A DNA stretch of 64,000 nucleotides, from positions 221,938 through 285,937 of the forward strand of contig CAZIAP010000001.1 in NCBI GenBank assembly GCA_964537315.1, given 5' to 3'. Made by a program: the position numbers and the translations under genes. Source of the DNA: an uncultured Gammaproteobacteria bacterium (lineage in GTDB: Bacteria; Patescibacteriota; Microgenomatia; Levybacterales; GWA1-39-11). The notes under the pieces are model-generated. The model made no database searches. It was not told the DNA's origin and saw only the letters and a program-made list of their open reading frames with translations. Position 1 is the first letter of the stretch, and each line of letters starts with the position of its first letter. Shown in pieces: positions 1 to 64,000 of the stretch.

Positions 1-1049
1 ACACCATCTACTCCATACCACGTAGCATTAGCAGGATTTGTTGAGCTTGTATCGCTAGGGTCGTAATAATAATAAGGGTTAATATAATTTTTATTGATAT
101 CAAATGACCATTCAGCTTTAGAATATTTATTAGTAGGAGCAACTATAGCAGTAAAATTTTGAATTTGTGATGAAGTAGATGAAGATTGCCTTATTCCAAA
201 ATTCCTGGTTGTATCATCTGATAATGGCACAGAAACGGGATTTGTGGTGGTAGCACTATAACCTGAAGGAAGGTTTAGTGTAACAACATATGTTCCAGGC
301 AAAAGCTGATTGAAAGTATAAGTTCCACTGCTATTTGTCGTCGCACTCTGTCCTGTGTTTAGTGAAACTGTTGCCCCGTTATACCCACTCTCACCAGTAT
401 CTCTAACGCCATTATTATTGCTGTCTACATATACTAACCCGGATAAAGTAAACGTCTCAATTGTAACCTGGCTTCCTATTAATTGGCTTGATTGGGTAAC
501 GAGATCTTGACCTGAAGACACAATGTTAGTATCGGTTGACGAACCTGATGCAAACCGAAATGAAACGCTCGTATTTCCCTCTTGTAATGCCTTCATGCGC
601 ACAACAGCTAGTTGAGTTTGACCGTTGTACGGTGTGGTAAGATAACCCTGACTCCAATCAAAGGCTGAAGCGCCAAACTCAATCACCCCATTTTGATTCG
701 CGCTTGTAACTACTGCGTTCTGATTAAATACACCATTTTGTCCTACAGGTGAAAATGATTTTAACGAAGTTGCACTTTGGGCAGTAGGAGTAATTCCTAC
801 GACCTCTAAGCGGGTGTTATCGAACTCAATAACCACATCTATAGCTTCAACACCTGCGTTATCTGTGTTGATCGTAATTGGAAGATCAAACTCTTGTCCT
901 GGAAATGTATTAACTTGAGGTAACCGCAGAGTTGCATTCTCTCCAGCTGCGAAAACAGGATTTATATTTACCAATTGGAATAATAAACCATAGATAATTA
1001 CACTAAGTATGAAAAAATGTTTTATATTTTTTCGAAATAAATTATTCAT
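1..1049 (-). CDS. Partial (5' end in window, continues past position 1) secreted surface protein: signal peptide, cohesin-like domain, then a Cna-B/SdrD-B-like module
   Basis: Not in the supplied ORF track because it runs off the left edge. ATG at 1049-1047 (minus) lies 1 nt after the TAA (1053-1051) of the upstream giant gene. My translation begins MNNLFRKNIKHFFILSVIIYGLLFQLVNINPVFAAGENATLRLPQVNTFPGQEFDLPITINTDNAGVEAIDVVIEFDNTRLEVVGITP... which is a cohesin-like beta-sandwich signature. It continues ...[75 protein letters not shown]..., an SdrD-B/Cna-B-type module paralogous to the one in the giant protein. Confidence 0.6.
   Translation of the reverse strand, partial: MNNLFRKNIKHFFILSVIIYGLLFQLVNINPVFAAGENATLRLPQVNTFPGQEFDLPITINTDNAGVEAIDVVIEFDNTRLEVVGITPTAQSATSLKSFSPVGQNGVFNQNAVVTSANQNGVIEFGASAFDWSQGYLTTPYNGQTQLAVVRMKALQEGNTSVSFRFASGSSTDTNIVSSGQDLVTQSSQLIGSQVTIETFTLSGLVYVDSNNNGVRDTGESGYNGATVSLNTGQSATTNSSGTYTFNQLLPGTYVVTLNLPSGYSATTTNPVSVPLSDDTTRNFGIRQSSSTSSQIQNFTAIVAPTNKYSKAEWSFDINKNYINPYYYYDPSDTSSTNPANATWYGVDG
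480..1000 (-). other. Cohesin-like domain in the gene immediately downstream of the dockerin protein
   Basis: FDLPITINTDNAGVEAIDVVIEFDNTRLEVVGITPTAQSATSLKSFSPVGQNGVFNQNAVVTSANQNGVIEFGASAFDWSQGY...TQLAVVRMKALQEGNTSVSFRF shows a cohesin-type 'jelly-roll' pattern (…a.aG.tv.vpi...n..gv.a.dv.i.fD...LevvgI..). Confidence 0.55.
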
Positions 1050-1050
1050 A

Positions 1051-4000
1051 TTATCTACCTGATACAACCTGAATTTGTGACGGTTTTGTAACATAGATCA
1101 CCGGATCACCTTGATACCATTGTATTTTTCCGGTTACCCTTATCTTTTGACCAACTTTGTAGAATTTGTCCGGAACTGTAGGAAAGTTGCTCCAGTTACT
1201 TTTCATTATTCTGACCAATGTATATCCAGTGTGAGGCTTGGTAAATCCAAGGTATATTGCCAATCTGTTATTTAAGATTTCATTGATTGTGCCTTCAACT
1301 GTTTTTGTTTGTCCGATATGATTCGCGGCTTGAGTATAAGGAATTACTTTAGGTCCTGTTGCGGGTCTATCCTCTGCTTTGTGGTTTTCAATAACTCCAC
1401 CAGATAACGTAGTTGCTCCTGCAACTTGCTGCCTCTGCTGAGCTGCAGCAGTTGGATTACCGTTTTCTAGTGCTACAATAGCACCGTCAAGACTCCTATA
1501 ATAAATCGTATTTTTACTTACTATCCATGTCGCATATTCTTCCCAATACGCATCATGAACGAGTCCCTGATTCCAATAAATATAAAAAGCTGTAGGTCCA
1601 AATCCACGTGGATCACCATCTTGCTTTGTGAGCGTATTACAATAGTGGCTCGTACTAAAGGTAGAACAACCACCGACTGATGCATTTGTAGACCCCACGA
1701 TTTGAGGAGTATGTGTTGTTGTAATAGGATTGGCAAATGTCCCTACTGTAGCTGATCTATTGTTTATTTTAAGAGATAAGCCTGCCATCCAGTGAGCACC
1801 AAATAGATAATCACCAGCCATAGTTACATTTGGCTGTTCATCGGTTAAGAGAAATGGTCCAGGCCAAGTAGTATCGCCTGTTGTTGAATACTTAATCCAC
1901 CGTACATACCCCGGCTCTAAGCCAGAAACGGTTGTGTTGTCCAAAACCATTTCACCAAAGTGTGAATCCCATCTTCCGTCAAACCTATCCATTCCTCTAA
2001 TAATTGTATAAACTACTTCTTTATTGTCAGGGAACTTCTTCACTACTGGTTGAGGTCCCATAGGCTGATAACCACCATTACCATAACCTCCGTGTCCAAT
2101 ATTTGCTATGAAAGGAACGTTACCATTATCAAGGTTCAACACAAACAAGGCTTGTTGATCAGGTCTAGATTGCAAATTTGACCTGATTTGAGTATTAGAA
2201 GTTGGCCACGGACTCCATACTCCATATAATGTATCCCAATCAAGCCTCATCTTCATCAATACATAACCGTGCTGCTCTGCGATTACCGGCCACCCATAGC
2301 TAAACTCATTTGGTGTACCTGCTGTACGGACAGAAGGTTTGACTCTCCAGGACTGTGATCCGTTTGAATTATTTATTGCGTGGACATAAAGATCAGCGGT
2401 TCCGACCACTACTCTGTCGCGCAATAACGAATATGATGGTGGAGTATGCACAGTTGAGTTTGCATTATATGACCAGATCTGAGACATATTATTTTTATTA
2501 ATGGCGTATACTCTGGAACCCATAGAGAAAAATACCCTATCTGAAATTACTGCAGGTGGTAATGCAAGACTACTGGTTGAACCTGAGGGGAATTGCGCAG
2601 AAACACTGCCGTTTGATGCGTTTAATTTATAAAGTGTTCCATTCGTTGAAACTACAAATACAGATGATGTATCCCCGTCATAAGCAACTGTAGAGTTTAC
2701 AGTTCCTACATTAGTAGCATTCCAGGCAACAGAGCCATTTGATTCATTCAATCCAAACACTCCACGAGATCCCGCTGCCACATAGACTCTTCCTCCCCCG
2801 GTAACTGGCTGTACATTTTTTGGCAAACTCGATTTACCCGCTGATACTGCACCACTGGCATTTGGTCCATTCCAAGCCCATTTCCATTTCCAAGGTGTCT
2901 CAACAACCTGAGAAGTATAACCTGTACGTTGCGCATCGTGTGCGTGTTGAGTCCACTCATTTGTTGTTGCTGTAGGCGGAGAGGTAGGTGTAGGCGAGTT
3001 CTGCGATGACGTAGGCGTAGGTGGATTTGAGATAAAATTAGATAAAACTACTGCCAAGTCCATACCATTAATTTTCCCGTCAGCATGCTGATCAAGTAAT
3101 CCTGTCTGAAAATTACCATAGTTTTGAAGTACTAACCTAATATCCTGTGCATCTACAGTTCCATCATTATTTACATCTCCATCACCTTGCGAAGATGATT
3201 GTTGTCTAATACCGAAGTGTTGAGTGGTGTTGCTTGAGAGTGAAACCGATACAGGATTGGTAGTGGTAGAAGTATATCCAGAAGGTAGTGTTAAGGTAAC
3301 TGTGTACGTCCCTTGCAGTAAAGAAGTGAATGTGTAAGTTCCACTACTGTTTGATGTAGCACTCTGTCCAGTGTTTAGTGTAACAGTAGCCCCATTGTAC
3401 CCTGCTTCCCCCGTGTCTCTGACTCCATTACCATTGGAATCTGTATATACTGTACCTGTCAGGGCGTATGTCTGTGGAGTTTGAGTTGGAGTTGGTGTAT
3501 TAGTTACTCCTGACCCTCCAGTTGAATATGAAATTGTTAATTTAGCTGAGTTTGCAGCTCCAGCTTCATAACTTGCAAAATCCCACCACCAACCGGTGGC
3601 TGATCCGTTGTCAACCAACAATAAACTCAGTGCATTCCCACTTTGCCACCCAGTTCGGTTTACTATCTCTTGTACAACGGATGTGATTTGAGGAGGTTTG
3701 TTTAACGATGTCGATGACATCCAGATATTAGCGTTCATTGTTTCTGGGGCTGAGTTGTAGTTGGCAAACGCAGTTGTTCTGCTCCTACTTCGCGGTAAAC
3801 TGTTTGTGCTAAACACCGCACTATTATTACTTGCCTCTCCATAAATGCGTATCTTAACATTATTCAAATAATCTCCCCCCGGCCACACCTGTTGCCAATC
3901 AATTGATGCACTATGAATGGTTGCACCTTGTGGTACAGCTACATTAGCAAATCTAAATCCTGCTGTAATTAGTTGTCCGCTTTCGTCTTTTCCTCCCCCA

Positions 4001-6747
4001 AAGACTGTACTACCTGTATTTAATGCATTACTGCCTGCTACATCATACCCGTCACTAGTACCACCAGGTACTTGTACTGTGACTGTATTTGTACCCGCGG
4101 GAGTGGGTGTAGCAGTCAAAACTACTGTTGGGGTTGGCGTTGGAGTAGGAGTTGAAGTAGAGGTAGGAGCAGTAGTTGGTGCAGGTGTAACAGTAGGACC
4201 TGAATTCCTGCTAACCAGAATTACCCAATCTTGAGATGGAGTACTCGGAGGGCTACCAAGCGAAACAAATGATCCTCCGTTAATGGTTTGTGATGAACCT
4301 TCAAATGCTCCTGTACGCGGATTATACCAGCGCTTCTGAAATTGTCCTGAAGTACCCGAAAGATTAAGTGACCCGGTAGTGGACGCATTAGGCAAGTAGA
4401 CTGCATACACTTCTCCGCTTTTTACAAACACTTGTTGATTTGAAGCTCCAGAAACTAATCCATCGTCTGGCCACATCTCCCAAAAAGGAAGATTTTCTTG
4501 CATAAATTTTCTCGCGTACCATGTATATCTCCATATAGCCTCATAATCTCGGAAGTTTTCTAAAGCTTGATCTTGATCCTGCATAAACCAATCTATCTGT
4601 CCGCCAGAAAGGTAAGTCGGCCACAAGAGATCCTTTCTTTGAGCATCCATGTTATCGGTATAAGTGGAGCGTAATTCGTCCATTGAGATGGTAATTGGTT
4701 TACCGGATTGGTCTGAACGATCTCTTAGTTTCTCAACTTCCCCTCCTCTTCCGGCGTCACCACCTGAATATTGTAATGAGGTCAAATCAAACGGATTATT
4801 TGCTCCTAAACTAAAAAAGTGCTGCCAAGATACATCAGGTGTCGTAATTTGGTGCACTGTAACAGGATGCTTATATGGATCAATCTGTTTTATGAAGTTT
4901 GCGAACTGAACTACAGTTTGAGGAGAAAGCGGATACATAAAGTCGTATTCTTCAGATATATTCCATTGCAAACTATTATGATGTCCAAATCTAGCAATAA
5001 GTTCACGGTAATAAAGTTTCCTCTGATTTCCCAGCGTCCCATCATCCAACGCACGTTTGTTCTGCTCTTCTGCCTCATTCAATACGAAATGTAAATGAAT
5101 ACCTTTTTCCTGCATATAGGTAAACACTTCATCCCATTGACGTAACTTACTGATGTCATAATGAACAACATCATTACTAGTCCAACCTTCCCAATCCGTC
5201 ACATTCACAAATGGAGCAGTATCCTGACCGTCGCCACCTATATTCATGGGTAAGAAGTACACTGAGTTTACATTTTGTGAGGCAAGATAATTAACTGCAC
5301 CAATTAGTCCTTTACCTCCATCATTACCGGTTGCGTTTAAGATAGGATTTCCATTTTGCCAGTCACCTACATGAGGCTGATACGTGTGCAAATAGTTAGG
5401 AGTGTTGTCAAATCCTGCATATCCCAATAAATTTTCAGGGCTATCTGCACCACCTTTAATCCAATACGATCCATCACGGTATTTTAGGTAATGACCACCG
5501 ACATACTCAAGTCTTCCCCATTTGAAAAATCCTGGGGCGTTCGGATCTCGGTCTACAACCGTAAACGATCCAGTTTCACCGTCAAATGACGTAGATGTTC
5601 CCGCAGTAGGACTTGTATTAACAGCAACATTGCTACCTTGTCTGAATGAAGCTGTATAGTTCCAATCTCCAGCTTCATCCGGAGTGAATTTTACTCTCCA
5701 AACATCGCCTGTGCCTCCCCCATTTCCGTCTCCATCAAAATATCCTGGTACGTTGTATGTTTTACCTGAAGGAGAAGTAAATGTTACCTGTAGGCGGTAA
5801 TCTAAAAATGGATTTGGACTGTTATCTGTCTCACTGTGCGATGGACCAGAAAAATCAATAGTAACTGGATACCACTTCCTAAGTGTTCCAGCAACCAAAC
5901 TTGAGGTTGTTGCAAACTGTTGAATAACTTGTTTTGCTTGAAACGTAAGCGACGTCGCAATCCATGATGCTGAGGGATCAATTACCACTGCTGTAGACAC
6001 TTCATTAGTATTTGATGAAAGAGAATGCAATAATGATATTGAAGTATTTGTTGAGCTATCGTCACCAGATGTGCTACTCTGACTCGCTAATGTGCTACCG
6101 TCACTAGGAGATGAAAACGTTACGCTGTTCCCTGCAGTAACTGCAGTGATGATAAACTGATCATCTGAAGTTGGAGTAATGTTATTAGATGGCGAAATAC
6201 TATCCCCGTTGGAACTTGAAGTTACACCTAATGGGTTATCTGTCTCAATGTTGTCATACTCAGCAATAGTTATCGCAGACTTTGTGTCTCCACTAAACTC
6301 AAATTTCACCTCTCCACTTTGTTGCGGAGAATTAGCATAATAATAAACCCACTGTTTTAAGTTGTTCCCGTTATTATTCTCAGCTGCTTTCACCCATCCT
6401 TCAGGCTCACTTGTCACTGATATCGCATCGGATGATTGAGAATTTGATGAAACTGCAGCGATAAGTAAGTTACCTTCAGTTGTATTACTAGACCATGATG
6501 CAGAAATAGAATTAACCTGTCCACTACTACTAGCAACTGTATACTGTACTAAATTTGGTGGTAATGCTTGTGCTCTGGTAGGAGATTTGGGAAACAACCT
6601 ACTCATAAGATTATCCCCAAAAGGAAGAGTGAGAGCTAGAGCGATAAAGAGTAGTAAACCGAAGGCGGAAAGAGATAAAGCAATTTTTATTTTTTTATTT
6701 TGCTTTTCAAGATAATCCCAATAAGTATTGGATTTCTTTTTTGACAT
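1051..6747 (-). CDS. Giant (1898 aa) membrane-anchored multidomain surface protein: N-terminal TM anchor; beta-rich region; TIM-barrel glycoside-hydrolase-like module; PT-rich linkers; SdrD-B/Cna-B-like module; type-I dockerin; PQQ-like beta-propeller; C-terminal OB-fold-like domain
   Basis: Single uninterrupted ORF. N-terminus [44 protein letters not shown] forms a TM helix. Motifs [11 protein letters not shown]...YFDGDGNGG, then [27 protein letters not shown]...[14 protein letters not shown]...[10 protein letters not shown]...WNISEEYD indicate a GH5-clan-like TIM barrel. PT linker [21 protein letters not shown]. Module [32 protein letters not shown]...[16 protein letters not shown] is a Cna-B/SdrD-B type. 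[23 protein letters not shown]...[20 protein letters not shown] is a two-segment dockerin with calcium-loop residues at positions 1, 3, 5, 9 and 12. Repeated ..LY.LN..NGS..W blocks are PQQ-like propeller blades. C-terminal [25 protein letters not shown]...[22 protein letters not shown] resembles a tRNA_anti/BOF OB fold. Confidence 0.85.
3040..3190 (-). other. Dockerin (type I-like, duplicated calcium-binding segment) module within the giant surface protein
   Basis: Reverse complement of 3161-3187 encodes GDGDVNNDG; the second loop [12 protein letters not shown] is encoded around 3061-3100. Both segments match the dockerin pattern D-x-N/D-x-D-G-x-x-x-D/N-x-x-D followed by a hydrophobic helix. 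Confidence 0.7.
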
Positions 6748-6787
6748 GTTCGGTTAATAAATTCTAAATCTTATTAAAGTATATAAA

Positions 6788-6817
6788 TTTTTTTAAACAG
6801 TTTACAATAGGTAATTG
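6788..6817 (-). promoter_or_regulatory. Sigma70-like promoter candidate (TTGTAA-N18-TATACT on minus strand) upstream of the giant surface-protein gene
   Basis: On the minus strand TTGTAA (complement of 6817-6812) and TATACT (complement of 6793-6788) are separated by 18 nt, about 35 nt upstream of the ATG at 6747. The motif was read by eye only. Confidence 0.25.
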
Positions 6818-6846
6818 TTTGTTTGCTAAAAATTAACGTAGATCTG

Positions 6847-6918
6847 AGCGATGGAAGGGAATCGAACCCTCAACCTTCTCCTTGGGAAGGAGACATTCTA
6901 CCTTTGAACTACCATCGC
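6847..6918 (-). tRNA. tRNA-Gly (anticodon CCC), 72 nt, CCA not encoded
   Basis: Minus-strand sequence GCGATGG-TA-GTTC-AAAGGTA-GAAT-G-TCTCC-TTCCCAA-GGAGA-AGGTT-GAGGG-TTCGATT-CCCTT-CCATCGC-T folds into a cloverleaf. It has a 7-bp acceptor stem, an anticodon stem TCTCC/GGAGA with loop UUCCCAA (anticodon CCC), and a T-loop TTCGATT. Confidence 0.8.
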
Positions 6919-7131
6919 GCAAGTAAATTCAAGCGAGGCTTGTAATTTTGACCTTAAATTACCTCTGCAATACATAACTAAATAAAAGGTAGCAATAATA
7001 TAGTAGCACAGACGTATGTAGATAAAAACGAGGTGGGCAGAAACTCGCCACTGTAAGTATCAGTGTAAAAAATACTAGTATTCTGTCTACACAAATACCT
7101 GAATTTACAGAGAGTATTTTTAAACATTAGA

Positions 7132-7803
7132 TTATCTCTGTAAACTCAGTTTTGTTCCTACGTAGATCAGATCTGGGTTGACCAATCCATTTGCTTGCGC
7201 AATTTCAGGCCATCTGTACCCGTTACCGTATGCGCGGATAGATATGTCCCATAGAGTATCTCCTTCTACAACAGTATATTGAGATCCGGTAATTCTTTCA
7301 CCGGTCGGCTGTGTCTGCTCAGTAGCAGCAGTTGGAGAAGGCATTCTCGTTACTGTTACTTCTGGCTGAACATCTTCTGCAGCTTCAGGAGTTGCGTTTC
7401 TTTCAGGAAGAGTTAGTCTTGTTCCGGCTTCTAAATTATCAGGATTGTTCAAATTATTTGCTTCAGCAATCTTACTCCATGCATAACCATCGTTATACTC
7501 TTGTTCTGCAATTGACCAAAGTGTCTCTCCTTCGTCTACAATATATTCATTGTCATTTGCCTGCTCTACTTCAGAATCAATTCCATCCTGAATATCAGGT
7601 GATGATCCTTGTGTAAATAGGCGCACTGCTGCAAAACCTAGAGCAAATAAAACAACTAGTGTTATTACTCCATACACTAATGAAGTATATGAACGAGGAA
7701 ATGAAAAATTAGAGTATCTATTACGCAGTTCGGCTTTAAGCATTTCTGCTCGCTGTTTTCGATCTGCATTTTTTGATTCAGATTTCTTTTTTGTTCGTGG
7801 CAT
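7132..7803 (-). CDS. LysM peptidoglycan-binding protein: N-terminal basic tail, one TM helix, two LysM domains
   Basis: Two LysM motifs: YIVDEGETLWSIAEQEYNDGYAWSKIAEANNLNNPDNLEAGTRLTLP and YTVVEGDTLWDISIRAYGNGYRWPEIAQANGLVNPDLIYVGTKLSLQ. The track ORF extends to 7869. The preferred start is the ATG at 7803 (MPRTKKKSESK) because GGGAGGTG (complement of 7812-7819) lies 8 nt upstream. Confidence 0.8.
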   Translation of the reverse strand: MPRTKKKSESKNADRKQRAEMLKAELRNRYSNFSFPRSYTSLVYGVITLVVLFALGFAAVRLFTQGSSPDIQDGIDSEVEQANDNEYIVDEGETLWSIAEQEYNDGYAWSKIAEANNLNNPDNLEAGTRLTLPERNATPEAAEDVQPEVTVTRMPSPTAATEQTQPTGERITGSQYTVVEGDTLWDISIRAYGNGYRWPEIAQANGLVNPDLIYVGTKLSLQR

Positions 7804-8013
7804 TGTTTCTACACCTCCCTTCTGGGCAAGAGTTAGTGGCAGATTATAGGCAGTACTTACGCGTAACAAGCCTTAGGTTGTTCTTGCATAAGCTCTTCCC
7901 AGTTACATTATTAATGTAACGGCAAAGATAAGTTCATTATTTATATTTTTTAGAGGATAAACATCTTGTCCCTCATATCCTCCCTTCGTCAAACATGGTA
8001 AACACGTTTGACG

Positions 8014-8090
8014 TGGCGGGAGTGACGGGACTCGAACCCGCGACCTCTTCCGTGACAGGGAAGCGCTCTAACCAACTGAGCTACACCCCC
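8014..8090 (-). tRNA. tRNA-Asp (anticodon GTC), 77 nt with encoded CCA
   Basis: Minus strand GGGGGTG-TA-GCTC-AGTTGGTT-AGAGC-G-CTTCC-CTGTCAC-GGAAG-AGGTC-GCGGG-TTCGAGT-CCCGT-CACTCCC-G-CCA folds into a cloverleaf. Anticodon loop CUGUCAC gives GUC; the T-loop is TTCGAGT. Confidence 0.85.
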
Positions 8091-8216
8091 AGATTCCTTA
8101 TATATATCAACTGAGAATATTAAATTCTCAGTTCAAATTTATAGATTTGTAGCTAGAGGCTTTACGGAATAGTATCAAATATTTACCTACCAGTCAATGC
8201 TATAATAAGATGTAAC

Positions 8217-10001
8217 ATGGCACAGAAGTTCTCAAACTCAGACATCGCAAAATTGCTCAGAAATGTAGCAGTTGCTTATACATTGACTGATGAGAAGAAA
8301 CACCGATTTCAAATAATTGCATATCAAAACGCAAGTGAGGCCATTGAGCATGCGACAATTGAACTACAAGATCTTCATCGTGAACAGAAGCTTGAAAGTT
8401 TTCCCGGCATTGGACCAGGTATCAAAAAATACTTGGATGAACTATTTAAAAATGGTAAAGTTCAACACTTTGATAACCTTCTAAGCAGCATACCTCAGTC
8501 TATCTTCCCATTACTTGATATTCCTTCATTTGGTCCCAAAAAAGCAGCAAAAATTGTTATGAGTTTCAGGCTCTCTGATCCATCTACAGTGCTTAAAGAT
8601 GTTGAAAAACTTGCCCAAGACGGCAGAATTTCAGAACTACCGGGATTCGGAGAAAAAAGTGAAAAAGATATATTAAGAGCACTAAATGAATATAAGAAAG
8701 GCACTTCTAAGTCCAGCAGAATGGTTCTTCCATATGCCTACTCTCTGTCACAAACGGTGGTTAAATATATGAAACAGTGTGAGGATGTTATTGAAATTCA
8801 CCCTCTAGGAAGCCTACGACGTATGGTTTCAACAATTGGAGACGTAGATCTTGCGGTCACATCACGAAATTCAGACGCAGTACTCGATTATTTTACTAAA
8901 TACCCTGGAGCAGAACGGGTGATTGAAAGAGGACCAACTACAGCTGCGATACTAGTTGCAGGAGGAAAACATGTAGACTTACTTGTTCTTCCACCTGAAA
9001 GTTTTGGATCTCTCCTTCAGCATTTTACTGGCAGCAAATTTCATAATGTAGCTCTTCGAGAATATGCCTTAAAAAAAGGCTACTCACTTTCAGAGCGAGG
9101 TATTAAACTTTTAAAAAAAGATGGTGAAATGATAAAGTTCAAAACAGAAGAATCATTTTATTCTTTTTTAGGGCTGGACTGGATACCACCTGAGATCAGA
9201 GAAAATCAGGGAGAGATTGAACACGCTCTTAAACGAACTCTGCCAAAACTTGTAGAAATCTCAGATATAAAAGGAGACCTACACATGCATAGCAATTACC
9301 CTATAGAACCAAGTCACGATACTGGGGCGGACACGATGGATGCACACCTCAAACGAGCAAAAAAACTTGGGTATGAATATGTTGGGTTTTCGGAACACAA
9401 TCCAAGCATAAACAATCATTCTGAAAACGAAATATTGTCATTATTAAAGGGGAGAAAAGAATATATCGAACAAAAAATATCGAGTAATTATAATATACGA
9501 GTATTTAATCTACTCGAACTTGATATATTGGCTGATGGGAAAAGAGCAATTAGCGATAAAGCACTTGAGCAATTAGATGCTGTTATTGTCTCTATACATA
9601 GTGCATTTGGAATGGAAAGAAAAAAAATGACTCAGAGAATTATAGATGGATTATCACATCCAAAGGTCAAAGTGTTTGCGCATCCAACTGGAAGATTAAT
9701 TAATCAAAGACCTGGCTATGATGTTGACTGGGAAAAACTTTTCGAATTCATGAGAGAAAACAATAAAGCGCTTGAAATTAACTCTTGGCCTACCCGACTT
9801 GACCTTCCTGATATGTTAGTCAAGCAAGCAAAAGAGTCAGGGATCAAATTTGTTATTAATACTGATAGTCACGCAGTCGATCATATGGAAAACATGTTTT
9901 ATGGTGTCTCAGTTGCTCGAAGAGGTTGGTGCGAAAAAGGTGATATTTTGAATACCTACCCATTGGAAAGATTCGAAAAATGGATAATGAATAACAGGTG
10001 A
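8217..10001 (+). CDS. polX: DNA polymerase X family protein (Pol beta-like nucleotidyltransferase plus C-terminal PHP phosphoesterase domain)
   Basis: HhH/GIG motif FPGIGPGIKKYLDELF. Pol-beta-like core GDVDLAVTSRN. C-terminal PHP domain DLHMHSNYP...GFSEHNP...HAVDHMENM. Stops at TGA (10002-10004). Confidence 0.85.
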   Translation: MAQKFSNSDIAKLLRNVAVAYTLTDEKKHRFQIIAYQNASEAIEHATIELQDLHREQKLESFPGIGPGIKKYLDELFKNGKVQHFDNLLSSIPQSIFPLLDIPSFGPKKAAKIVMSFRLSDPSTVLKDVEKLAQDGRISELPGFGEKSEKDILRALNEYKKGTSKSSRMVLPYAYSLSQTVVKYMKQCEDVIEIHPLGSLRRMVSTIGDVDLAVTSRNSDAVLDYFTKYPGAERVIERGPTTAAILVAGGKHVDLLVLPPESFGSLLQHFTGSKFHNVALREYALKKGYSLSERGIKLLKKDGEMIKFKTEESFYSFLGLDWIPPEIRENQGEIEHALKRTLPKLVEISDIKGDLHMHSNYPIEPSHDTGADTMDAHLKRAKKLGYEYVGFSEHNPSINNHSENEILSLLKGRKEYIEQKISSNYNIRVFNLLELDILADGKRAISDKALEQLDAVIVSIHSAFGMERKKMTQRIIDGLSHPKVKVFAHPTGRLINQRPGYDVDWEKLFEFMRENNKALEINSWPTRLDLPDMLVKQAKESGIKFVINTDSHAVDHMENMFYGVSVARRGWCEKGDILNTYPLERFEKWIMNNR

Positions 10002-10051
10002 CCCGTGTTGCTCTTGACAATCTGAAACAATAAGTAGAAAATCAAATAAAC

Positions 10052-10618
10052 ATGAACTTCTTGAGTCCAACATTTATCGTCGCAGGTGTTGTAATAGCAA
10101 TACTGGTTTTTCTATGGATTAACTATAATTCACTCGTTACACTCCGTGAACGAGTCCGTGAAGCTTTATCAAGTATAGATATACAATTAAAACGTAGGAC
10201 TGACCTTATTCCAAACCTTGTTGAGACAGTTAAAGGATATGCAAAGCATGAAAAAGGTGTGTTTGAGGAAGTAACCAAAGCACGATCAAGTCTCATGAAG
10301 GCTGAGTCTCCACACCAGAAAGCAGAAGCAAATAATATGCTTACTGACGCTTTAAAGTCTTTATTTGCTGTAGCTGAAGCTTATCCCGACCTGAAAGCAA
10401 GTGAAAACTTTAAACACCTTCAGGAAGAGTTATCTGACACAGAAGACAAAATTTCTTATTCTCGTCAGTTTTATAACTCAAACGTTCTTTCATACAATAC
10501 CCGTCTAAAAACTGTTCCGACTGTATTCATTGCGAACATATTCGGATTTAAGGAAGAACAGTTCTTCGAAACAGACGAAGGTGATCATGAACCGGTCAAA
10601 GTAGATTTTTCTTCATAA
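10052..10618 (+). CDS. lemA: LemA family membrane protein
   Basis: N-terminal TM helix followed by [39 protein letters not shown]...[13 protein letters not shown], which is typical of LemA. Confidence 0.8.
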
Positions 10619-10686
10619 TTTTCAATTAATCTTCATAGCTATCTTCTATTCGTAGCCTTATTCGGTTAGAATATATATATCCATAT

Positions 10687-12084
10687 ATGAAATTTAGTAC
10701 ATTAACCAGTATTGCGGCAGGAAAAGTAACAAATGCCATAATAAAAGAGTTCGGACTAGGGTCCGGAAGCACCTGGCCCGGCCACATAGCACTAAAACTT
10801 AATAAAACATTTCTTAAAGATCTTACTAATAAAAAAAACTTAAAGATAGTCCTCATTGTAGGAACAAACGGAAAAACTACAACGGCAAAACTGCTCAGAC
10901 ATATTTTAGAAAAAAACGGACTGAAAGTTTTTCAAAATGACGAGGGCGCAAATCTCATAAACGGTATAGCGACTAGCTTACTTCGTAACTCTACTATCCT
11001 GAACAATATCCCATATGATGCGGCAATTTTTGAGGTTGATGAGAATAATCTACCGAAAGTATTAGCTCAGATAAACCCTTCTGCTATTGTTTTTCTCAAC
11101 CTATTCCGTGATCAGCTCGATCGGTATGGAGAAGTACACACCATAGCAAGTAGATGGCAAGAAGCACTTAAAAAAGTTTCTTCTAGGACAATGGTACTTC
11201 TGAACGCAGATGACCCAGAAATTCGATATTTGCTCAAAAGTATAAATGGAAAATCACGCTACTTCTCTATTCCTAATAAGTATCTTTCAGCGAAAAAAAC
11301 TTCATATGATACTGATTCAACTCACTGTCCGTCGTGTGGCACGAAATTAAAATTTTCAAAAATTGCATATTCTCACATAGGTAAGTACACTTGTCCAAAA
11401 TGTAAATTTACTAATGAAAATTTGCTTGACGGCGGACGAGGCATTAAAGGGGAAGTTGATGAGTCATTTCCAATACCGCTTGCAGGCACATATAACGTTT
11501 ATAACACACACGCAGCAGTTAAGACTGCGATAGAAGTATTTAATATACCATCGGAGAAAATAAGAGAAGCTTTAAAAGACTTTAAACCTGCATTTGGTAG
11601 ACAAGAGGTACTTAAGTACAAAGCACGTAGGTTTATCATGTTACTATCAAAAAACCCTGCAGGTTTTAATCAATCAATTTCAGCCATCAAAGAAGTTTAC
11701 AAGTCTAATGATTCTAGAGCAGATCAAGATAAGCGTCGATCTGAAAATGCTGGACCACACCCTAATATTTTAATTGCACTAAACGATAGGATACCTGATG
11801 GACGAGATGTATCTTGGATATGGGATGTAGATTTTGAAGAACTCAATGACAACTCAGCGACAATCATGGTTACCGGGGATAGAGCATATGAGATGGGACT
11901 TCGATTGAAATACTCTACAGAAAGCCAAAAACATAGTTCAGGAGTTAAAATTTTTACAGACAGCAAAAAAGCTATAGACGAACTAGTAAACGCTACACCA
12001 GAGGGAGAGTTAGCATTTATTCTTCCAACTTATTCTGCGATGCTTGAGTTAAGAAAAATCCTAACCGGAAGGGAAATTCTTTAG
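10687..12084 (+). CDS. murT: Lipid II isoglutaminyl synthase, Mur-ligase-like subunit MurT (Mur ligase central domain, Cys4 zinc ribbon, DUF1727)
   Basis: P-loop VGTNGKTTTAKLL. CPSCGTKLKFSKIAYSHIGKYTCPKCKF forms a 4-Cys ribbon. It is immediately followed by, and translationally abutting, a GatD-like gene. Confidence 0.8.
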   Translation: MKFSTLTSIAAGKVTNAIIKEFGLGSGSTWPGHIALKLNKTFLKDLTNKKNLKIVLIVGTNGKTTTAKLLRHILEKNGLKVFQNDEGANLINGIATSLLRNSTILNNIPYDAAIFEVDENNLPKVLAQINPSAIVFLNLFRDQLDRYGEVHTIASRWQEALKKVSSRTMVLLNADDPEIRYLLKSINGKSRYFSIPNKYLSAKKTSYDTDSTHCPSCGTKLKFSKIAYSHIGKYTCPKCKFTNENLLDGGRGIKGEVDESFPIPLAGTYNVYNTHAAVKTAIEVFNIPSEKIREALKDFKPAFGRQEVLKYKARRFIMLLSKNPAGFNQSISAIKEVYKSNDSRADQDKRRSENAGPHPNILIALNDRIPDGRDVSWIWDVDFEELNDNSATIMVTGDRAYEMGLRLKYSTESQKHSSGVKIFTDSKKAIDELVNATPEGELAFILPTYSAMLELRKILTGREIL

Positions 12085-12897
12085 ATGGAAAATAAAAACT
12101 TGAGAGAGGAAAACTTATCATTAACAATTGGCTGGTTATATCCTGATCTGATGAGTACTTATGGTGACAGAGGAAATATTCTGGTACTAAAAAAACGCTG
12201 TGAATGGAGAGGCATAAAAGTGAAAATACTTCATATAACTCCAGAAACCCCTGAGCATGAACTTTCATCCATCAACTTGCTTTTCGGTGGAGGCGCGCAA
12301 GATCGTGAGCAAGAGATAGTAATGCGTGATTTAAAGGGGAGAAAAGGTATTTGTATCAAAGATTTAATCGAACAATATATTCCATCATTGTTTGTGTGTG
12401 GCTCACCACAGTTAATGGGTAAATTTTATGAACCATCATCGGGAAAAAGAATTGAGGGATTAGGAATATTTGATATGGAGACTAGGCATCCTGGACCCAA
12501 CAACGACAGACTAATCGGCAATGTGGTAGCAAGAGTAAATTGGGATAACTTAGCTGTTCACAGTTCACAGTTCAAAGTTCACAGTGACTACATCGTTGGA
12601 TTTGAAAATCATGGAGGAAGAACTCGATTAGGCCAGAATGCAAAACCATTTGCAACAGTTGTAAAAGGTTACGGCAATAATGGCGAGGACAACACAGAGG
12701 GGGTAGTATACAAAAACGCGATCGGATGTTATTTTCATGGTCCCCTACTTCCAAAAAATCCTCATATCGCAGACTTCTTAATTCAGAGGGCGCTGGAAGT
12801 AAAATATGCAAAAAAAATCCAACTTACCCCACTGAATGATCAATTGGAAAAACAAGCTCACTATGCAATTGTAAAAAAGCTTGGTGTTAAGATATAA
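12085..12897 (+). CDS. gatD: Lipid II isoglutaminyl synthase glutaminase subunit GatD (class-I glutamine amidotransferase-like, CobQ/CobB type)
   Basis: LTIGWLYPDLMSTYGDRGNILVL...FVCGSPQLMG (catalytic Cys context). Its start codon directly follows the murT stop. Confidence 0.75.
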   Translation: MENKNLREENLSLTIGWLYPDLMSTYGDRGNILVLKKRCEWRGIKVKILHITPETPEHELSSINLLFGGGAQDREQEIVMRDLKGRKGICIKDLIEQYIPSLFVCGSPQLMGKFYEPSSGKRIEGLGIFDMETRHPGPNNDRLIGNVVARVNWDNLAVHSSQFKVHSDYIVGFENHGGRTRLGQNAKPFATVVKGYGNNGEDNTEGVVYKNAIGCYFHGPLLPKNPHIADFLIQRALEVKYAKKIQLTPLNDQLEKQAHYAIVKKLGVKI

Positions 12898-12921
12898 TGC
12901 GGATATAAAACTTTTAGCCCC

Positions 12922-13209
12922 ATGAAAATAATAGATGTCAATCATATTGCCAAACTAGCCAATTTAACTCTTGAAAAAGATGAAGTAGAAAAATTTCAAA
13001 AGCAACTCTCCGAAGTACTTGACTATATCTCAAGACTTAATGAGTTAAACACTACTGATATTGAACCGACTAGCCAAGTAACAGGACTTGAAAATGTAAC
13101 GCGTGACGATAAAATCAAACCTTCACTTACCCAAGAAGAGGCGCTTTCTAATGCAGCCTCTCAGCATAATGGGCTTTTTAGAGTGAAAGGTGTATTTGAA
13201 AATGAGTAA
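12922..13209 (+). CDS. gatC: Asp/Glu-tRNA(Asn/Gln) amidotransferase subunit C
   Basis: MKIIDVNHIAKLANLTLEKDEVEKFQKQLSEVLDYISRLNELNTTDIEPT is a typical GatC. It lies upstream of gatA and gatB. Confidence 0.8.
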   Translation: MKIIDVNHIAKLANLTLEKDEVEKFQKQLSEVLDYISRLNELNTTDIEPTSQVTGLENVTRDDKIKPSLTQEEALSNAASQHNGLFRVKGVFENE

Positions 13210-13468
13210 GAGAATTGAGAAAAAAGTACTTCCTGAATATTTTGAAAAAATATTGATTGGTGATAAAACATTTGAATTAAGACTTGCAGACTTCGATTGT
13301 AAATCAGGAGACATATTGGTACTTAAAGAGTGGGATCATATTGATAAGAGATTTACAGGAAGAACTTTAGAAAAAAAAGTAACCTACGTGCTTAAAACAA
13401 AAGATATTAAATTTTGGACAGATGAGGAAGTAAAAAAATTTGGCTACCAAATAATTTCATTTAAATAA
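13202..13468 (+). CDS. Small ASCH-like (DUF3850-type) protein inserted between gatC and gatA
   Basis: MSKRIEKKVLPEYFEKILIGDKTFELRLADFDCKSGDILVLKEWDHIDKRFTGRTLEKKVTYV matches the DUF3850/ASCH pattern (PEYFE..G.KTFE.R..D....GD.L.L.E). The track ORF begins at 13190; the ATG at 13202 is preferred and overlaps the gatC stop. Confidence 0.5.
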   Translation: MSKRIEKKVLPEYFEKILIGDKTFELRLADFDCKSGDILVLKEWDHIDKRFTGRTLEKKVTYVLKTKDIKFWTDEEVKKFGYQIISFK

Positions 13469-13470
13469 CT

Positions 13471-14922
13471 ATGGATACAAAACAATTAACAATTTTTGAG
13501 GCAAAGAAAATGCTGGCTGCAAAAGAAATAAGTGCGACGGAACTGACAAAGGCATATTTATCCCAAATTGAGAAATATGATTCAGAGATAAATGCTTTTA
13601 TTACAGTTACCAACGAAGATGCAATCAGGCAGGCAGAATCAGCTGACAAACTGCTGTCTATGCAAGACGAATCTCTCCACAAAGAAAAGCCATTGCTCGG
13701 AATTCCGGTTGCTTTAAAAGATCTTTTTGTCACCCACGGAACACGTACCACAGCCGCATCCAAAGTTCTTGAGCACTACATTCCACAATTTGATGGAACC
13801 GTCGTTAAAAAACTCAAGGATGCAGGAGCTGTAATTGTAGGAAAAACCAATTGCGATGCGTGGGCACACGGTTCGAGCGGTGAGAACTCAGATTTTGGCC
13901 CTACACGTAACCCATACAACAAAGAATATGTACCGGGAGGGTCTTCAAGCGGTTCACCAGCTGCGGTCGCATCCAATATGTCTCTTATGGCTACAGGAAC
14001 TGATACGGGGGGATCAATACGTCTTCCAGCAAGCTTTACAAATACCGTGGGATTAAAGCCAACATATGGACGGGTTAGCAGATATGGAGTTATTGCGATG
14101 GCATCATCACTAGACTCAGTAGGACATTTTACAAAGACGGTTGAAGATAACGCGCTGGTTCTTAATGTAACTGCAGGAAAAGATGAGATGGACGCAACTA
14201 CTCCTCCAAAAGAGGTTACTGATTACACTGAAAATATCACTGATGGAGTAAAAAACCTAAAAATTGGAGTACCAAAAGAGTATTTTATAGAAGGACTTGA
14301 TCCTCGCATCAAAGAAAGGATAGAAGACGTAATAAAGTTTTATGAATCACAAGGAGCAAAAATAGTTGATATTTCACTTCCTCACACAAAATTTGCAATA
14401 GAAGTATATTATGTTGTCCAAACAGCAGAAGTCTCATCTAATCTAGCTCGCTACACAGGTATCAGGTTTGGCACTGACCGATCTAATTTGGGCGATGAAG
14501 CAAAAAGAAGAATAATGCTTGGCACATATGTGCTCTCTTCTGGCTATTATGACGCTTATTATAAAAAAGCTATGCAAGTACGTACACTCTTGAAAAAAGA
14601 CTTTGACGAAGCATTTAGTCAGTCTGTAGATGGAGTAGACGTGTTACTTACACCCGCATCCCCTTCTCTTCCGTTTAAAATTGGAGCAAAAACCGATGAC
14701 CCTCTGCAAATGTATCTATCAGATATATTTACAGTCCATGCAAACCTTGTTGGTGTTCCAGGAATTTCGGTCCCTGCCGGATTTATAGATGGATTACCGG
14801 TTGGGTTCCAGCTACTTGGAAAGCACTTTGATGAAGCTACTCTTTACAAAACAGCTCATACCTATGAACAAGCTAACCCACACTGGAAGGAGGAACCAAA
14901 ATTAATTTCTAATATCAAGTAA
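13471..14922 (+). CDS. gatA: Glutamyl-tRNA(Gln) amidotransferase subunit A (amidase signature family)
   Basis: Amidase signature GGSSSGSPAAVASNMSLMATGTDTGGSIRLPAS with Ser-cisSer-Lys triad context. Operonic with gatC and gatB. Confidence 0.9.
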   Translation: MDTKQLTIFEAKKMLAAKEISATELTKAYLSQIEKYDSEINAFITVTNEDAIRQAESADKLLSMQDESLHKEKPLLGIPVALKDLFVTHGTRTTAASKVLEHYIPQFDGTVVKKLKDAGAVIVGKTNCDAWAHGSSGENSDFGPTRNPYNKEYVPGGSSSGSPAAVASNMSLMATGTDTGGSIRLPASFTNTVGLKPTYGRVSRYGVIAMASSLDSVGHFTKTVEDNALVLNVTAGKDEMDATTPPKEVTDYTENITDGVKNLKIGVPKEYFIEGLDPRIKERIEDVIKFYESQGAKIVDISLPHTKFAIEVYYVVQTAEVSSNLARYTGIRFGTDRSNLGDEAKRRIMLGTYVLSSGYYDAYYKKAMQVRTLLKKDFDEAFSQSVDGVDVLLTPASPSLPFKIGAKTDDPLQMYLSDIFTVHANLVGVPGISVPAGFIDGLPVGFQLLGKHFDEATLYKTAHTYEQANPHWKEEPKLISNIK

Positions 14923-14972
14923 CTAATTCTTAATTTAGTTAGAAATTAGACATTAGTAATTTTAAATTTTAC

Positions 14973-16307
14973 ATGCAATATCTACCAATCATTGGTCTTG
15001 AAACACACATAGAACTTTCAACAGAGAGTAAGATGTTTTGTGGATGTAAAGCAAACTACTTTGGTGAAAAACCAAACACCCATACTTGCCCAGTGTGTCT
15101 AGGACTGCCCGGTGCACTCCCTGTTCCAAATATGACTGCCATTGAATGGTGTATTAAAATCGCACTTGCCCTTAATTGTAAAATTAGTGAATTTTCAAAG
15201 TTTGATAGAAAAAATTACTTCTACCCCGACCTTCCAAAAGGATATCAAATTAGTCAGTATGATCTGCCATTTGGGGAACGTGGGTTTATGGAACTATCTA
15301 ACGGCAGAAAAATCGGGATTACTCGCGTACACATGGAAGAAGATACCGGCAAACTAACTCACCAAGAAGTAAACGGTGCAAAATCTAGCTTAATCGATTT
15401 TAATAGATCCAGTGTGCCTTTGGTTGAGATTGTAACTGAGCCCGATTTTCATGATGCAAAAGAAGTTTCAGAATACCTACGCAGGTTACAACAAATTGTA
15501 CGTTATCTTGGTGTATCAAACGCCGATATGGAAAAAGGAGATATGAGGTTAGAACCGAATATATCCGTGGCGGAAATCGAGAATACAGAATCAGAGGTTA
15601 ACAAATTGCCTGCATACAAAGTTGAAGTAAAAAATATTAACTCATTCAGGTTTGTAGAAAAAGCAATAGATTACGAAGTTAAAAGGCATACTGAGATATT
15701 AAAAAAAGGGGAAACACCTACTCAAGAAACAAGAGGATGGAATGATCCGAAAGGTGAAACATTCTCTCAAAGAGTGAAAGAAGAAGCAAATGATTACCGG
15801 TACTTTCCTGAGCCGGATATTCCTCCATTTCGATTTGAAAAGTCATATGTGGAGGAGCTAAGAAGTCTCATACCAGAGCTACCACTGGAAAAAGAGAAAC
15901 GATTTATAAAAGAATACAATATTTCTGATTATGACGCAGAGATTCTAACAAGGGAAAAAAATCTAGCTGACTATTATGAAGAGGCTTTGGCTATCGGGTT
16001 GGACCATGAACTTACTCCAAAACAAGTTGCCAACGCAATAATCAACAAAAAAATTAATCCAGAAAAAGTATTGGCAGCAACACTGGTAAAGCAAATCATT
16101 GAAGAAAACATAGTTGAAACCATTGACGAGGCCAAGCTTGAGTCTTTAATTACAGAAGTATTTTCTGAGAATGAAAAGGCAGTACAAGACTTCAAAAGTG
16201 GAAAGGAATCTGTCATAATGTACCTACTGGGACAGACGATGCGAAAAATCGGTAAAAAAGTAGATACAAAAATGGTCTTAGATAAAATCAAATCCCAGCT
16301 TCAATAG
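14973..16307 (+). CDS. gatB: Asp/Glu-tRNA amidotransferase subunit B
   Basis: MQYLPIIGLETHIELSTESKMFCGC...PVCLGLPGALP, plus C-terminal YqeY/GatB helical domain. Confidence 0.9.
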   Translation: MQYLPIIGLETHIELSTESKMFCGCKANYFGEKPNTHTCPVCLGLPGALPVPNMTAIEWCIKIALALNCKISEFSKFDRKNYFYPDLPKGYQISQYDLPFGERGFMELSNGRKIGITRVHMEEDTGKLTHQEVNGAKSSLIDFNRSSVPLVEIVTEPDFHDAKEVSEYLRRLQQIVRYLGVSNADMEKGDMRLEPNISVAEIENTESEVNKLPAYKVEVKNINSFRFVEKAIDYEVKRHTEILKKGETPTQETRGWNDPKGETFSQRVKEEANDYRYFPEPDIPPFRFEKSYVEELRSLIPELPLEKEKRFIKEYNISDYDAEILTREKNLADYYEEALAIGLDHELTPKQVANAIINKKINPEKVLAATLVKQIIEENIVETIDEAKLESLITEVFSENEKAVQDFKSGKESVIMYLLGQTMRKIGKKVDTKMVLDKIKSQLQ

Positions 16308-16309
16308 CT

Positions 16310-17089
16310 ATGAGTGAATTTGGACCCAAACCCCCACATACAGACAATAATGAACAGAACGAAGTAAGGTCTGAAGAAAACAAGCTGATTAGAGAAACAA
16401 TGGATGTTTATCTATCAGAAGGTAAAGAATTAGAAAATTCTGAAAATCTTTACGAGCAAGAGGCAATTCAAAGAGCGACTGCAAAGGTAAATGAATTAAA
16501 TTTTTATGTTGAAAATAATATACTTACAAGAGAAGAAGCAAACTCAATTCTAGCTCTTGAAATGGCAAGAATTGAATTGAATGGATTGATAGATCCTAAA
16601 ACTAATTCTTTAAACGAGAACGGTATCAATGAGAGGCTGGCAGCAGAGATAAGCCATATAAATAGACATCCTGAAGAATCACTGTCTGTAGGATATTTTG
16701 ATTTAGTTGGATTTAAATCAGTTAACGATTTATTAGGTCACGAAACAGGTGATAAAGTTCTCGCCTACTTTCATCAATTCGTAAAAGAGAATATCAGGAC
16801 TGAAGATTTTGGAGGAAGGCTTCATGGAGACGAATTCTTATATGCATTCCCATCGTCAGATCCAGAGTCAATAAGTGAAAAACTTTCACCACAACTGCTA
16901 AGAGAACAATTTTCAGAGTACGTAAAAGAAAAGTTAAAAGATGAAGGTGTCGATACACAAAATATAAACATATATGCAAGAGTTGGTTTAGCTTCTTTTG
17001 AGCAAGGCGACAGCGTAAAAAGCCTAAAAGATAAAGCAGATATGGAAATGAACGCGCAACGAAATCTAGACGACACAGACGAAAGATAG
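16310..17089 (+). CDS. GGDEF-domain protein with degenerate signature (HGDEF) and N-terminal coiled-coil region
   Basis: SVGYFDLVGFKSVNDLLGHETGDKVLAYFHQFV...FGGRLHGDEFLYAFPSSD aligns to the GGDEF core (DiDhFKxiNDtyGHxxGDevL ... RyGGEEF). The first Gly is replaced by His, and DID becomes DLV. Confidence 0.6.
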   Translation: MSEFGPKPPHTDNNEQNEVRSEENKLIRETMDVYLSEGKELENSENLYEQEAIQRATAKVNELNFYVENNILTREEANSILALEMARIELNGLIDPKTNSLNENGINERLAAEISHINRHPEESLSVGYFDLVGFKSVNDLLGHETGDKVLAYFHQFVKENIRTEDFGGRLHGDEFLYAFPSSDPESISEKLSPQLLREQFSEYVKEKLKDEGVDTQNINIYARVGLASFEQGDSVKSLKDKADMEMNAQRNLDDTDER

Positions 17090-17090
17090 C

Positions 17091-20000
17091 ATGACTGAGT
17101 TCGTACATCTCCACAATCACTCTGAATATTCTCTTCTAGATGGTCTTTCTCGAGTCGAAGACATGGTATCGCGTGCAAAGGAACTGGGATTCAAGTCCTT
17201 AGCCATCACTGACCATGGCAATATGTACGGTGCCATTCATTTTTATCAGCTATGTTTAAAAGCAGGTATTAAACCAATCATTGGTTGCGAGGTATATGTA
17301 ACCAAAAATCGACTAGAAAAAGGACAGGGCAGTAACGACTATAATCACCTCATACTTCTTGCCAAAAATGAAACTGGCTACAAAAACCTCATCAAAATTG
17401 TAACAGCGTCATATTTGGAGGGATTTTACTATAAACCAAGAACAGATATAGATTTACTGGAAAAATACTCAGAAGGACTTATATGTCTTACTGCTTGCCT
17501 GAACGGATATATCTCAGAACCACTAATGCAAGATGATGTAAAAACTGCTGAGAAAAGATTGCAAAAATTAAACTCAATTTACGGAGATGGAAATTTATAT
17601 TTAGAATTACAACGTCACCAGAATTTAGCAGAACAAGAGACACTCAACGAAAAGCTTATTGGGCTATCCAGGCAGTACGGTATTCCAATCGTTGCAACAA
17701 ATGATAACCACTATGTTAACTCAGACGATGCTGAGGCTCACGATATTTTATTATGTATCGGAACTCAAACCACAGTTGATACTCCAAACCGCAAATTGAA
17801 AATGATTGATTCACCTGACTTTTATTTAAAAAGTGGTGAAGAAATGGCTTCAACCTTCGCACAGTATCCAGAAGCTATAGAAAATACTGTTAAAATTGCT
17901 GAACAGTGCAATCTGGAAATCGAGCTTGGTAAATGGAAAATGCCTATTTTTGATGTGCCTGAAGGACATACACCTGTAACGTACCTTAAAGAAATTGTGG
18001 ATGAAAGGAAAACTGAACGATACCCAGAAATTACTCCAGAAATCCAAGAAAGAATTGACTATGAACTATCAGTAATTATAAACAAAGGCTACGAGACATA
18101 CTTTTTGGTTGTACAGGATTTTGTAAACTGGGCAAAAGAAAATGGCATCTCAGTGGGCCCTGGAAGAGGATCAGCTGCAGGTTCAGTTGTGTCTTACATT
18201 CTGCATATTACGGATATTGATCCTTTCTACTTCAATCTTCCCTTTGAAAGATTTCTTAACCCTGAACGTCCTTCCGCTCCAGATATAGACTTGGATTTTG
18301 CAGACACACGCCGTGAGGAAGTTATTCGATATGTTACTAGTAAATATGGTCACGACAAAGTTGCCCAAATTATTACTTTTGGAAATATGGAGGCTAAAGG
18401 AGCTGTTAGAGACGCAGGTCGAGCATTAGGAATGCCGTATGCCGCTCCTGATAGAATCTCTAAAATGATTCCCCCCGGATGGCAGGGACACGCAATGACA
18501 ATTGAGAATGCGCTTGAGCAAAGTCCTGACTTGCGTAACGCATACAAGTCAGAGCCTGAAACTAAAAAACTGCTTGATGTTGCAAAGAAGCTTGAAGGTG
18601 TTGCCCGCCATGCATCAATTCACGCCGCAGGTGTAGTGATTGCAGATAAACCACTTACTGAATATGTACCGCTTCAAAAAGAGACGAACGGAGAAAAAAT
18701 TGTTACACAGTACGATATGTATACAGTTGGCGAAGATGGTGTTGGATTACTAAAAATGGATTTTTTGGGACTTCGTAACTTAACTATCATCGAAGAAACA
18801 CTCAAATTTATTCGTGTTAATCAGGGAGTTGATATTGAGCTGTCTAAACTTTCGCTCGATGATAAAAAAACATATGACCTGCTATCAGATGCAGAGACTA
18901 CTGGCATATTTCAGCTTGAGTCTGCGGGAATGCGCAGATATATTAAAGAACTCAAGCCATCTAATATTTTTGACCTCATGGCAATGGTTGCCCTCTACCG
19001 TCCAGGTCCTATGGCAGCAATTCCTGAATTTATAGCCAGAAAACACGGAAGAATGGAAGTAACATATCCTGATCCTCGACTTGAAGAAATACTAAAACCC
19101 TCTTATGGAATTCTCGCTTTTCAAGACGACGTATTACTTACCTCAATCATCATTGCTGGGTACAGTTGGCTAGATGCAGATAAATTCCGTAAAGCGATGG
19201 GCAAAAAAATTCCAGAAGAAATGAAAAAGCAGCGAGAGTTATTTATCTCAGGAGCGGTAAAAAACGGACTTGATAAGAAAAAAGCTGAAGACATGTTTGA
19301 TCTTATCGCTCCGTTTGCGGGATACGGGTTTAACAAGGCTCATGCTTCATGCTACGCAACAATTGCTTACCGTACAGCCTACCTTAAAGCTAACTACCCT
19401 GTGGAGTTTATGACTGCGCTACTTACCGCTGAGACAAGAGGTTCATCAGGTCCAGCTAAGAACGAGAAGATTTCACAAGCTATCGCTGAATGTAAACGTC
19501 TAAAAATTAATGTTCTTCCTCCATCAGTAAACCACTCAGAAGCAGAGTTTACCATTGAAGATAGCACTAATATAAGATTCGGCTTATCAGCGATAAAAAA
19601 TGTTGGCACAGCTGCAATATCAGCAATTTTGGAAGCAAGAAAAGACGGACCGTTTAAAAGCATGTATGATTTTGCAAACAGGGTTGAACTGCAGAAAGTG
19701 AATAAGAAAACAATGGAGTCTCTTATAAAAGCAGGAGCAATGGGGGAATTTGGAAAAATGGCTACTCTACTTTCAACATACCCAGTAATATTGGAGAAAA
19801 TAAATAAAAAAGCTAAACAAGCTGCAAAATCACAGGTTAGTTTATTTGGGGAGGAGGAAGAAGAAGAGTCAGGTGAATATGGAATTTTAAACTCCGGTAA
19901 TGATTTCAGTGATCAAGAAAAACTTGCATTTGAAAGAGAACTGTTCGGATTTTTTCTTACCGGACACCCAATGAGTCATGTTATGGAAAACCTTTCTCGA

Positions 20001-20303
20001 TCTGTTACACATACTATTGAACTTTTGAAAGAAGAAACAACAACTCGTAAAGTAAAAACCGGCGGCATGATATGTTCGATTAAACGTATATTTACTAAAA
20101 AATCTAATGCAGAAATGGCATTTATAACTATCGAAGATCAACTCGGACGTCAGATGGAATGTGTTGTTTTTCCAAAGACATATGAAGCAAACAAACAACA
20201 TCTCTTGCAGGACTCTATTGTCCTGATCAATGGATCACTCGACTTCAAGGACGAACAGCCCGTAGTTCTAGTAGAAAACCTCCAAAAATTTTATAATATA
20301 TAG
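17091..20303 (+). CDS. dnaE: DNA polymerase III alpha subunit
   Basis: N-terminal PHP domain FVHLHNHSEYSLLDG, polymerase core ...GPGRGSAAGSVVSYIL..., fingers and OB domains. 1070 aa. Confidence 0.9.
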   Translation: MTEFVHLHNHSEYSLLDGLSRVEDMVSRAKELGFKSLAITDHGNMYGAIHFYQLCLKAGIKPIIGCEVYVTKNRLEKGQGSNDYNHLILLAKNETGYKNLIKIVTASYLEGFYYKPRTDIDLLEKYSEGLICLTACLNGYISEPLMQDDVKTAEKRLQKLNSIYGDGNLYLELQRHQNLAEQETLNEKLIGLSRQYGIPIVATNDNHYVNSDDAEAHDILLCIGTQTTVDTPNRKLKMIDSPDFYLKSGEEMASTFAQYPEAIENTVKIAEQCNLEIELGKWKMPIFDVPEGHTPVTYLKEIVDERKTERYPEITPEIQERIDYELSVIINKGYETYFLVVQDFVNWAKENGISVGPGRGSAAGSVVSYILHITDIDPFYFNLPFERFLNPERPSAPDIDLDFADTRREEVIRYVTSKYGHDKVAQIITFGNMEAKGAVRDAGRALGMPYAAPDRISKMIPPGWQGHAMTIENALEQSPDLRNAYKSEPETKKLLDVAKKLEGVARHASIHAAGVVIADKPLTEYVPLQKETNGEKIVTQYDMYTVGEDGVGLLKMDFLGLRNLTIIEETLKFIRVNQGVDIELSKLSLDDKKTYDLLSDAETTGIFQLESAGMRRYIKELKPSNIFDLMAMVALYRPGPMAAIPEFIARKHGRMEVTYPDPRLEEILKPSYGILAFQDDVLLTSIIIAGYSWLDADKFRKAMGKKIPEEMKKQRELFISGAVKNGLDKKKAEDMFDLIAPFAGYGFNKAHASCYATIAYRTAYLKANYPVEFMTALLTAETRGSSGPAKNEKISQAIAECKRLKINVLPPSVNHSEAEFTIEDSTNIRFGLSAIKNVGTAAISAILEARKDGPFKSMYDFANRVELQKVNKKTMESLIKAGAMGEFGKMATLLSTYPVILEKINKKAKQAAKSQVSLFGEEEEEESGEYGILNSGNDFSDQEKLAFERELFGFFLTGHPMSHVMENLSRSVTHTIELLKEETTTRKVKTGGMICSIKRIFTKKSNAEMAFITIEDQLGRQMECVVFPKTYEANKQHLLQDSIVLINGSLDFKDEQPVVLVENLQKFYNI

Positions 20304-20360
20304 TTCGCACCCAACAGGAAGATATCATATCATATCGAATAATTAATAATTGATCCATGT

Positions 20361-20435
20361 GTCTAGATCGGTTCTTGACACAAACAGATTGATTTGAGAT
20401 CATCATGTCTTATTTGTCAAGATCGGTTCTTGCCA
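20361..20435 (+). promoter_or_regulatory. Two 20-bp direct repeats (GTCtAGATCGGTTCTTGaCA and GTCaAGATCGGTTCTTGcCA, 55 bp apart) upstream of the ATP synthase operon, each containing a -35-like TTGACA/TTGCCA
   Basis: Repeat 1 is at 20361-20380 and repeat 2 at 20416-20435, with 18/20 identity. A possible third degenerate copy GATTCGGTCGGGATTGACG lies at ~20466-20484. All sit in the 182-bp gap between dnaE and atpB. Confidence 0.35.
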
Positions 20436-20485
20436 TATTCCAGTTGTGCTCTACGGACTTGCAGCGATTCGGTCGGGATTGACGC

Positions 20486-21259
20486 ATGAACCCTGATACG
20501 GTAAAATCGAAAAGCAATATGCATCACAGTATCGGTCCGGAAATATTATTTTCAGTTTTTGGAATTCCTTTTTATAATACATTTGTAACCACGTTAATTG
20601 TTGATGTTGTTTTACTTGCTTTAGTTTTTGCAGTATATCGAAATATCAATAAAGTCCCTGGTAAATTACAGTCAATTTTCGAGTTGATCATTGACTATTT
20701 TTACTCACTTGTTGAGCAGATTTCAGGTGACAGAGTAAAAACAATTTTTCCTTGGGTAGCAAGCTTTTTTATTATCATTCTCTTTTCAAATTTTACGGGT
20801 CTACTCCCAGGTGTAGGGTCTATTGGAGTCAACCACTATGACCATGGAGAGCACCATTTCATTCCTCTACTTCGTCCTGGCACCAGTGACTTTAATATGA
20901 CACTTGGACTTGCTCTAGTGTCAGTTGTTGCAACACACGCAATCGGTATCCGTTACACTGGTTTTAAAGACTACATATCTAGATTTTTAGCTTTCAATCC
21001 TATATACTTGTTTGTGGGAATTTTAGAGTTAATATCTGAAGTTACAAAGGTATTTTCACTTTCATTTCGTTTATTTGGAAACATTTACGCTGGTGAAGTA
21101 GTACTGGCAACAATTTCCGGTCTTGCTGCATTTATTGCACCAATTCCGTTCTTATTACTGGAATCGATTATCGCAGTTGTTCAGGCATTAGTATTTGCCA
21201 TGCTTACAATGGTATTTATGAGTATCTTGTCCACACCGCACCATGCAGATGAACACTAA
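20486..21259 (+). CDS. atpB: F0F1 ATP synthase subunit a
   Basis: Polytopic; the conserved motif ...FRLFGNIYAGEVVL... contains the essential Arg. Confidence 0.9.
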   Translation: MNPDTVKSKSNMHHSIGPEILFSVFGIPFYNTFVTTLIVDVVLLALVFAVYRNINKVPGKLQSIFELIIDYFYSLVEQISGDRVKTIFPWVASFFIIILFSNFTGLLPGVGSIGVNHYDHGEHHFIPLLRPGTSDFNMTLGLALVSVVATHAIGIRYTGFKDYISRFLAFNPIYLFVGILELISEVTKVFSLSFRLFGNIYAGEVVLATISGLAAFIAPIPFLLLESIIAVVQALVFAMLTMVFMSILSTPHHADEH

Positions 21260-21317
21260 TAACGGAATGATGACAATAAAAAAAATAATTATATATTTGA
21301 GAGGGGGTGAGTACTAA

Positions 21318-21527
<210 letters not shown>

Positions 21528-21612
21528 AACGGTAAGGGAGAAGGGTGAAGAGGCATCCGCTCTAACCGGTGGACTTAACCCTTTACCTTTAACGCTTTTT
21601 GCGTAATGTATT

Positions 21613-22116
21613 ATGGAAATTTTAAACGAATTCGGATTTAATGCTGGGCTGTTAATTGCTCAGATTGTAAATTTTTTGATATTGGCATTTGTATTTAAAA
21701 AATTCTTGTACAAGCCGATACTTAAAGTACTTGAAGACCGTAGAAAAACTATTGCCAAAGGTTTGTCTGACAGCGAGAAAGCTGCTGCTGCACTTGAAAA
21801 TGCTGAAGAGGAACGAAATAAAATTCTAAAAGAAGCAACTAAAGAATCTCAAAAGATTATAGATGAAACAAAAAAAACGGCTGAGTCCCTTCGCACAGAA
21901 ATTTTAGAGTCTGCCCGCGCAGACGCTGAAAAAATATTGAAAGAAGCAAAAGAGCAGTCAAATCTTGAAATGGAGAGAATGAGAAAAGAGGCCGCTTCAA
22001 TGTCATTAACACTTTCAAAAAGCATTCTTGATCGTGTAATGACCCAAATCTTCTCTAAATCAGATAAAGAAGCCATTATAAAGAAAGGATTACAAGAAAT
22101 AGAAAAACATGGATAA
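21613..22116 (+). CDS. atpF: F0F1 ATP synthase subunit b
   Basis: N-terminal TM followed by a long charged coiled coil (AAAALENAEEERNKILKEA...). Operon position supports the call. Confidence 0.8.
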   Translation: MEILNEFGFNAGLLIAQIVNFLILAFVFKKFLYKPILKVLEDRRKTIAKGLSDSEKAAAALENAEEERNKILKEATKESQKIIDETKKTAESLRTEILESARADAEKILKEAKEQSNLEMERMRKEAASMSLTLSKSILDRVMTQIFSKSDKEAIIKKGLQEIEKHG

Positions 22117-22456
22117 ACAACTCAGAGATCTTGCATTTGCAATTGTAAAACAGCAGTCAATAAAAAAAGATGAAGTTAACAAGCTTTTAGATTCTCTTTC
22201 TGACAAACAACTAAGAAACTTTTTATATTTTTTACGTGTTGCACAAGATTCGAATAAAATAGAGATAACAACAACTTCCGACAGTCCAAAGCTTGATGAT
22301 TACTTTGCGAAAAATTTTCCAGACAAGCAGATATCATATAAAACTGATGATACAATAGGAGGAGGAGTTGTTGTAAAAATTGGAGATGACGTGTATGATT
22401 ACACTGTCCGAAATTATATTGACACAACTATTCAAAGATTAACAAACGAATTATGA
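22109..22456 (+). CDS. atpH: F0F1 ATP synthase subunit delta (short, OSCP-like)
   Basis: Position between atpF and atpA, overlapping both. C-terminal ...ISYKTDDTIGGGVVVKIGDDVYDYTVRNYIDTTIQRL resembles a delta C-terminal domain. Only 115 aa. Confidence 0.6.
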   Translation: MDKQLRDLAFAIVKQQSIKKDEVNKLLDSLSDKQLRNFLYFLRVAQDSNKIEITTTSDSPKLDDYFAKNFPDKQISYKTDDTIGGGVVVKIGDDVYDYTVRNYIDTTIQRLTNEL

Positions 22457-23976
22457 AACCTGAAGAACTTATAAAAACAATTGAACAAAAACTTTCTAAA
22501 ATTGACGCGTCTCCTACCGTCCAAAATGTAGGAACTGTTATCTCAGTTGGAGACGGCATTGTTGATCTATCCGGACTATCAAAAGTTGCATTTGGAGAGG
22601 AAGTCGAATTTGAAACTGGAAGTCGTGGCCTCGCTCTAGGTATTGAACAAGATAAAGTATCGGTAATTCTATTATCCGATGACATGGAAAAAATTCACGA
22701 AGGTATGACCGCAAAGACTACAGGCAAAGTATTAGGTCTAAATGTGTCAGATGACCTAATAGGACGTGTCGTAGACCCATTACAAAACCCACTTGACGGT
22801 AAAGAACTAAAAATTAAGAAAGGCAAGTACTATCCGTTAGAAAAAATTGCTCCTGGTGTTATTGAAAGACAATCAGTAGATACACCGCTTAAAACTGGTA
22901 TCAAAGCAATTGACGCTCTCACCCCAATAGGACGAGGACAAAGACAACTTATTATCGGCGACCGAGGAACTGGAAAAACAGCCATTGCAATTGATACCAT
23001 CATTAATCAAAAGAAAAAAGACTTAAATCTACCTCAAGTCATATGTATCTACTGCGCAATTGGTCAAAAAAGAGCTAATATTGCAAGAACAGTAGCCTTA
23101 CTTGAAGAGAACGATGCAATGAAATACTCAATAGTAGTTGCTGCAAGCGCCTCAGACCCTGCTGCTATGCAATATCTTGCTCCGTATGCTGCAACATCAA
23201 TCGCTGAGTACTTTATGGATCAAGGTAAAGATGTGCTTGTAGTATATGACGATCTCTCTAAGCATGCTTGGGCATACCGTCAAGTATCTCTGCTCTTAAG
23301 GAGACCAGCAGGACGAGAAGCATATCCTGGAGACATTTTTTACCTCCACTCCCGTTTACTTGAACGATCAGCACGAATGTCTAAAGAGCATGGTGGAGGT
23401 TCAATTACTTCTTTTCCAATTATTGAAACTCAGGCAGGAGACGTTTCAGCGTATATTCCTACAAACGTAATCTCCATCACTGACGGACAAATTTTCTTAG
23501 AAACTGATCTCTTTAATGCCGGTACTAGACCAGCTATTAATATCGGAATTTCAGTATCTCGTGTTGGAGGTGCTGCTCAAACAAAGGCCATGAAACAAAT
23601 TGCAGGACCTGTACGTATTGAAATGGCACAATTCCGTTCCTTGGCAGCGTTTGCTCAATTCGGTACCGACCTAGATGAACAAACATCAAAACAGATTGAG
23701 AGAGGTAAAAGAGTCAGTGCAATCATGAACCAACCACAATATACACCCTTTGATGAGGTATCAGAGGTAATTAGTACTTATGCTGCTACGTCCGGACTAT
23801 TAGACGATGTGCCCGTTGAGCAAGTTAACGAATTTGAAACAAAGTTTTTAGAGTTTGTAAAGGTTAAAGATAAGAAACTTGTGGAAAAAATTAGCGGCGG
23901 AGATAAAATGGATGACAATACACTTGAAGCGCTAAGAAAGGCAATTTCAGACTTTAAGAAAACATTTTTGAAATAG
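22453..23976 (+). CDS. atpA: F0F1 ATP synthase subunit alpha
   Basis: Walker A GDRGTGKTAIAIDTI. Motif ...AYRQVSLLLRRPAGREAYPGDIFYLHSRLLERSA. Confidence 0.95.
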   Translation: MKPEELIKTIEQKLSKIDASPTVQNVGTVISVGDGIVDLSGLSKVAFGEEVEFETGSRGLALGIEQDKVSVILLSDDMEKIHEGMTAKTTGKVLGLNVSDDLIGRVVDPLQNPLDGKELKIKKGKYYPLEKIAPGVIERQSVDTPLKTGIKAIDALTPIGRGQRQLIIGDRGTGKTAIAIDTIINQKKKDLNLPQVICIYCAIGQKRANIARTVALLEENDAMKYSIVVAASASDPAAMQYLAPYAATSIAEYFMDQGKDVLVVYDDLSKHAWAYRQVSLLLRRPAGREAYPGDIFYLHSRLLERSARMSKEHGGGSITSFPIIETQAGDVSAYIPTNVISITDGQIFLETDLFNAGTRPAINIGISVSRVGGAAQTKAMKQIAGPVRIEMAQFRSLAAFAQFGTDLDEQTSKQIERGKRVSAIMNQPQYTPFDEVSEVISTYAATSGLLDDVPVEQVNEFETKFLEFVKVKDKKLVEKISGGDKMDDNTLEALRKAISDFKKTFLK

Positions 23977-24058
23977 CATTCTGTATAGGTACCCCGTATC
24001 TTCAATAATGAGTCATATTGTGTATATAGGGTTTATACTGAAATCTAAACACTAAAGT

Positions 24059-24916
24059 ATGGCAGAAAATCTATTTTTACTAAAACGACGAATTAAAACA
24101 GCTAAAAACATTGCTCAGATTGCAAAAGCAATGGAAATGGTTTCTGCAAGCAAAATAAAACGCTCTCAATCCATTGTTGAAAAAAACAGAGTTTACTCTG
24201 AAAGAATTACTACGCTCACCGAGCATATTCTTTCAAATGCAGATTTAAAAAATTTCACACATCCGTTTTTAGCAACAAGCACATCAGACAAAAAACTTAC
24301 TTTCGTATTCTCTCCTGATAAGGGATTGTGCGGGTCTCTCAACACAAATATTTATAAGTTATTAATGGATAAAAATATGACCAATTCTGAAGTTGTAACA
24401 ATTGGCAAAAAAGCCGAAGGATTTTCAGCGAAAATGGAATACAATCTCGTAGCATCATTCCCAATGGGATCTACCATCCCTCACTACTCTCTTGTTCTTC
24501 AGTTAATAAAGTATATTGAACAGTACTACCAATCAACAGAAGCAGGAACTGTAGAAGTTGTATACGCAAAATTTGACTCACTTTTTCAGCAGACAATTAC
24601 TACAACACAATTACTGCCAATAGTTAGAGAAACAACAGAGTCAGAAGAAACTGATGAGGTTCATGATCTTTCTTTCCTCGTGGAACCTGATGTACACTCA
24701 ATTTTGTCCGACTTACTGCCGTACTACATCGAAGTAAAACTTTATGATATTTTGATGAATGCCTTTACTTCCGAACAAGCAGCACGTATGGTTGCTATGC
24801 AAAATGCCAAGAATAATGCAAATGATGTTGCTGATTTCCTAACTCTAACGTATAATAAGAACCGACAAGAAAAGATTACAAACGAGATCTTAGACCTTGC
24901 AAATACTGTGTCTTAG
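24059..24916 (+). CDS. atpG: F0F1 ATP synthase subunit gamma
   Basis: N-terminal KRRIKTAKNIAQIAKAMEMVSASKIKRSQ and C-terminal ...QEKITNEILDLANTVS gamma helices. Confidence 0.85.
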   Translation: MAENLFLLKRRIKTAKNIAQIAKAMEMVSASKIKRSQSIVEKNRVYSERITTLTEHILSNADLKNFTHPFLATSTSDKKLTFVFSPDKGLCGSLNTNIYKLLMDKNMTNSEVVTIGKKAEGFSAKMEYNLVASFPMGSTIPHYSLVLQLIKYIEQYYQSTEAGTVEVVYAKFDSLFQQTITTTQLLPIVRETTESEETDEVHDLSFLVEPDVHSILSDLLPYYIEVKLYDILMNAFTSEQAARMVAMQNAKNNANDVADFLTLTYNKNRQEKITNEILDLANTVS

Positions 24917-26774
<1,858 letters not shown>

Positions 26775-26777
26775 CTT

Positions 26778-27497
26778 ATGGCAAAGCAAGGATCAAGACT
26801 TACAAGATCACTTGAGCGTCAAAGCAAAAAACAGCTGTATATATTTGTGGCTGCCACTATTATTATTCTCACTACTCTTGGAGTATTTAGTACCAAAATA
26901 TTAGACGCTATAGGCAGTGTAATGATTTCAGATGAAGACAGAAACAGTTCTACTCAAGAACAAACAGTAGCACCAGTTACCCCTCCACATTTTGATGAAA
27001 TTCCCTCGGCTACTCAGACTAATACAATTAAGATCACGGGCAGCGTTAGCAGAGAAGATGGAACAGTAGAAATTTTTGTGAATAACCGCAAAGTTTCAAC
27101 AAAAAAAATTGAGTCAAATAGGAAGTTCGAGATAACTGGTATTAAAATTTCAGAGGGTGAAAATGCAGTAAAAGGTCGCTATATATTAGGAGATCGAAAA
27201 AGCGAATTTACCAGAGATTATATTGTACATTTTACAAAAGAAGCACCAAAGATTGATGGAGTATCTCCAAGCGACGGAGCAGAGTTTAAACGAGGAGATC
27301 AGGAAATTGTAGTTAGAGGAACAACAGAACCATTAAACACAGTAACTGTTAATGATTTTATAGCGATTGTTAACCAGCAAGGGGAGTTTTCCTACTTTCT
27401 TAGATTGAATGAAGGAGACAACACTATACGAATCAAGGCAGTGAGTCCTACGGGACAAGAAACAGTAAAAGAGCTAAAAGTTACTTATCACCCATAA
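26778..27497 (+). CDS. Hypothetical membrane-anchored protein with two tandem Ig-like beta-sandwich repeats, appended to the ATP synthase operon
   Basis: Start is 4 nt after the atpC stop. Cytoplasmic basic tail, one TM (LYIFVAATIIILTTLGVF), then two repeats of the pattern ...I.G...V.I.VN..........F.I..I.L.EG.N.I..KA... No enzyme motif recognised. Confidence 0.55.
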   Translation: MAKQGSRLTRSLERQSKKQLYIFVAATIIILTTLGVFSTKILDAIGSVMISDEDRNSSTQEQTVAPVTPPHFDEIPSATQTNTIKITGSVSREDGTVEIFVNNRKVSTKKIESNRKFEITGIKISEGENAVKGRYILGDRKSEFTRDYIVHFTKEAPKIDGVSPSDGAEFKRGDQEIVVRGTTEPLNTVTVNDFIAIVNQQGEFSYFLRLNEGDNTIRIKAVSPTGQETVKELKVTYHP

Positions 27498-28671
27498 CTG
27501 CTCTCCCAATACCTAATAAAGTAAAGCATAAAATCATAATAAAAGAATAGAAGAAAGCGTTTTCTGTAATACTCCCTGCAAAAACAGCTGTCAGAATTGT
27601 AAAGTTAAGATTAGGCAGCAACTTATTCTTCTGAGAACTTCTGTAGGCTTCTTTAAACATTGAAATAATCATGTAGATAAAAGATGCTGCGCCAATTAAT
27701 CCTGTTGTGGCAAGTACAAAAAGATAACTATTGGACACACCTGCGCCTGCGTGTGACACCTCTACTCCGCTTTGAATACCCTGCTGCGCATATCTGTATG
27801 CATTAAAACCTACACCAAAAATAGGGTGGTCTTTAAATATACTAATTGCAGTCTGATAGGTTTCTAATCTACTGTATATTGACGCAGTTCTAAATAGATT
27901 TACTCCTTCACTCACATATTCTTTTGGTAACAGAAAAATACCTGCAAGTAAAAGGATACCAGTTATCAAAAGAAACTTTAATTTTTTTTCTAATATTGAA
28001 AATATTGAGACTGATGCAATTAAAGCAAGGTAGCCCGTTCGTGAATAAGTAAGCATTATAAATACAAATGTTAGTAAAATTGCAGCGGCAATAACAAATC
28101 TTTTCCAACCAGGCTTTTCGCTACGAAACAAATAAACAAAAATCCATAACGCGATAATGAATATTATTGAGGCAAAATTCGGGTCAAGAAATGTAGAGAA
28201 TACCCGATATAAATGCTCATCCCATCCTAAATAAATTAGATTTCTAAGGTCGGGATATAGAAAGTATTGAAGTATTCCAAGTGTTGTTACCGCAAATAAT
28301 GATAATGCAACTGTTTTTATTAGAAATGATAAATCATTCTTTTTAAACAAAAGACCAATAATAGGAAATATCGAAAAAATAGTAACGAATCTAAGTAGGT
28401 ACATTGAAGAAACAACAAACTCTCTAACAGAAAGCCAATATAAATTTATGAGCAATGACATTGTTGCTGCAACAATAAAGAATAAATACGGCTTAAAACC
28501 TGTAAGTTTTACTCTTTCAACAGCTATTAAATACCATCCATACAAAACAAATAAAAGAACAGCAACATCGACAGGATAAACATATGCTTGAGGACCTACT
28601 GATATTCGAATCAATACTCCTGGAATAAAACTTAAAAAAATTCCAACGAACAGAATTTTTAGTATAGCCAT
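27481..28671 (-). CDS. O-antigen ligase / Wzy_C-domain polytopic membrane protein (WaaL/PglL-like)
   Basis: Polytopic. Wzy_C hallmarks ...LTYSRTGYLALIASVSIF... and ...HPIFGVGFNAYRYAQQ...SHAGAGVSNSYLFVLATTGLIGA. Confidence 0.65.
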   Translation of the reverse strand: MAILKILFVGIFLSFIPGVLIRISVGPQAYVYPVDVAVLLFVLYGWYLIAVERVKLTGFKPYLFFIVAATMSLLINLYWLSVREFVVSSMYLLRFVTIFSIFPIIGLLFKKNDLSFLIKTVALSLFAVTTLGILQYFLYPDLRNLIYLGWDEHLYRVFSTFLDPNFASIIFIIALWIFVYLFRSEKPGWKRFVIAAAILLTFVFIMLTYSRTGYLALIASVSIFSILEKKLKFLLITGILLLAGIFLLPKEYVSEGVNLFRTASIYSRLETYQTAISIFKDHPIFGVGFNAYRYAQQGIQSGVEVSHAGAGVSNSYLFVLATTGLIGAASFIYMIISMFKEAYRSSQKNKLLPNLNFTILTAVFAGSITENAFFYSFIMILCFTLLGIGRAVMGDK

Positions 28672-30263
28672 TTTTCTCCCCCTTGTGAATAAAGTGTTAC
28701 ACCGACTGTCTTATCACTATGCACTTCTTGCCATAACTTAAACCTTTCCGGAAGGGGCATATTGCTTGGCGCAAGTATGTAATTAAACTCATCTCCGGGC
28801 ATCACATAGGATTCATGAATAAACGGAAAGTCTGCATACCAAAGATTGTGTATACCATATACAAGCACCTTATCTTTATCAGTAATATTTTTTGAAAAAA
28901 AGCCCGTCGTATCGTAAAAATCACCAAATGAATAATTCAGGTATTCTATCAAGTACTCTTCTCGTGACTGCACTCCTGTAAGAATACCCAAAAATCGCAT
29001 ACTTGCTATACCACGATACCCAATTGATATGATTGCGATAGTTAAACCAGTAACAATTAAAGTATTCCGTATTGTTTTAATTTTTAGATGTTTGATAGTT
29101 ATGCCAACCAGCAATGAGATCACAGGAAGATATGGTAGTAAATATCTCCCTATTACTGTACTGGGAGTTACCAACCATATAAAAACACTAAATAATGAGT
29201 ATATTACTACTAACCTCTCATGTTTAGAAAAATAACGAAAAACTATAAGTAATAAAGGGAAAGAAATAATATATATCGGATTTACCGGATCTGCACCGGT
29301 AACAAAACCCTCCCACAAATTAGTAACCAGTCTCATTGGAGTAAGTGATTCTAATTGCACAAGATATAGATTGCTAAATACCGGGTATACAGGGTTACCA
29401 GTATTTAAAAATGAAAAAATAAAGTACGGTAGAGGAATAATTAGCGCAATGGTTATATACATTAGTGATATCTTTATGCCTTTTTTTATTTGAGTACGAA
29501 ACAAGTAAATTATCACAGGAATTAAGATTACAAGTGAACCTAATGCGATCAGTTTCGTCGAGATAGCTAACCCCGCCATAATAGCAGACTCTACAAGCCA
29601 TAGTGTTTTTTTCTCTTTTATAAATAATATAATCCCATACACTGCCATTAACTCAAAAAACGTTCTACCTAAATCTATATATGCAGTTGTAGATAGCCAA
29701 GCTACTACTAAGTTAGAGGAAAAAATTAATAAAACAAAAAATGATAGTTGTTGAGATAAAAATGTGCGAGAAATTTTATAAAGTACTATTAAAGTTAGAA
29801 TTCCAAATGAAAAATGGATTAATTTTGCAGGCACCGAACTATTCAACATCGCTGCAGGAATATAAAGCATATCAATAAGCTTTGGCATCAGCGAATAATA
29901 ATAAAGCCCACCGGGAATATAAAAAAATGACTGATTCTCAACAAAGATTTTCGGGATCGTCAAGTGGTACCACAAAGCGTCAAAAGACACCTCAGGCATA
30001 AGAGTACCAATAAAGTTCAGCATCCAAATTATTGTTAATAATAAAATAGAGATTCTTATGAAGACATTTGATTTTTTTATAAATGAGATCAAATCAATAT
30101 CTCTCCAATTTATACCTGTCCCTTCACGTCTATACCACCACAGAATGCTAATTAACCAAGCTACAGTTAGTAAAATCACCGATATTGGATATAAGAGGTG
30201 TGCAACGCCTAATGCAAATATCCCATATGAATAAATTCCTATTAAAATGGCAAGTGGAAACAT
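28659..30263 (-). CDS. Large polytopic membrane protein, possible GT-C-fold glycosyltransferase (uncertain family)
   Basis: About 13 predicted TM helices, with a first periplasmic loop carrying acidic or aromatic residues (EVSFDALWYHL). Neighbourhood with a GT-C, GT2, Wzx and Wzy_C. No definitive motif recognised. Confidence 0.35.
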   Translation of the reverse strand: MFPLAILIGIYSYGIFALGVAHLLYPISVILLTVAWLISILWWYRREGTGINWRDIDLISFIKKSNVFIRISILLLTIIWMLNFIGTLMPEVSFDALWYHLTIPKIFVENQSFFYIPGGLYYYSLMPKLIDMLYIPAAMLNSSVPAKLIHFSFGILTLIVLYKISRTFLSQQLSFFVLLIFSSNLVVAWLSTTAYIDLGRTFFELMAVYGIILFIKEKKTLWLVESAIMAGLAISTKLIALGSLVILIPVIIYLFRTQIKKGIKISLMYITIALIIPLPYFIFSFLNTGNPVYPVFSNLYLVQLESLTPMRLVTNLWEGFVTGADPVNPIYIISFPLLLIVFRYFSKHERLVVIYSLFSVFIWLVTPSTVIGRYLLPYLPVISLLVGITIKHLKIKTIRNTLIVTGLTIAIISIGYRGIASMRFLGILTGVQSREEYLIEYLNYSFGDFYDTTGFFSKNITDKDKVLVYGIHNLWYADFPFIHESYVMPGDEFNYILAPSNMPLPERFKLWQEVHSDKTVGVTLYSQGGEKWLY

Positions 30264-30345
30264 ATACCTCCTTTACATAGTAAGTTATTTATATAAAACA
30301 CCAGTATAACTATTATCCAAAGTAAAAAAACTAGAAATAAGGTTT

Positions 30346-31803
30346 TCATTTATGACGTTCTAGAATAAAATAATCATTTATTTTGTTGTTTAGTATAAAC
30401 TCTTCATTTAAGTAATCAGAAATATTGGAGTTTTTTATATCCGTTGTAATGATAACATTGACCTTTTTTTCTTCAAGTATATCTATTATCTTATCTCTAT
30501 CATTAAAGTATTGATCTGTAATGTCATTTAGATCAGATTTGGTTGGGTTATTCGTATCAGTTATAAAATAAAGTAACGGCAAATATCTATCTACATACAT
30601 ATAATCATTATCTTTTTTTATATTATTCACGCTGGTAATTATTTGTGGTATTTCATTTGCATATTTACTTTCTACCAAAATATTAACTTTTTGACTTGGT
30701 AGATAATTGTTATTTTTTATCAAAGGAGCCTCCCACTTATAGTAACCTGAGAACAATGCCTGGTAAAAACCAAGCATTATTAGAAAAATCGCTGTAGAAA
30801 TAATGACTGACTTAAGATATTTATTACTTACAAAAGTAAGTAGTACTGCAAATGATGCTCCAGTGATAGAAATTAATGGAACTAAATGAACATAATCTGT
30901 GGTAGGTCGTATTCCAACCAGGTAGTATGCAGCTACCATAATTGGATAAACAAATAATAAATTTTTATTTCGAGTTGCTATAATAATTGCAACTAAAGAT
31001 ATAAATAGCGGCAAAGTGTAAAATAATAATTTTCCTAAAGATGGTATAAACCTATCCCAGTAAATAAAGCTTGTAGTTAAGCTATTATTTATCATAATAC
31101 GCTCCCAGGTATAGGTATGAAAATCATTAATAAATGGTATGAGAGATGAAGAGAATAATAGATAGATTATGTATATAGTTAAAGGGACTAAAAGTCCAGC
31201 TGCATATAAAATTACGTTTCTTTTCTTTTGTAAATTAGTATTAGCAAATATCGTAATAAATGAAATAATTAATATTACACCACCAAAATTTTGTTTTGAT
31301 AAGAAAGTTAGCCAAGTTGTCATCCCAGCAATAAGAACAAATGCATAATCTTTATTTGTAGCGGTCTGAAGCAAATAAATTGTCAAAAATCCTGTTAATA
31401 TTGCAATCATAACAGGCCAAATAAAGTTAATATGAAAAGGACCCCAAACAAGGAACATACTAATTGATAAAAGTAATATGTAAATACTTTTTGTAATCTG
31501 CTTAGTAATTAAAAAGACAACTAGAATTGAAGATAACGAAATTAAAAGAGCTAGTACACGCGCAGAAAAAACACTTTCTCCTAGAATCTTAAATATACCT
31601 GCGGTCAGATAAATAGACAAAGGAGTATAAACAAAATGAAAATCAAGATATGGAATTTCTCCAATTAATATTCTATGCGCAGAATTAAGTATATATCCTT
31701 CATCATGGTATATGATTCCTCTAAAATGGAAAAACAATAATGATAACACAATACATGTACCAACCAAAATACTAATATAGTGTTTTTTGATTGAATGTAT
31801 CAT
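30346..31803 (-). CDS. GT-C-fold membrane glycosyltransferase (PMT_2 / ArnT / GT39-GT83-like)
   Basis: N-terminal FFHFRGIIYHDEGYILNSAHRILIGEIPYLDFHFVYTPLSIYLTAGIFKILG matches the PMT_2/ArnT first-loop DE motif region. About 11-13 TM helices and a C-terminal soluble domain. Confidence 0.6.
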   Translation of the reverse strand: MIHSIKKHYISILVGTCIVLSLLFFHFRGIIYHDEGYILNSAHRILIGEIPYLDFHFVYTPLSIYLTAGIFKILGESVFSARVLALLISLSSILVVFLITKQITKSIYILLLSISMFLVWGPFHINFIWPVMIAILTGFLTIYLLQTATNKDYAFVLIAGMTTWLTFLSKQNFGGVILIISFITIFANTNLQKKRNVILYAAGLLVPLTIYIIYLLFSSSLIPFINDFHTYTWERIMINNSLTTSFIYWDRFIPSLGKLLFYTLPLFISLVAIIIATRNKNLLFVYPIMVAAYYLVGIRPTTDYVHLVPLISITGASFAVLLTFVSNKYLKSVIISTAIFLIMLGFYQALFSGYYKWEAPLIKNNNYLPSQKVNILVESKYANEIPQIITSVNNIKKDNDYMYVDRYLPLLYFITDTNNPTKSDLNDITDQYFNDRDKIIDILEEKKVNVIITTDIKNSNISDYLNEEFILNNKINDYFILERHK

Positions 31804-31830
31804 TGTTACATTTGTATCTCTTTCAGGATT

Positions 31831-32592
31831 TTATGTGTTACCTATACCTTTCCATAGTAAGTATAGTTTGGCGCGAACTAGAAAAGAATGAAGGCTCATG
31901 ATTACTGCGTGAATAAATCCAAGTGTTCCATCTTTATATCCTGAAAGAAACAGATAATTTTTAATAAACTTAAGTTTTGGATAACCTATTATAAATAAAA
32001 TATTTGACCGAACTTTTTTTTCAAATAACTCTTCAGCTCTTAGAGTTGAGTAGTAATTAACTTTAGATAAAAAATCAGAAATATTTTGGTGTGGATAGTG
32101 TAGTAGTTCATTTTGTAGAACCGATGTTTTACCTTTGGTATAAAATTCTTCATGAACTCTACCCTTCCACTCTCCTTTTCCTTTTTTTACAAGACGAAGA
32201 AGTTGGATTTTCCCGGTTTCTCCAAACAACATTTTTTTACCAAAGAGATGGTCTCTACGTTTTAAAAAATATCCTGATATATCATCATCCTGTGAGATAA
32301 CTTGTTGTATTTCTTTTTGTAACTCTAAAGTTACACGCTCATCAGCATCAATAAATAGTATCCATTCTCCTGAGGCCTCACTCAAACCAAAGTTTCTTTG
32401 TTTTGCGAAATCGTTTTCAAGCGGACGAACACGTACATGAACTTTTGGATTACTCATCTTTTTAATAATTGATACTGTCCTATCAGTGGACTCGTCATCA
32501 ATTACTAAAATTTGATCACAGAATAATAAACTCTCAATACAATCAGCGATCATTTTTTCTTCGTTTTTTGTAAGTATAACTGCAGTTAGCAT
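31831..32592 (-). CDS. GT2 glycosyltransferase, polyprenyl-phosphate sugar synthase-like (ArnC/Ppm1/DPM1-like)
   Basis: MLTAVILTKNEEKMIADCIESL...ILVIDDESTDRT...ILFIDADERV carries the GT-A DXD motifs. 253 aa with a C-terminal amphipathic or TM tail, typical of ArnC-like enzymes. Confidence 0.7.
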   Translation of the reverse strand: MLTAVILTKNEEKMIADCIESLLFCDQILVIDDESTDRTVSIIKKMSNPKVHVRVRPLENDFAKQRNFGLSEASGEWILFIDADERVTLELQKEIQQVISQDDDISGYFLKRRDHLFGKKMLFGETGKIQLLRLVKKGKGEWKGRVHEEFYTKGKTSVLQNELLHYPHQNISDFLSKVNYYSTLRAEELFEKKVRSNILFIIGYPKLKFIKNYLFLSGYKDGTLGFIHAVIMSLHSFLVRAKLYLLWKGIGNT

Positions 32593-32613
32593 ATGAATAA
32601 TTTTACCAAAAGA

Positions 32614-33849
32614 TTAAGATGATTTTTTAATCGACCTTAGCGTAGAGAATGAATAATAAAAAATAAACGGTACCGATACAATATAACCTATAAAGGCTGC
32701 GTATGCAGCCCCTACTACTCCATATAAATTGATCATTGGAACAATTGTAGCTAACATACCAACAAGTCCAATAAGAGTTGTCAGAGTAAGGTATTTTTGT
32801 TTTTGCATTGCAAGCAAAAATGATGATACTGAGAGTGATACTGCTCTGATTACACCAAGAACAGCAAGTACGCGAAGTACTTCAACAGCACCTAACCACT
32901 GCTCACCCAAAATTATTCTAATTATTAGCTCTGGGAATATGAATAAGATAATCCCAAATGGTAGTACAAGCATAGTAATTACAACAATTGTTCTGAAATA
33001 CGCGCGCTTAAGCCTAAAATAATCATTCGATATTTTGACATAAACAGGAAATGTTACTTTATTAATGATTTCAGCAACCTCAGTAATTGGAAGCATTGAA
33101 AAACGATATGCCATATCGTATATACCGAGTGACTGTGTTCCTAATATCCTACCTACTATAATATTGTCTCCTCTCTCAAAGCCATAATTAAAAACTGTAG
33201 CTCCGGTAATCCACTTTCCATGGTTGAAAAGTGTCTTAATATAACCCGTATTTAGTCTTAATCTTGGACGAGAAGGAAAAACTATGTATGACAGAATCAC
33301 TTCTGTTATGACTCCAGCGACTAATCCCCAAATAAGACTTATCGGAGCAGGATTCAAGGCTAGTAAGATAAATGTGACAGCGACTTCTATAAGTAGAATT
33401 ATCGTCCTAAAGAAAAATTCTTTTTTAAATTTTAGTTCTTTCTGAAAAATCACTACAGAAGGGTTTATAAATCCACGAATAAATGGAACTAAACTCATGG
33501 CATACAGGAGACTTGTTGCATCAGGCGCATTAAAGAACTGCGCAACAAATGGTGCAGAAACCACCATTACTACCGCAATTATTGTCCCGCGGACAATAGA
33601 TACAATCCAGGCAGAATCAAGATAATTTTCAATGTTATCCTTTTGTTGAACTAAAAAAACATTTACACCTGTTTCAGTAATAACCTCAACAAAGGAAAGA
33701 AGAATTGTGGTAATTCCAAATAATCCGAACTGTGCAGGACTCAAGAACCGAGCAACAACAGCCGTCTTTCCCAGAGAAACAACACGAGTTACAACACGGA
33801 ATGCAGAAAGCCAGCTAAACCCAATAATCGCAGTTTTTGTATATCCCAT
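32614..33849 (-). CDS. Oligosaccharide/polysaccharide flippase (Wzx, MOP superfamily)
   Basis: 411 aa with about 12 TM helices. Polysacc_synt-type N-terminus MGYTKTAIIGFSWLSAFRVVTRVVSLGKTAVVARFLSPAQFGLFG. Confidence 0.75.
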   Translation of the reverse strand: MGYTKTAIIGFSWLSAFRVVTRVVSLGKTAVVARFLSPAQFGLFGITTILLSFVEVITETGVNVFLVQQKDNIENYLDSAWIVSIVRGTIIAVVMVVSAPFVAQFFNAPDATSLLYAMSLVPFIRGFINPSVVIFQKELKFKKEFFFRTIILLIEVAVTFILLALNPAPISLIWGLVAGVITEVILSYIVFPSRPRLRLNTGYIKTLFNHGKWITGATVFNYGFERGDNIIVGRILGTQSLGIYDMAYRFSMLPITEVAEIINKVTFPVYVKISNDYFRLKRAYFRTIVVITMLVLPFGIILFIFPELIIRIILGEQWLGAVEVLRVLAVLGVIRAVSLSVSSFLLAMQKQKYLTLTTLIGLVGMLATIVPMINLYGVVGAAYAAFIGYIVSVPFIFYYSFSTLRSIKKSS

Positions 33850-33851
33850 TA

Positions 33852-34679
33852 TTAATTCCAGCCTTTCAGAATCATCCTTGTATTTTTGGGTGATTTATAT
33901 ATAAATATTAGCGTCTGTACAACCATAAATAGTCCATGTAATGGAAAGCTTTTTATATGCTTCTTCCCAAAATATCTCCCACTTTTTACCAGGTTATATA
34001 ACTTAACTCCCGATTTAATTCCAACTGTTTTACTCAGTTGATGATTTATTTGTACTTCCGGAACAACTACTACTTTAAAACCAGCAGCTTTTGCTCTCAG
34101 ACAAAAATCCGTATCTTCGTAATATAAAAAGAATTTTTCGTCAAAATAACCTATTTTTTCAAATACTTCTCGCTTTATTATCATACAACATCCTGAAACA
34201 TAATCTACCTCTTTAACTAATTTATTTGCTGCAGTTTTTCGATTATCATGTATTGTCCTACCTATCAAATTAGAGATACTACCGCCATAATCAAACTGTT
34301 TTTTTCCATTTTCTTGAAATTGAATAAGGGGTGCAGCAATTCCTATTTTTTTATCATTTTGCATAACATCCAATACAGGAGAGAGAAAATCACTAGATAT
34401 AGAGGTGTCATTATTGATGATTGCAATATGGCTGGAATTTTTTGAGAGTGCATGTTTTATTCCAAGGTTCACCCCACCTGCAAATCCGAGATTTTTACCA
34501 GAGTTAATTAACACTCTATTCTTGTCTGATAGTTCAGTACTTTGTATATCAATCTGGGGATCATTATTTACAACTATGAGGTTGCTGTATTTTTTTTTAA
34601 ATTTTTCTAGGGATTCAATACTGCTCTTTGTGGTTGATATATCGCCGAAATGCAAAATAATTACAGATACTTTTGTCAT
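33852..34679 (-). CDS. GT2 family glycosyltransferase
   Basis: VSVIILHFGDISTTKSSIESL...VVNNDP...GFAGGVNLG...DTDFCLR matches GT-A fold motifs. Confidence 0.75.
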   Translation of the reverse strand: MTKVSVIILHFGDISTTKSSIESLEKFKKKYSNLIVVNNDPQIDIQSTELSDKNRVLINSGKNLGFAGGVNLGIKHALSKNSSHIAIINNDTSISSDFLSPVLDVMQNDKKIGIAAPLIQFQENGKKQFDYGGSISNLIGRTIHDNRKTAANKLVKEVDYVSGCCMIIKREVFEKIGYFDEKFFLYYEDTDFCLRAKAAGFKVVVVPEVQINHQLSKTVGIKSGVKLYNLVKSGRYFGKKHIKSFPLHGLFMVVQTLIFIYKSPKNTRMILKGWN

Positions 34680-35779
34680 TATTTAAATTGTTGAATTACA
34701 CCATATACACTATTTGCGCAACGTTCCCAGGTATAATCTGACACTTTTGATTTTCCTTTTTTTGTGAGCTTTATTCTTAGATCATTATTTTTGTGTAAAT
34801 CATTCATAGCTTGAGCTAACGCTTCAACATCGGTCGGTTCGACAATAATCCCTGCCTTTCCTACAACTTCTGGTAATGACCCACCATTGGAAGCTATTAC
34901 TGGGCATTCTAATGCCATAGCTTCAACAAAGGTTAGTCCGAATCCTTCGTATAAACTTGGGGAAACAAATGCAATAGCATTTCTATACAAATCAACTAGT
35001 TCATCATCCCCTGCATAACCAATAAAGGTTATTTTTTCAATGGATTCCTCGGATAGCGTACTAAGTACGGAGTCAATTTCAGGGTCAATCCATTTATCAC
35101 CGCCTATGAGCAGCAACTCGGTATCATGTTTAGTCTTTGACAAGAATAAGTCGAATGCCTTTATGAGAGCAGGAATGTTCTTGATTCGTTTTAAAGATCC
35201 TACATATAAAAAGTAAGGATTTCTTTTAATTTTTTTAACTTCTTTGCCTTGAGGAAATCTTCTTACTCCTAACGGAATAGCAATTACCTTATTTGAAGCA
35301 ATCTTGAAATATTTAATTACATCTTCTCTAGTCTTTTCAGAAATCGAGATTATGATATTTGATTTTTTTACTAACTCAGCAGTATTACTATGCAATTTCT
35401 GATAGTCTCCTGGATACGCAAAAGGATATTTCTCAAAAGCAAGATCATAGACAAACCCAATCGTTCTAATATTTGGAGACATTCGGGGAGGAGCTGACTG
35501 TCCTAATGCAAGAAATAAATTAACTCTGTCTCTGACCATTCTAATAGGCAACCATATCTTTAGCCACCCTTTCATAGGTCTCACAATGACATTACGCATA
35601 TTAGGACCAAGCCTCTTCATCAATGACTCATCTATTGGATAAAAACTGTAAAGATAGTACTTATTTTCGGTATCAATTTTACTAAGCTCCAATAGCAAGT
35701 TTTTAGCAAAATTATATACACCAACTTTAAGTCGTTTGTCCTTTACCCCTAAACACCCAGCATCTACAGCAATGTTCAT
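34679..35779 (-). CDS. GT4 (GT-B fold) glycosyltransferase
   Basis: FVSPSLYEGFGLTFVEAMALECPVIASNGGSLPEVVG gives the E-x7-E motif and GT-B C-terminal domain. Confidence 0.8.
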   Translation of the reverse strand: MNIAVDAGCLGVKDKRLKVGVYNFAKNLLLELSKIDTENKYYLYSFYPIDESLMKRLGPNMRNVIVRPMKGWLKIWLPIRMVRDRVNLFLALGQSAPPRMSPNIRTIGFVYDLAFEKYPFAYPGDYQKLHSNTAELVKKSNIIISISEKTREDVIKYFKIASNKVIAIPLGVRRFPQGKEVKKIKRNPYFLYVGSLKRIKNIPALIKAFDLFLSKTKHDTELLLIGGDKWIDPEIDSVLSTLSEESIEKITFIGYAGDDELVDLYRNAIAFVSPSLYEGFGLTFVEAMALECPVIASNGGSLPEVVGKAGIIVEPTDVEALAQAMNDLHKNNDLRIKLTKKGKSKVSDYTWERCANSVYGVIQQFK

Positions 35780-36939
35780 ATATTTATACCACTATACTTA
35801 ATTTTTGTTACATTTTCTAACACGTTTAAAAATGATCGTGCAGCATATTGTGATGAAAATCTTTGACTTACCGATTGCCTAGCACTAATGCCAATCTTTT
35901 TATATTTATCGTTTTTAGTAAGATTATTAATAATATCTATACTATTTTTAATACTAAATTTATCATACATTACACCAACATCAGATGTAACCAACTCTCT
36001 ATTCCCTCCGATATTTTTTGTAATAATAGGAATTTGCATAAAAGCAGATTCTATCATGGCGAGAGATACACCTTCATGGTGCTCTGTCGGCAAAAAAAGT
36101 ATGTCAACTGCTTGTAAGTAATCATTTACATTATTTACTTGACCAGTAAAGTAAAAATTACTCTTTAAATCTTTAACAATATTTTTTACATTTTTAAGTC
36201 TTGGTCCATCACCTATAACTATAAAGAAGTAAGAATGATCTTTCTTTAACAAAGTTTTAGCTACACTCACAAATCGATCAATCCCTTTTTCTGTGTTTAC
36301 ATTTCCAACATATCCAATACAAAGTTGAGACTTTGCTATCTTAAGAAGATTGCGCATTTTTTGACGTTTTATTCCAACCCTTTTAAATTTGTCGGAATCA
36401 ATGCCAATGTAACACGCTACTATTTTAGTAATATCAACCCCACCTACTTTTAAATCATTTTTAGTATTTTTTGAAACCGCAATTATTTTATCTGCTTTAC
36501 TACTCATAAATTTATACCAAAGCTTAATGATTATTGATCTTTCGCTTGAAAATATTGATTCATGCTCTTCCCATACAACAATAAATCCCTTATTTTTCAA
36601 AATTGGTGTTAGAATTAATTTTTCTGTCATTGAATGCAATATAATAATATCTGGTCTAAACTTATTCGCAAATTTCAAAATATAAGAGTAAGCTTTTTTA
36701 AAACTTCTAAAGTTTTTTACTAGTTTCAAAAGTTCCTTTTTCGTACCAATTTCAAAAAGAGGATTTCTAAGCATTTTGCTATCAAGATTACATGCTTTTA
36801 GTTCTTTAAGAAACTCCTTATTATTTGAAAAAGTAACTGATTTAAGTATTGAGTGTTCCTTAAAGTAACTGAATAAGTAAATGATGTACTTTTCAGTGCC
36901 ACTGTATCCATTTGTAATTCTTATATTCAATACTTTCAT
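35776..36939 (-). CDS. GT4 (GT-B fold) glycosyltransferase
   Basis: LFLPTEHHEGVSLAMIESAFMQIPIITKNIGGNRELV gives the E-x7-E motif. Overlaps its neighbours by 4 nt. Confidence 0.75.
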   Translation of the reverse strand: MKVLNIRITNGYSGTEKYIIYLFSYFKEHSILKSVTFSNNKEFLKELKACNLDSKMLRNPLFEIGTKKELLKLVKNFRSFKKAYSYILKFANKFRPDIIILHSMTEKLILTPILKNKGFIVVWEEHESIFSSERSIIIKLWYKFMSSKADKIIAVSKNTKNDLKVGGVDITKIVACYIGIDSDKFKRVGIKRQKMRNLLKIAKSQLCIGYVGNVNTEKGIDRFVSVAKTLLKKDHSYFFIVIGDGPRLKNVKNIVKDLKSNFYFTGQVNNVNDYLQAVDILFLPTEHHEGVSLAMIESAFMQIPIITKNIGGNRELVTSDVGVMYDKFSIKNSIDIINNLTKNDKYKKIGISARQSVSQRFSSQYAARSFLNVLENVTKIKYSGINI

Positions 36940-37679
36940 TGTTTTTGAACTACAATACAGTATCCGAGTGGAGCTTGAGAATTTTTATTAAAAATATACA
37001 ACTTACTTAACAAGAAAAATGAAAACATAATCACTGTTTGCACTAACCTTTTAGGGTACTTCAGTAAGTATCTATTAAGAGTTGGTTCTAAAAAAACTGA
37101 AATTAATTGTCCTATTGTAATTGCCCAGTTTCCCCTTTCTTTTATGTATACAACTTTAAAATTACTTTTCTTAGCTAGTTCTTTTAACCCGTATTTTGTA
37201 TATCTAAAATAATCTTCAGGTTCTTCATGCAAAGACCAAAATAATGGTAATGTGAGTATTGCATAACCACTTTTTTTTAAAACTCTGTGTATTTCATTCA
37301 TCATTTGCTGTGGATTGCTTACATGTTCTAATACTTGTGTAGAAATGACAGTATTAAACGAATTATCCTCTATTGGCATTTTCAGTGCAGAACCTTTTAT
37401 ATCCCCACCGTTTTTATCTAATCCTACATATTCTTCAACTATGTCTTCAAAAAGAATTTTATATGGTTTTGTTCCACATCCAACATCTAACAATTTTCCA
37501 TTTGCATATTTTCTTGCTTCAATCAACGAGTCAAGAATTGAGTCTTTTTCTAGCTTATATGGAGAGAACCACGATACTCTTAAATTATTAAATTTTTCCA
37601 CTTTATTTTTCATTATTTTCAACTTACTGTACCTGTATGTATTATACAGTAAATTTAGGTAAGTCGGCTCCATATACAT
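36936..37679 (-). CDS. Class I SAM-dependent methyltransferase (Methyltransf_11/23-like)
   Basis: LLDVGCGTKPY motif I; ...TVISTQVLEHV post-I/II motifs. Confidence 0.75.
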   Translation of the reverse strand: MYMEPTYLNLLYNTYRYSKLKIMKNKVEKFNNLRVSWFSPYKLEKDSILDSLIEARKYANGKLLDVGCGTKPYKILFEDIVEEYVGLDKNGGDIKGSALKMPIEDNSFNTVISTQVLEHVSNPQQMMNEIHRVLKKSGYAILTLPLFWSLHEEPEDYFRYTKYGLKELAKKSNFKVVYIKERGNWAITIGQLISVFLEPTLNRYLLKYPKRLVQTVIMFSFFLLSKLYIFNKNSQAPLGYCIVVQKQ

Positions 37680-37778
37680 GTTGTTTATTAGTTCTTAAAT
37701 TTATAAATACAGGATGAAAATTATAAATAAATTCCTATATTGACAATTGAATAAAAAAACACTAATACTAAAAATATC

Positions 37779-39902
37779 TTGAAATATTTTTTACATAGAT
37801 ATATAAAAATATTCTATGTTTTACCAATAGTATTTGTTCTACTATTGAATACTTCTCAACAAGTAAAAGCCTCAAGCTGGCAAAAATCTGCAGACACCCC
37901 TATATTTATTGGTTCAGGTAATGATTGGGATAGCAAAGGAGTTCTTTCCCCGTTCGTATTGTTCGATGACAATGTATATAAAATGTGGTATGGAGGATTT
38001 AATGGAGCGAGATGGCAGATTGGTTATGCAGTTTCTAGTGACGGTATTTCATGGACATCACCTTTTGACCAGCCAATTATATCTCCTAATTTTTCTTTGA
38101 ACGAGACTGATATTAATGACCCCTATGTAATAAAAGATGGAAGCCAATACAAAATGTGGTACACATCGATTGTTCCATATTCCGGATCAGGGAACGAAGT
38201 TTTTAGAATTAACTATGCACATTCTACTGACGGCATCAACTGGGTAAAAAGTGCGGAGCCAGTTATGCGTGCTATTCCAGCGTCTTGGGAATCTGAAGGG
38301 ACAAGCAAGCCTTCTGTTTTTAAAGAAGGTAATACATATTTAATGTGGTACAGTGCGAGGGATAGAAATGGATTATGGAGAATTGGAAAGGCAACTTCAA
38401 CTAATGGTACTGATTGGAATAGAAATCAGAATAATCCCATTTTATCTTCTACTGAATCCTGGGAAATGTCACATATTGTATCACCAAATGTAATAAAAGA
38501 TGGGAGCCAATACAAAATGTGGTACCACACAGGACCTATTGTTCCACATAATATTGTATATGCTGAATCAGTGGATGGAGTCAATTGGGTAAAACCCGAA
38601 AATAAGAATCCTGTACTGTTACGTTCATCTTCAGGTTTTGACTCTGTCATGATAGCAAATCCTGCAATGCTAAAACTAAACAATAAATATGCTATGTACT
38701 ATTCTGGTTTTGACGGAAATAGATGGTCTACTGGGTACGCTACGATGGCTATTGAATCCACCTCAGTTCCGCTTCTTAAGCAAACTGCAAACCCTTGGCA
38801 GGATGATGTATATGATCGGGCAAATTTATGGGCGTCGAACAACCCAACAATACATCGATGGGGTTGTGCCGTAACATCCGCAGCAATGATTTTTCAGTAT
38901 CATGGATATAAAAAACTACCTGACGGTACAAATTTAGACCCTGGTACATTAAATTCTTGGCTTAACAGTCAAAGAGACGGCTACGTTGGCAACGGATTAG
39001 TCAACTGGATTGCTCTTTCACGACTATCTAAGCTAGCTAAAGAAGTAAATAACATTACTACTCACGATGCACTAGAATTCAGCAGAACAGGCAAAAACAA
39101 TGCACTTCTTGAAAGCGACCTAGAAAATGGAAACCCTGCCATCCTTTTACAACCTGGACATTTCATTGTGGGTACACAAAAACTTTCCGATACCTTCGCA
39201 ATTAACGACCCATACCATAATCGAAGTTCCCTAAAAGATGGTTATGGTAACACATACCAAGGACTATACAGGTTCATTCCTTCAAATACTGACTTGTCAT
39301 ATTTGATGATTGTACTGCCAAAGGGAATAAATGCAGATGTAGTAAATGAGAGCGGAAATATAGTTAGCCAAACCTATATTGAACCAGCGATAATTGCCCA
39401 AGACAACCCATCAATCAGCTCAGGAGATGACACAACTGTCTTGCTCGTTCCCAAACCGGAAAGCGGTATTTATACATTAAAAATAAACTCTCTTACCCCT
39501 AAATCATACACTACTACGCTGTATGTTTATGATAATGATGGGAATCCATTAGAGCTACCCATTGCGGGAATTGCAAACAAACAAAATGGATATTACTTAA
39601 TAACAGTGGATAAAGAAAATTCTGAGAACTCTTCAATAAAAAAGCAAGTCACTTACTCTTCAATACTTAACGAGCTTAGCACTGCGTACAAAAATAAGTT
39701 AATAAAGAAAAGTGCGTACAATGCACTAAGTTCAATTATTAAAAGCTCACAAAAACACTACATAAAAAAGAAAATTTTTCAAGCTAAATTGAAAATTGAT
39801 ACATCTCTTCTGTTAATTTCTCTTGGCTTCTCATCGTCTATAGAAAAGAGTTATAAACACATACTCATAAGTGACCTCAGAGTCCTAAAATCCACGCTAT
39901 AA
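37779..39902 (+). CDS. Secreted multidomain protein: Asp-box (BNR) beta-propeller (sialidase/GH-like), C39-like papain-fold cysteine peptidase domain, C-terminal beta-sandwich and helical tail
   Basis: Signal peptide MKYFLHRYIKIFYVLPIVFVLLLNTSQQVKA. Five repeats of the form ..YKMWY....G.A.S.DG..W.. with Asp-boxes SSDGISW, STDGINW, STNGTDW and SVDGVNW. Then WGCAVTSAAMIFQYHG...PGHFIVGT...FAINDPY matches Peptidase_C39_2 (Cys...His...Asp). Confidence 0.6.
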   Translation: MKYFLHRYIKIFYVLPIVFVLLLNTSQQVKASSWQKSADTPIFIGSGNDWDSKGVLSPFVLFDDNVYKMWYGGFNGARWQIGYAVSSDGISWTSPFDQPIISPNFSLNETDINDPYVIKDGSQYKMWYTSIVPYSGSGNEVFRINYAHSTDGINWVKSAEPVMRAIPASWESEGTSKPSVFKEGNTYLMWYSARDRNGLWRIGKATSTNGTDWNRNQNNPILSSTESWEMSHIVSPNVIKDGSQYKMWYHTGPIVPHNIVYAESVDGVNWVKPENKNPVLLRSSSGFDSVMIANPAMLKLNNKYAMYYSGFDGNRWSTGYATMAIESTSVPLLKQTANPWQDDVYDRANLWASNNPTIHRWGCAVTSAAMIFQYHGYKKLPDGTNLDPGTLNSWLNSQRDGYVGNGLVNWIALSRLSKLAKEVNNITTHDALEFSRTGKNNALLESDLENGNPAILLQPGHFIVGTQKLSDTFAINDPYHNRSSLKDGYGNTYQGLYRFIPSNTDLSYLMIVLPKGINADVVNESGNIVSQTYIEPAIIAQDNPSISSGDDTTVLLVPKPESGIYTLKINSLTPKSYTTTLYVYDNDGNPLELPIAGIANKQNGYYLITVDKENSENSSIKKQVTYSSILNELSTAYKNKLIKKSAYNALSSIIKSSQKHYIKKKIFQAKLKIDTSLLLISLGFSSSIEKSYKHILISDLRVLKSTL

Positions 39903-39941
39903 TACTACAAGATACTTTTATGAATTGGTGACTGTGCTTTT

Positions 39942-39966
39942 AGATTGATATATCAATCTTTTTTTA
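39942..39966 (+). terminator. Rho-independent terminator candidate: perfect 18-bp palindrome AGATTGATATATCAATCT followed by TTTTTTT
   Basis: Located 40 nt downstream of the stop of the 37779..39902 gene. The stem is AT-rich but perfectly self-complementary, and the T-run is at 39960-39966. Confidence 0.45.
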
Positions 39967-40151
39967 AACCGGGGTGTGCTTATCACTTTATGCCGCAGAA
40001 TGCTAAACCTGGGCAGAGCAGGCAGAAAAATTTTTTTATGCTCTTAAAAATAAATTCCGGATGCAAAAATAATTGCTTCCTAATTTAATTTAACACTTAT
40101 TGAAATTAAAATGCAAGTGGAAAAACAAACTAAATTAGTTTATTTTATTTT

Positions 40152-40769
40152 TTGATTTTAACAATTGACTTTGTAAGACAAATCACGGAAAATAATACAT
40201 GTATGCCCATACTTCGTAAAGCCTACTCCGTACTAATTGACCTATTTGAAACTTTGGTAATTGCTGGCGGAATTTTTGTTGTTATTTATGCTTTTCTTTT
40301 TAGACCCTATCAAGTAAATGGTGAATCTATGCTTCCTAACTTCCATAATGGTGAATACATATTGACTAATCTAATCGCACTACGTTTTAGCGATATTGAA
40401 AAAGGAGAGGTAATTGTTTTCAAAGCTCCAAATAATAATGATAAAGACTACATAAAACGAGTCATAGCGACTGAGGGTGACATAGTGAAAATAGAAAATG
40501 GAAGGGTTTATGTAAATAATATTTTAGTTAACGAAGGTAGCTACTTACCTGAACACTTTATAACTACTAATGGACCGTTTATAAAAGATGGAGAAGAAAT
40601 CACAGTGCCACAAGATCAATACTTCGTACTTGGTGATAATCGAGGAGCAAGCTCTGACTCTCGAGATTGGGGATTTGTGAGTAGAGATGAAATAATTGGC
40701 AAGTCGATGGTTGTATACTGGCCTCCACAGGAATTTAAAATCGTCAAGAAAGCTGAATATAGTAATTAA
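40152..40769 (+). CDS. lepB: Signal peptidase I (S26 family)
   Basis: Box B GESMLPNF, box D YIKRVIATEGD, box E VLGDNRGASSDSRDWGFV. An alternative in-frame ATG start lies at 40203 (MPILRK...). Confidence 0.85.
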   Translation: MILTIDFVRQITENNTCMPILRKAYSVLIDLFETLVIAGGIFVVIYAFLFRPYQVNGESMLPNFHNGEYILTNLIALRFSDIEKGEVIVFKAPNNNDKDYIKRVIATEGDIVKIENGRVYVNNILVNEGSYLPEHFITTNGPFIKDGEEITVPQDQYFVLGDNRGASSDSRDWGFVSRDEIIGKSMVVYWPPQEFKIVKKAEYSN

Positions 40770-40877
40770 TCTATAGCTACTCGTTCTAGGTGTCCAAAGG
40801 CACTATCTGAATTAAACCTCTAAGTTAATATAGAGAGAAAAGTAACTTTATTGGAGATAATTGAACGAAGAACTGAA

Positions 40878-41693
40878 TTAGTCCCTCATTAGCTTTTCGT
40901 AGATTTCTTTGAGCTTAGGTCCTGTTTCATTCTCTCTACCCTTTATAGTCAAAACAATTTTTGCTGCTATGCGTGACTGATCGAATCTCACATCAGCAAA
41001 TCCTTGACGCTCTTTTAATGCATTTGCCATTTCTTCTTGTTCTGGAATATAGATTTTGTCTCTCTTTTTCTGAGGTTCTTTTTGCTGTATCTCAGACTTT
41101 ACTTGTCTCGCTACTTCCTCTGCACCGCGAACACTAATTCCTTCAACGAGAATACGCTTAAATGCCGCTAACATTAGTTTGTGGTCTCCAATTGAGATAA
41201 GTGGACGTACATGCCCTTCTGTGATTACACCAGCAGCTAGAGCGTCTTTAATTGCGTCAGGAAGCGTAAGCAAACGTATGCTGTTGGAAATATAAGGTAA
41301 AGATTTACCTACTCGCTTTGCAACCTCGGTTACAGAAAGTCCAAATTCATCAATGAGTCTTTTGTATGCTTGAGCTTTTTCAACCGGATTAAGATCCTCA
41401 CGCTGAACATTTTCTACGATTGACATCTCAAGCATTTGCTGAGGTGTAGTTTCTTTTACAACAACCGGAACTCTCTGCAATCCTAAAATTTTAGAAGCTC
41501 TCCAACGTCGTTCACCAGCAATGATCTGATAACCTGCAGGTGTTTTTGCTACTACGATTGGTTCAAGTATTCCTTGTTCGCGAATAGAGTTAACTAAATC
41601 TGTAAGACTTTCCGGAGAAATTAAACCTCTTGGTTGAAGAGGGTTTGGTTGTAGCAATGAAGTTTCTAGTTCGACAATTCGAAGTTCATCCAT
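40878..41693 (-). CDS. parB: ParB/Spo0J family protein (ParB N-terminal nuclease-like plus HTH)
   Basis: [10 protein letters not shown]; [12 protein letters not shown]; [22 protein letters not shown]. Its start overlaps the end of rpmA by 8 nt. Confidence 0.8.
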
Positions 41694-41937
41694 TTATTAC
41701 CTCCACGTACTGTTTACCGCGAAGTGTCTTAAAAGCAACTTTACCAGGTTGTAAAGCAAAAATCGTATAATCTTTTCCTAAAGCAGTTCCTTTGCCAGCA
41801 TGAAACTTTGTTCCTTTTTGACGGACAATAATATTACCGGTTTTTACTATTTGCCCACCATACATCTTCACGCCTAAACGTTTAGCTATGGAATCGCGAT
41901 TTCCTTTTACTGCTCCTGTAGACTTTGTATGTGCCAT
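41686..41937 (-). CDS. rpmA: 50S ribosomal protein L27
   Basis: [50 protein letters not shown]. Confidence 0.9.
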
Positions 41938-41994
41938 ATATTTTTACTGTATCTAATCTTGTGTAGCAAATCAACTAGAACAAACTATAGTTTT

Positions 41995-42357
41995 TTACTC
42001 ACTTTTAGTTTTTTTTGTCTCTTTCTGTTTATTACTACCAACTTTTATATCAGAAATCTCAACTCTTGTAAACTGAGGTCGGAATCCTGTCACTCTTCTC
42101 TGTCGTGATTTAGCCTGAAAACGTGCAGCACGAACTTTTTCACCTTTTACAGCATCGATTACTTTTGCTGCCACTGAAGCGTTTGCCACATATGGCTCTC
42201 CGATCTCTACTGATCCATCAGACACCACTAGAAGCACTTTGTCAAAATTAACAGATTCTCCTGACTCCAGGTTTAAGCTGTCAACATCAACTGTTTGACC
42301 TTTAGTAATCTTATATTGTTTTCCGCCTGTTTCGATAACTGCGTACTGCATAGCCAT
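41995..42357 (-). CDS. rplU: 50S ribosomal protein L21
   Basis: MAMQYAVIETGGKQYKITKGQTVDVD... The track ORF extends to 42399, but the conserved L21 N-terminus begins at the ATG at 42357 or 42351. Confidence 0.85.
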   Translation of the reverse strand: MAMQYAVIETGGKQYKITKGQTVDVDSLNLESGESVNFDKVLLVVSDGSVEIGEPYVANASVAAKVIDAVKGEKVRAARFQAKSRQRRVTGFRPQFTRVEISDIKVGSNKQKETKKTKSE

Positions 42358-42492
42358 TATTGTATCAAAAAAAACCCTATCGGTAAACCCCGAATCCACA
42401 CTCTATACATTCACTTATAAATCTTGAAAATTATGTATATTACTGGTTCTTATAAGATTTTATGTTTATATAACAATAAGACCCATAAGAAA

Positions 42493-43572
42493 CTACCGGA
42501 TTTCTAAAAGCGAGTGTTTGTTCTTATCGCCTACCTGAGATATTATACCAAGAATAATAAAATTTGTAAGTAGTGAGCTTCCCCCGTACGAAACAAAAGG
42601 AAGAGTAATACCCACGATAGGCAACAGCGCCATATTCATCCCAATATTAAAGAATACATGAGTTAAAAATAAAAAGTAGAATCCCGAAAGTACTAAGTAC
42701 GTAAATGTATCATTCTGCAATAGTAACATTTGATATATCTTGTACAACAAAAAAATATAAACACTGATTAAAATAATTACGCCAATAAATCCTAGGTTTT
42801 CTGAAATTGTCGCAAAGATAAAATCAGTGTGTCGTTCAGGTAAAAACTGCAGTAAAGTCTGAGTTGAGTTACCGAACCCTTTTCCAAAAACTCCTCCACT
42901 ACCTATGGATATAAGAGACTGAATAGCGTTATACGAAATTCCATATGGATCATGAGTAATATCAAAAAAAGCTGTCAGGCGATCTTTTTGATACTGGTGC
43001 AGTGTGTGGTACAACAACGGAAGTGGAATTATTACGAAAAGGGCGCTTACAAAAAAATATGAAAAGGGGAAACCATACATAATTAGCATAAAAATAAAAC
43101 TAGATGTATAAACTAAAGCATTACCTAAATCAGGCTGTTTTAAGACTAAGAAAAATACAGGGGAAAATAAAAGTATACTTTTTAAATAAGTCCCAATAGT
43201 CTTTGATTTACTACTTGCCAAAAAATGCGCAATAAATATTAAAAAAAATGGCTTAACGACTTCTGAAACTTGAAGATTAAAACCGAATATTTCTATCCAC
43301 CTCGCTGAACCACGAGCCTCAATACCAATAAAAAATACTGCAAGCAGACCTATCAACCCAATCACGTATAAATACTTCGACAAAAATCCTATTGCTCGGT
43401 AATCAACGTGAAGAATCACAATATACGCCAGCATCGATGCAACTAAGGCGAATAGCTGTTGTTTAAATATTTGTATATCAAGAATATAAAATGAGACTAA
43501 ACCAAACACCACCAGAACGATAGCAGGGACTAGCAATGAAAAATTAATCTTTTTGTTGGAAACTTTATACAT
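42493..43572 (-). CDS. SEDS family peptidoglycan glycosyltransferase (RodA/FtsW-like)
   Basis: 10-TM protein with SEDS motifs ...DRLTAFFDITHDPYGISYNAIQSLISIGSGGVFGKGFGNSTQ...PERHTDFIFA... Overlaps the 3' end of ileS by 8 nt. Confidence 0.75.
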   Translation of the reverse strand: MYKVSNKKINFSLLVPAIVLVVFGLVSFYILDIQIFKQQLFALVASMLAYIVILHVDYRAIGFLSKYLYVIGLIGLLAVFFIGIEARGSARWIEIFGFNLQVSEVVKPFFLIFIAHFLASSKSKTIGTYLKSILLFSPVFFLVLKQPDLGNALVYTSSFIFMLIMYGFPFSYFFVSALFVIIPLPLLYHTLHQYQKDRLTAFFDITHDPYGISYNAIQSLISIGSGGVFGKGFGNSTQTLLQFLPERHTDFIFATISENLGFIGVIILISVYIFLLYKIYQMLLLQNDTFTYLVLSGFYFLFLTHVFFNIGMNMALLPIVGITLPFVSYGGSSLLTNFIILGIISQVGDKNKHSLLEIR

Positions 43573-46396
43573 TTTTCCGTATCACCCTGAAATTAGAGGA
43601 CTGGGTGAGCGTATCAATAAGTGCCTGTTTTTTTATTTCTTCCGTAAACTCTTCAGGCCACTCAGGTAATTCGACATCTACACGCTCGTCGAACGTTGTT
43701 CCTTGTACTTTACGCTCTTGCTGAATCTTTCTGATAATATCGCGCACCTGGCCTACAACTAAATCTTGATTTTCTTCACTCGTATCCCCAGAAACTGTGT
43801 ACTCTGATGACTTATTTGTAAACTCAATACTGTACACATTTACCTCAGCTTTTATTATGTCCTCAATTTCATCACTCAACTTCTTCGAACCACTATATGA
43901 AAGCTCGCGCAATGGTATTTTTACCTTTATAGCGTTTGATTTTCTAAATTCATGAGCTAACGATGCCACTTTGATTGCAGAGTCCATTTCTTCTTCTAGA
44001 TTAGGTAGTATCAAGTCAGACCTTACCTCAGGCCAAGTTGAGAGATGGACAGACTCCTCTTCAGTCAAGTTACGATAAATTTCTTCCGCTAAAAATGGTG
44101 TAATTGGTGCTAGGAGTTGAGATAGCGTAACTAAAACTTTATGTGTTGTGCTATAGAATGCATCTCTATCTTCTATGTTTTCTGCTACCGGTCCAACTCT
44201 TTCTCTACTTCTGCGTACATACCATGTAGACATCTGAGAAATAAACTCTTGTAGATGATCGATTGCTTCAATCGTATTATATTCATCCAAAGATTTCGTC
44301 ACACTCTCAATCGTACCGTTCAATTTGGATATGATCCATTGATCTAAGACATTAACAGTTAACTGTTCACCATTCTCATTTTTAGGAGACCAAGCGTCAA
44401 TATTTGCATATGTTACAAAAAAGTTATATACATTCCACAAAACAAGCATCATACCTCGAACTTGATTTCGATAGTTTTCTTCAGAAATTAGGATGTCTTC
44501 ACCTTTCATCACAGGACTTCCCATTAAATATAGCCTTAGCGCGTCTCCACCATATCTTTGAAGCATGACCTTAGGATCTGGGAAATTGTTGAAATTTTTG
44601 CTCATTTTACGACCGTCAGTGCCAAGAATTACACCTTCAACTAAGACATTCTTTGCAAGAAAGTTTTTACCGTCTTCTCTTAACTGTAACGCATTTGCGA
44701 TAACATGCATTACATAAAACCATGCGCGAATCTGACCAGTGTACTCAGCTATAAAATCAGGAGGAAAAAATGAGGTTAAATCTTGATTTTCTTCAAATGG
44801 AAAATGTCGTTCCGCAAACGTTGCACTACCTGCTTCTATCCAGCTATCTAATACTTCAGGCACTCTTTTGGCCTCTTTTCCACACTCTTCACACTTGACC
44901 TTCACCTTATCGATATCAGGCTTGTGCAAATTATCAATCTTTTGATCTGACGCAGACTCGAGTTCTTTAATAGAGCCAGGTACAAATCTATGTCCTTCTT
45001 CGCATTCCCAAACAGGAACGGGAGAGCCCCAATAGCGTGAGCGAGATATACACCAGTCAGGTGCAGCTTCCAAGCTTTTTTCAAACCTACCATACTTAAA
45101 ATGAGAAGGATACCAATTTACCATCTCATTGGTATTTTTCATCTCTTTTTTTAATGACTGGACATTTACATACCACGCGTTTTGAGGCGCAAAGTATAAG
45201 CGTGTATGACACCTCCAGCAAAGCGGGACTTTGTGTGGGAGTTCTTCATCATGATAAATAAGTCCTCTCTCTGCCAAATCCTGGTTCACAACCTTATTTG
45301 CTTTTAAGTAATACATTCCTCCAAACTTCGGAACATCAGGTTTTATAGTTCCCTCTTCATCAAGGTGCATTTCTATATGCACGTTCTGCTCTTTCATTAC
45401 CTTAAGATCCTCTTCACCGTAAGCAGCAATTGTGACTACTCCTGTACCTTCTTCGGCTGATACGAAATCGCCACCAATAATCTCAAATGCTTTTTCTCCA
45501 GGCTCAATTTTGTAATAATCGTAGTGTGGTATAAATTTTTTACCCAATAGATTCTCCCCTTTATATTGATCAATTATTTTGTACGTACCCTTGAGTACTT
45601 TTATTGTACTTTCTGCCAAGATGTATTTCTCTTCTCCTTGCTGAACCGTCACATATGTCAGCTCTGGGTTTACTGCAAGAGCGGGTGTAACAATCTTATT
45701 CCACGGAGTTGTAGACCACGCAAGAATGTATGTGTTTTCGTCATCGGCCAGTTGATATTTGTATGTGGTTGCATGATCTACTATCTCTTTATAGTTATCT
45801 GCGTCCATTGCAACCTCAAAGTTGGAAATAGGCGTAGAGCAATGAGGACAGTACAATGATACCCGTAGTCCTTTATATATATATCCACGTTCGTACATCT
45901 GCTTGAAAACCCACATAACTGATTCCATATAAGAAATATCCCAGGTTTTATAAGCATTTTTAAAGTCAACCCAGCGACCAATGTGATCAACATACCATTC
46001 CCATTCATCAGAAACCTGGTTTACATAATGGAGACAACGCTCAATAAATTTTTCTACTCCTACTTTCTCTTCAATATCTTTTTTCCTGGTAATACCCAGT
46101 TCTCCTTCAACTTTATTTTCAATTGGAAGTCCATGTCCGTCCCATCCCCATACACGGCGCACACGATATCCTTTCATTGTGTAATATCTACCAAACAAGT
46201 CTTTAGGAAGACTTGAAAGCAAACTACCGTAATGAGGAAGACCAGTCACGAATGGTGGCCCGTCTACAAGCGCCCAAGTTTTATTTTCAGGTCGTGACTC
46301 AATTGATTTCTCAAATATCTTGTTTTTTTTCCAATATTCGAGGACTGAACGTTCAAGTTCAGGAAAATTAACTTTTGGTGATGTAGGTTTGAACAT
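43565..46396 (-). CDS. ileS: Isoleucine--tRNA ligase
   Basis: Class I HIGH-like PPFVTGLPHYGSLL and KMSKN (KMSKNFNNF). CP1 editing-domain-sized insertion. N-terminal FPELERSVLEYWKKNKIFEKSIE is IleS-like. Confidence 0.8.
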   Translation of the reverse strand: MFKPTSPKVNFPELERSVLEYWKKNKIFEKSIESRPENKTWALVDGPPFVTGLPHYGSLLSSLPKDLFGRYYTMKGYRVRRVWGWDGHGLPIENKVEGELGITRKKDIEEKVGVEKFIERCLHYVNQVSDEWEWYVDHIGRWVDFKNAYKTWDISYMESVMWVFKQMYERGYIYKGLRVSLYCPHCSTPISNFEVAMDADNYKEIVDHATTYKYQLADDENTYILAWSTTPWNKIVTPALAVNPELTYVTVQQGEEKYILAESTIKVLKGTYKIIDQYKGENLLGKKFIPHYDYYKIEPGEKAFEIIGGDFVSAEEGTGVVTIAAYGEEDLKVMKEQNVHIEMHLDEEGTIKPDVPKFGGMYYLKANKVVNQDLAERGLIYHDEELPHKVPLCWRCHTRLYFAPQNAWYVNVQSLKKEMKNTNEMVNWYPSHFKYGRFEKSLEAAPDWCISRSRYWGSPVPVWECEEGHRFVPGSIKELESASDQKIDNLHKPDIDKVKVKCEECGKEAKRVPEVLDSWIEAGSATFAERHFPFEENQDLTSFFPPDFIAEYTGQIRAWFYVMHVIANALQLREDGKNFLAKNVLVEGVILGTDGRKMSKNFNNFPDPKVMLQRYGGDALRLYLMGSPVMKGEDILISEENYRNQVRGMMLVLWNVYNFFVTYANIDAWSPKNENGEQLTVNVLDQWIISKLNGTIESVTKSLDEYNTIEAIDHLQEFISQMSTWYVRRSRERVGPVAENIEDRDAFYSTTHKVLVTLSQLLAPITPFLAEEIYRNLTEEESVHLSTWPEVRSDLILPNLEEEMDSAIKVASLAHEFRKSNAIKVKIPLRELSYSGSKKLSDEIEDIIKAEVNVYSIEFTNKSSEYTVSGDTSEENQDLVVGQVRDIIRKIQQERKVQGTTFDERVDVELPEWPEEFTEEIKKQALIDTLTQSSNFRVIRKNV

Positions 46397-46460
46397 AGCT
46401 ACAATTGTATCCTAATCGGGGAATATTCTCAAGGATTTCTAAGCCTATAAGTCGCTGAAG

Positions 46461-47534
46461 TTGACATTATGTTTATTTAAACGGAAAATAAAAGTAGTGG
46501 AAAAAAGAGATACATTTATCAGAAATGTTCACCTAGGACAACTCCTGGAGAATTTTCTAATTGCAGCTGTCTCCAGTATCCTAATTATACGATTTTTCCT
46601 CGCCGTAACAGGCTATCCACAAATAAGTAATGAGACATTTCATATAGCTCACATGCTCTGGGGAGGCTTTTTACTTATGATAGCATTAGTACTTACCCTC
46701 TCTTTTTTGGGAAACCGTGTACTGCGAATAGCTTCGATTGTAGGTGGAATAGGCTTTGGTGTTTTTATAGATGAACTAGGTAAGTTTATAACGAGCGATA
46801 ACGACTATTTCTTTGAACCCACTGTAGCGATTATATACTTCGTTTTCTTGGCTCTAGCCTTCACTTTTCATTATCTTGAAAGACATCGCCCGCTTACAGA
46901 AAAGGAATATGTAATGAATGCTTTCCAACTTTTTGAAGAAGTGATAAGTAATGATATGGATAGAGAAGAAAAAAGAAAATTTATGCAGTACATCAAACAC
47001 GCAAAGCACTATCCTTTCGCGGAAGAACTGGAAGCACTGTCTAAAAAAATTGAGATTTCTCCAAGTAGAAAACCTAATTTTTTTCAACGTACCTATTACT
47101 CAATTATCGATTTCTTTGACACAATAATAGAAAAGCCACTATTCAGAAAATTTGTGATAGGTTTTTTTGTATTTCAGGTATTAGTGATGTTCTCCAATGT
47201 GTTTCTCATCGCGGCGTTTAGGATCGAAAATATTCCTCTTTTTATACCAGTTATATCTGATGAATTAACGATGCTAATTTACGGTGAGCTATTCTCTATT
47301 ATTCTTTCAGGGGTATTTGTAATTTTCGGTATTTTATTTTTCAGATTTTCAAGAGAACGAGCTTATGAAATGTTTAAGTATTCAGTAATCGTCTCTATAC
47401 TTATTACCCAATTTTTTGTATTTTATCGTGAACAATTTCAGGCATTAATAGGATTAACTATTAACATTATTGTGCTGCTTGTCATAAATTTTGTAATCGA
47501 GCATGAGAGGAAAAATAAATCCAAGGTGTCTTAA
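46461..47534 (+). CDS. Hypothetical polytopic membrane protein (start codon uncertain; TTG at 46461)
   Basis: Track ORF begins with TTG, and the first in-frame ATG is ~63 codons in (HMLWGGFLLM). About 7 TM helices flank a charged central loop (EEVISNDMDREEKRKFMQYIKHAKHYPFAEELEALSKK). No recognisable motif. Confidence 0.45.
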   Translation: MTLCLFKRKIKVVEKRDTFIRNVHLGQLLENFLIAAVSSILIIRFFLAVTGYPQISNETFHIAHMLWGGFLLMIALVLTLSFLGNRVLRIASIVGGIGFGVFIDELGKFITSDNDYFFEPTVAIIYFVFLALAFTFHYLERHRPLTEKEYVMNAFQLFEEVISNDMDREEKRKFMQYIKHAKHYPFAEELEALSKKIEISPSRKPNFFQRTYYSIIDFFDTIIEKPLFRKFVIGFFVFQVLVMFSNVFLIAAFRIENIPLFIPVISDELTMLIYGELFSIILSGVFVIFGILFFRFSRERAYEMFKYSVIVSILITQFFVFYREQFQALIGLTINIIVLLVINFVIEHERKNKSKVS

Positions 47535-47538
47535 AAAA

Positions 47539-48081
47539 CTAAAATAATTTTACCGAAACGGCAGTGTCCGCAAAAAATCCTGATTGCCACTTTTTATTAT
47601 CTTTTAGTGCGCGCACATATCTACCTCCAAGCGGATCTTTTACAAATAAATTCGCGGTCACAAGCAACCCTCTTTTTTTAAGTAACCGTTCAAAGTGAAT
47701 AAGAAACTTTAATGAAGGTGCGTAGCCATCGAAGAAAACCATATCAAACTCATCTGTGAGTTCAGGTAAAATTGCTTCTGCTTTTCCGTGATATACTTTA
47801 ATTCTTTCTTGAAGATTAAGAGATTTCCAGTTGTTCTGTGCAGTATCCAAATGTGATTGATCCTGATCAATTGTATGGATAGTTGAGGCGCTATTACCAA
47901 GCGCAAGACACGCGGCTGTATATCCTAGTCCTGTCCCTAGCTCTAAGATGTTTTGTGAGTTTGTAGCAGCAACAAGAGCTGTGAGTACGTCACCATGCTG
48001 ATATGGATACCCTCCACAGCGATGCTCTTCTCTATGAGACTGTGCATCGTCAAATATTGCAGAAAGCTGATCTGTATACAT
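47539..48081 (-). CDS. Class I SAM-dependent O-methyltransferase (family 3, YrrM/TrmR/caffeoyl-CoA-OMT-like)
   Basis: ILELGTGLGYTAACLAL motif I; FDMVFFDG motif; 180 aa. Confidence 0.7.
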   Translation of the reverse strand: MYTDQLSAIFDDAQSHREEHRCGGYPYQHGDVLTALVAATNSQNILELGTGLGYTAACLALGNSASTIHTIDQDQSHLDTAQNNWKSLNLQERIKVYHGKAEAILPELTDEFDMVFFDGYAPSLKFLIHFERLLKKRGLLVTANLFVKDPLGGRYVRALKDNKKWQSGFFADTAVSVKLF

Positions 48082-48119
48082 AGTGAGTTATTATACAATA
48101 AAAATATAGACCTGAATGT

Positions 48120-49532
48120 CTATTCCTGCGTAGAAAAGAGAGATTCTAAAAATTTAAAGTCGTTTTCATTCAATGATCCAAAATAATATTTCATTTTTGC
48201 TTCGTAGCCTGATTTTCTTATTGCACACCATGATTGCATATAATCCCCTTCATAAACTTCAAATCTAGTTCCGTCTGTTTCTAATACTTTTACTTTTTCT
48301 GCAGGAAAACGATCTGACACATTTTTTTCAATGGTTTTAATCTTTTCTTCATCGTGGTCATTAAGTGAAACTGACCCTTGAATTCTTTTTCCGTCTGGAT
48401 GCCTCGCTCCTAGTTTTGAAAGTTTCCCGTTCACACTCATCCAGTACAAGATTCCGGCAATAGAAAAAGTTGCAGAGTCAGTCATAAAAAAATCTTTTAC
48501 ATAAAAATGCCCTACATTTTCTGCACCGAACTCAATTTTTCCGTCCTGTACCAGCTGGCGCACCAGAGACCTACCTACAGGAATAGGGGTAATGTCAATT
48601 AAACTAGATTTTTTAAGATCTACTGCAGTGTTATATAACGCAGGACCAACCTCGACTGCATATCCTACTGACTTTGAAGAAAACCCAAGCATGACAAGAG
48701 TTTGTATAAGACCGCTGGCAAGTATCGAACCATTCAAGTACTCTCCATTTTCATCAGCAGCAAGTACTCTATCCCCATCACTATCAAAAGCAAAACCACA
48801 GTCTAATCCATCAGCTTTTACTTTTTCAATAACCTGCTGCATATTTTTTAGTTCTGATGGATCAGCTTGGTGAGGAGTATTTGCATCGTATATTTTTCTG
48901 TCATTAATTCTAACAAACTCAACCTGAGGTAATAGCTTTTCTAATACTGAAAGAGATCGTGATCCTGATCCGTCTCCAATGTCCACCGCAATTTTAAAAT
49001 TTTTTATCTCATGCAATGGAATTAAATCTTTAATTTTTTTCGCATAGACATCTTCTATCGGAGATAAAAAGTCAGTACAGTGTGAGAGATCGTCAGAGGG
49101 GTTGGAGTATTCAATAGATTGAGCAAGGTAATAATCTTCAACTACTTTACTTACGATCTCTCCCTGAAGTGATGATCCATGCTTTGTATGAATTAGTAAA
49201 CCTGTCCAATTCCAAGGATTATGAGACGCAGTAAACATAATAGACAAGTCAAAATCAAATTGATACGCTCCTGCTGTTACGTAATCGATAGGTACTTTAT
49301 CCATATAGCTTACTTCTACTTGTTTATCATTTAAAGCGTGAATAAAGTTTAATGCAAGCGACTTGCTCGACTCCCTAGTATCCCAACCAATAAGTACTTT
49401 TTTAACCTCAAACGTACTGCAAAGAGCGTGCGCGAGATAGAATGCGTCAGAGTCTTTTATATCCTGGTTATATACACCACGGAAATCGAATTTTTTTACA
49501 AATGGAGGTGTCTTGTCGGGCATGGCAACCAT
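48120..49532 (-). CDS. Phosphohexomutase (phosphoglucomutase/phosphomannomutase/phosphoglucosamine mutase family)
   Basis: Active-site phosphoserine loop TASHNPWNW; metal-binding FDSDGDR; four-domain alpha-D-phosphohexomutase layout. Confidence 0.85.
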   Translation of the reverse strand: MVAMPDKTPPFVKKFDFRGVYNQDIKDSDAFYLAHALCSTFEVKKVLIGWDTRESSKSLALNFIHALNDKQVEVSYMDKVPIDYVTAGAYQFDFDLSIMFTASHNPWNWTGLLIHTKHGSSLQGEIVSKVVEDYYLAQSIEYSNPSDDLSHCTDFLSPIEDVYAKKIKDLIPLHEIKNFKIAVDIGDGSGSRSLSVLEKLLPQVEFVRINDRKIYDANTPHQADPSELKNMQQVIEKVKADGLDCGFAFDSDGDRVLAADENGEYLNGSILASGLIQTLVMLGFSSKSVGYAVEVGPALYNTAVDLKKSSLIDITPIPVGRSLVRQLVQDGKIEFGAENVGHFYVKDFFMTDSATFSIAGILYWMSVNGKLSKLGARHPDGKRIQGSVSLNDHDEEKIKTIEKNVSDRFPAEKVKVLETDGTRFEVYEGDYMQSWCAIRKSGYEAKMKYYFGSLNENDFKFLESLFSTQE

Positions 49533-49585
49533 TCCATTGTAGCATGAGACGACCGCCTTTTTCTATTAATTATATTTAAGGTTAT

Positions 49586-49640
49586 TTAAGGTTGAACCTT
49601 AATTGCCAGAAATTTAAAGCTAACCAAGGTTCAACCTTTA
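49586..49640. repeat. REP-like palindromic repeats (2 copies) 3' of the RAYT gene: TTAAGGTTGAACCTTAA (49586-49602) and CCAAGGTTCAACCTTTA (49624-49640), plus a half-site at ~49576-49584
   Basis: Core AAGGTT(G/C)AACCTT is a 13-nt imperfect palindrome. The same core recurs twice on the other side of the transposase gene. Confidence 0.55.
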
Positions 49641-49643
49641 TTG

Positions 49644-50312
49644 CTATTCTTTTTCTAAAGTCATTGATCCTAAAATATCAGAAGAATCACCTGCATAGTC
49701 CTCTACAAAGCTTTTATAAGAATTAATTTTATAGTTATCTATAGAGGCATTAAAGTATCGTAAAACTTCATGAGGTTTGATCCAACTTGCATTTCTCATT
49801 CCAAGATAATAAGAGTAGCTTGAATATTTATTAAATTCTAATTTTTCATTTGAAAGATTGATAGGATTTAAATGAATATATCGACTGAGATGCAAAAGGT
49901 AAGAATCTTGATCGATTATGCATGCCTTGTATATGCTTTCAAATAAAGGTCCCCTCCTGTGGTATTTGCTATTAAAATACATTACATAGGCTGTAATTAA
50001 CCTCTTCATAAACTTTGTAATACCAACATTAGTGTGTTGTTTAAGAAGTAAATGAAAATGGTTCGGCATTAGAGAAAATGCCAGCATATCAACTTGTGTA
50101 GACAAATTCATAGAAAGAAATCTCAGTATTCTTTTGTCTTGCTGTAAAAGAATTTGTATATCATCTTTAGGAGATAAATAAATTGATATATAGTATAAGA
50201 AAACTTTACAATCTTGTTCATCTATAAATATATTTCGCTTGTCTATTCCTCGATTGTAAACATGATAATACCCGTTCTCTATATAACTTTTTATGATATT
50301 TCTTGAAGGCAT
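49644..50312 (-). mobile_element. REP-associated tyrosine transposase (RAYT) / IS200-like HuH-Y1 transposase
   Basis: YHVYNRGIDKRNIF; HuH motif MPNHFHLLL; catalytic Tyr context LSRYIHLNPI. 222 aa, flanked on both sides by the palindrome AAGGTT(G/C)AACCTT. Confidence 0.7.
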
Positions 50313-50326
50313 AATTTAATATTCAA

Positions 50327-50380
50327 TCAAGGTTGATCCTTTGTCAAGCACGATAATTGTTCTATCAAGGTTCAACCTTT
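50327..50380. repeat. REP-like palindromic repeats (2 copies) 5' of the RAYT gene: CAAGGTTGATCCTTT (50327-50341, one mismatch) and CAAGGTTCAACCTTTA (50365-50380)
   Basis: Same AAGGTT(G/C)AACCTT core as at 49586-49640. Lies in the divergent intergenic region between the RAYT and the dioxygenase-like gene. Confidence 0.55.
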
Positions 50381-50403
50381 ATAAATGGTGTATACTTAAA
50401 TTT

Positions 50404-51009
50404 ATGAAATCTTTTTCTCTTCCGTTAGCTCTAGTAGTTTTAGCTGTAGTCATAATTGCTACGCTTATTTTTAGAATTAAAAGTACAGGTAATGAGCCAT
50501 TTACTATGAATACATCCAATGTAGCTTCTGAAGACTGTATTCCTACTTTTGCTGATGGTGGTGGACCTTACTATCAAGAAAACTCACCTTTCAGAGAAAA
50601 AATTGTACCAGAAAATAATGAGGGCATAAAATTATTGGTATCAGGTAAAGTCTTGCTAAATGATTGTAAAACTCCAGTATCAAATGCTGTGATTGACATC
50701 TGGCAAGCAAATGAGTCAGGAGACTATCAAGACGAATGGTACAGAGGAAAAATAAATACAGACAATAAAGGTAGCTATTCCTTTGAAACTGTAGTTCCTA
50801 AAGGATATGGTGAAGGCACAGGATATAGGCCGCCACACATTCATTTTAAAATTTTTGTAGACGATCAAGAGATAATAACATCCCAGATGTTTTTTCCTGA
50901 AGTTAAAGGAACTCCTGGATTTGAGGATGCATACATTATGAAAGTAGAAGAAACGGAAAGAAGTGGAGACAGAATTTTAGAAGCAAATCACAATATTATT
51001 CTACCTTAA
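50404..51009 (+). CDS. Secreted intradiol ring-cleavage dioxygenase-like protein (Dioxygenase_C fold)
   Basis: Preferred start is the ATG at 50404 (MKSFSLPLALVVLAVVIIATLIF signal or anchor). The track start at 50341 overlaps the REP. Core VSGKVLLNDCKTPVSNAVIDIWQANESGDYQDEWYRGKINTDNKGSYSFETVVPKGYGEGTGYRPPHIHFKIFV contains the intradiol dioxygenase Y...Y...RPxHxHF iron-ligand motif. Confidence 0.6.
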   Translation: MKSFSLPLALVVLAVVIIATLIFRIKSTGNEPFTMNTSNVASEDCIPTFADGGGPYYQENSPFREKIVPENNEGIKLLVSGKVLLNDCKTPVSNAVIDIWQANESGDYQDEWYRGKINTDNKGSYSFETVVPKGYGEGTGYRPPHIHFKIFVDDQEIITSQMFFPEVKGTPGFEDAYIMKVEETERSGDRILEANHNIILP

Positions 51010-51010
51010 A

Positions 51011-52168
51011 TTAATTCTTTTGTCTTAAAAACGCGGGGATGTCGAAGATGTCTTCATCTTCATCTTTTGGTTTTTCAGTCTGTGTAGGTTCAGGTTCATC
51101 TTGGTAGTTGTTATTTCCAAAGTAGTATGACCTATCACGACGTTCTTCAGGCTCTTGTTGACGGGCTTGATCTTCCTGTAGATCTCTACCAACCATCTGC
51201 TGTAATCTTCTTCTGGATTCATCAAATCCTGTTGCGATAACAGTAATCTTGATCTGATCGTGCAGATCTTCATCGATGGTAGCCCCAAAAATAATATTTG
51301 CGTCAGGATCAGCAGCTTTAGAGATAATCCTTGATGCTTCATCAACTTCTGCCATAGACAGATCTGAGCTTCCTGTAATATTAAAGAGTACGCCCCGTGC
51401 TCCATCCATAGAAACCTCAAGAAGAGGAGATGAAGTAGCTTGTTTTGCAGCAAGCTGTGCGCGATTTTCTCCTACACCCACACCAATACCCATAAGCGCA
51501 GTACCAGAATTGGACATAATGGATTTTACATCTGCAAAGTCTACATTAATAAGTCCTGATACCGTAATTAGATCTGAGATTCCTTGTACACCGTGAGTTA
51601 ATACAGAGTCTGCTACCTTGAAGGCTTCAAGCAGTGATAATTTTTTGTCGACAACCTCTAAAATTCGCTGATTTGGGATAACAATCAAGGTATCAACCTT
51701 ATCTTTCAGTTGCTCAATACCTTCTTCTGCAGAGACCATTCGGCGTGTTCCTTCAAACATAAATGGTTTTGTAACAACAGCAACAGTGAGCGCTCCTACC
51801 TCTTGTGCAACCTCAGCGATAACAGGCGTAGCACCGGTTCCGGTTCCTCCACCCATACCTGCTGTCAAAAACACCATATCTGATCCTTCGAGTAAATCTT
51901 TAATTTTTTCTCGGCTTTCCTCTGCTGCTTCCCTTCCCATCTCAGGATTTCCTCCAGATCCGAGACCACGAGTAAGATTTTCTCCAATTTGTACTTTGGT
52001 ATTTGCTTTAGAGTTAAGAAGAGCTTGCGCGTCAGTGTTTATACCAATGAAGTCAACGCCTGATATGGATCCGCTATCCACCATGGAATTAACAGCATTG
52101 TTACCTCCACCACCTACACCGATAACTCGTATCTTCGCAAAGCTTGCTGTTTGGGGCTTAATTAACAT
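51011..52168 (-). CDS. ftsZ: Cell division GTPase FtsZ
   Basis: [13 protein letters not shown] tubulin signature; T7 loop NVDFADV; disordered C-terminal tail ending in a conserved peptide (DIPAFLRQ). Confidence 0.95.
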
Positions 52169-52284
52169 AGGTTAAAACTTCACTTGATACTAGCACAATG
52201 ATGAGTCATTTGCAATAATTTATTGGGATATAGTATTCAATACTAGGTATAGCTAATGAAGTTTTATTATTCAATTCAGCTTTT

Positions 52285-53571
52285 CTAAGGTATAAATTTC
52301 TTGAGAAGTTTTCGCAGTTTGGATGTTATATCATTCACAGGTTTCATTGAAACCCCACTGAACGCTCCTTCCAAGAATGAACCTTCTACTCCCCTGAAAT
52401 CTCTCCCGTACATTAAAAGACCGATAGGGGTTGCGTAAGATGGATTTTCGACATCGTCTATAAGTCCGGTAATATTTTGAGGAACACCAATTCTGACTGG
52501 CATAGAAAGCATACGCTTCGCCGCATCTTCAGCACCTGCTGTCCGTGCTCCTCCTCCGGTAATCACAATCCCGGCAGGAGTCTGAGTACCCAATCCGCTT
52601 TTTTTGATCTCAAGCCCTATCATAGTAAATAATTCATTTAGTCTTGGTCGAATAATACCCTCAACGAGAGTTTTATATGATACTTTTTTGATCTCTTCAG
52701 AAATTCCCAAACTTGAGATATCTATTTCATCAGAGGGCTTTTCTCCATTGTCGGAAGCTTTATGTCGGTTATGTTTTGCAAAGTGCTGAGAAAGGTATAA
52801 CTTAATTTTCTCTGCGCTTTCTAGTGAGATTCTTAGTCCTATGGCAAGATCATTTGTAATATGACGCGCTCCTATAGGAATAACGCTGGAGTGTACAATA
52901 GTTCCATCAACATAGATACAAATATTAGTAATCCCAGCTCCGATGTCTGCCATGATTACACCCAACTCTTTTTCGGTCTCAGTCAAAACCGCAAGAGAAG
53001 AAGCAAAACCAGAGAACACCATTGCATTTACTTGCACTCCACCCTCTGTTTCAAGTACCCGCTGAATATTTTTAACTGACGTAGTGTTTGATGTAATTAT
53101 ATGAGTGTCTACTTCCAAACGAACACCTGTCATACCTACAGGGTCTTTAATACCAGGCTCTCCATCGACAGTAAAGGTTTTCGGCAGTACGTGCACAATT
53201 GATTTGGTAGTAGGGATCGAAACAGCCCCTGCAGCTTCTAAAACACGGTCGATATCAGTTGGTATAATCTCACCCTGAGGCTGAGAAATAGCTACGATTC
53301 CTTTTGAGTTCTGACTGTCTATGTGTACTCCGCTTATGGAAACAAACACCTTATCGATAGAGCTTCCAGCCATTCTTTCTGCTATATCCAGCGACTGATT
53401 CAGAGCATTAGCAGTATCTTCAATATCAACAATCTGACCCTTGCGGATACCTTTAGAAGGTACTTCAGATACACCAAGGATATTAATTACTTCCTCTTGT
53501 GCCTGACCAATGACGGTTGCAATTTTTGAAGACCCGATATCGACACCTACAACAATTTGAGAATCACGCAT
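52285..53571 (-). CDS. ftsA: Cell division protein FtsA (actin-like ATPase)
   Basis: IVVGVDIGSSKIATVIG phosphate-1 motif; ...VITGGGARTAG... adenosine motif; C-terminal amphipathic tail. Confidence 0.9.
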   Translation of the reverse strand: MRDSQIVVGVDIGSSKIATVIGQAQEEVINILGVSEVPSKGIRKGQIVDIEDTANALNQSLDIAERMAGSSIDKVFVSISGVHIDSQNSKGIVAISQPQGEIIPTDIDRVLEAAGAVSIPTTKSIVHVLPKTFTVDGEPGIKDPVGMTGVRLEVDTHIITSNTTSVKNIQRVLETEGGVQVNAMVFSGFASSLAVLTETEKELGVIMADIGAGITNICIYVDGTIVHSSVIPIGARHITNDLAIGLRISLESAEKIKLYLSQHFAKHNRHKASDNGEKPSDEIDISSLGISEEIKKVSYKTLVEGIIRPRLNELFTMIGLEIKKSGLGTQTPAGIVITGGGARTAGAEDAAKRMLSMPVRIGVPQNITGLIDDVENPSYATPIGLLMYGRDFRGVEGSFLEGAFSGVSMKPVNDITSKLRKLLKKFIP

Positions 53572-53589
53572 AGTCTATTTAAGTATACA

Positions 53590-54012
53590 CTAGAATTTCA
53601 CAACAGGCTTTCCAAAACGAAAATCGATCCGTTCAGGCTGCTTATTATCTATTGTAAGCTTATAGATTATTGAATGTAAAGAGGTTATTTGCCACTCTAT
53701 ATCATACTCGCTAGAAAACAGTACCTTTGGTCCATTGTCCAGCTCTACAGTAAGAACTGATTTATTTAATGAAAGGGTTTTAGACTTAACAGTAAAACCT
53801 TTGTCTTTCAGCTTCTCATCTATATCTGAAAACTGATTCTGGCGTAGGTAGGGACTTGCAAATACTGTCTGCTCAGGAGTGAGAAAGTGCAAGATTTTCC
53901 CGCCTGTGTATAGTAAGCCTGCGAGTAAAAATACTAATCCGGCAAATAGGAATAAAATCTTATAAAGTTTGGATGTTTTAGTATTACTTCTTTTTATTTT
54001 TCTTTTTCTCAT
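53590..54012 (-). CDS. Small FtsQ/DivIB-like membrane protein (single TM plus short beta domain)
   Basis: Located between murG and ftsA, where ftsQ normally sits. Basic N-tail MRKRKIKRSNTKTSK, TM LYKILFLFAGLVFLLAGLLY, then a ~100-aa extracytoplasmic domain. The ATG at 54012 is preferred; the track start at 54057 would overlap murG by 74 nt. Confidence 0.45.
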   Translation of the reverse strand: MRKRKIKRSNTKTSKLYKILFLFAGLVFLLAGLLYTGGKILHFLTPEQTVFASPYLRQNQFSDIDEKLKDKGFTVKSKTLSLNKSVLTVELDNGPKVLFSSEYDIEWQITSLHSIIYKLTIDNKQPERIDFRFGKPVVKF

Positions 54013-55108
54013 ACTGGGCAGTAAGTTCAGCGACAATACGTTTTGCGCTATCAACAAAAATGTATTTATCTATTATACCCTGTGTTACTTTGTATTTTTC
54101 AATATCACTTACCATATCATCTATAGTCTGCACGAGTAGATCAGCCGTCAGGTCTTTCTGTTCTACTATCTTTCCTAGACCAAGACTCTCGATTAATCGC
54201 GCATTTTGAAGTTGCTCTCCTGTCTGACCATGAGATAAAGGAATTAAAATGCTTGGTTTATTACAAGCAATAAGTTCTAAAGCTGTATTTGCCCCAGATC
54301 GTCCGATGACCAATGTTGCATTTTTGTACACGTACCCTATCTCAGTAGGAAAAATAAATTTTCGTGGAATATATCGATCACGAATATCCGAATTTAGTCG
54401 GGCTTTTATTTGTTCTGAAGCCTGAAAGTCATTGAATTCATTCTCCCCTGTCTGGTGAATTACAATATATTTTTTTACTAACTCTGAAATTGCACTATTA
54501 ACCGTACGATTGATTACATGAGATCCGGTACTTCCTCCGGTAATATACAGAATAGGATAACCCTTAGGATGCATTATTTTGTCTTGGACTGAATAAATAC
54601 TATCACGTACAGGATTACCCGTAACTACAACCCTATTATGAGAAATTATATCTTTTGATGACTCAAATGAGACACATACTACACTTGCAACTTTGGATAT
54701 TATCTTATTTGATAGTCCCATCCTTTGTGTCTGCTCGTGTGTAACTACAGGAATACCTAACATCCATGCAGCATAGGCAATAGGAAGAGCAAGATATCCA
54801 CCGAAAGTAAGTACAACATCCGGTTTTGAGCTATTTAAAATCTTAATTGCATTAAAAAGTCCTAATGGAGTTCTTATCAGAGAAGTTATGGTATGTCTTG
54901 TGAATTTGCGTTGAAGTCTACCTGTTTTTAACTCAATAAACGGGAGATTTAGCTCCTTGCTAACTTTAAACTCAAAAGAGTCAGACGTCTTATCACCTTC
55001 AAACGGGTGACGTCTTCCGACAATCACAACTTCTGCATTAATCTTCTGCAGTTCTTCTATCACAGAGTATGCCGGAGAAAAATGTCCTCCTGTCAACAGT
55101 ACTTTCAT
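53984..55108 (-). CDS. murG: UDP-GlcNAc:undecaprenyl-PP-MurNAc-pentapeptide GlcNAc transferase
   Basis: MKVLLTGGHFSPAYSV N-terminal G-loop and GT28 C-terminal domain ...YITGGSTGSH... Confidence 0.9.
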   Translation of the reverse strand: MKVLLTGGHFSPAYSVIEELQKINAEVVIVGRRHPFEGDKTSDSFEFKVSKELNLPFIELKTGRLQRKFTRHTITSLIRTPLGLFNAIKILNSSKPDVVLTFGGYLALPIAYAAWMLGIPVVTHEQTQRMGLSNKIISKVASVVCVSFESSKDIISHNRVVVTGNPVRDSIYSVQDKIMHPKGYPILYITGGSTGSHVINRTVNSAISELVKKYIVIHQTGENEFNDFQASEQIKARLNSDIRDRYIPRKFIFPTEIGYVYKNATLVIGRSGANTALELIACNKPSILIPLSHGQTGEQLQNARLIESLGLGKIVEQKDLTADLLVQTIDDMVSDIEKYKVTQGIIDKYIFVDSAKRIVAELTAQYEKKKNKKK

Positions 55109-56196
55109 CTTTTTCTTGTTGCTCCTTTCCCTGAAAAACGTGCAATAGACATCATTATTCCGATAGCCGCAAAGTTAATAAGCATCGATGATCCTCCGTA
55201 TGAAATAAACGGCAGTGGAACACCAGTTAAGGGAACAATAACCACTTGTGACCCCAGATTTAAAAAGGACTGAATACATAAAAATGTAATAATTCCTATA
55301 CCCAAAAGCATTCCAAACGCATCAGGCGACCTAAACGCAATAAGAAAACCAATATACAACTGTAAACCGATTATACCAAGAAGTAAAAGAGAGCCTAAAA
55401 ATCCTGTTTCCTCCGCGTACATTGCAAAGATTGAATCTGTTGTATTTTCAGGTACGTATGCATATTTTTGTACAGAGTTACCTAAGCCAACCCCAGTCAA
55501 TCCTCCAGACCCTACAGCAATTAGTACCTGACGTATATGATATGAAGTAGTCGAAAGATCGTTTACATCAAAATTTTGAAACGCCATAAAACGTTCAACT
55601 CGGTATGGTTCGAGCTTGATAAGCATTACGATACCTAACACCATAATAATCCCTAGCAAAGCCATCTCTGTCCATTTGGTACCCGCCAAAAAATAAACAG
55701 TAATTGACATCGTAGAAACCACTAACGCTGTCCCCAAGTCCGGTTCCATCGCAACAAGTCCTACACACAGTAGAAATAAAATCAAAAAAGCAGGAAGTCT
55801 TTTTTCTTCTTTTTTAGATAGCCAAGCGGCTAAATAAATTGTGAGTGAGATTTTCAAAAGCTCTGAAGGCTGAATTACGATAAAGCCCAGATCTATCCAG
55901 CGGTGTGATCCTTTTAACTCCAGTCCTATTCCAGGTAAAAAAACCGCTACTAAAAGCACAATTGTTCCTATCAAAATTGGTAGTGCCAATGGATATGCTT
56001 TTCTATAATCGAAACGTGAAATTACACCTGCGACTACAAGACCTCCTAGTACCCAAATTAACTGATTTTTCACAAAATGGTACTTATCACCTATATTGAG
56101 AAGTGCAGTATAAGACGAACTTTCATAAAGGATAAACACTCCCAAGAGTGACAACAACAGCGTAATCAGGAATAGAAAAATACCAAGTTTTTGCAT
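55105..56196 (-). CDS. ftsW: SEDS family lipid II polymerase FtsW
   Basis: SEDS motifs ...RWIDLGFIVIQPSEL..., ...DLGTALV..., ...YVPENTTDSIFA... Positioned between mraY and murG in the dcw cluster. Confidence 0.85.
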   Translation of the reverse strand: MQKLGIFLFLITLLLSLLGVFILYESSSYTALLNIGDKYHFVKNQLIWVLGGLVVAGVISRFDYRKAYPLALPILIGTIVLLVAVFLPGIGLELKGSHRWIDLGFIVIQPSELLKISLTIYLAAWLSKKEEKRLPAFLILFLLCVGLVAMEPDLGTALVVSTMSITVYFLAGTKWTEMALLGIIMVLGIVMLIKLEPYRVERFMAFQNFDVNDLSTTSYHIRQVLIAVGSGGLTGVGLGNSVQKYAYVPENTTDSIFAMYAEETGFLGSLLLLGIIGLQLYIGFLIAFRSPDAFGMLLGIGIITFLCIQSFLNLGSQVVIVPLTGVPLPFISYGGSSMLINFAAIGIMMSIARFSGKGATRKR

Positions 56197-56220
56197 ATCA
56201 CTGCGTGTCCGGGAAATAAA

Positions 56221-57228
56221 TTATTTAATAAAGGCAATATATAGTCCGAGCAGCGCGAATAAAATTCCAATCAGCCAAGCCCTCATGACAATTTTCGGTT
56301 CTTCCCAACCTTTTTTTTGAAAATACAGATGTATAGGGGCGATTGGAAGGAACCGGCGGTTAAAGTATTTTTTACCAACAATTTGAATAAGCGATGATGC
56401 AACTTCCAGTACAAAAACTCCTCCAATTACGGCTAAAGCAGATGTTTTACCAGTTAGTAATCCAATTACAGCGAGTACCGCACCCAGAGATAAAGACCCG
56501 ACATCTCCCAGCCAAATACGCGCAGGGAAAACATTAAAGTAAAGGAATGCTAGAACCGCACCTAGCACAATCGCAATAAATATTGCCAAGAAACTATCTA
56601 ACATGCTATGAGAAATTACAAGAAAAGCAATTACGCTTATCAAGAACAATCCTGATGCGAGGCCATCTAAACCATCAGTAATGTTCATCGCGTTTGCGAA
56701 AGAAACTATAATGAAAGCGGCAAAAAGTATAAAAGCTATACCCATCGTAATTTGCCCGAGCCAATGCACATATACAAATGAATATCCTAACTGAAAATAG
56801 AATACACAGCCAATAATTAGCGCCAGTATCCATTGAATTATAAATTTTTGCCTGAAGCGTAAACCAAAAAATGAGGATCCGGATTTGAATGTTTTCTTAA
56901 TGTCATCATAAAAACCTAGTAAACCAAATCCCACAAATGAAAAAAGAAGTACAAACAGTTCCCAGAACTTTACTTCTACTGAAAACAAACCATATGCCCA
57001 AAGTGTAAGTAAGGTCACGACAAAAATTATTAGCAAACCTCCTCCAATTGGAGTACCGACTTTCCACCTACTCATCTTGTCAAATTCAGGGGTCAATTTA
57101 TTCAACGGGTCTCTTGTTTTCTGCATCTGGCGCTGAAACTTTAGTTTGTATAAAAAGTCAATAAAAGGCACCAAAAGCATCGCCGTAATAAAAAATGATA
57201 GAATCGCAAAACCGAAAATTTTATCCAT
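56221..57228 (-). CDS. mraY: Phospho-N-acetylmuramoyl-pentapeptide transferase
   Basis: FANAMNITDGLDGLASG and ...FLYFNVFPARIWLGDVGSLSLG... are PNPT/MraY signatures. Confidence 0.9.
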   Translation of the reverse strand: MDKIFGFAILSFFITAMLLVPFIDFLYKLKFQRQMQKTRDPLNKLTPEFDKMSRWKVGTPIGGGLLIIFVVTLLTLWAYGLFSVEVKFWELFVLLFSFVGFGLLGFYDDIKKTFKSGSSFFGLRFRQKFIIQWILALIIGCVFYFQLGYSFVYVHWLGQITMGIAFILFAAFIIVSFANAMNITDGLDGLASGLFLISVIAFLVISHSMLDSFLAIFIAIVLGAVLAFLYFNVFPARIWLGDVGSLSLGAVLAVIGLLTGKTSALAVIGGVFVLEVASSLIQIVGKKYFNRRFLPIAPIHLYFQKKGWEEPKIVMRAWLIGILFALLGLYIAFIK

Positions 57229-57271
57229 AATGTTATTATATGCTTGTTAACCTACTCAAACAAGTCAGCAG

Positions 57272-58897
57272 TTATGAGTTTTTGTATACGGGGTTATGTA
57301 TTAACAGGTCGAGAACCGACTGAGACTCCTTCCCTTCAAAAATAACTATATCTTTTGTTCCATACTCTTGCTTAATCAGCTCACTCATTTTCTTTGGAGA
57401 AGCAACAGTTACTTTACATTTGTTTCCTGAATCATTGATCCCTTTAATAATCTGTGTATAGAAATTTTTATTCATTAAAAATAAATGGTCACAAACCTTA
57501 CCAATTTGCTGTCCAATTTCATAGTGATTTTGCTTTCCGTTCTTTCCGAGTTCAATCATCGGTTGAAGCACTAAAACTTTTTTTCCTTTTTGGTGTGATA
57601 AATATTCGACTGCTGACAGGACTGATGCCGGATTTGCGTTATATGTATCGTCTATATAAAGTACGTCGTTTTCTCCTATAAAAGGTTCCATTGTTTTATA
57701 TAATGGCTTAATTAATCGAAGTGCTTCTGTGATCTCAGATTTTGTCATTTTTAGCTGTTGACCTACAAATATTCCCGGAAGAATATTTTGTATGTGGTGT
57801 TCTCCTACCAGATCAACACGTAATCTTCGATACTCTTTATTTCCTACCAATGCATCAAATGTCAAAAAAGTAGGATGTACTTTAACATTGTGTGCGACGA
57901 TCTGTGCATTATGTTGAGATTTATTGCCTGTGTAATATAAATATTTTTTTCTTCTCCGCGTGTGTCGGAAAAGTTCAGAACTGTTTTCATTATTTCCGTT
58001 AAACAGGGCTATTCCATCAGAAGGCAATGATTCAATTAGTTCATATTTTGCCCTTTTTGTATTCTCTACACTTCCAAATAATGAAACGTGTTGATCATTT
58101 ACTGCAGTCAGAACTCCAATTTTAGGTCTTACAAACTCACACATTTCAGCAATCTCACCAATTTTATAAGCTCCCATCTCTGCTATAAAAATTTCAGTAC
58201 TTTTGTTTAATTTTGAGATAATGACACGCGCAATTCCGATGGGGGTATTGTGTGTGGAAGGAGTTTTTAAAGTATTAAACTTGGAAGATAAAATTGTATA
58301 CATGTACTCTTTGGTCGAGCCTTTTCCATAACTTCCTGTAATGCCGATTACAAGAAGTTTTTTATATCTTCGGATTTTCTTAATTGCTTTGTTGATTTGA
58401 GTGTCTTTATAAAAAATTGAAGGAAAGGAAAAAAGACCCATCAAAACTGCTATTATTCCTACCACTAATTTATCAATAAATACTAACCAGAAAAATCTAT
58501 CTAGTAATGGGATAAAAAGAAAAAGGAAAACTAACGCTACAGTACCTCCAGCAATTAATATTAATTTGGGAGTAAAAACAGGCAGCTTAACTTTTTTTTG
58601 AATTATATCTAACAAAAATCGGACTGCTTCATACGCGTAAATACCACACACTGCCCATGGCACTAAAGGATAATACTCAGAATAAAAAATGGTGAAAAAG
58701 TAAAAAAAAATTACTGCAGTTTTAGCGACTGGTTCAAAACCCAGTACCAATGATCGTCCTTGTTTTGTTTCCCGAACATGAACAATTAGCCGGTCAAGAC
58801 GGTATTCTTTGATCTGCCATAAATATAACCAATAGATAATAGTACGTACTAGATGAATTATGAACAAACAGTACGTTACGGTAAATAATATGTCCAT
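57272..58897 (-). CDS. murF: UDP-MurNAc-tripeptide--D-Ala-D-Ala ligase (MurF-like Mur ligase) with an unusual N-terminal ~170-aa polytopic membrane segment in place of the canonical N-terminal domain
   Basis: Central domain GITGSYGKGSTKEYM (P-loop variant) and C-terminal DDTYNANPASVLSAVEYL, the MurF hallmark DDSYNANP. The N-terminal 170 aa contain about 5 hydrophobic helices (LFTVTYCLFIIHLVRTIIYWLYLW..., AVIFFYFFTIFY..., LILIAGGTVALVFLFLFIPLL..., LVVGIIAVLMGLFSFPSIF). Confidence 0.75.
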   Translation of the reverse strand: MDILFTVTYCLFIIHLVRTIIYWLYLWQIKEYRLDRLIVHVRETKQGRSLVLGFEPVAKTAVIFFYFFTIFYSEYYPLVPWAVCGIYAYEAVRFLLDIIQKKVKLPVFTPKLILIAGGTVALVFLFLFIPLLDRFFWLVFIDKLVVGIIAVLMGLFSFPSIFYKDTQINKAIKKIRRYKKLLVIGITGSYGKGSTKEYMYTILSSKFNTLKTPSTHNTPIGIARVIISKLNKSTEIFIAEMGAYKIGEIAEMCEFVRPKIGVLTAVNDQHVSLFGSVENTKRAKYELIESLPSDGIALFNGNNENSSELFRHTRRRKKYLYYTGNKSQHNAQIVAHNVKVHPTFLTFDALVGNKEYRRLRVDLVGEHHIQNILPGIFVGQQLKMTKSEITEALRLIKPLYKTMEPFIGENDVLYIDDTYNANPASVLSAVEYLSHQKGKKVLVLQPMIELGKNGKQNHYEIGQQIGKVCDHLFLMNKNFYTQIIKGINDSGNKCKVTVASPKKMSELIKQEYGTKDIVIFEGKESQSVLDLLIHNPVYKNS

Positions 58898-58994
58898 ATA
58901 TGATATAGCGCTATTATAAAAGACATCCGACTTAAAAGCCAGCTTCTTTTATTATATAGTGAGCTACATGGATAGAGAAATAATTAGAGGGTAT

Positions 58995-59453
58995 TTATAT
59001 TAATGTATCGATCATCAATCGGTATACATTTGTATTTCGTTTTTTAAATCCTAAACGCTGGTATAGATGATTTGCTGCTTCTCTCTCAGGTCGAGAAGTC
59101 AAACCAATATAGGTAAGTCCTAGTTCTCTGGCTTTACCGATTCCTGCATACATTAACTTTTCCCCAAGACCGTTACCTCTGTACACTTCGTCTACAACAA
59201 CATCTTCTATATATCCGCGAGTTGCGCTAGGAGTACTGTACGTTACCAAAGTAAGTGTTCCGACAATTGCGTCGTTTTCTTCAGCTTTTGCAACAAATAA
59301 ATACGTGTTAGGGACATCAATTATTTTTTGCAGATCATTTAGAGTAAGTGAACGAATATCGGGATTTAGCTGCCTCATCAAATTGTTTAGAGCTGTTAGG
59401 GTTTCCTCAGATACCCTCGTAACTTGGTCAATGTAAAATTTTTGATCATTCAT
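58995..59453 (-). CDS. GNAT family N-acetyltransferase
   Basis: Acetyl-CoA binding motif VVVDEVYRGNGLGEKLMYAGIGKARELG (Q/R-x-x-G-x-G/A). 152 aa. Confidence 0.8.
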   Translation of the reverse strand: MNDQKFYIDQVTRVSEETLTALNNLMRQLNPDIRSLTLNDLQKIIDVPNTYLFVAKAEENDAIVGTLTLVTYSTPSATRGYIEDVVVDEVYRGNGLGEKLMYAGIGKARELGLTYIGLTSRPEREAANHLYQRLGFKKRNTNVYRLMIDTLI

Positions 59454-59454
59454 A

Positions 59455-60198
59455 TTATGCTACTATTAGCTTCTCTGCTTCTTTTAACTCTTCGGGCGTA
59501 TTAATTCCCCTCCAGTTTAGTCCTTTTACAGTATGTGTAGTGATTTTCTTCTTCTCTTGTACTGCTTTTTCGATTAATGCAGTTATATAATACTCTCCTG
59601 TTACCGGGCTTTTCTGCAATGATTCAAGTTCTTCTTTTAAGAAAGAATAATCAAACATATAACATGCAGGATTAATTTCTTGTATCATTCTCTGTTCTTC
59701 AGTAGCGTCCTTTTCTTCGATTATTCCTATCACTTCATTATTTTGGTTTCGAAGAATTCTTCCAAGTCCGGTCGGATTTTCCATTATCAAAGTCAGAAAT
59801 GAAACCGCAGCTTGTTCATCTTTGTGTTTTTTATATAGCTCACTCAAAATTTCAGGAGTAAAAACATACGAATCATCACCGTTTAAAACTAAAACTGTCT
59901 GTGCGTCTTGAATTTTTTCAAGAGCAACTTTCACAGCGTGACCCGTTCCCAGCTGCTCTGTCTGCTCAGCAATAACTACATCACCATCCAAACACTTAAG
60001 TATAGATTCCTTGGCAAACCCAACAACTACTGCAATATTATGAATCCCCGCTTTTCTAAGATTCGATACTGTATGTGAAATAATTGGTTTTCCTGCAAGT
60101 GGAAGCGCTACCTTATTAATGTCTTTAGAGTTCATGCGGGTACCTTTTCCCGCTGCCATAACAATTGCCCACACTGATTCAAGAGATTGATCTGTCAT
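59455..60198 (-). CDS. Sugar-1-phosphate nucleotidyltransferase (GlmU N-terminal-domain-like uridylyltransferase), lacking the LbH acetyltransferase domain
   Basis: AIVMAAGKGTRMNSKDINKVALPLAGKPII matches the GlmU/RmlA G-x-G-T-R-M nucleotide-binding loop. 247 aa. 1-nt gap to the GNAT gene and 4-nt overlap with murA. Confidence 0.75.
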   Translation of the reverse strand: MTDQSLESVWAIVMAAGKGTRMNSKDINKVALPLAGKPIISHTVSNLRKAGIHNIAVVVGFAKESILKCLDGDVVIAEQTEQLGTGHAVKVALEKIQDAQTVLVLNGDDSYVFTPEILSELYKKHKDEQAAVSFLTLIMENPTGLGRILRNQNNEVIGIIEEKDATEEQRMIQEINPACYMFDYSFLKEELESLQKSPVTGEYYITALIEKAVQEKKKITTHTVKGLNWRGINTPEELKEAEKLIVA

Positions 60199-61523
60199 AC
60201 TTTTTCGTCTAATACTTCAATCTTTGCGCCTAATGCCTGAAGTCTTTCGTGAAAGCTCTCGTAACCTCTTTCTACTTGCTCTATGCCAAACACAACACTT
60301 TCTCCGTTTGCAAGAAGAGAGGCAATAACCAGAGTAGCACCTGCTCGAAGATCATATACAGTTAACACGCCTTCGTGGAGTTTGGTTTTTCCTCGTATCT
60401 TAAGTCCCTGTTCATAGACTTTTTCAGAGTCATAATTGAAATTGTATGTTTTTTCTGGATTTTGAACTTCCGGAGAAAACATTTCGAGTTTGGCTCCCAT
60501 TTTTGCAAGCTCTGTAACATACGCAAATCTATTTTCATAAATTGTCTCGTGAATGATTGACTCTCCATCTGCCTGTGTCATCAAAATTGACCATGGACCT
60601 TGCCAGTCAGTCATAAATCCTGGATGCGGTTCCGTGATAACATCTACTGGTTTTATCCCATTGGGCATATAAAACCTAACCGCTCCATTATTCTCGTCCC
60701 ATTCGCCTCCTGCTTTTTTGAATACATCTAGAAATGTTTGCATGTCGGAAAGCTCAGCATTTTTCATCAGCACTTTCCCGCCTGTTACAGCTGAGATCAC
60801 AGCAAATGTTACTGATTCATTTCTGTCAGGCATAATAGTATGTGTAGCTCCATGAAGTGTTTCAACACCATTTATTTCGATCGTACGTGGCGCAGTTCTA
60901 GTTACGTCCGCCCCCATATTATTGAGCAATAAAATTAAATCGTCAATCTCTGGTTCTTGAGCTGCATTATGTAGAACAGTTTTTCCTTTTGCCAGCACGG
61001 CTGCCAAGATGAGTGTTTCTGTACCGGTGTGTGTATTTTTTTCAAATGTATACTCTGTCCCTACTAATCCATCAGTACTCGCATGAAAGTATCCATCTGC
61101 ACTGGTATACCCGATAGTTGCCCCCATTCGTTCCAGACCCTCAATATGTCTATCAATTGGACGTGCACCTATACGACACCCGCCTGGGTTTGGAATCTGC
61201 GCTTCTTTTGTTCTCGCCAAAAGAGGGGCTAGAAACATGGAAGAAGTTTTAACTTTTGCGCCGATATCAAGAGGTATTTTATTTTTAAGAACCTGTTTCA
61301 CCCTTACTCTAACTGTGTGATCCTGCAATTCCACTTCTCCCCCAATCGCTTTAATAAGATCAAGCATTATCAGAAAGTCACTTATTAGCGGAACGTTCTG
61401 CAAAATCACCTCTTCACTCGTTAGACAAGAAGCGATCAAAGCTTTTGTGACGACATTTTTTGATCCAGAGATAACTACTTCCCCTTGTAATGGCAGCCCT
61501 CCTGTAATTTTATATCTTTTCAT
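60195..61523 (-). CDS. murA: UDP-N-acetylglucosamine 1-carboxyvinyltransferase
   Basis: MKRYKITGGLPLQGEVVISGSKNVVTKALIAS and catalytic-Cys loop PNPGGCRIGARPIDRH. Confidence 0.9.
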   Translation of the reverse strand: MKRYKITGGLPLQGEVVISGSKNVVTKALIASCLTSEEVILQNVPLISDFLIMLDLIKAIGGEVELQDHTVRVRVKQVLKNKIPLDIGAKVKTSSMFLAPLLARTKEAQIPNPGGCRIGARPIDRHIEGLERMGATIGYTSADGYFHASTDGLVGTEYTFEKNTHTGTETLILAAVLAKGKTVLHNAAQEPEIDDLILLLNNMGADVTRTAPRTIEINGVETLHGATHTIMPDRNESVTFAVISAVTGGKVLMKNAELSDMQTFLDVFKKAGGEWDENNGAVRFYMPNGIKPVDVITEPHPGFMTDWQGPWSILMTQADGESIIHETIYENRFAYVTELAKMGAKLEMFSPEVQNPEKTYNFNYDSEKVYEQGLKIRGKTKLHEGVLTVYDLRAGATLVIASLLANGESVVFGIEQVERGYESFHERLQALGAKIEVLDEKV

Positions 61524-61541
61524 AAATCTCCATACTCTATA

Positions 61542-62993
61542 CTATTTTTCTACCAGCTTATTACTAATTTTATAAACATCTCCTGCTCCCATGGTTACAA
61601 TAACATACTCAGCAGAATTATAGTTTTGAGTACAGTATTCTACCATATTATCCACAGACTCAATAAATTGAGCGTCTGTACTGCTAACTATTTGATCATA
61701 TAATTTTCTTTGCTCATTTTCATCTACCTTTTCTTCTCTAGCTGATGGAAAAATGGGAAGTAATAATAACTTATCTGTATCTTCATAAGCACTACAGAAT
61801 TGATGAATAAGTTTTTCCGTGCGAGAAAAGGTGTGTGGTTGAAATATAGTAATTATTTTTTTATCGGGATATGTTGACCTTAGTGCAGTCAATGTAGCCT
61901 TAATTTCAGCCGGATGATGAGCATAGTCATCAATGACTATAGCACCCCCGATTGTTGTACCTATGAGCTCTAATCTCCTTTTGGTACCTGTAAACTTTTT
62001 AAGTCCTTGCTCTATATCGTCAAACTGAATTCCGAGAGAGTGCAGTAATGCAACCGCGGATAAAGAGTTTATAGCATTATGCATTCCGATCACTGGAACA
62101 GATATTGTGCCCAATAAGCTTCCATCTCGCAAAACCTCGTATTTTACGCCAGCAAGTGTATTACTGATATCTACTGCCTGGTATGTGTTATTGCTATCTG
62201 TCCCGAACGTTACCACACTTACACCACTCTGAATAAAATTCACTACTCTTTTATATTCCGGATTATCTCCTGAAATTGTCAGCACCCCTCCGCTCTGAAT
62301 ATTGCTTACAAATTTTTCGAAAGCAACATATATGCTCTCCAGATCATCAAACACATCAGGATGATCAAAGTCTATGTTAGTAATAACTGCACCGAACGGA
62401 TACTGATAATGAAATTTAGGTACGCGATCATATTTTAAATCAGAAAAATATTCATCGGATTCTGCAACGAAATATTCTCCGGTTCCATAATAACCTGCAT
62501 CACCAAGCGAGGCAACTCCCCCTGTACCGATTAAATAAGATGGGTCTTTACCTGCATATTTTAAGATAGTAGCAATCATTGCGGATGTTGTTGTTTTTCC
62601 ATGAGAACCTGCAACTGAAATCCCTTTTATATCTTGACGATTAAGCAACTCTCCTGACTGAAATTTGCCTAACGCCTGACCAAACGTGAGAGTGTTTATT
62701 CCCAACTCTCTTGCTCGCAGCACTTGAGGATTCTCCTGCCCTCCGTGAGACGCAGAGTAAATAACAATAGCCTCATCCGTAGAGCTATCTAAAAACTTAT
62801 TGATGCTTTCCAATTCAAAACCTATATCAATTCCGATACCGTTTCTGCTTAACATTTCACTGGTAATAAAATCCTCTCCAACATCGCTTCCATGTACGTC
62901 CAAACCTGCTTGTTTAGCAATTACGGCTAGTGCAGCCATCCCAACCCCTTTTATTCCAACAAAATATACTTTTTTATATGATTTGTTCCCCAT
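61542..62993 (-). CDS. murC: UDP-N-acetylmuramate--L-alanine ligase
   Basis: VYFVGIKGVGMAALAVI N-terminal Rossmann. VAGSHGKTTTSAMIA P-loop. Mur ligase C-terminal domain. Confidence 0.9.
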   Translation of the reverse strand: MGNKSYKKVYFVGIKGVGMAALAVIAKQAGLDVHGSDVGEDFITSEMLSRNGIGIDIGFELESINKFLDSSTDEAIVIYSASHGGQENPQVLRARELGINTLTFGQALGKFQSGELLNRQDIKGISVAGSHGKTTTSAMIATILKYAGKDPSYLIGTGGVASLGDAGYYGTGEYFVAESDEYFSDLKYDRVPKFHYQYPFGAVITNIDFDHPDVFDDLESIYVAFEKFVSNIQSGGVLTISGDNPEYKRVVNFIQSGVSVVTFGTDSNNTYQAVDISNTLAGVKYEVLRDGSLLGTISVPVIGMHNAINSLSAVALLHSLGIQFDDIEQGLKKFTGTKRRLELIGTTIGGAIVIDDYAHHPAEIKATLTALRSTYPDKKIITIFQPHTFSRTEKLIHQFCSAYEDTDKLLLLPIFPSAREEKVDENEQRKLYDQIVSSTDAQFIESVDNMVEYCTQNYNSAEYVIVTMGAGDVYKISNKLVEK

Positions 62994-62997
62994 ATAG

Positions 62998-63699
62998 TTA
63001 TAGTTCCTTCATCCCTATCACTGTCATAAACTCACCAAATGTATCAGAGCTATCTCCGCGATAAGAAAAATATGAATCAAGGTTACATTTAGTACACTTA
63101 CCTGACATCTTTATGTTGTCGACATGAATTCCTTCTTTTTCCGCAACATTTTTGGCAACTTTTGGTAGGTCTAAAAATATCTTATCACCATGATACCTAA
63201 AAATATCTTCTGAATTTAGCAAATTACTAAAGCTCTCCGCCCGCTTTTCATCAATATCATAACAACAAGAACCGATACATGGTCCGATTGAAAGTTGGAT
63301 TGATTTATTTGATGCACCAAGCTCTCTAGCGGCAATAATTAGATTTGAAACAACACCTGCAAGCAAACCTTTATACCCAGCATGAGCGATTCCGACTACA
63401 CCAGCATGTAGATCAACTATGCTTACAGGAACACAGTCAGCGGTAACCACTCCGAGAAAAACATGGGGACGATTTGTGACCAACCCATCCGCGTTTTCAA
63501 CTATCTGTGGGGTATCTTCATCAACACTTACAACTGTATCTCCGTGTACTTGTTTCATAAAATGTGTAGAATTGTAAGGAATTTCCAACTTTTCTAAGAA
63601 TTGCTGTACATTGCCTCGTTGTAAAATTCGATTGGACATCATACTTCCATCTGACCTGTGAGAAACTGCTGAGACAACATGTAGATTATTACTTTTCAT
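62998..63699 (-). CDS. pgeF: YfiH/PgeF (DUF152) family purine-nucleoside phosphorylase / peptidoglycan editing factor
   Basis: HGDTVV; VVTADCVPVSIVD; IAHAGYKGL; GPCIGSCCYDID are conserved His/Cys/His site motifs of the family. Confidence 0.8.
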   Translation of the reverse strand: MKSNNLHVVSAVSHRSDGSMMSNRILQRGNVQQFLEKLEIPYNSTHFMKQVHGDTVVSVDEDTPQIVENADGLVTNRPHVFLGVVTADCVPVSIVDLHAGVVGIAHAGYKGLLAGVVSNLIIAARELGASNKSIQLSIGPCIGSCCYDIDEKRAESFSNLLNSEDIFRYHGDKIFLDLPKVAKNVAEKEGIHVDNIKMSGKCTKCNLDSYFSYRGDSSDTFGEFMTVIGMKEL

Positions 63700-64000
63700 A
63701 TTTTTTCAATATACTATTTATCACTTCATAATCACTCCAAGGAATTTCTCCATTTCCCAAGTTCATAGATTGCTCATGTCCTTTTCCAGTGACAACAACA
63801 ATATCACCCTTTTCCGCTACTGACAAGGCAAGCTTAATTGCCTCGCGTCTATCCGGAATTTTATATACATACTTATTATCTTTAGAGTTCTTAGATTGAA
63901 CCTGCTTTCCTTCTGCTTGTCGAGTATCTGAATCTTTGACTGTGAAATTATTAGATATACCTGTTGCAATCTGGTCAATAATATTTTCTACTTTCTCGCT
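63689..64000 (-). CDS. murE: Partial (3' end only) UDP-MurNAc-L-Ala-D-Glu--diamino-acid ligase MurE-like C-terminus
   Basis: My translation of the minus strand gives ...DRREAIKLALSVAEKGDIVVVTGKGHEQSMNLGNGEIPWSDYEVINSILKKYEK*, matching the MurE/Mur-ligase C-terminal motif (D-R-x-E-A-I...GD-x-V-x-x-AGKGHE). The stop TAA at 63691-63689 overlaps the pgeF start ATG. The gene continues beyond the window. Confidence 0.65.
   Translation of the reverse strand, partial: SEKVENIIDQIATGISNNFTVKDSDTRQAEGKQVQSKNSKDNKYVYKIPDRREAIKLALSVAEKGDIVVVTGKGHEQSMNLGNGEIPWSDYEVINSILKKYEK

Follow-up and report, generated by a model that had tools for sequence, protein, structure and literature searches.

Do the two giant modular proteins encoded side by side at this locus form a cohesin-dockerin complex of the kind known from cellulosomes, on the surface of a bacterium? 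The sequence-only reading that raised the question proposed just this, taking gene A for an enzyme bearing a dockerin and gene B for the cohesin protein that receives it, and it considered such a translationally coupled pair to be unusual. Below we consider how much of this proposal holds, and with what other partners each module might associate.

Results

The gene pair and its context

The window (the whole 64 kb stretch of DNA that was analysed) contains exactly one cohesin and one dockerin, and these lie in adjacent genes of the same orientation (Table 1). Gene B starts 1 nt past the stop codon of gene A; this junction, already part of the earlier claim, is identical in the related locus L054 (84–89% identical), which also keeps the gene order A-B. 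A sequence scan found no terminator-like site between the two genes. The protein encoded by gene A is identical to P0010, encoded on a 452,838-bp NCBI contig, and 84–89% identical to its ortholog P0011. The gene directly upstream of gene A encodes a LysM protein. The host is an uncultured, probably candidate-phyla-radiation (CPR), bacterium, and its nearest named relative is a Candidatus Levybacteria genome.

Table 1. Position and basis of the features of genes A and B (nt, window coordinates; aa numbering per protein).
Feature	Position	Strand	Basis or remark
Promoter-like site TTGTAA-18-TATACT, between tRNA-Gly and gene A start	6778..6807	-	consensus scan, 9/12 matches; weak
Gene A, dockerin-carrying modular surface protein, 1898 aa	1051..6747	-	ATG ORF, translation
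A hydrophobic segment, about aa 20–45, behind Lys-rich N-terminus; likely signal-anchor membrane helix	6613..6690	-	Kyte-Doolittle
A Ser/Thr-rich N-terminal region, aa 60–280	5908..6570	-	kept in ortholog
A DUF5060 Ig-like module, aa 289–369	5641..5883	-	Pfam PF16586, 79.9 bits
A clan GH-A-type (beta/alpha)8 barrel, glycoside-hydrolase-like, about aa 400–765	4453..5550	-	
A Glu600 (WNISEE), candidate acid/base	4948..4950	-	conservation, alignment to 4n0r
A Glu691 (SMDELR), candidate nucleophile	4675..4677	-	conservation, alignment to 8t9w
A C-terminal beta-sandwich of hydrolase module, Collagen_bind_2, aa 766–845	4213..4452	-	Pfam PF12904
A module of about 190 aa without family, aa 895–1085	3493..4065	-	
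A SdrD_B Ig-like spacer, aa 1098–1183	3199..3456	-	Pfam PF17210, 51 bits
A internal dockerin, two EF-hand-like loops, aa 1188–1241	3025..3186	-	Pfam PF00404
A PQQ/BamB-type beta-propeller region, aa 1262–1725 (Pfam core 1312–1479)	1573..2964	-	PQQ_2
A C-terminal region, about 100 aa	1054..1350	-	OB-fold hint, insignificant (E 0.12)
A/B junction TAA-T-ATG	1047..1053	-	direct sequence read
Gene B, cohesin-carrying protein, N-terminal 349 aa (ORF cut by window edge)	1..1049	-	translation
B signal peptide, aa 1–35, predicted cleavage between NPVFA and AG	945..1049	-	hydrophobic segment aa 9–30
B cohesin module, aa 36–200	450..944	-	Pfam PF00963
B SdrD_B Ig-like spacer, aa 204–292	174..440	-	Pfam, 58.6 bits
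B DUF5060/GH5-like module, likely start, aa 296–349	1..164	-	predicted from ortholog

Gene A encodes a hydrolase-like protein with a likely membrane anchor

The modules of gene A comprise a membrane helix, a glycoside-hydrolase-like module, an Ig-like spacer, an internal dockerin and a PQQ-type propeller. Its Kyte-Doolittle profile peaks at 2.41 (residues 22–40) and we found no further hydrophobic segment at or above 1.6, so that the N-terminal transmembrane anchor claimed earlier corresponds to a single segment whose sequence makes it a likely membrane anchor. The Ser/Thr-rich region that follows has no Pfam match. In the predicted model the DUF5060 module is a beta-sandwich, the proposed TIM barrel appears as a barrel of clan GH-A type, and the Collagen_bind_2 match behind it (29 bits, cut-off 22) lies within a confident model.

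This hydrolase module has the hallmarks of clan GH-A, namely a (beta/alpha)8 barrel with a Glu acid/base after strand 4 and a Glu nucleophile ending strand 7. The candidate acid/base, Glu600 (model residue 321), sits behind strand 314–317 of the predicted model, corresponds in alignment to the 'NE' motif Glu of 4n0r and is at least 90% conserved among 52 homologs, in which the preceding Glu599 (model residue 320) is invariant. The candidate nucleophile, Glu691, lies at the end of strand 407–412 in an Asp-Glu pair invariant in the same homologs, and aligns with the 'GEP' Glu of the apiosidase 8t9w.

To which family does the module belong? None of the Pfam glycoside hydrolase models matched gene A, its profile matches GH140 apiosidase over the C-terminal half only (E 4e-13) and its identity to characterised or solved GH5 and GH140 enzymes is 12–17%. 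It is just 15–17% identical to the DUF5060-containing clan GH-A hydrolases (BVU_0362, 4n0r; the GH5 beta-mannanase ManDH5, 9gmj; the GH140 apiosidases 8t9w and BT_1012). More than 120 homologs share 40–63% identity with it; they are widespread in free-living polysaccharide degraders, e.g., Planctomycetota and Bacteroidota, and have sulfatases, lyases and binding modules as fusion partners. The module is a member of a large uncharacterised DUF5060-type subfamily.

Several of the remaining segments of gene A have their counterparts in gene B or its ortholog. Residues 785–1221, which include the 895–1085 module (itself with no Pfam match), are 63% identical to part of gene B, not gene A, of the relative, which means that modules have been shuffled. 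The SdrD_B spacer is 74% identical to that of gene B, and the propeller, proposed earlier and confirmed here by its PQQ_2 score (60.1 bits, cut-off 27.6) and by sequence matches to BamB structures (E about 3e-5), is 36.6% identical to the propeller in the relative's gene B. We found no carbohydrate-binding module in gene A.

The dockerin of gene A is genuine in layout and borderline in score

A dockerin was taken to be a tandem duplication in which each copy, of about 22 residues, is made up of a calcium loop of 12 residues (D/N at positions 1, 3, 5, 9 and 12) and a helix behind it. The segment in gene A has this layout: its first loop is canonical (D/N/D/D/D) and its second (D, H, D, N, D) is non-canonical, with a His at position 3, so that "textbook", the earlier word for it, was right about the tandem calcium loops and slightly generous about the second of them. 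The Pfam Dockerin_1 search suggested along with that description did return a match, although with a score (22.9 bits, E 1e-4) that equals the gathering cut-off of 22.9 exactly, and the precomputed Pfam match in the ortholog is marked 'faint'. The strict calcium-loop pattern occurs in the six frames of the window at just the two sites of this dockerin, the loop Asp columns are invariant in the family alignment and the segment is 87% identical in the ortholog. In a fused cohesin-linker-dockerin AlphaFold model it forms two helices (model residues 219–227 and 247–259; pLDDT 82–91). Its nearest relatives are the enzyme-borne dockerins of locus L058 (45% and 39% identity).

Gene B begins with a cohesin and its ortholog is a multi-enzyme protein

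Both parts of the earlier claim for gene B, a signal peptide and a cohesin, hold. A hydrophobic leader is also present in 132 of the 150 closest members of its cohesin family. The cohesin matches Pfam PF00963 at residues 41–175 (37.5 bits against a cut-off of 24.1, E 3e-9; 34.5 bits in the ortholog) and is modelled with a pLDDT of 96–99. Its best 50 Foldseek matches in the PDB are all solved cohesins, of types I, II and III, and we therefore reject the idea that the region is an unrelated Ig fold. The best match is of type I (E 6e-10, target-normalised TM 0.72–0.75), and the matches include the non-cellulosomal cohesin of Archaeoglobus fulgidus, 2xdh; sequence identity to solved cohesins is 12–17%. 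A search found at least 363 related cluster representatives.

What lies beyond the cohesin and its spacer? Residues 1–293 of gene B are 68% identical to a 2975-aa protein of L054, and residues 196–339 are 56% identical to residues 1571–1714 of this ortholog, a stretch that leads into a module matching ManDH5 (E 9e-14). The ortholog comprises a GDSL-like module, a propeller, the ManDH5-like module, seven SdrD_B spacers, a cohesin and a C-terminal dockerin; by the family HMM, it and gene B have one cohesin each. Gene B thus appears to run on into a DUF5060/GH5-like module, and with a multi-enzyme protein of 2975 aa as its ortholog the proposed "minimal scaffoldin-enzyme arrangement" has to be given up.

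The C-terminal dockerin of the ortholog (31.2 bits) belongs to a different sequence class from that of gene A (39% identity) and is nearest to dockerins of cohesin-family proteins (65% and 63% identity). Among the 150 closest cohesin relatives, 76 carry a dockerin-like segment at the C-terminus of the same chain, so that at least half have a cohesin at the N-terminal end and a dockerin at the C-terminal one. An LPXTG-like motif is present in one of the 150, and membrane helices, rather than LPXTG, are found in gene A and related cohesin-locus proteins.

Dockerin-bearing enzymes adjoin cohesins at related loci

At three further independent loci, carbohydrate enzymes with dockerins are encoded immediately upstream of a cohesin of this family or one gene away from it. 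L056 has a DUF5060-hydrolase-CBM96-dockerin gene just ahead of a cohesin plus Big_7 gene, in L058 a DUF5060-dockerin gene and a dockerin-pectate-lyase-like gene precede the cohesin gene, and the cohesin gene of L061 has a GH44-dockerin gene two positions upstream of it. The cohesin proteins of L056 and L061 are without any dockerin, and the two enzyme-borne dockerins of L056 have a common signature, as in cellulosomes. In addition, L054 encodes a second Cohesin-annotated protein (a precomputed Pfam match, marked weak) with a C-terminal membrane helix, and similar genes occur in L065 and L068. Such clusters thus recur in the protein family and, as an adjacent pair in Cellulosilyticum lentocellum has been shown to bind (PMC13487519), the description of the present pair as unusual is too strong.

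Discussion

Do the products of genes A and B bind each other? We consider them a plausible cellulosome-like docking pair, with binding predicted from their modules, and the best overall explanation of the locus, to which we give a probability of roughly 0.55, is as follows. The genes would be co-transcribed and translationally coupled, and would encode two giant modular cell-surface proteins. Protein A, held in the membrane by its single N-terminal helix, would display a clan GH-A-type hydrolase with an intact Glu/Glu pair, its spacers, an internal type-I-like dockerin and the propeller. Protein B would be exported via the Sec pathway, its type-I-like cohesin coming first, then a spacer and a GH5-like module. 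Given calcium, the dockerin of A would bind the cohesin of B and thereby tether a secreted, enzyme-bearing protein to the cell, giving a two-enzyme surface complex that may act on some polysaccharide; the C-terminal dockerin that B may have, as its relative does, could link the pair to additional cohesin proteins, membrane-anchored ones among them. In such a complex the dockerin carrier is the likely anchor, which is the reverse of the classical scheme. What survives of the original cohesin-dockerin interpretation, once the minimal scaffoldin and the unusualness are set aside, is carried by the HMM matches, the cohesin fold, the co-orientation, the conserved junction and the recurrent loci. 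The fused model has a pTM of 0.66, roughly the level of the cohesin alone. Against docking stand the borderline score of the dockerin, the His in its second loop and its internal rather than terminal position.

Could both modules be real and yet not be meant for each other? Because at least half of its closest family have a C-terminal dockerin of their own, the cohesin of B may prefer that class, and A and B would then be neighbours only through shared regulation: the cohesin would bind the 'VNIFDLSxLL'-type C-terminal dockerins of cohesin-family proteins, B included, to build head-to-tail chains or a surface matrix, while the dockerin of A would bind another cohesin encoded elsewhere in the genome, for example a membrane-anchored one. 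The 76 relatives with both modules, the resemblance of the ortholog's dockerin to those of the cohesin family rather than to that of A, and the weakly annotated membrane-helix protein of L054 with its counterparts in L065 and L068 all fit such a scheme. We nevertheless think it somewhat unlikely, as the 1-nt junction is conserved, dockerin-enzyme genes repeatedly adjoin cohesin genes, including those for the dockerin-free cohesin proteins of L056 and L061, and the window holds a single cohesin. That the dockerin of A is instead an EF-hand pair that binds calcium to stabilise or space modules, with no cohesin partner, and the cohesin-like module of B an adhesin or Ig-type spacer, seems to us very improbable. 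It would account for the score at the cut-off, the non-canonical loop and the position between an Ig spacer and a propeller, and dockerin-like repeats without known cohesin partners do occur in other giant proteins (bioRxiv 10.1101/2023.11.21.568195); however, it sits poorly with 87% conservation in the ortholog, the resemblance to terminal, enzyme-borne dockerins at related loci, a bona fide cohesin fold in the very next gene and co-occurrence at several loci.

If the complex forms, what is it for? An episymbiotic role, in which the complex grips or attacks the wall of a host or prey cell, in place of the breakdown of environmental plant or algal polysaccharides, would suit the LysM gene upstream of gene A and the lack of a cellulose-binding module among those found; moreover, an epibiotic Saccharibacterium has a dockerin-domain protein among its essential ones (PMC10633639) and giant dockerin-type proteins have been tied to predation in Omnitrophota (bioRxiv 10.1101/2023.11.21.568195). 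The spread of the hydrolase homologs among free-living polysaccharide degraders, and the GH44 and pectate-lyase-like enzymes at related loci, speak against this use, which we regard as unlikely. Similarly doubtful is a larger scheme in which the pair belongs to a lineage-wide, self-assembling surface system: secreted leader-cohesin-cargo-dockerin proteins, a large family, would chain together, and onto membrane-anchored cohesins or dockerin carriers (an anchor inverted relative to cellulosomes), forming an extracellular scaffold that would keep giant carbohydrate-active enzymes at the surface of ultra-small cells and might be used on host-cell surfaces.

If A and B do bind, the cohesin-dockerin principle would organise enzyme-bearing surface proteins of very large size in a lineage that is uncultured, and in a geometry that is not that of the cellulosome, with a dockerin carrier anchored in the membrane, enzymes that bear cohesins, and chains that combine the two modules. 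Our study also exposes two largely unexplored families, the cohesin family and the widespread DUF5060-type hydrolase subfamily, as concrete targets that can be cloned and assayed for binding and for substrates. As the literature already contains minimal and non-cellulosomal pairs of this kind, and also cohesin and dockerin modules in Microgenomates, the advance is incremental and not one of concept.

Comparison with known systems

With the type I pairs of clostridia (CipA and enzyme dockerins in C. thermocellum; CaCohA2-Doc0917, PDB 6kgf) the present pair shares the beta-sandwich fold of the cohesin, at the target-normalised TM given above, a duplicated EF-hand-loop dockerin on an enzyme and an extracellular location, predicted here, of both proteins. 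Dockerin-carrying enzymes, a mark of a bona fide cellulosome, are found in gene A and, as GH44, pectate-lyase-like and DUF5060 enzymes, at related loci. In contrast to the non-catalytic, multi-cohesin scaffoldin of clostridial cellulosomes, there is one cohesin per protein here, accompanied in the ortholog of B by enzyme-like modules; the dockerin is internal, its carrier has a membrane helix, the cohesin carrier is enzyme-bearing and none of the enzymes is a GH48 or GH9 cellulase. Neither gene A nor the visible part of gene B has a cellulose-targeting CBM such as CBM3, an SLH domain or an LPXTG/sortase signal.

The domain annotation and expression reported for Microgenomates-group CPR bacteria (Ca. 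Shapirobacterales and Ca. Roizmanbacterium; PMC9123182, citing Geesink et al. 2020) likewise place cohesin and dockerin domains alongside glycoside hydrolases and were read as cellulosome-like, and lineage context and groundwater-type habitats are probably common to the host of A and B; as far as that account goes, it contains no description of a gene-pair architecture, of anchoring or of a cohesin-plus-dockerin design across a family. The ClcC/ClcD pair of C. lentocellum (PMC13487519), which has been shown to bind and to boost activity, offers a close parallel: single cohesin and dockerin genes adjoin in one operon, and the dockerin, with asymmetric repeats, is on a clan GH-A (GH5) enzyme. 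However, the cohesin of ClcC is part of a small, scaffoldin-like CBM3-X2-cohesin protein and the dockerin of ClcD forms the C-terminus of a 58-kDa cellulase, whereas A and B, known from sequence and models, are both giant multi-module proteins, the cohesin being N-terminal in B and the dockerin internal in A. Lastly, B's ortholog, like no less than half of its family, resembles adaptor scaffoldins (ScaA-type, PMC4959524) and certain non-cellulosomal proteins in joining cohesin and dockerin in one chain, and this family differs from them in having one N-terminal cohesin right after the leader and a variable cargo that includes enzymes.

Organization of the locus

On the minus strand, tRNA-Asp is followed by a LysM protein gene, tRNA-Gly, gene A (the dockerin carrier) and gene B (the cohesin carrier, which exits the window). 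The LysM gene, bracketed by tRNA-Gly(ccc) and tRNA-Asp(gtc), sits just upstream of gene A and on the same strand. The sequence-only reading had claimed that the stop of A and the start of B abut as TAA-T-ATG; we read this junction directly in the window and found it again in L054, a locus from elsewhere that encodes a relative of protein A. Scanning revealed a weak promoter-like site upstream of gene A and no terminator-like site between A and B.

Features of the cohesin/dockerin locus
Feature	Position	Strand	Remarks
gene A	6747-1051	minus	1898 aa
gene B	starts 1049, beyond window edge	minus	349 aa visible
dockerin	gene A residues 1188-1241	minus	Pfam 22.9 bits
tRNA-Gly(ccc)	6846-6918	minus	flanks LysM gene
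tRNA-Asp(gtc)	8014-8090	minus	flanks LysM gene

The remaining window consists of ordinary chromosomal housekeeping genes (PolX, MurT/GatD, GatA/B, DnaE, ATP synthase, a polysaccharide-synthesis cluster, ParB, FtsW/FtsA and Mur ligases). Surface-polysaccharide synthesis genes (O-antigen-ligase-like Wzy_C, PMT_2, two GT2, a flippase, two GT4 and a methyltransferase) occupy a low-GC island at about 27500-37700, with 28-34% GC versus about 38% elsewhere. At 37779-39902 on the plus strand, a 707-aa protein has a partial match to GH130-like enzymes (the beta-mannoside phosphorylase family) together with Peptidase_C39_2, a predicted fusion that is unusual.

An exact search for protein A gave no record, and searches with the neighbouring LysM and PolX proteins led only to short Logan contigs from SRR7082968 and SRR7082976 that end inside gene A. 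The JGI metagenomes contained no match to an exact 40-mer taken from the start of the window, and a contig scan for the continuation of gene B returned only SdrD_B look-alikes (Planctomycetota and others).

The dockerin of gene A and the cohesin of gene B

The duplicated dockerin described as "textbook" held up in part: its score equals the Pfam cut-off (22.9 bits) and loop 1 is canonical, but position 3 of loop 2 is a His. The ortholog preserves the segment at 87% identity, and in a fused model it forms two helices (pLDDT 82-91). A chance match to the motif was ruled out by comparison with other dockerin sequences and by the uniqueness of the strict calcium-loop pattern, which had no further match in a six-frame translation of the window. 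We accept the segment as a predicted dockerin, albeit an internal and asymmetric one.

The visible 349 residues of gene B comprise a Sec-type leader, a cohesin (Pfam 37.5 bits; cut-off 24.1) and an SdrD_B spacer, in agreement with the signal peptide and cohesin that had been claimed; the last 54 of them are probably the start of a DUF5060 module. The cohesin was modelled very confidently, and it is not a generic or unrelated Ig fold because its 50 best PDB fold matches were all cohesins, type I first, with the non-cellulosomal Archaeoglobus cohesin among them. The fold search alone found these relatives; phmmer of B against PDB sequences gave no cohesin match. The spacers of the two genes (A residues 1090-1186, window 3190-3480; B residues 196-292, window 174-464) are 74% identical as protein, a similarity that points to a recent duplication or to gene conversion inside this locus.

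A predicted clan GH-A-type hydrolase in gene A

The membrane segment, TIM-barrel hydrolase-like module and PQQ propeller previously attributed to A were all recovered, by hydrophobicity (a single hydrophobic segment, residues 20-45), modelling and Pfam, respectively. The DUF5060 Ig-like module, the barrel and a Collagen_bind_2 sandwich were modelled from 51 homologs as one unit (pLDDT 94.9, pTM 0.93). We assign this module, as a prediction, to clan GH-A-type hydrolases with no assigned specificity because of its fold, the match of its family profile to apiosidase (E 4e-13), and an alignment that places the conserved Glu599/600 on the acid/base motif and the invariant Glu691 on the nucleophile motif. 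Its subfamily is large, uncharacterised and common in Planctomycetota and Bacteroidota. The hydrolase is followed by a module of about 190 aa without a family, an SdrD_B spacer, the dockerin, a PQQ/BamB-type propeller and a C-terminus without a family. No family could be assigned to two conserved regions of gene A, 5908-6570 (residues 60-280) and 1054-1350 (residues 1800-1898), the latter with an insignificant OB-fold hint (E 0.12).

Relatives of A and the full-length ortholog of B

A protein identical to A, P0010, is encoded on a 452,838-bp NCBI contig, and P0011, the relative in L054, is 84-89% identical to A in a locus with the same LysM-A-B order as the window. There the gene B ortholog encodes 2975 aa: a leader, one cohesin (34.5 bits), seven SdrD_B spacers, a GDSL-like module, a propeller, the 190-aa module that the window has in gene A, a module matching ManDH5 (E 9e-14), and a C-terminal dockerin (31.2 bits). 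The proposal that B is a minimal scaffoldin did not survive this comparison. Because the ortholog has enzyme-like modules and a dockerin of its own, B is predicted to be an enzyme-bearing giant with both cohesin and dockerin; these modules, together with the alignment of B to the ortholog, ruled out a plain scaffoldin. The B of the window appears to be without ortholog residues 308-1570. L054 also encodes a second Cohesin-annotated protein (a weak precomputed match) with a C-terminal membrane helix. P0012, the closest homolog with a name, makes a CPR (Levybacteria) origin of the window probable.

Window 3085-4395 (A residues 785-1221) is 63% identical to L054 10490-11794 (B-ortholog residues 1265-1699). 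This stretch, the unassigned 190-aa module plus spacer, lies in gene A in the window and in gene B in the relative, in whose gene A an unrelated 150-aa segment takes its place. By this alignment, module shuffling has taken place between genes A and B.

The cohesin family and its gene neighbourhoods

Word-indexed protein searches missed this cohesin almost entirely (none in one run, 3 proteins in another) and exhaustive HMMER was needed, which at E<=1e-3 yielded 363 cluster representatives with a best identity of 48%. Among the 150 top members, 132 have an N-terminal hydrophobic leader, nearly all have a cohesin match starting at about residues 30-90, and at least 76 have a dockerin-like C-terminal segment.

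Several neighbourhoods combine cohesins with dockerin-bearing cargo. In L056 (Candidatus Levybacteria), a cohesin+Big_7 gene lies 87 nt behind a DUF5060-hydrolase-CBM96-dockerin gene, and a pectate-lyase-like dockerin protein is also encoded. In the groundwater loci L058-60, CBM4_9-PKD-DUF5060-dockerin and dockerin-pectate-lyase-like genes precede a cohesin-dockerin gene and a further, weaker cohesin; the pectate-lyase-like beta-helix protein at L058 6074-7705 carries its dockerin N-terminally, directly after the signal peptide, not C-terminally. In L061-63 the order is a GH44-dockerin gene, a Big_1 protein with a membrane helix and a cohesin gene. In the metagenomic JGI loci L065-L069, genes for small secreted proteins form arrays; these proteins are cohesin+dockerin, cargo+dockerin, cohesin-only or cohesin+membrane-helix. 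Three operon-like arrays (L065 172-5230, L068 10073-14205 and L069 9827-13632) contain 3-6 such proteins each, the membrane helix being C-terminal where it accompanies a cohesin; they resemble a system dedicated to assembly, of which we found no published description.

Do A and B dock?

The best-supported reading, to which we give a probability of roughly 0.55, is that anchored A docks secreted B via its dockerin and the cohesin of B. A would be held in the membrane by its helix and would capture secreted B by a calcium-dependent contact between dockerin and cohesin, placing two hydrolase-bearing giants on the cell surface, and the dockerin of B may extend the assembly. We modelled the interaction as a fusion of the B cohesin, a Pro/Thr linker and the A dockerin, aligned with 48 natural family members. 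Both modules were confident, and the pTM of 0.66 is about the value expected from the cohesin alone, which makes up 165 of the 262 residues.

The main competing explanation, which we consider rather unlikely, is that the A dockerin and the B cohesin belong to different specificity classes and that the genes are neighbours by regulation only. Among the dockerins compared, that of A has its nearest counterparts in the enzyme-borne ones of L058, the C-terminal one of the B ortholog is nearest to those of cohesin-family proteins, and the two enzyme-borne dockerins of L056 have a common signature; in this small sample, these similarities hint at two specificity classes. That the A dockerin is instead a structural calcium module seems to us improbable. 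As to the target of docked A and B, a host-cell surface is a live alternative to an environmental glycan, in line with the LysM neighbours and with published work on other episymbiotic bacteria (PMC10633639; bioRxiv 10.1101/2023.11.21.568195). The observation of a dockerin and a cohesin in adjacent genes is real; their interpretation as a pair, with putative binding, is plausible and partly supported by the comparative evidence.

Comparison with known systems

Non-cellulosomal cohesins and dockerins from all domains of life were reportedly catalogued by Peer et al. in 2009. Cohesin/dockerin genes of Microgenomates-group bacteria have been described and interpreted as cellulosomes (PMC9123182), and in Cellulosilyticum lentocellum an adjacent single cohesin/single dockerin pair binds and enhances a GH5 cellulase (PMC13487519). 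A and the visible part of B have none of the features of a bona fide cellulosome looked for here (multi-cohesin scaffoldin, cellulose-binding module, SLH or sortase anchoring); the docking principle is common to both, with binding putative in A and B. Unlike known systems, the dockerin here is internal and borne by the putatively membrane-anchored partner, the cohesin is carried by a predicted enzyme-bearing giant, and the ortholog, like a large part of the family, combines cohesin and dockerin in one chain; the lineage likely differs as well.

Follow-up and report, generated by a model that had tools for sequence, protein, structure and literature searches.

The nine genes at positions 27481-37679 of the window, by which we mean the whole 64,000-nucleotide stretch of DNA that we analysed, are part of a surface-glycan island in the genome of a member of Candidatus Levybacteria (CPR/Patescibacteria), an uncultured ultra-small bacterium known here from a metagenome-assembled genome. 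A Wzy_C-family enzyme, the first of two GT-C enzymes (GT-C#1), a GT2 glycosyltransferase of 253 aa and a membrane-anchored protein (Ig239) make up a vertically inherited, conserved core, and the other transferases are swapped between species. Our best explanation, which we hold with about even confidence, is a Wzx-dependent lipid-linked glycan pathway in which the Wzy_C protein transfers the glycan, in the manner of a ligase, to an acceptor other than LPS.

As a cluster of surface-glycan genes, the region is real and fairly ordinary. Its nine contiguous minus-strand ORFs encode the Wzy_C protein, two ArnT/PMT_2-type GT-C enzymes, the 253-aa GT2, a Wzx flippase, a second GT2 of 275 aa, two GT4s and a SAM methyltransferase. 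The initial annotation had spoken of ten genes, although its own list names nine, and had stated that most of them overlap by 1-13 nt. Overlaps do occur at four of the eight junctions (13, 1, 4 and 4 nt); at the remaining four the genes lie 2, 21, 27 and 82 nt apart, which makes ‘most’ an overstatement. Its gene families mostly hold up, with the exception of an ArnC/Ppm1-like GT2, and so does its description of a lipid-linked surface-glycan locus with no LPS genes in view: a WaaL-fold Wzy_C protein, two ArnT-like GT-C enzymes and a Wzx flippase are all present.

The island occupies a single chromosomal site across 80 related species loci. It is flanked by RodA-L21-L27-ParB-signal peptidase on one side and by Ig239-ATP synthase-DnaE on the other, as seen in the window and in loci L004, L038, L043, L056, L060, L065, L071 and L076. 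Orthologs were counted in the 44 loci whose upstream sequence extends for at least 9 kb. The 253-aa GT2 is the island's most conserved cytoplasmic transferase (41 of 44 loci, median identity 52%), followed by GT-C#1 (34) and the Wzx ortholog (22), with divergent MOP flippases present in other islands. Orthologs of the 275-aa GT2 occur in four loci, of GT-C#2 in three, of the 366-aa GT4 in two, and of the 387-aa GT4 and the 247-aa methyltransferase in none. Pairwise identities in the core correlate with those of AtpD (Spearman 0.67 for Ig239, 0.61 for Wzy_C, 0.58 for GT-C#1 and 0.49 for the 253-aa GT2). This split into conserved and replaceable genes is observed across about 80 species; the gene identities, folds and conserved residues are likewise shown by the analysis. 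The nearest relatives (L003 and L027; Wzy_C identity 50-54%) have the same glycosyltransferase set as the window, so peripheral replacement is seen between species and not within one, which is a caveat on our best explanation.

The Wzy_C-family protein (27481..28671, minus strand, 396 aa) is polytopic, matches Pfam PF04932 at 3e-18 and contains the NSYLFVLATTGLIGA motif that had been reported for it. It has more than 1191 homologues, and relatives are encoded in 412 stretches of the GTDB species-representative genome collection. Its AF2 model (pLDDT 86.6, pTM 0.90) folds much like WaaL (CAZy GT121; E. coli K-12, Cupriavidus metallidurans), with about 12 predicted TM helices; among PDB structures, only 7TPG of C. 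metallidurans matches it with confidence (E 4.9e-8, TM 0.57), and FtsW/RodA come next. Model and Pfam domain agree with the earlier call of a Wzy_C/O-antigen-ligase-type protein. Two arginines, R211 and R268, are invariant in the family and align with R215 and R288 of E. coli WaaL; the counterpart pair in CmWaaL, R191 and R265, binds the phosphates of Und-PP (PMC10920833). As with WaaL, the enzyme would act downstream of Wzx and is conserved while the transferases that build its donor vary, and ligases, which accept varied donors but serve one acceptor, have been argued to be more conserved than polymerases (PMC10920833). The island enzyme differs from WaaL in its shorter extracytoplasmic loop (about 67 residues) and in a second invariant loop motif, G-W-D-x-H...R...D-P-N, and no lipid A-core acceptor is expected in this organism. 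Comparative evidence leads us to favour the proposed role as a ligase-type transferase of the flipped lipid-linked glycan over the alternative of a repeat-unit polymerase: Wzy_C is retained and passed on vertically while the glycosyltransferases around it are exchanged, and the annotated neighbour families include neither a Wzz-type partner (Wzz/PCP) nor a second Wzy-like polytopic protein.

Several observations count against the ligase reading. Where WaaL has its canonical histidine (HN motif), members of this family have Ser, Pro, Asp or Glu, and H307, near that site, is kept in only about 80% of the sequences; the catalytic histidine is ambiguous. Comparison of the family with E. coli WaaL by hhalign gives a low-probability match, the family profiles find no sequence-level match to WaaL in the PDB, and the only NCBIfam match is PEP_O_lig_1, which scores 65.6 bits where 188 are required. 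Some Wzy_C-family proteins of monoderms, among them TuaE and SscD, are moreover predicted polymerases (PMC11841062).

A classical WaaL, attaching O-antigen to the lipid A-core of a diderm, would also be in keeping with the fold and the Wzy_C domain, but the probability of this is negligible. The names of homologues and the synteny point to Levybacteria/Patescibacteria, MurT/GatD are encoded at 10687-12897, as had been noted, and neither lipid A, core nor Lpt genes were found among the window ORFs scanned. CPR bacteria are not known to synthesise LPS.

Wzy_C enzymes encoded, as here, with GT2 and GT4 transferases in LPS-free cells include WsaB and WsfB (Geobacillus, Paenibacillus), TuaE (B. subtilis teichuronic acid) and SscD (S. 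aureus). The Tua and Ssc systems also include a MOP flippase, and TuaB and TuaC are the best named NCBIfam matches, below cutoff, of the island Wzx and of one GT4. These systems differ from the island in that the tua, ssc and slg clusters have their own initiating phosphoglycosyltransferase (TuaA, SscB and WsaP, respectively), whereas the island has none; it also has no TuaF-like chain-length protein or TPR module, and GT-C enzymes belong to its conserved core. The observation that the window holds no initiating phosphoglycosyltransferase stands: the sole PF00953 (Glycos_transf_4) protein is MraY of the dcw cluster, which scores above the TIGR00445 cutoff, and none appears among the gene families annotated in related islands. 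Neither a primer enzyme nor a polyprenyl-phosphate-sugar synthase was found in the window or the annotated related islands, which counts against our best explanation. E. coli wecA, located away from the O-antigen clusters, does provide a precedent for a primer enzyme whose gene lies apart from the glycan genes.

In the pathway that we propose, such an enzyme, encoded elsewhere, would load the first sugar-phosphate onto polyprenyl phosphate. The 253-aa GT2, together with the species-specific GT2, GT4 and methyltransferase enzymes, would then extend a probably methylated oligosaccharide in the cytoplasm, and Wzx would flip the lipid-linked product across the membrane. There, the two conserved arginines of Wzy_C may hold the polyprenyl-diphosphate donor while the glycan is moved en bloc to a conserved acceptor, which could be a surface protein, a membrane lipid or a wall polymer rather than lipid A-core. 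On the outer face, the GT-C enzymes would most likely add single sugars, drawing on polyprenyl-phosphate-sugar donors that are produced elsewhere.

The lack of a phosphoglycosyltransferase would be explained if the carrier were instead a polyprenyl monophosphate on which a GT2 starts synthesis, as for the lactococcal PSP. Wzy_C would then be the repeat-unit polymerase and GT-C#1, conserved and translationally coupled to it, would carry out the final transfer from the lipid carrier to a wall or membrane acceptor, a scheme to which we give limited but real credence. Lactococci conserve the GT2 initiator WpsA/B, the flippase WpsG and the GT-C enzyme WpsJ, differ from strain to strain in their elongating transferases and assemble the glycan on C55-P (PMC10821137); the split matches that of the island. 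WpsA/B-WpsG-WpsJ and GacI/J-GacK-GacL of S. pyogenes, which perform multi-component transmembrane glycosylation of Gram-positive wall polymers, are likewise modules without a phosphoglycosyltransferase. The scheme also fits the predicted polymerase role of TuaE and SscD and the 13-nt overlap between the stop of GT-C#1 and the start of Wzy_C, which is identical in L003, L005 and L006. However, about 10 of the 44 islands lack GT-C#1, and in some no GT-C was seen, yet they keep Wzx, the 253-aa GT2 and Wzy_C. The conserved GT2 is GmaR/SunS-like and unlike GacI, WpsA or DPMS, and no small activator of the GacJ/WpsB type was seen. The most conserved component of the island is a WaaL-fold enzyme with both Und-PP-binding arginines, which suggests a diphosphate donor; Wzy_C does not co-vary with the glycosyltransferase set, and no chain-length regulator was found among the annotated neighbour families.

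The initial annotation had described the 253-aa GT2 (31831..32592, minus strand) as an ArnC/Ppm1-like enzyme feeding the GT-C enzymes. Sequence profile and predicted fold do not support this assignment and place the protein in a GmaR/SunS-like subgroup. Against PDB sequences, its profile finds GmaR (1.2e-26) and SunS (4e-15) far ahead of DPMS (1.9e-6), GtrB (6e-5) and ArnC (6e-4). The best Foldseek matches of its AF2 model (pLDDT 93.9) are SunS/ThuS at 3e-15, with DPMS at rank 34 and neither GtrB nor ArnC in the top 50, and it has no NCBIfam match to the ArnC or GtrB models. That it nonetheless acts as a polyprenyl-phosphate-sugar synthase supplying both GT-C enzymes seems unlikely to us. Its gene is followed immediately by a GT-C gene in the window and most relatives, it is the only cytoplasmic transferase conserved together with GT-C#1, and its architecture, with no TM helix but three C-terminal helices, recalls the TM-less synthases WpsA and GacI. 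Yet it stays beside Wzy_C in 9 of 68 loci without GT-C#1, including L056, L060 and L065, which showed no GT-C. We propose that it performs a conserved early glycosyl transfer.

The 275-aa GT2 (33852..34679, minus strand) is a variable member and belongs to a rhamnosyltransferase/WbbL-like subgroup; it has one C-terminal hydrophobic segment and matches Pfam GT2 families and, at 6.7e-30, below cutoff, TIGR01556. It is this type that is found fused to GT-C domains in other Levybacteria, which also argues against the synthase role for the 253-aa enzyme: the N-terminus of the GT2-GT-C#2 fusion P0245 matches the 275-aa GT2 at 30% identity and 2e-27, and the 253-aa GT2 at only 0.064. Fusions of GT2 and PMT_2 of about 730 aa occur in 19 of the 44 loci.

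The presence of two ArnT-like GT-C enzymes is well founded. GT-C#1 (28659..30263, minus strand, 534 aa) exceeds the Pfam PMT_2 gathering score (7e-7), and its family profile matches ArnT 5EZM at 6.2e-5. It has about 11 predicted TM segments, a C-terminal soluble extracytoplasmic domain and an invariant loop, P90-E91...D95-x-L-W-Y-H, and adjoins Wzy_C in 48 of 68 loci. GT-C#2 (30346..31803, minus strand, 485 aa) is a divergent PMT_2-like protein, below the gathering score (8e-4) and with no PDB sequence match, and is accessory, lying outside the core. Its first loop, H-D-E-G-Y, is invariant, including D34 and E35, PF13231 is present in 10 of 30 homologues, and hhalign relates it to the GT-C#1 family (E 9e-5); P0244 and P0245 are its GT2 fusions. 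Like ArnT and the PMT_2 (GT83/GT39) enzymes, both carry invariant acidic residues in their first outer loop and are predicted to have 9-11 TM segments, but unlike those they have no ArnC-type or DPM1-type donor synthase nearby.

The Wzx/MOP-family flippase (32614..33849, minus strand, 411 aa) matches Polysacc_synt_3 at 2.6e-76 and, in NCBIfam, the MOP flippase (3e-53) and TuaB (6e-43) models, both below equivalog cutoffs. The variable GT4s of 366 aa (34679..35779) and 387 aa (35776..36939), both on the minus strand, match Glycos_transf_1 at 8.5e-36 and 5.7e-24; the latter is distantly TuaC-like (1.4e-28, far below cutoff). The minus-strand run opens with the variable 247-aa SAM methyltransferase (36936..37679; Methyltransf_11, 7.3e-15), which has a C-terminal hydrophobic segment (one predicted TM); non-orthologous methyltransferases are frequent in related islands.

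Ig239 (26778..27497, plus strand, 239 aa; Glucodextran_B, 1.5e-12) is convergent with Wzy_C, their 3′ ends overlapping by 17 nt. From the N-terminus, it comprises a conserved SRL motif, a single TM helix, a variable Ser/Thr/Pro/Ala-rich linker (median fraction 0.42) and two Ig-like domains. As the most constant neighbour of Wzy_C, adjacent in 72 of 79 related loci, it is a candidate acceptor or accessory protein. A dedicated protein O-glycosylation system, in which Wzy_C is a PglL/WsaB-type O-oligosaccharyltransferase or GT-C#1 a PMT-type enzyme and Ig239 or other surface proteins display a species-specific glycan, would suit both the linker and this linkage, which persists where other genes separate Ig239 from the ATP synthase operon or the operon is absent (L038). 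The Wzy_C-domain proteins WsaB and WsfB, predicted S-layer O-oligosaccharyltransferases, offer a precedent among Gram-positives (PMC2943079). We nevertheless judge such a dedicated system improbable, as Ig239 runs in the same direction as the ATP synthase operon and begins 3 nt past atpC, so the linkage may be partly positional, and a Pfam scan finds in Wzy_C no TPR or other protein-binding module of the kind present in PglL and WsfB.

At the opposite end, a divergently transcribed gene (37779..39902, plus strand) takes up what is left of the island before the signal peptidase gene. Its 707-aa product has an N-terminal hydrophobic signal/anchor segment, a GH130-like domain of the beta-mannoside phosphorylase/mannosidase type (2.4e-19) and a Peptidase_C39_2 domain (1.8e-6). 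It is probably an extracytoplasmic glycan-processing member of the island, and relatives lie within or at the edge of islands L048 and L075.

The surface-glycan island spans 27481-37679 and consists of nine contiguous minus-strand ORFs, one fewer than the ten genes counted in the initial annotation. In coordinate order, these encode a 396-aa Wzy_C protein (27481-28671; Pfam 3e-18), the PMT_2-type protein GT-C#1 (28659-30263; Pfam 7e-7, above the gathering score), a second PMT_2-type protein, GT-C#2 (30346-31803; 8e-4, below the gathering score), a 253-aa GT2 (31831-32592), a Wzx flippase (32614-33849), a 275-aa GT2 (33852-34679), two GT4 proteins of 366 and 387 aa (34679-35779 and 35776-36939) and a 247-aa SAM methyltransferase (36936-37679). 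All of the families assigned earlier were recovered with Pfam apart from one, the ArnC/Ppm1-like label of the 253-aa GT2, and the motif quoted for Wzy_C, NSYLFVLATTGLIGA, is found in the sequence. The flippase matches the Polysacc_synt/Polysacc_synt_3 profile at 2.6e-76 and has at least eight TM segments. Most of the genes had been said to overlap; we find overlaps at four of the eight junctions (13, 1, 4 and 4 nt) and gaps of 2, 21, 27 and 82 nt at the others. G+C content is 0.28-0.34 within the island vs 0.37-0.39 in its flanks. A search of 26.5-40.5 kb for promoters and terminators returned sites no more numerous than in shuffled sequence, and its output was set aside.

On its low-coordinate side, the island is flanked by the F1Fo ATP synthase operon (20486-26774). 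Beyond its high-coordinate end comes a divergent gene with GH130 and Peptidase_C39_2 domains, followed successively by signal peptidase, ParB, L27, L21 and RodA. The MurT/GatD pair reported previously was located at 10687-12897, and a dcw cluster occupies 52-63 kb of the window. The Glycos_transf_4 protein of this cluster exceeds the TIGR00445 cutoff and is MraY, the sole polyprenyl-phosphate phospho-sugar transferase within the window, which agrees with the earlier statement that no initiating phosphoglycosyltransferase is present there. The search for such an enzyme covered the 64-kb window and ~10 kb on each side of Wzy_C in related loci, and none occurred among the annotated neighbour families of the related islands. 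The reported lack of LPS genes also held for the window ORFs scanned, and together with the MurT/GatD pair and the Levybacteria/CPR context this leaves Wzy_C without the lipid A-core acceptor of WaaL.

The exact Wzy_C protein is present on Logan and NCBI metagenome contigs, and its named homologues come mostly from Candidatus Levybacteria or Patescibacteria. Many related loci with Levybacteria-type synteny (L007, L010, L013, L017, L018, L036-L041 and others) are titled 'uncultured Gammaproteobacteria bacterium', and one record each of this type is titled Limnocylindrales and Saccharimonadales; such titles look like placeholders or taxonomic errors.

Wzy_C matches the full length of its Pfam model (PF04932, 1-149) at a score of 66.5 bits (cutoff 31.7). 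Its AlphaFold (AF2) model has a pLDDT of 86.6 and a pTM of 0.90, and shows a WaaL-like polytopic fold: the best Foldseek match, and the sole confident one in the PDB, is the WaaL ligase 7TPG (E 4.9e-8, TM 0.57), followed by the SEDS proteins FtsW and RodA at E 1e-3 or weaker. Sequence searches of the PDB with the single sequence and with the family profile gave nothing useful, and the sole NCBIfam match, PEP_O_lig_1, scored 65.6 bits against a cutoff of 188. In the family alignment, the invariant positions are R211 in a T-Y-S-R turn, R261, R268 and R293, a G-W-D-x-H...R...D-P-N loop at residues 149-165, P283, G286, G288, N290, N314 and T322-T323-G324.

[quoted passage not shown] A sensible but low-probability hhalign alignment of the Wzy_C family with E. 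coli K-12 WaaL pairs R211 with R215, R268 with R288, H307 with H336, and S313-N314 with H338-N339, and we used it for the two arginine positions only. R211 and R268, invariant in 34 Wzy_C sequences, thereby correspond to the Und-PP-binding pair (R215/R288 in E. coli), and their conservation points to a diphosphate-linked donor. The acceptor-activating histidine (H313 of CmWaaL) is ambiguous: in the same low-probability alignment, the residue aligned with the histidine of the E. coli 'HN' pair is Ser, Pro, Asp or Glu, and H307, seven residues upstream of the canonical position, is conserved in ~80% of the sequences.

Homology alone is insufficient to settle the role of Wzy_C, because monoderm proteins with this domain have been predicted in both roles, WsaB and WsfB as O-oligosaccharyltransferases (PMC2943079) and TuaE and SscD as polymerases (PMC11841062). 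Compared with the PglL/WsaB type of protein O-oligosaccharyltransferase, the protein in the window has the Wzy_C domain in common but carries no TPR module. As a Wzy polymerase would, it has a Wzx partner, the flippase at 32614-33849, and MOP flippases occur in the related islands examined. A polymerase with a Wzz partner had been named as an outcome that would count against a ligase; no Wzz/PCP chain-length regulator was detected among the window ORFs scanned, the annotated neighbour families or representatives of the larger neighbour-gene clusters of 80 related loci.

Wzy_C has more than 1191 homologues of ~400 aa, and a collection with one genome per species contains 412 stretches with a relative, 80 of which were fetched, their ORFs being called and labelled using the proteins of the window. 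The island occupies a single chromosomal site, between RodA-L21-L27-ParB-signal peptidase and the genes for Ig239 (a 239-aa Ig-like protein), ATP synthase and DnaE, with both boundaries seen in the window and in L004, L038, L043, L056, L060, L065, L071 and L076. In 72 of 79 loci, Wzy_C converges directly on the Ig239 gene, which keeps this position where extra genes intervene before the ATP synthase operon or where the operon is absent (L038). In 48 of 68 loci, the next gene upstream of Wzy_C is GT-C#1, and the 13-nt overlap between the two genes recurs in L003, L005 and L006; in nine of the 68, it is the 253-aa GT2 that abuts Wzy_C, in some cases with no GT-C found.

Gene retention was counted in those loci, 44 in all, whose upstream sequence reached at least 9 kb. 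The 253-aa GT2 was found in 41 of these and GT-C#1 in 34, while a Wzx ortholog was found in 22, and divergent MOP flippases occur in others. The remaining genes are rarely kept (GT-C#2, 3/44; the 275-aa GT2, 4/44; the 366-aa GT4, 2/44; the 387-aa GT4 and the methyltransferase, 0/44), and in relatives their place is taken by different GT2, GT4 and methyltransferase genes, by a DegT aminotransferase and by additional GT-C enzymes (PMT_2, PMT, GT87 and YfhO families). Pairwise identities track those of AtpD (Spearman 0.61 for Wzy_C, 0.58 for GT-C#1, 0.67 for Ig239 and 0.49 for the 253-aa GT2), so these four genes form a vertically inherited core. The closest relatives of the window, L003 and L027 (Wzy_C identity 50-54%), have a GT set in common with it; the turnover of peripheral genes is thus a between-species result, obtained by comparing the loci of different species.

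Many relatives carry, divergent beside Wzx, a soluble protein of ~405 aa with an N-terminal C-x-x-C...C-x-x-C motif and no counterpart in the window (L013 1585-2799, L028 31-1242, L033, L059, L062, L066, L074 and L082, minus strand). We considered whether a polymerase might be hidden among these ~400-aa ORFs adjoining Wzx, and rejected this since the proteins are soluble with a Cys-rich N-terminus. They are probably sugar C-methyltransferases, as a gene of similar length in L005 has Methyltransf_13/14 domains, which points to C-methylated sugars in these species.

Both GT-C proteins are predicted to be ArnT-like enzymes, the assignment of GT-C#2 being the less secure. GT-C#1 scores 30.0 bits against the PMT_2 threshold of 26.1, and although a single-sequence search of the PDB returned nothing, its family profile matched ArnT (5EZM) at 6.2e-5. 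Its first outer loop carries an invariant P-E...F-D-A-L-W-Y-H motif, including E91 and D95, and ~11 predicted TM segments are followed by a conserved soluble C-terminal domain. GT-C#2 reaches 20.1 bits against the same threshold, has ~9 TM segments and an invariant H-D-E-G-Y first loop (D34-E35), and PF13231 is matched by 10 of 30 homologues. Its PDB searches gave chance-level matches only (E >0.1) with the single sequence and nothing useful with the family profile; the two GT-C families align with each other in hhalign at E 9e-5 and 59% probability.

Additionally, the Levybacteria islands contain fusions of ~725-770 aa in which a cytoplasmic GT2 of the 275-aa type and a PMT_2 GT-C membrane domain form one polypeptide. 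Fusions of ~730 aa occur in 19 of the 44 loci, and examples were seen in L006 (3867-6056), L013, L020, L028, L031, L033, L036, L045, L051, L053, L059, L062, L063, L066, L067, L074, L075, L078, L082, L084 and L085; P0244 and P0245 are of the same kind, with a GT-C#2-like domain. We know of no characterised counterpart. These proteins were considered as a link between the 253-aa GT2 and a GT-C enzyme, which was rejected because the fused GT2 is of the 275-aa type: that of the P0244/P0245 kind matches the 275-aa GT2 with 30% identity at 2e-27, vs E 0.064 for the 253-aa GT2.

The ArnC/Ppm1-like label of the 253-aa GT2 is not supported, as GmaR, SunS and ThuS are closer in sequence or predicted fold. 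Against solved proteins, the best match is GmaR (8e-20 with the single sequence, 1.2e-26 with the family profile), followed by SunS (4e-15), ThuS and TarS, with DPMS at 1.9e-6, GtrB at 6e-5 and ArnC at 6e-4. The best NCBIfam model is that of the SunS family, below its cutoff, and the ArnC and GtrB models are unmatched. In the predicted structure (pLDDT 93.9), the closest Foldseek matches are SunS and ThuS at 3e-15, while DPMS ranks 34th and GtrB and ArnC are absent from the top 50; no TM helix is predicted. The gene lies upstream of a GT-C gene in most loci, yet adjoins Wzy_C in islands where no GT-C was found. Taken together, sequence, fold, synteny and fusion data provide no positive evidence that this protein makes a polyprenyl-phosphate sugar. 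Its high conservation across relatives (median identity 52%) suggests instead a conserved early step on a lipid-linked glycan.

In our reading, the locus encodes a pathway that assembles a lipid-linked glycan and depends on Wzx. The glycan would be started by a primer enzyme whose gene lies elsewhere, much as E. coli wecA is located outside the O-antigen clusters; the conserved GT2 would act next, followed by species-specific additions by GT2, GT4 and methyltransferase enzymes. Wzx would then flip the product, the WaaL-fold enzyme would transfer it, and the GT-C enzymes would modify it on the outer face. For the transfer step, we give an even chance that Wzy_C acts as a ligase on a conserved non-LPS acceptor. 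This reading is favoured because the donor-building genes turn over around a conserved Wzy_C, whereas a Wzy polymerase would be expected to change with the repeat-unit GT set; because no chain-length regulator is seen; because Wzy_C is the sole candidate terminal transferase in islands without GT-C proteins; and because the Und-PP-binding arginines are kept. Ligases are more conserved than polymerases, as they handle varied donors but a single acceptor (PMC10920833).

The main rival, a scheme like that of the Lactococcus PSP in which Wzy_C would polymerise and GT-C#1 would ligate, seems to us rather unlikely. In the PSP pathway, conservation extends to the GT2 initiator, the Wzx flippase and the GT-C transferase, the elongating enzymes vary, and the glycan is assembled on a monophosphate carrier (PMC10821137). 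The four-component Gac/Wps system combines a DPMS-like GT2 of the GacI/WpsA type with a small activator, GacJ/WpsB, but neither GT2 of the island is DPMS-like and a small polytopic ORF is absent from it.

In a more speculative reading, the acceptor would be Ig239 (26778-27497, plus strand), whose gene starts 3 nt after atpC and overlaps the 3' end of the Wzy_C gene by 17 nt. The protein is membrane-anchored, with a Glucodextran_B/Ig-like domain match, two Ig-like domains and a Ser/Thr/Pro/Ala-rich linker between anchor and domains. A bolder proposal, which we consider quite improbable, is that Ig239, Wzy_C, GT-C#1 and the 253-aa GT2 constitute a CPR-specific protein-glycosylation device, with Ig239 as a dedicated stalk displaying the species-specific glycan exported by Wzx. 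If so, a monoderm, host-dependent bacterium would have a functional counterpart of O-antigen carried on protein, serving in host or phage recognition. Two motifs of Ig239 are conserved, SRL at the N-terminus and I-x-P-P-x-L...A-T-N-S; in the window its gene apparently closes the ATP synthase operon, and in relatives it stays with Wzy_C instead.

[quoted passage not shown] New are the single site that the island keeps across Levybacteria, with its core conserved and its periphery exchangeable, the core partnership of Wzy_C, GT-C#1 and Ig239, and the corrected assignment of the 253-aa GT2; we found no published description of such a locus in the searchable literature on O-antigen ligases, glycosylation and flippases in Patescibacteria/CPR. 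CPR bacteria are tiny and in many cases thought to need attachment to other cells, and the locus bears on the little-known surface chemistry of these uncultured organisms. In a lineage whose genome is ~1 Mb, more than 10 kb at an unchanging chromosomal position is kept for the glycan island. Its conserved transfer module with a species-variable sugar-building set is the pattern that diversifying pressure on a surface structure, for example through host specificity or phage receptors, leaves in a genome. The large, well-conserved Wzy_C family (over 1000 sequences, and 412 places in the one-genome-per-species collection) also bears on the roles of WaaL-like (GT121-type) enzymes in bacteria that lack LPS.

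Several further features of the window were observed. The divergent gene next to the island (37779-39902, plus strand) encodes a 707-aa protein with an N-terminal signal or anchor, in which a GH130-like domain of the beta-mannoside phosphorylase/mannosidase type has an unusual pairing with Peptidase_C39_2; relatives of 1004 and 741 aa lie within or next to the glycan islands of L048 and L075, respectively. The giant product of 1051-6747 (minus), 1898 aa long, combines DUF5060, collagen-binding-like, SdrD_B, dockerin and PQQ beta-propeller domains; it is probably a surface adhesin or enzyme, and possibly another glycosylation target. The ATP synthase delta subunit (22109-22456, plus) is short, at 115 aa, and its match to the OSCP profile is confined to the C-terminal part; relatives share this short form (113-126 aa). 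Between a phosphohexomutase gene and ftsZ, a 222-aa IS200-like Y1 transposase homologue adjoins a protein with an intradiol-dioxygenase-like domain (49644-50312, minus, and 50341-51009, plus). Finally, a GlmU-like protein of just 247 aa (59455-60198, minus) consists of the uridyltransferase domain alone, and a 152-aa GNAT acetyltransferase encoded by the next gene (58995-59453, minus) stands in for the usual left-handed beta-helix acetyltransferase domain.

Follow-up and report, generated by a model that had tools for sequence, protein, structure and literature searches.

A TnpA-Y1 gene bracketed by cognate palindromes in Microgenomates: a probable REPtron/TIRtron-type unit in the CPR

RESULTS

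Organization of the Y1 locus

The window, which is the entire 64-kb stretch of DNA that was analysed, contains a gene encoding a Y1/HUH protein with one pair of short palindromes on each side (Table 1). A search with the pattern AAGGTTSAACCTT (AAGGTT[G/C]AACCTT) identified three exact matches in the window compared to 0.00 expected from 100 dinucleotide-preserving shuffles. A preliminary description of this locus had listed four copies of the palindrome; three are exact (49588, 49626 and 50367), whereas the fourth (50329) carries one mismatch. The additional half-site that it mentioned is real and results from the tandem duplication of ATTTAAGGTT. The rest of the 64-kb window contained no further copies of AAGG-N5-CCTT, and allowing up to 2 mismatches across the 64 kb yielded only two extra matches, which is the chance level (2.13 expected).

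The palindromes of both pairs are spaced 38 nt from start to start, and the 25-nt spacers of the two pairs are unrelated to each other. This equal spacing was absent from the preliminary description. The two copies of each pair are mutually inverted because the centre base switches from G to C, and the upstream and downstream pairs have identical polarity relative to the Y1 gene. The proximal upstream copy (P3) is separated from the Y1 ATG by 16 nt.

Table 1. Features of the Y1 locus (positions are those of the window)
Feature	Positions	Strand	Description
Tandem duplication, ATTTAAGGTT x2	49574-49583 + 49584-49593	.	gives half-site AAGGTT at 49578-49583
P1 extended 17-nt palindrome, TTAAGGTTGAACCTTAA	49586-49602	.	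sequence
Palindrome P1, AAGGTTGAACCTT	49588..49600	.	exact match; distal downstream copy
Downstream pair, P1 + 25-nt spacer + P2	49588..49638	.	REPIN-like
Palindrome P2, AAGGTTCAACCTT	49626..49638	.	exact match; proximal copy after stop codon
Y1/HUH gene (TnpA-Y1 class 2, RAYT/TIRYT-like)	49644..50312	-	222 aa; Pfam Y1_Tnp
Promoter-like site for Y1 gene, TTGACA-18 nt-AATATT	50318..50347	-	consensus scan, 10/12 matches
Palindrome P3, AAGGTTGATCCTT (imperfect variant)	50329..50341	.	one mismatch; proximal upstream copy
Upstream pair, P3 + 25-nt spacer + P4	50329..50379	.	38-nt period
Palindrome P4, AAGGTTCAACCTT	50367..50379	.	exact match; distal copy of upstream pair
Dioxygenase-like gene (201 aa)	50404-51009		ATG at 50404, as called on identical Logan contig

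Folding predictions were carried out for the pairs and for single copies as single-stranded DNA. The downstream pair formed a 13-19 bp hairpin of -12.0 to -13.3 kcal/mol (z -3.3 to -4.1), and the corresponding values for the upstream pair were -8.0 to -9.6 kcal/mol (z -2.5 to -3.3). Overall, the pairs folded into hairpins with 13-19 bp stems and energies of -8 to -15.5 kcal/mol (z -2.5 to -6.6). A single palindrome copy folded weakly (-2.4 to -4.1 kcal/mol).

The Y1 protein

Translation of the open reading frame yielded a 222-aa protein containing LMPNHFHLLL and SRYIHLNPI, in agreement with the HuH and Tyr motifs ascribed to it earlier. The HUH motif consists of H85-F-H87, and the catalytic tyrosine is Y145 within RYIHLNP. 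Pfam Y1_Tnp (PF01797) matched residues 40-147 with 40.7 bits, which is above the gathering cutoff of 23. All 75 aligned homologues match Y1_Tnp as well, and H85, H87 and Y145 are invariant among them. Other motifs of the protein are NHFH, LFE (LFQ in the family consensus), YIHLNP and YSSY (FSSY in most homologues). A C-terminal HTH (Bac_DnaA_C, HTH_23 or HTH_28) had no Pfam match among the 75 members at E values up to 1, and neither an HTH nor any other dsDNA-binding domain was detected in these members by Pfam. At least 7,963 homologues were found in a database search; each of the top 120 shares 50% identity or more with the query across 92% or more of the query length. Those with a named source are few and come mostly from Levy-, Davies- and Shapirobacteria.

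An AlphaFold (AF2) model of the protein was obtained with a pLDDT of 88 and a pTM of 0.87. The top PDB match in a fold search with this model was 4ER8 (E 1.6e-6, TM 0.64 on target), which is E. coli TnpA-REP bound to a REP hairpin. This structure ranked ahead of ISDra2 and IS608 TnpA, and the probability was 1.00 for each of 4ER8, 2XO6 and 2VJV. A sequence-profile search of PDB chains gave only a marginal match (ISDra2 TnpA, E ~0.08) and missed 4ER8. The predicted structure shows a Y1/HUH fold with its catalytic residues.

The gene had been described as a RAYT. The NCBIfam RAYT equivalog REP_Tyr_transpos (NF047646) matched the protein with 34.9 bits (E 1.2e-8) and did not reach its cutoff of 80, while transpos_IS200 gave 14.5 bits compared to a cutoff of 55. 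Taken with the predicted fold, these scores place the protein nearer to RAYTs than to IS200. It is related to canonical RAYTs without being an equivalog, its score lying under the NCBIfam cutoff. The Y1/HUH part of the earlier assignment was thus upheld, but the protein is not a canonical RAYT (34.9 versus 80 bits, and no GT[AG]G tag at the locus). Its length also agrees with the earlier expectation that RAYTs are longer than IS200 TnpA (222 aa versus ~152).

Conservation of the locus in related species

The closest relatives of the window locus were found in two related species (L082 and L083), in which the Y1 proteins are 72% and 70% identical to that of the window. Both have the gene order ftsA-ftsZ-Y1-PGM. 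Identities between the window and these two loci were 70-72% for Y1, 70% for PGM, 70% for a nearby methyltransferase and 92% for FtsZ. The preliminary description had proposed that a RAYT-REP unit was inserted between PGM and ftsZ. This proposal did not hold, as the order is conserved in both related species and Y1 has diverged like PGM. With a shared gene order, and with Y1 having diverged to the same extent as its neighbours at a fixed chromosomal position, the Y1 gene is not a recent insertion. These comparisons argue that the gene is old and vertically inherited. The dioxygenase-like gene, which occupies the space from the ftsZ stop (51011) to the distal palindrome in the window, is absent from both related species; it, and not Y1, is the extra gene at the window locus. 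Among distant relatives, synteny with ftsA/ftsZ was found only in L019 (1 of 80 loci), where the Y1 gene lies on the other side of the ftsA/ftsZ pair.

Both palindrome pairs that bracket the Y1 gene are conserved by the orthologues. They are found in L082 and L083 with identical geometry, and most of each spacer has diverged. P4 aligns with the distal upstream copy of L082. The reverse complement of P3, AAGGATCAACCTT, is identical in L082, where it occupies the same position next to the ATG and follows a conserved gcTTGACA. This identity argues that the imperfection of P3 is not the result of decay.

A promoter-like site overlaps the proximal upstream palindrome

P3 sits in the spacer between the TTGACA and AATATT hexamers of the promoter-like site, the TTGACA hexamer of which is conserved in L082 and L083. 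From this arrangement, 50318-50347 may serve as the promoter of the Y1 gene, and P3 could double as an operator. In the family as a whole, a -35-like TTGAC immediately precedes the proximal palindrome in 3 of 45 cases and is thus not a general feature.

The upstream pair falls in the 91-nt divergent intergenic region between the Y1 gene and the dioxygenase-like gene. It had been suggested that this pair overlaps the 5' region of the latter. Such an overlap would exist only with a TTG start at 50341; since the gene called on the identical contig starts with the ATG at 50404, the upstream pair lies outside the dioxygenase coding sequence.

Copies of the palindrome elsewhere in the source genome and in metagenomes

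Lookup of the last complete gene of the window identified a contig (L086) that is 100% identical to positions 57678-64000 over 6,323 nt and runs 9.7 kb beyond the window. Its extension contains four exact copies of AAGGTTGAACCTT, at positions 2767, 2805, 2860 and 2898 of the contig. These copies constitute two 38-nt pairs arranged as two similar units of ~93 nt, and they are located in the 269-nt intergenic stretch that separates a hypothetical gene from the GlyRS gene, ~20.5 kb from the Y1 gene. No Y1 gene is present near this cluster. The ~93-nt units were not reported by TRF in L086 and are visible by alignment. This palindrome pair is therefore present at another intergenic site of the source genome, and the palindrome is not confined to the Y1 locus. 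Confinement to that locus was what the preliminary description had named as speaking against its own reading.

As the L086 cluster is a tandem pair of ~93-nt units, it counts as one dispersal event rather than four. In total, 8 palindrome copies occur in ~74 kb in two clusters, with none in the other ~63 kb of the window. The same ~74 kb contains one Y1 gene, and no further near-identical Y1 copies were found. REP copies number in the hundreds in Proteobacteria, and by comparison the palindrome copy number of the source genome looks low. With only two clusters in ~74 kb, proliferation in this genome may be minimal. Of the dispersal proposed earlier, this genome shows four more exact copies without a nearby Y1 gene, at one extra locus in ~74 kb, and abundance looks low.

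We also carried out a pattern scan for the palindrome pair in metagenomes, which identified 30 contig stretches. A Y1 homologue was present in the retrieved DNA of 4 of the 30; the other 26 stretches had none in the retrieved DNA, and many of the stretches are short. Low-GC AAGGTT[GC]AACCTT pairs checked for ORF context were in short intergenic regions in 8 of 10 cases, with differing spacers and flanks. Two of the low-GC pairs are separate sites on a single 481-kb contig. Pattern matches in two 63%-GC contigs (L096 and L111) were set aside because they fell in repetitive CCTTC-rich coding sequence.

Cognate palindromes across the Y1 family

The family was sampled at 80 homologous loci from species-representative genomes other than the source genome, taken from among the matches listed. 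These loci share a common design with differing palindromes, e.g. CAAGGTCCGACCTTG, AAGGGTCCGACCCTT, GAGGTGGCACCTC and CAAGGCGAGGCCTTG. Using a criterion of an exact 5-nt arm and a matching palindrome on each side, a shared palindrome was found on both flanks of 44 of 86 Y1 genes compared to 0 of 748 control ORFs from the 80 loci. The cognate palindromes on both gene flanks described earlier for the window are thus seen in the family as well. Among 45 cognate palindromes of relatives, the foot was AAGG in 18, GAGG in 8, AGGG in 4 and CACC in 6. AAGG, GAGG or AGGG therefore accounts for 30 of 45, and the inner bases of the palindrome covary.

Copies of a locus's own palindrome were also found more than 300 bp from any Y1 gene. 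Their density was 32 per Mb compared to 2.7 per Mb for palindromes swapped between loci, an enrichment of ~12-fold for the dispersed copies. Such far copies were present in 12 of 41 loci, were mostly intergenic, and have extended flanks in common with the gene-adjacent copies. Palindrome copies were also found in frame inside the Y1 genes themselves (22 copies in 16 of 41 loci, versus 5 in 1579 control pairs), where they fall in two variable loops at codons ~45-59 and 136-161. When a genome encodes two or three Y1 paralogues, these are 36-67% identical and each has its own palindrome. Thus, in the wider family, palindromes are specific to the paralogue, and extra copies occur both between genes and in frame within the gene of the enzyme. 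As judged from these sequences, the association of gene and palindrome, the dispersal and the paralogue-specific palindromes are as would be expected of a REPtron.

DISCUSSION

The locus as a probable REPtron/TIRtron-type unit

We consider it probable that the locus is a REPtron/TIRtron-type unit in Microgenomates (CPR), i.e. a single-copy, vertically inherited and domesticated class-2 TnpA-Y1 (RAYT-like) gene together with its cognate palindromes. In such a unit the palindrome would be recognised by the Y1 enzyme in hairpin form, on single-stranded DNA; this hairpin might be a single copy with its AAGG/CCTT foot, or the 51-nt pair folded in REPIN-like fashion. The enzyme would then cut and rejoin the strand via Y145 with an HUH-bound metal, and over evolutionary time pairs would be copied to new sites at a low rate. 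Binding at the proximal upstream copy may also autoregulate Y1 expression, since P3 is positioned between the -35-like and -10-like hexamers of the Y1 promoter-like site. Several observations count against this explanation. The palindromes are short, perfect and untagged, and they look as much like the operator of a dimeric dsDNA-binding protein as like a hairpin. In addition, the single-copy folds are weak, the RAYT score is below the cutoff, the protein carries the signature of subclass 2.1, and there are only two clusters.

Alternatively, the palindromes could be double-stranded operators at which a dimeric protein, either Y1 itself or an unrelated regulator, controls Y1 and its neighbours without mobilisation. 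The perfect 6-N-6 sites are of operator size, the proximal copy lies in a promoter-like spacer and is conserved with TTGACA in the orthologues, and both the weak single-copy hairpins and the low copy number would be accounted for. However, copies of 25-30 nt whose flanks are identical are found again at remote intergenic positions and, in frame, within ORFs; this argues for copying rather than for convergent operators. Many of the far copies are located between genes that converge or at 3' ends, the palindrome sequence changes with the paralogue, and no HTH or dsDNA-binding domain was detected in the 75 members. We therefore regard a purely regulatory role for the palindromes as unlikely. Autoregulation at the proximal site is compatible with a REPtron/TIRtron-type unit.

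The ~800-bp unit could also be an active IS200-like insertion sequence, with the hairpins as left and right ends that transpose together with the gene. Its size (~805 bp) is that of an IS200-like element, both pairs are oriented alike with respect to the gene, as is the case for LE and RE hairpins, and the location of the gene varies among distant genomes (1 of 80 loci near ftsAZ). In contrast, in species at 70-72% identity synteny is retained and Y1 has diverged just as far as the genes next to it; moreover, a single copy occurs in ~74 kb, and palindrome pairs are found without the gene. Within-genome paralogues are 36-67% identical, whereas IS200 copies within a genome are 99% identical (PMC6006769 Table 1). 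The protein has Y---NP rather than the Y---Q of IS200, scores 14.5 bits against the IS200 model cutoff of 55, and is 222 rather than ~152 aa long. In view of these properties an active insertion sequence is very improbable.

The AT-rich sequence and the sites at gene ends might suggest that the palindromes arose by chance as inverted repeats, or that they are ordinary intrinsic terminators, in either case with no relation to the gene. This can be dismissed almost entirely: chance as their origin is excluded by an expectation of 0.00 copies and by shared flanking palindromes at 44 of 86 Y1 genes versus 0 of 748 control ORFs, a terminator scan detected no terminator-like sites, and an Rfam scan of 49300-50700 with E values up to 1 returned no family.

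Implications of a probable REPtron/TIRtron-type unit in the CPR

Work on REP/RAYT systems has dealt almost exclusively with Proteobacteria that have large genomes and hundreds of repeats. The logic of a gene with its cognate palindrome is now seen in ultra-small CPR genomes. The CPR system is characterized by conserved synteny, paralogue-specific palindromes, low-level dispersal and in-frame copies in its own gene. The retention of such a system in streamlined genomes adds weight to the view that these enzymes are domesticated rather than selfish. As its 13-nt substrate is unusually simple and has no GTAG tag, the system should be a convenient test case for hairpin recognition by Y1 enzymes. 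Thousands of CPR proteins carry the generic label 'transposase', which is misleading as to the load of mobile elements.

A broader and more tentative proposal, which we put forward as a possibility somewhat against the odds, is that these genes represent an undescribed Patescibacteria-wide lineage of domesticated Y1 enzymes with its own class of repeats. The repeats would be palindromes, short, symmetric and typically paired, that have an [A/G]AGG foot but no GTAG tag and that occasionally lie in frame in the enzyme's gene. The lineage would be kept in streamlined genomes of ~1 Mb, as 1-3 diverged paralogues, for a service that enzyme and repeat together perform for the host. If this were true, the service could be, for example, promoter/operator control or ssDNA processing at replication forks.

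Comparison with known systems

No paper connecting RAYT, REPIN or REP to CPR names was found by full-text literature search; the sole match was K07491, mentioned at the level of annotation in an archaeon. The combination of a Y---NP signature, low intragenomic copy number and low identity between copies defines TnpA-Y1 class 2 (Quentin 2018, PMC6006769). YIHLNP is present in the Y1 protein, there is one copy in the window, and within-genome paralogues of the family are 36-67% identical. The Y---NP motif places the protein in class 2, and diverged paralogues with their own palindromes are as found for class-2 TnpA-Y1 and the opposite of IS200.

The IS200/IS605 TnpA proteins (IS608 and ISDra2; subclass 1.1) have in common with the window system the HUH/Y1 fold and hairpins that lie subterminally to either side of the gene; the cut-and-rejoin chemistry on ssDNA is probably the same as well. 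Unlike the window gene, to which none of these features apply, IS200 has Y---Q, a length of ~150 aa, and many near-identical, horizontally mobile copies.

Subclass 2.4 of Quentin, or group 4 of Bertels, from Cyanobacteria, Bacteroidetes and others, resembles the CPR family in having REP copies in frame in the tnpA-REP gene, located in peripheral loops; such in-gene copies have been described for this subclass. It also has symmetric 'double-foot' REPs and a low copy number (~14 occurrences of flanking 16-mers). However, the 2.4 double foot is GT[AG]G...C[TC]AC, the window protein is without the 2.4 motifs (WQ, YIxNNP), and the Y1 gene of the window contains no internal palindrome copy of its own.

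By inspection of motifs, the Y1 protein resembles subclass 2.1, i.e. it is TIRYT-like. TIRtrons and their TIRYTs (Di Nocera 2013, PMC3733652; approximately Quentin 2.1 and Bertels group 1) share with it NH[YF]H, FQ (FE in the window protein), Y[IV]HLNP and the 'SS' tail, and the 222 aa of the protein compare with a TIRYT median of 238. TIRtrons likewise have flanking inverted repeats unrelated to GTAG REPs, some of which are self-complementary, and these occur in dimers or clusters at only moderate abundance (PMC3733652). They differ in that the C-terminal HTH of TIRYTs (Bac_DnaA_C, HTH_23, HTH_28) was not detected in the 75 members of the CPR family, and in that the window flanks consist of AAGGTTSAACCTT without GGGGWSAS. 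In subclass 2.1, Quentin et al. found no REPs or REP-like structures (PMC6006769), whereas short hairpin-forming palindromes are the rule in the CPR family.

REPtrons comprise E. coli YafM/RayT (4ER8) and the Pseudomonas RAYTs (Quentin 2.2 and 2.5, corresponding to Bertels groups 2 and 3). The window differs from them in the foot of its palindrome, which is AAGG/CCTT (GAGG or AGGG in relatives) without the 5' GT[AG]G guide tetranucleotide that REPtron hairpins have at their foot, in a core that is symmetric and only 13 nt long, and in a protein with NHFH and FE/FQ in place of DHLH and WE/WQ that scores 34.9 bits against the NCBIfam cutoff of 80. The observed copy number is low, and the host belongs to the Patescibacteria rather than the Proteobacteria. 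Repeats other than GTAG have precedents in subclasses 2.6 and 3 and in TIRtrons. On the other hand, the window protein is a Y1/HUH enzyme with Y---NP that is longer than IS200 TnpA, with 4ER8 as its closest structure, and its gene appears to be single-copy and vertically inherited, with cognate palindromes on both sides. As in REPtrons, these palindromes occur in inverted pairs predicted to fold as REPINs, copies are present at one further intergenic site, and each paralogue of the CPR Y1 family has its own repeat family. The type of system, REP/RAYT, is therefore one that is already known, and its atypical features have precedents.

Palindromes within the Y1 gene

The palindrome flanking a given Y1 gene was also found in frame within that gene, with 22 copies at 16 loci compared to 5/1579 in swapped controls. 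These internal copies were situated in two recurrent variable loops, corresponding to codons ~45–59 and ~136–161, and flanking bases (at least 8) were often identical as well. The Y1 gene of the window itself contained no internal copies. One homologue in the protein alignment, P0105, carries a 35-aa insertion (MNPSPLLAAGYPASGTSSYRTIHPRSRAARYSGSI) at alignment columns ~139–173, following the FQ motif and preceding the Tyr helix; this insertion may be one more in-frame repeat insertion.

Coordinates of features in the window and related contigs
Feature	Location	Strand	Remarks
Dioxygenase-like gene	window 50404–51009	+	Pfam Dioxygenase_C
Very long ORF	window 1051–6747	-	1898 aa; left end of window
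Two similar ~93-nt units	L086 2745–2928		~6.8–6.9 kb past window right end; palindrome pair in each
In-gene palindromes	L006, L010, L013, L016, L017, L019, L023, L025, L026, L038, L043, L053, L060, L064, L070, L075		examples: L038 10491; L010 10185 and 10481

Many contigs containing a CPR-type Y1 gene (L002, L003, L006, L009, L012, L022 and others) have titles such as ‘uncultured Gammaproteobacteria bacterium’, ‘Bathyarchaeia archaeon’ and ‘Nanoarchaeia archaeon’. Such names seem to be placeholders or to stem from misbinned records, and hence should not be read as showing the taxonomic range of the Y1 family.

Other genes and repeats

The dioxygenase-like gene, whose product has a hydrophobic N-terminus resembling a signal peptide or membrane anchor, exactly fills the gap between the ftsZ stop codon and the distal palindrome. 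In the two closest relatives, the ftsZ–Y1 intergenic region (L082, 2677–2777; L083, 2583–2674) lacks this gene, indicating that a gene was gained or lost directly beside the repeat pair. The very long ORF at the window's left edge had no database record for its exact 1898-aa sequence; thus, the gene as called may start elsewhere.

A second palindrome cluster was present on L086, the contig that extends past the right end of the window. The spacers of its two units are near-identical (22/25), and both copies of each pair have G at the centre, while the gene-adjacent pairs in the window are G/C. A TRF run on this contig did not report the ~93-nt array.

A distinct pair, AAGGATCATCCTT–25 nt–AAGGATGATCCTT, was seen in contigs L087, L093, L094, L100, L102, L104, L105, L106, L109, L110, L112, L113 and L115. 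The spacer, tacactttttcaaggtctcgatgta, is largely conserved in most of them, and one flank is conserved (tatagttcgagatcc) while the other differs between contigs. This arrangement looks like a mobile-element end or a multi-copy repeat of another organism.

A Y1 homologue adjoining ftsA–ftsZ in Woesebacteria

A Y1 homologue with 49% identity adjoins ftsA–ftsZ in a Woesebacteria MAG (L019, 10001–13748), and contains an exact AAGGTTCAACCTT inside the gene at 10185. However, this homologue lies upstream of ftsA, whereas the Y1 gene of the window lies downstream of ftsZ.
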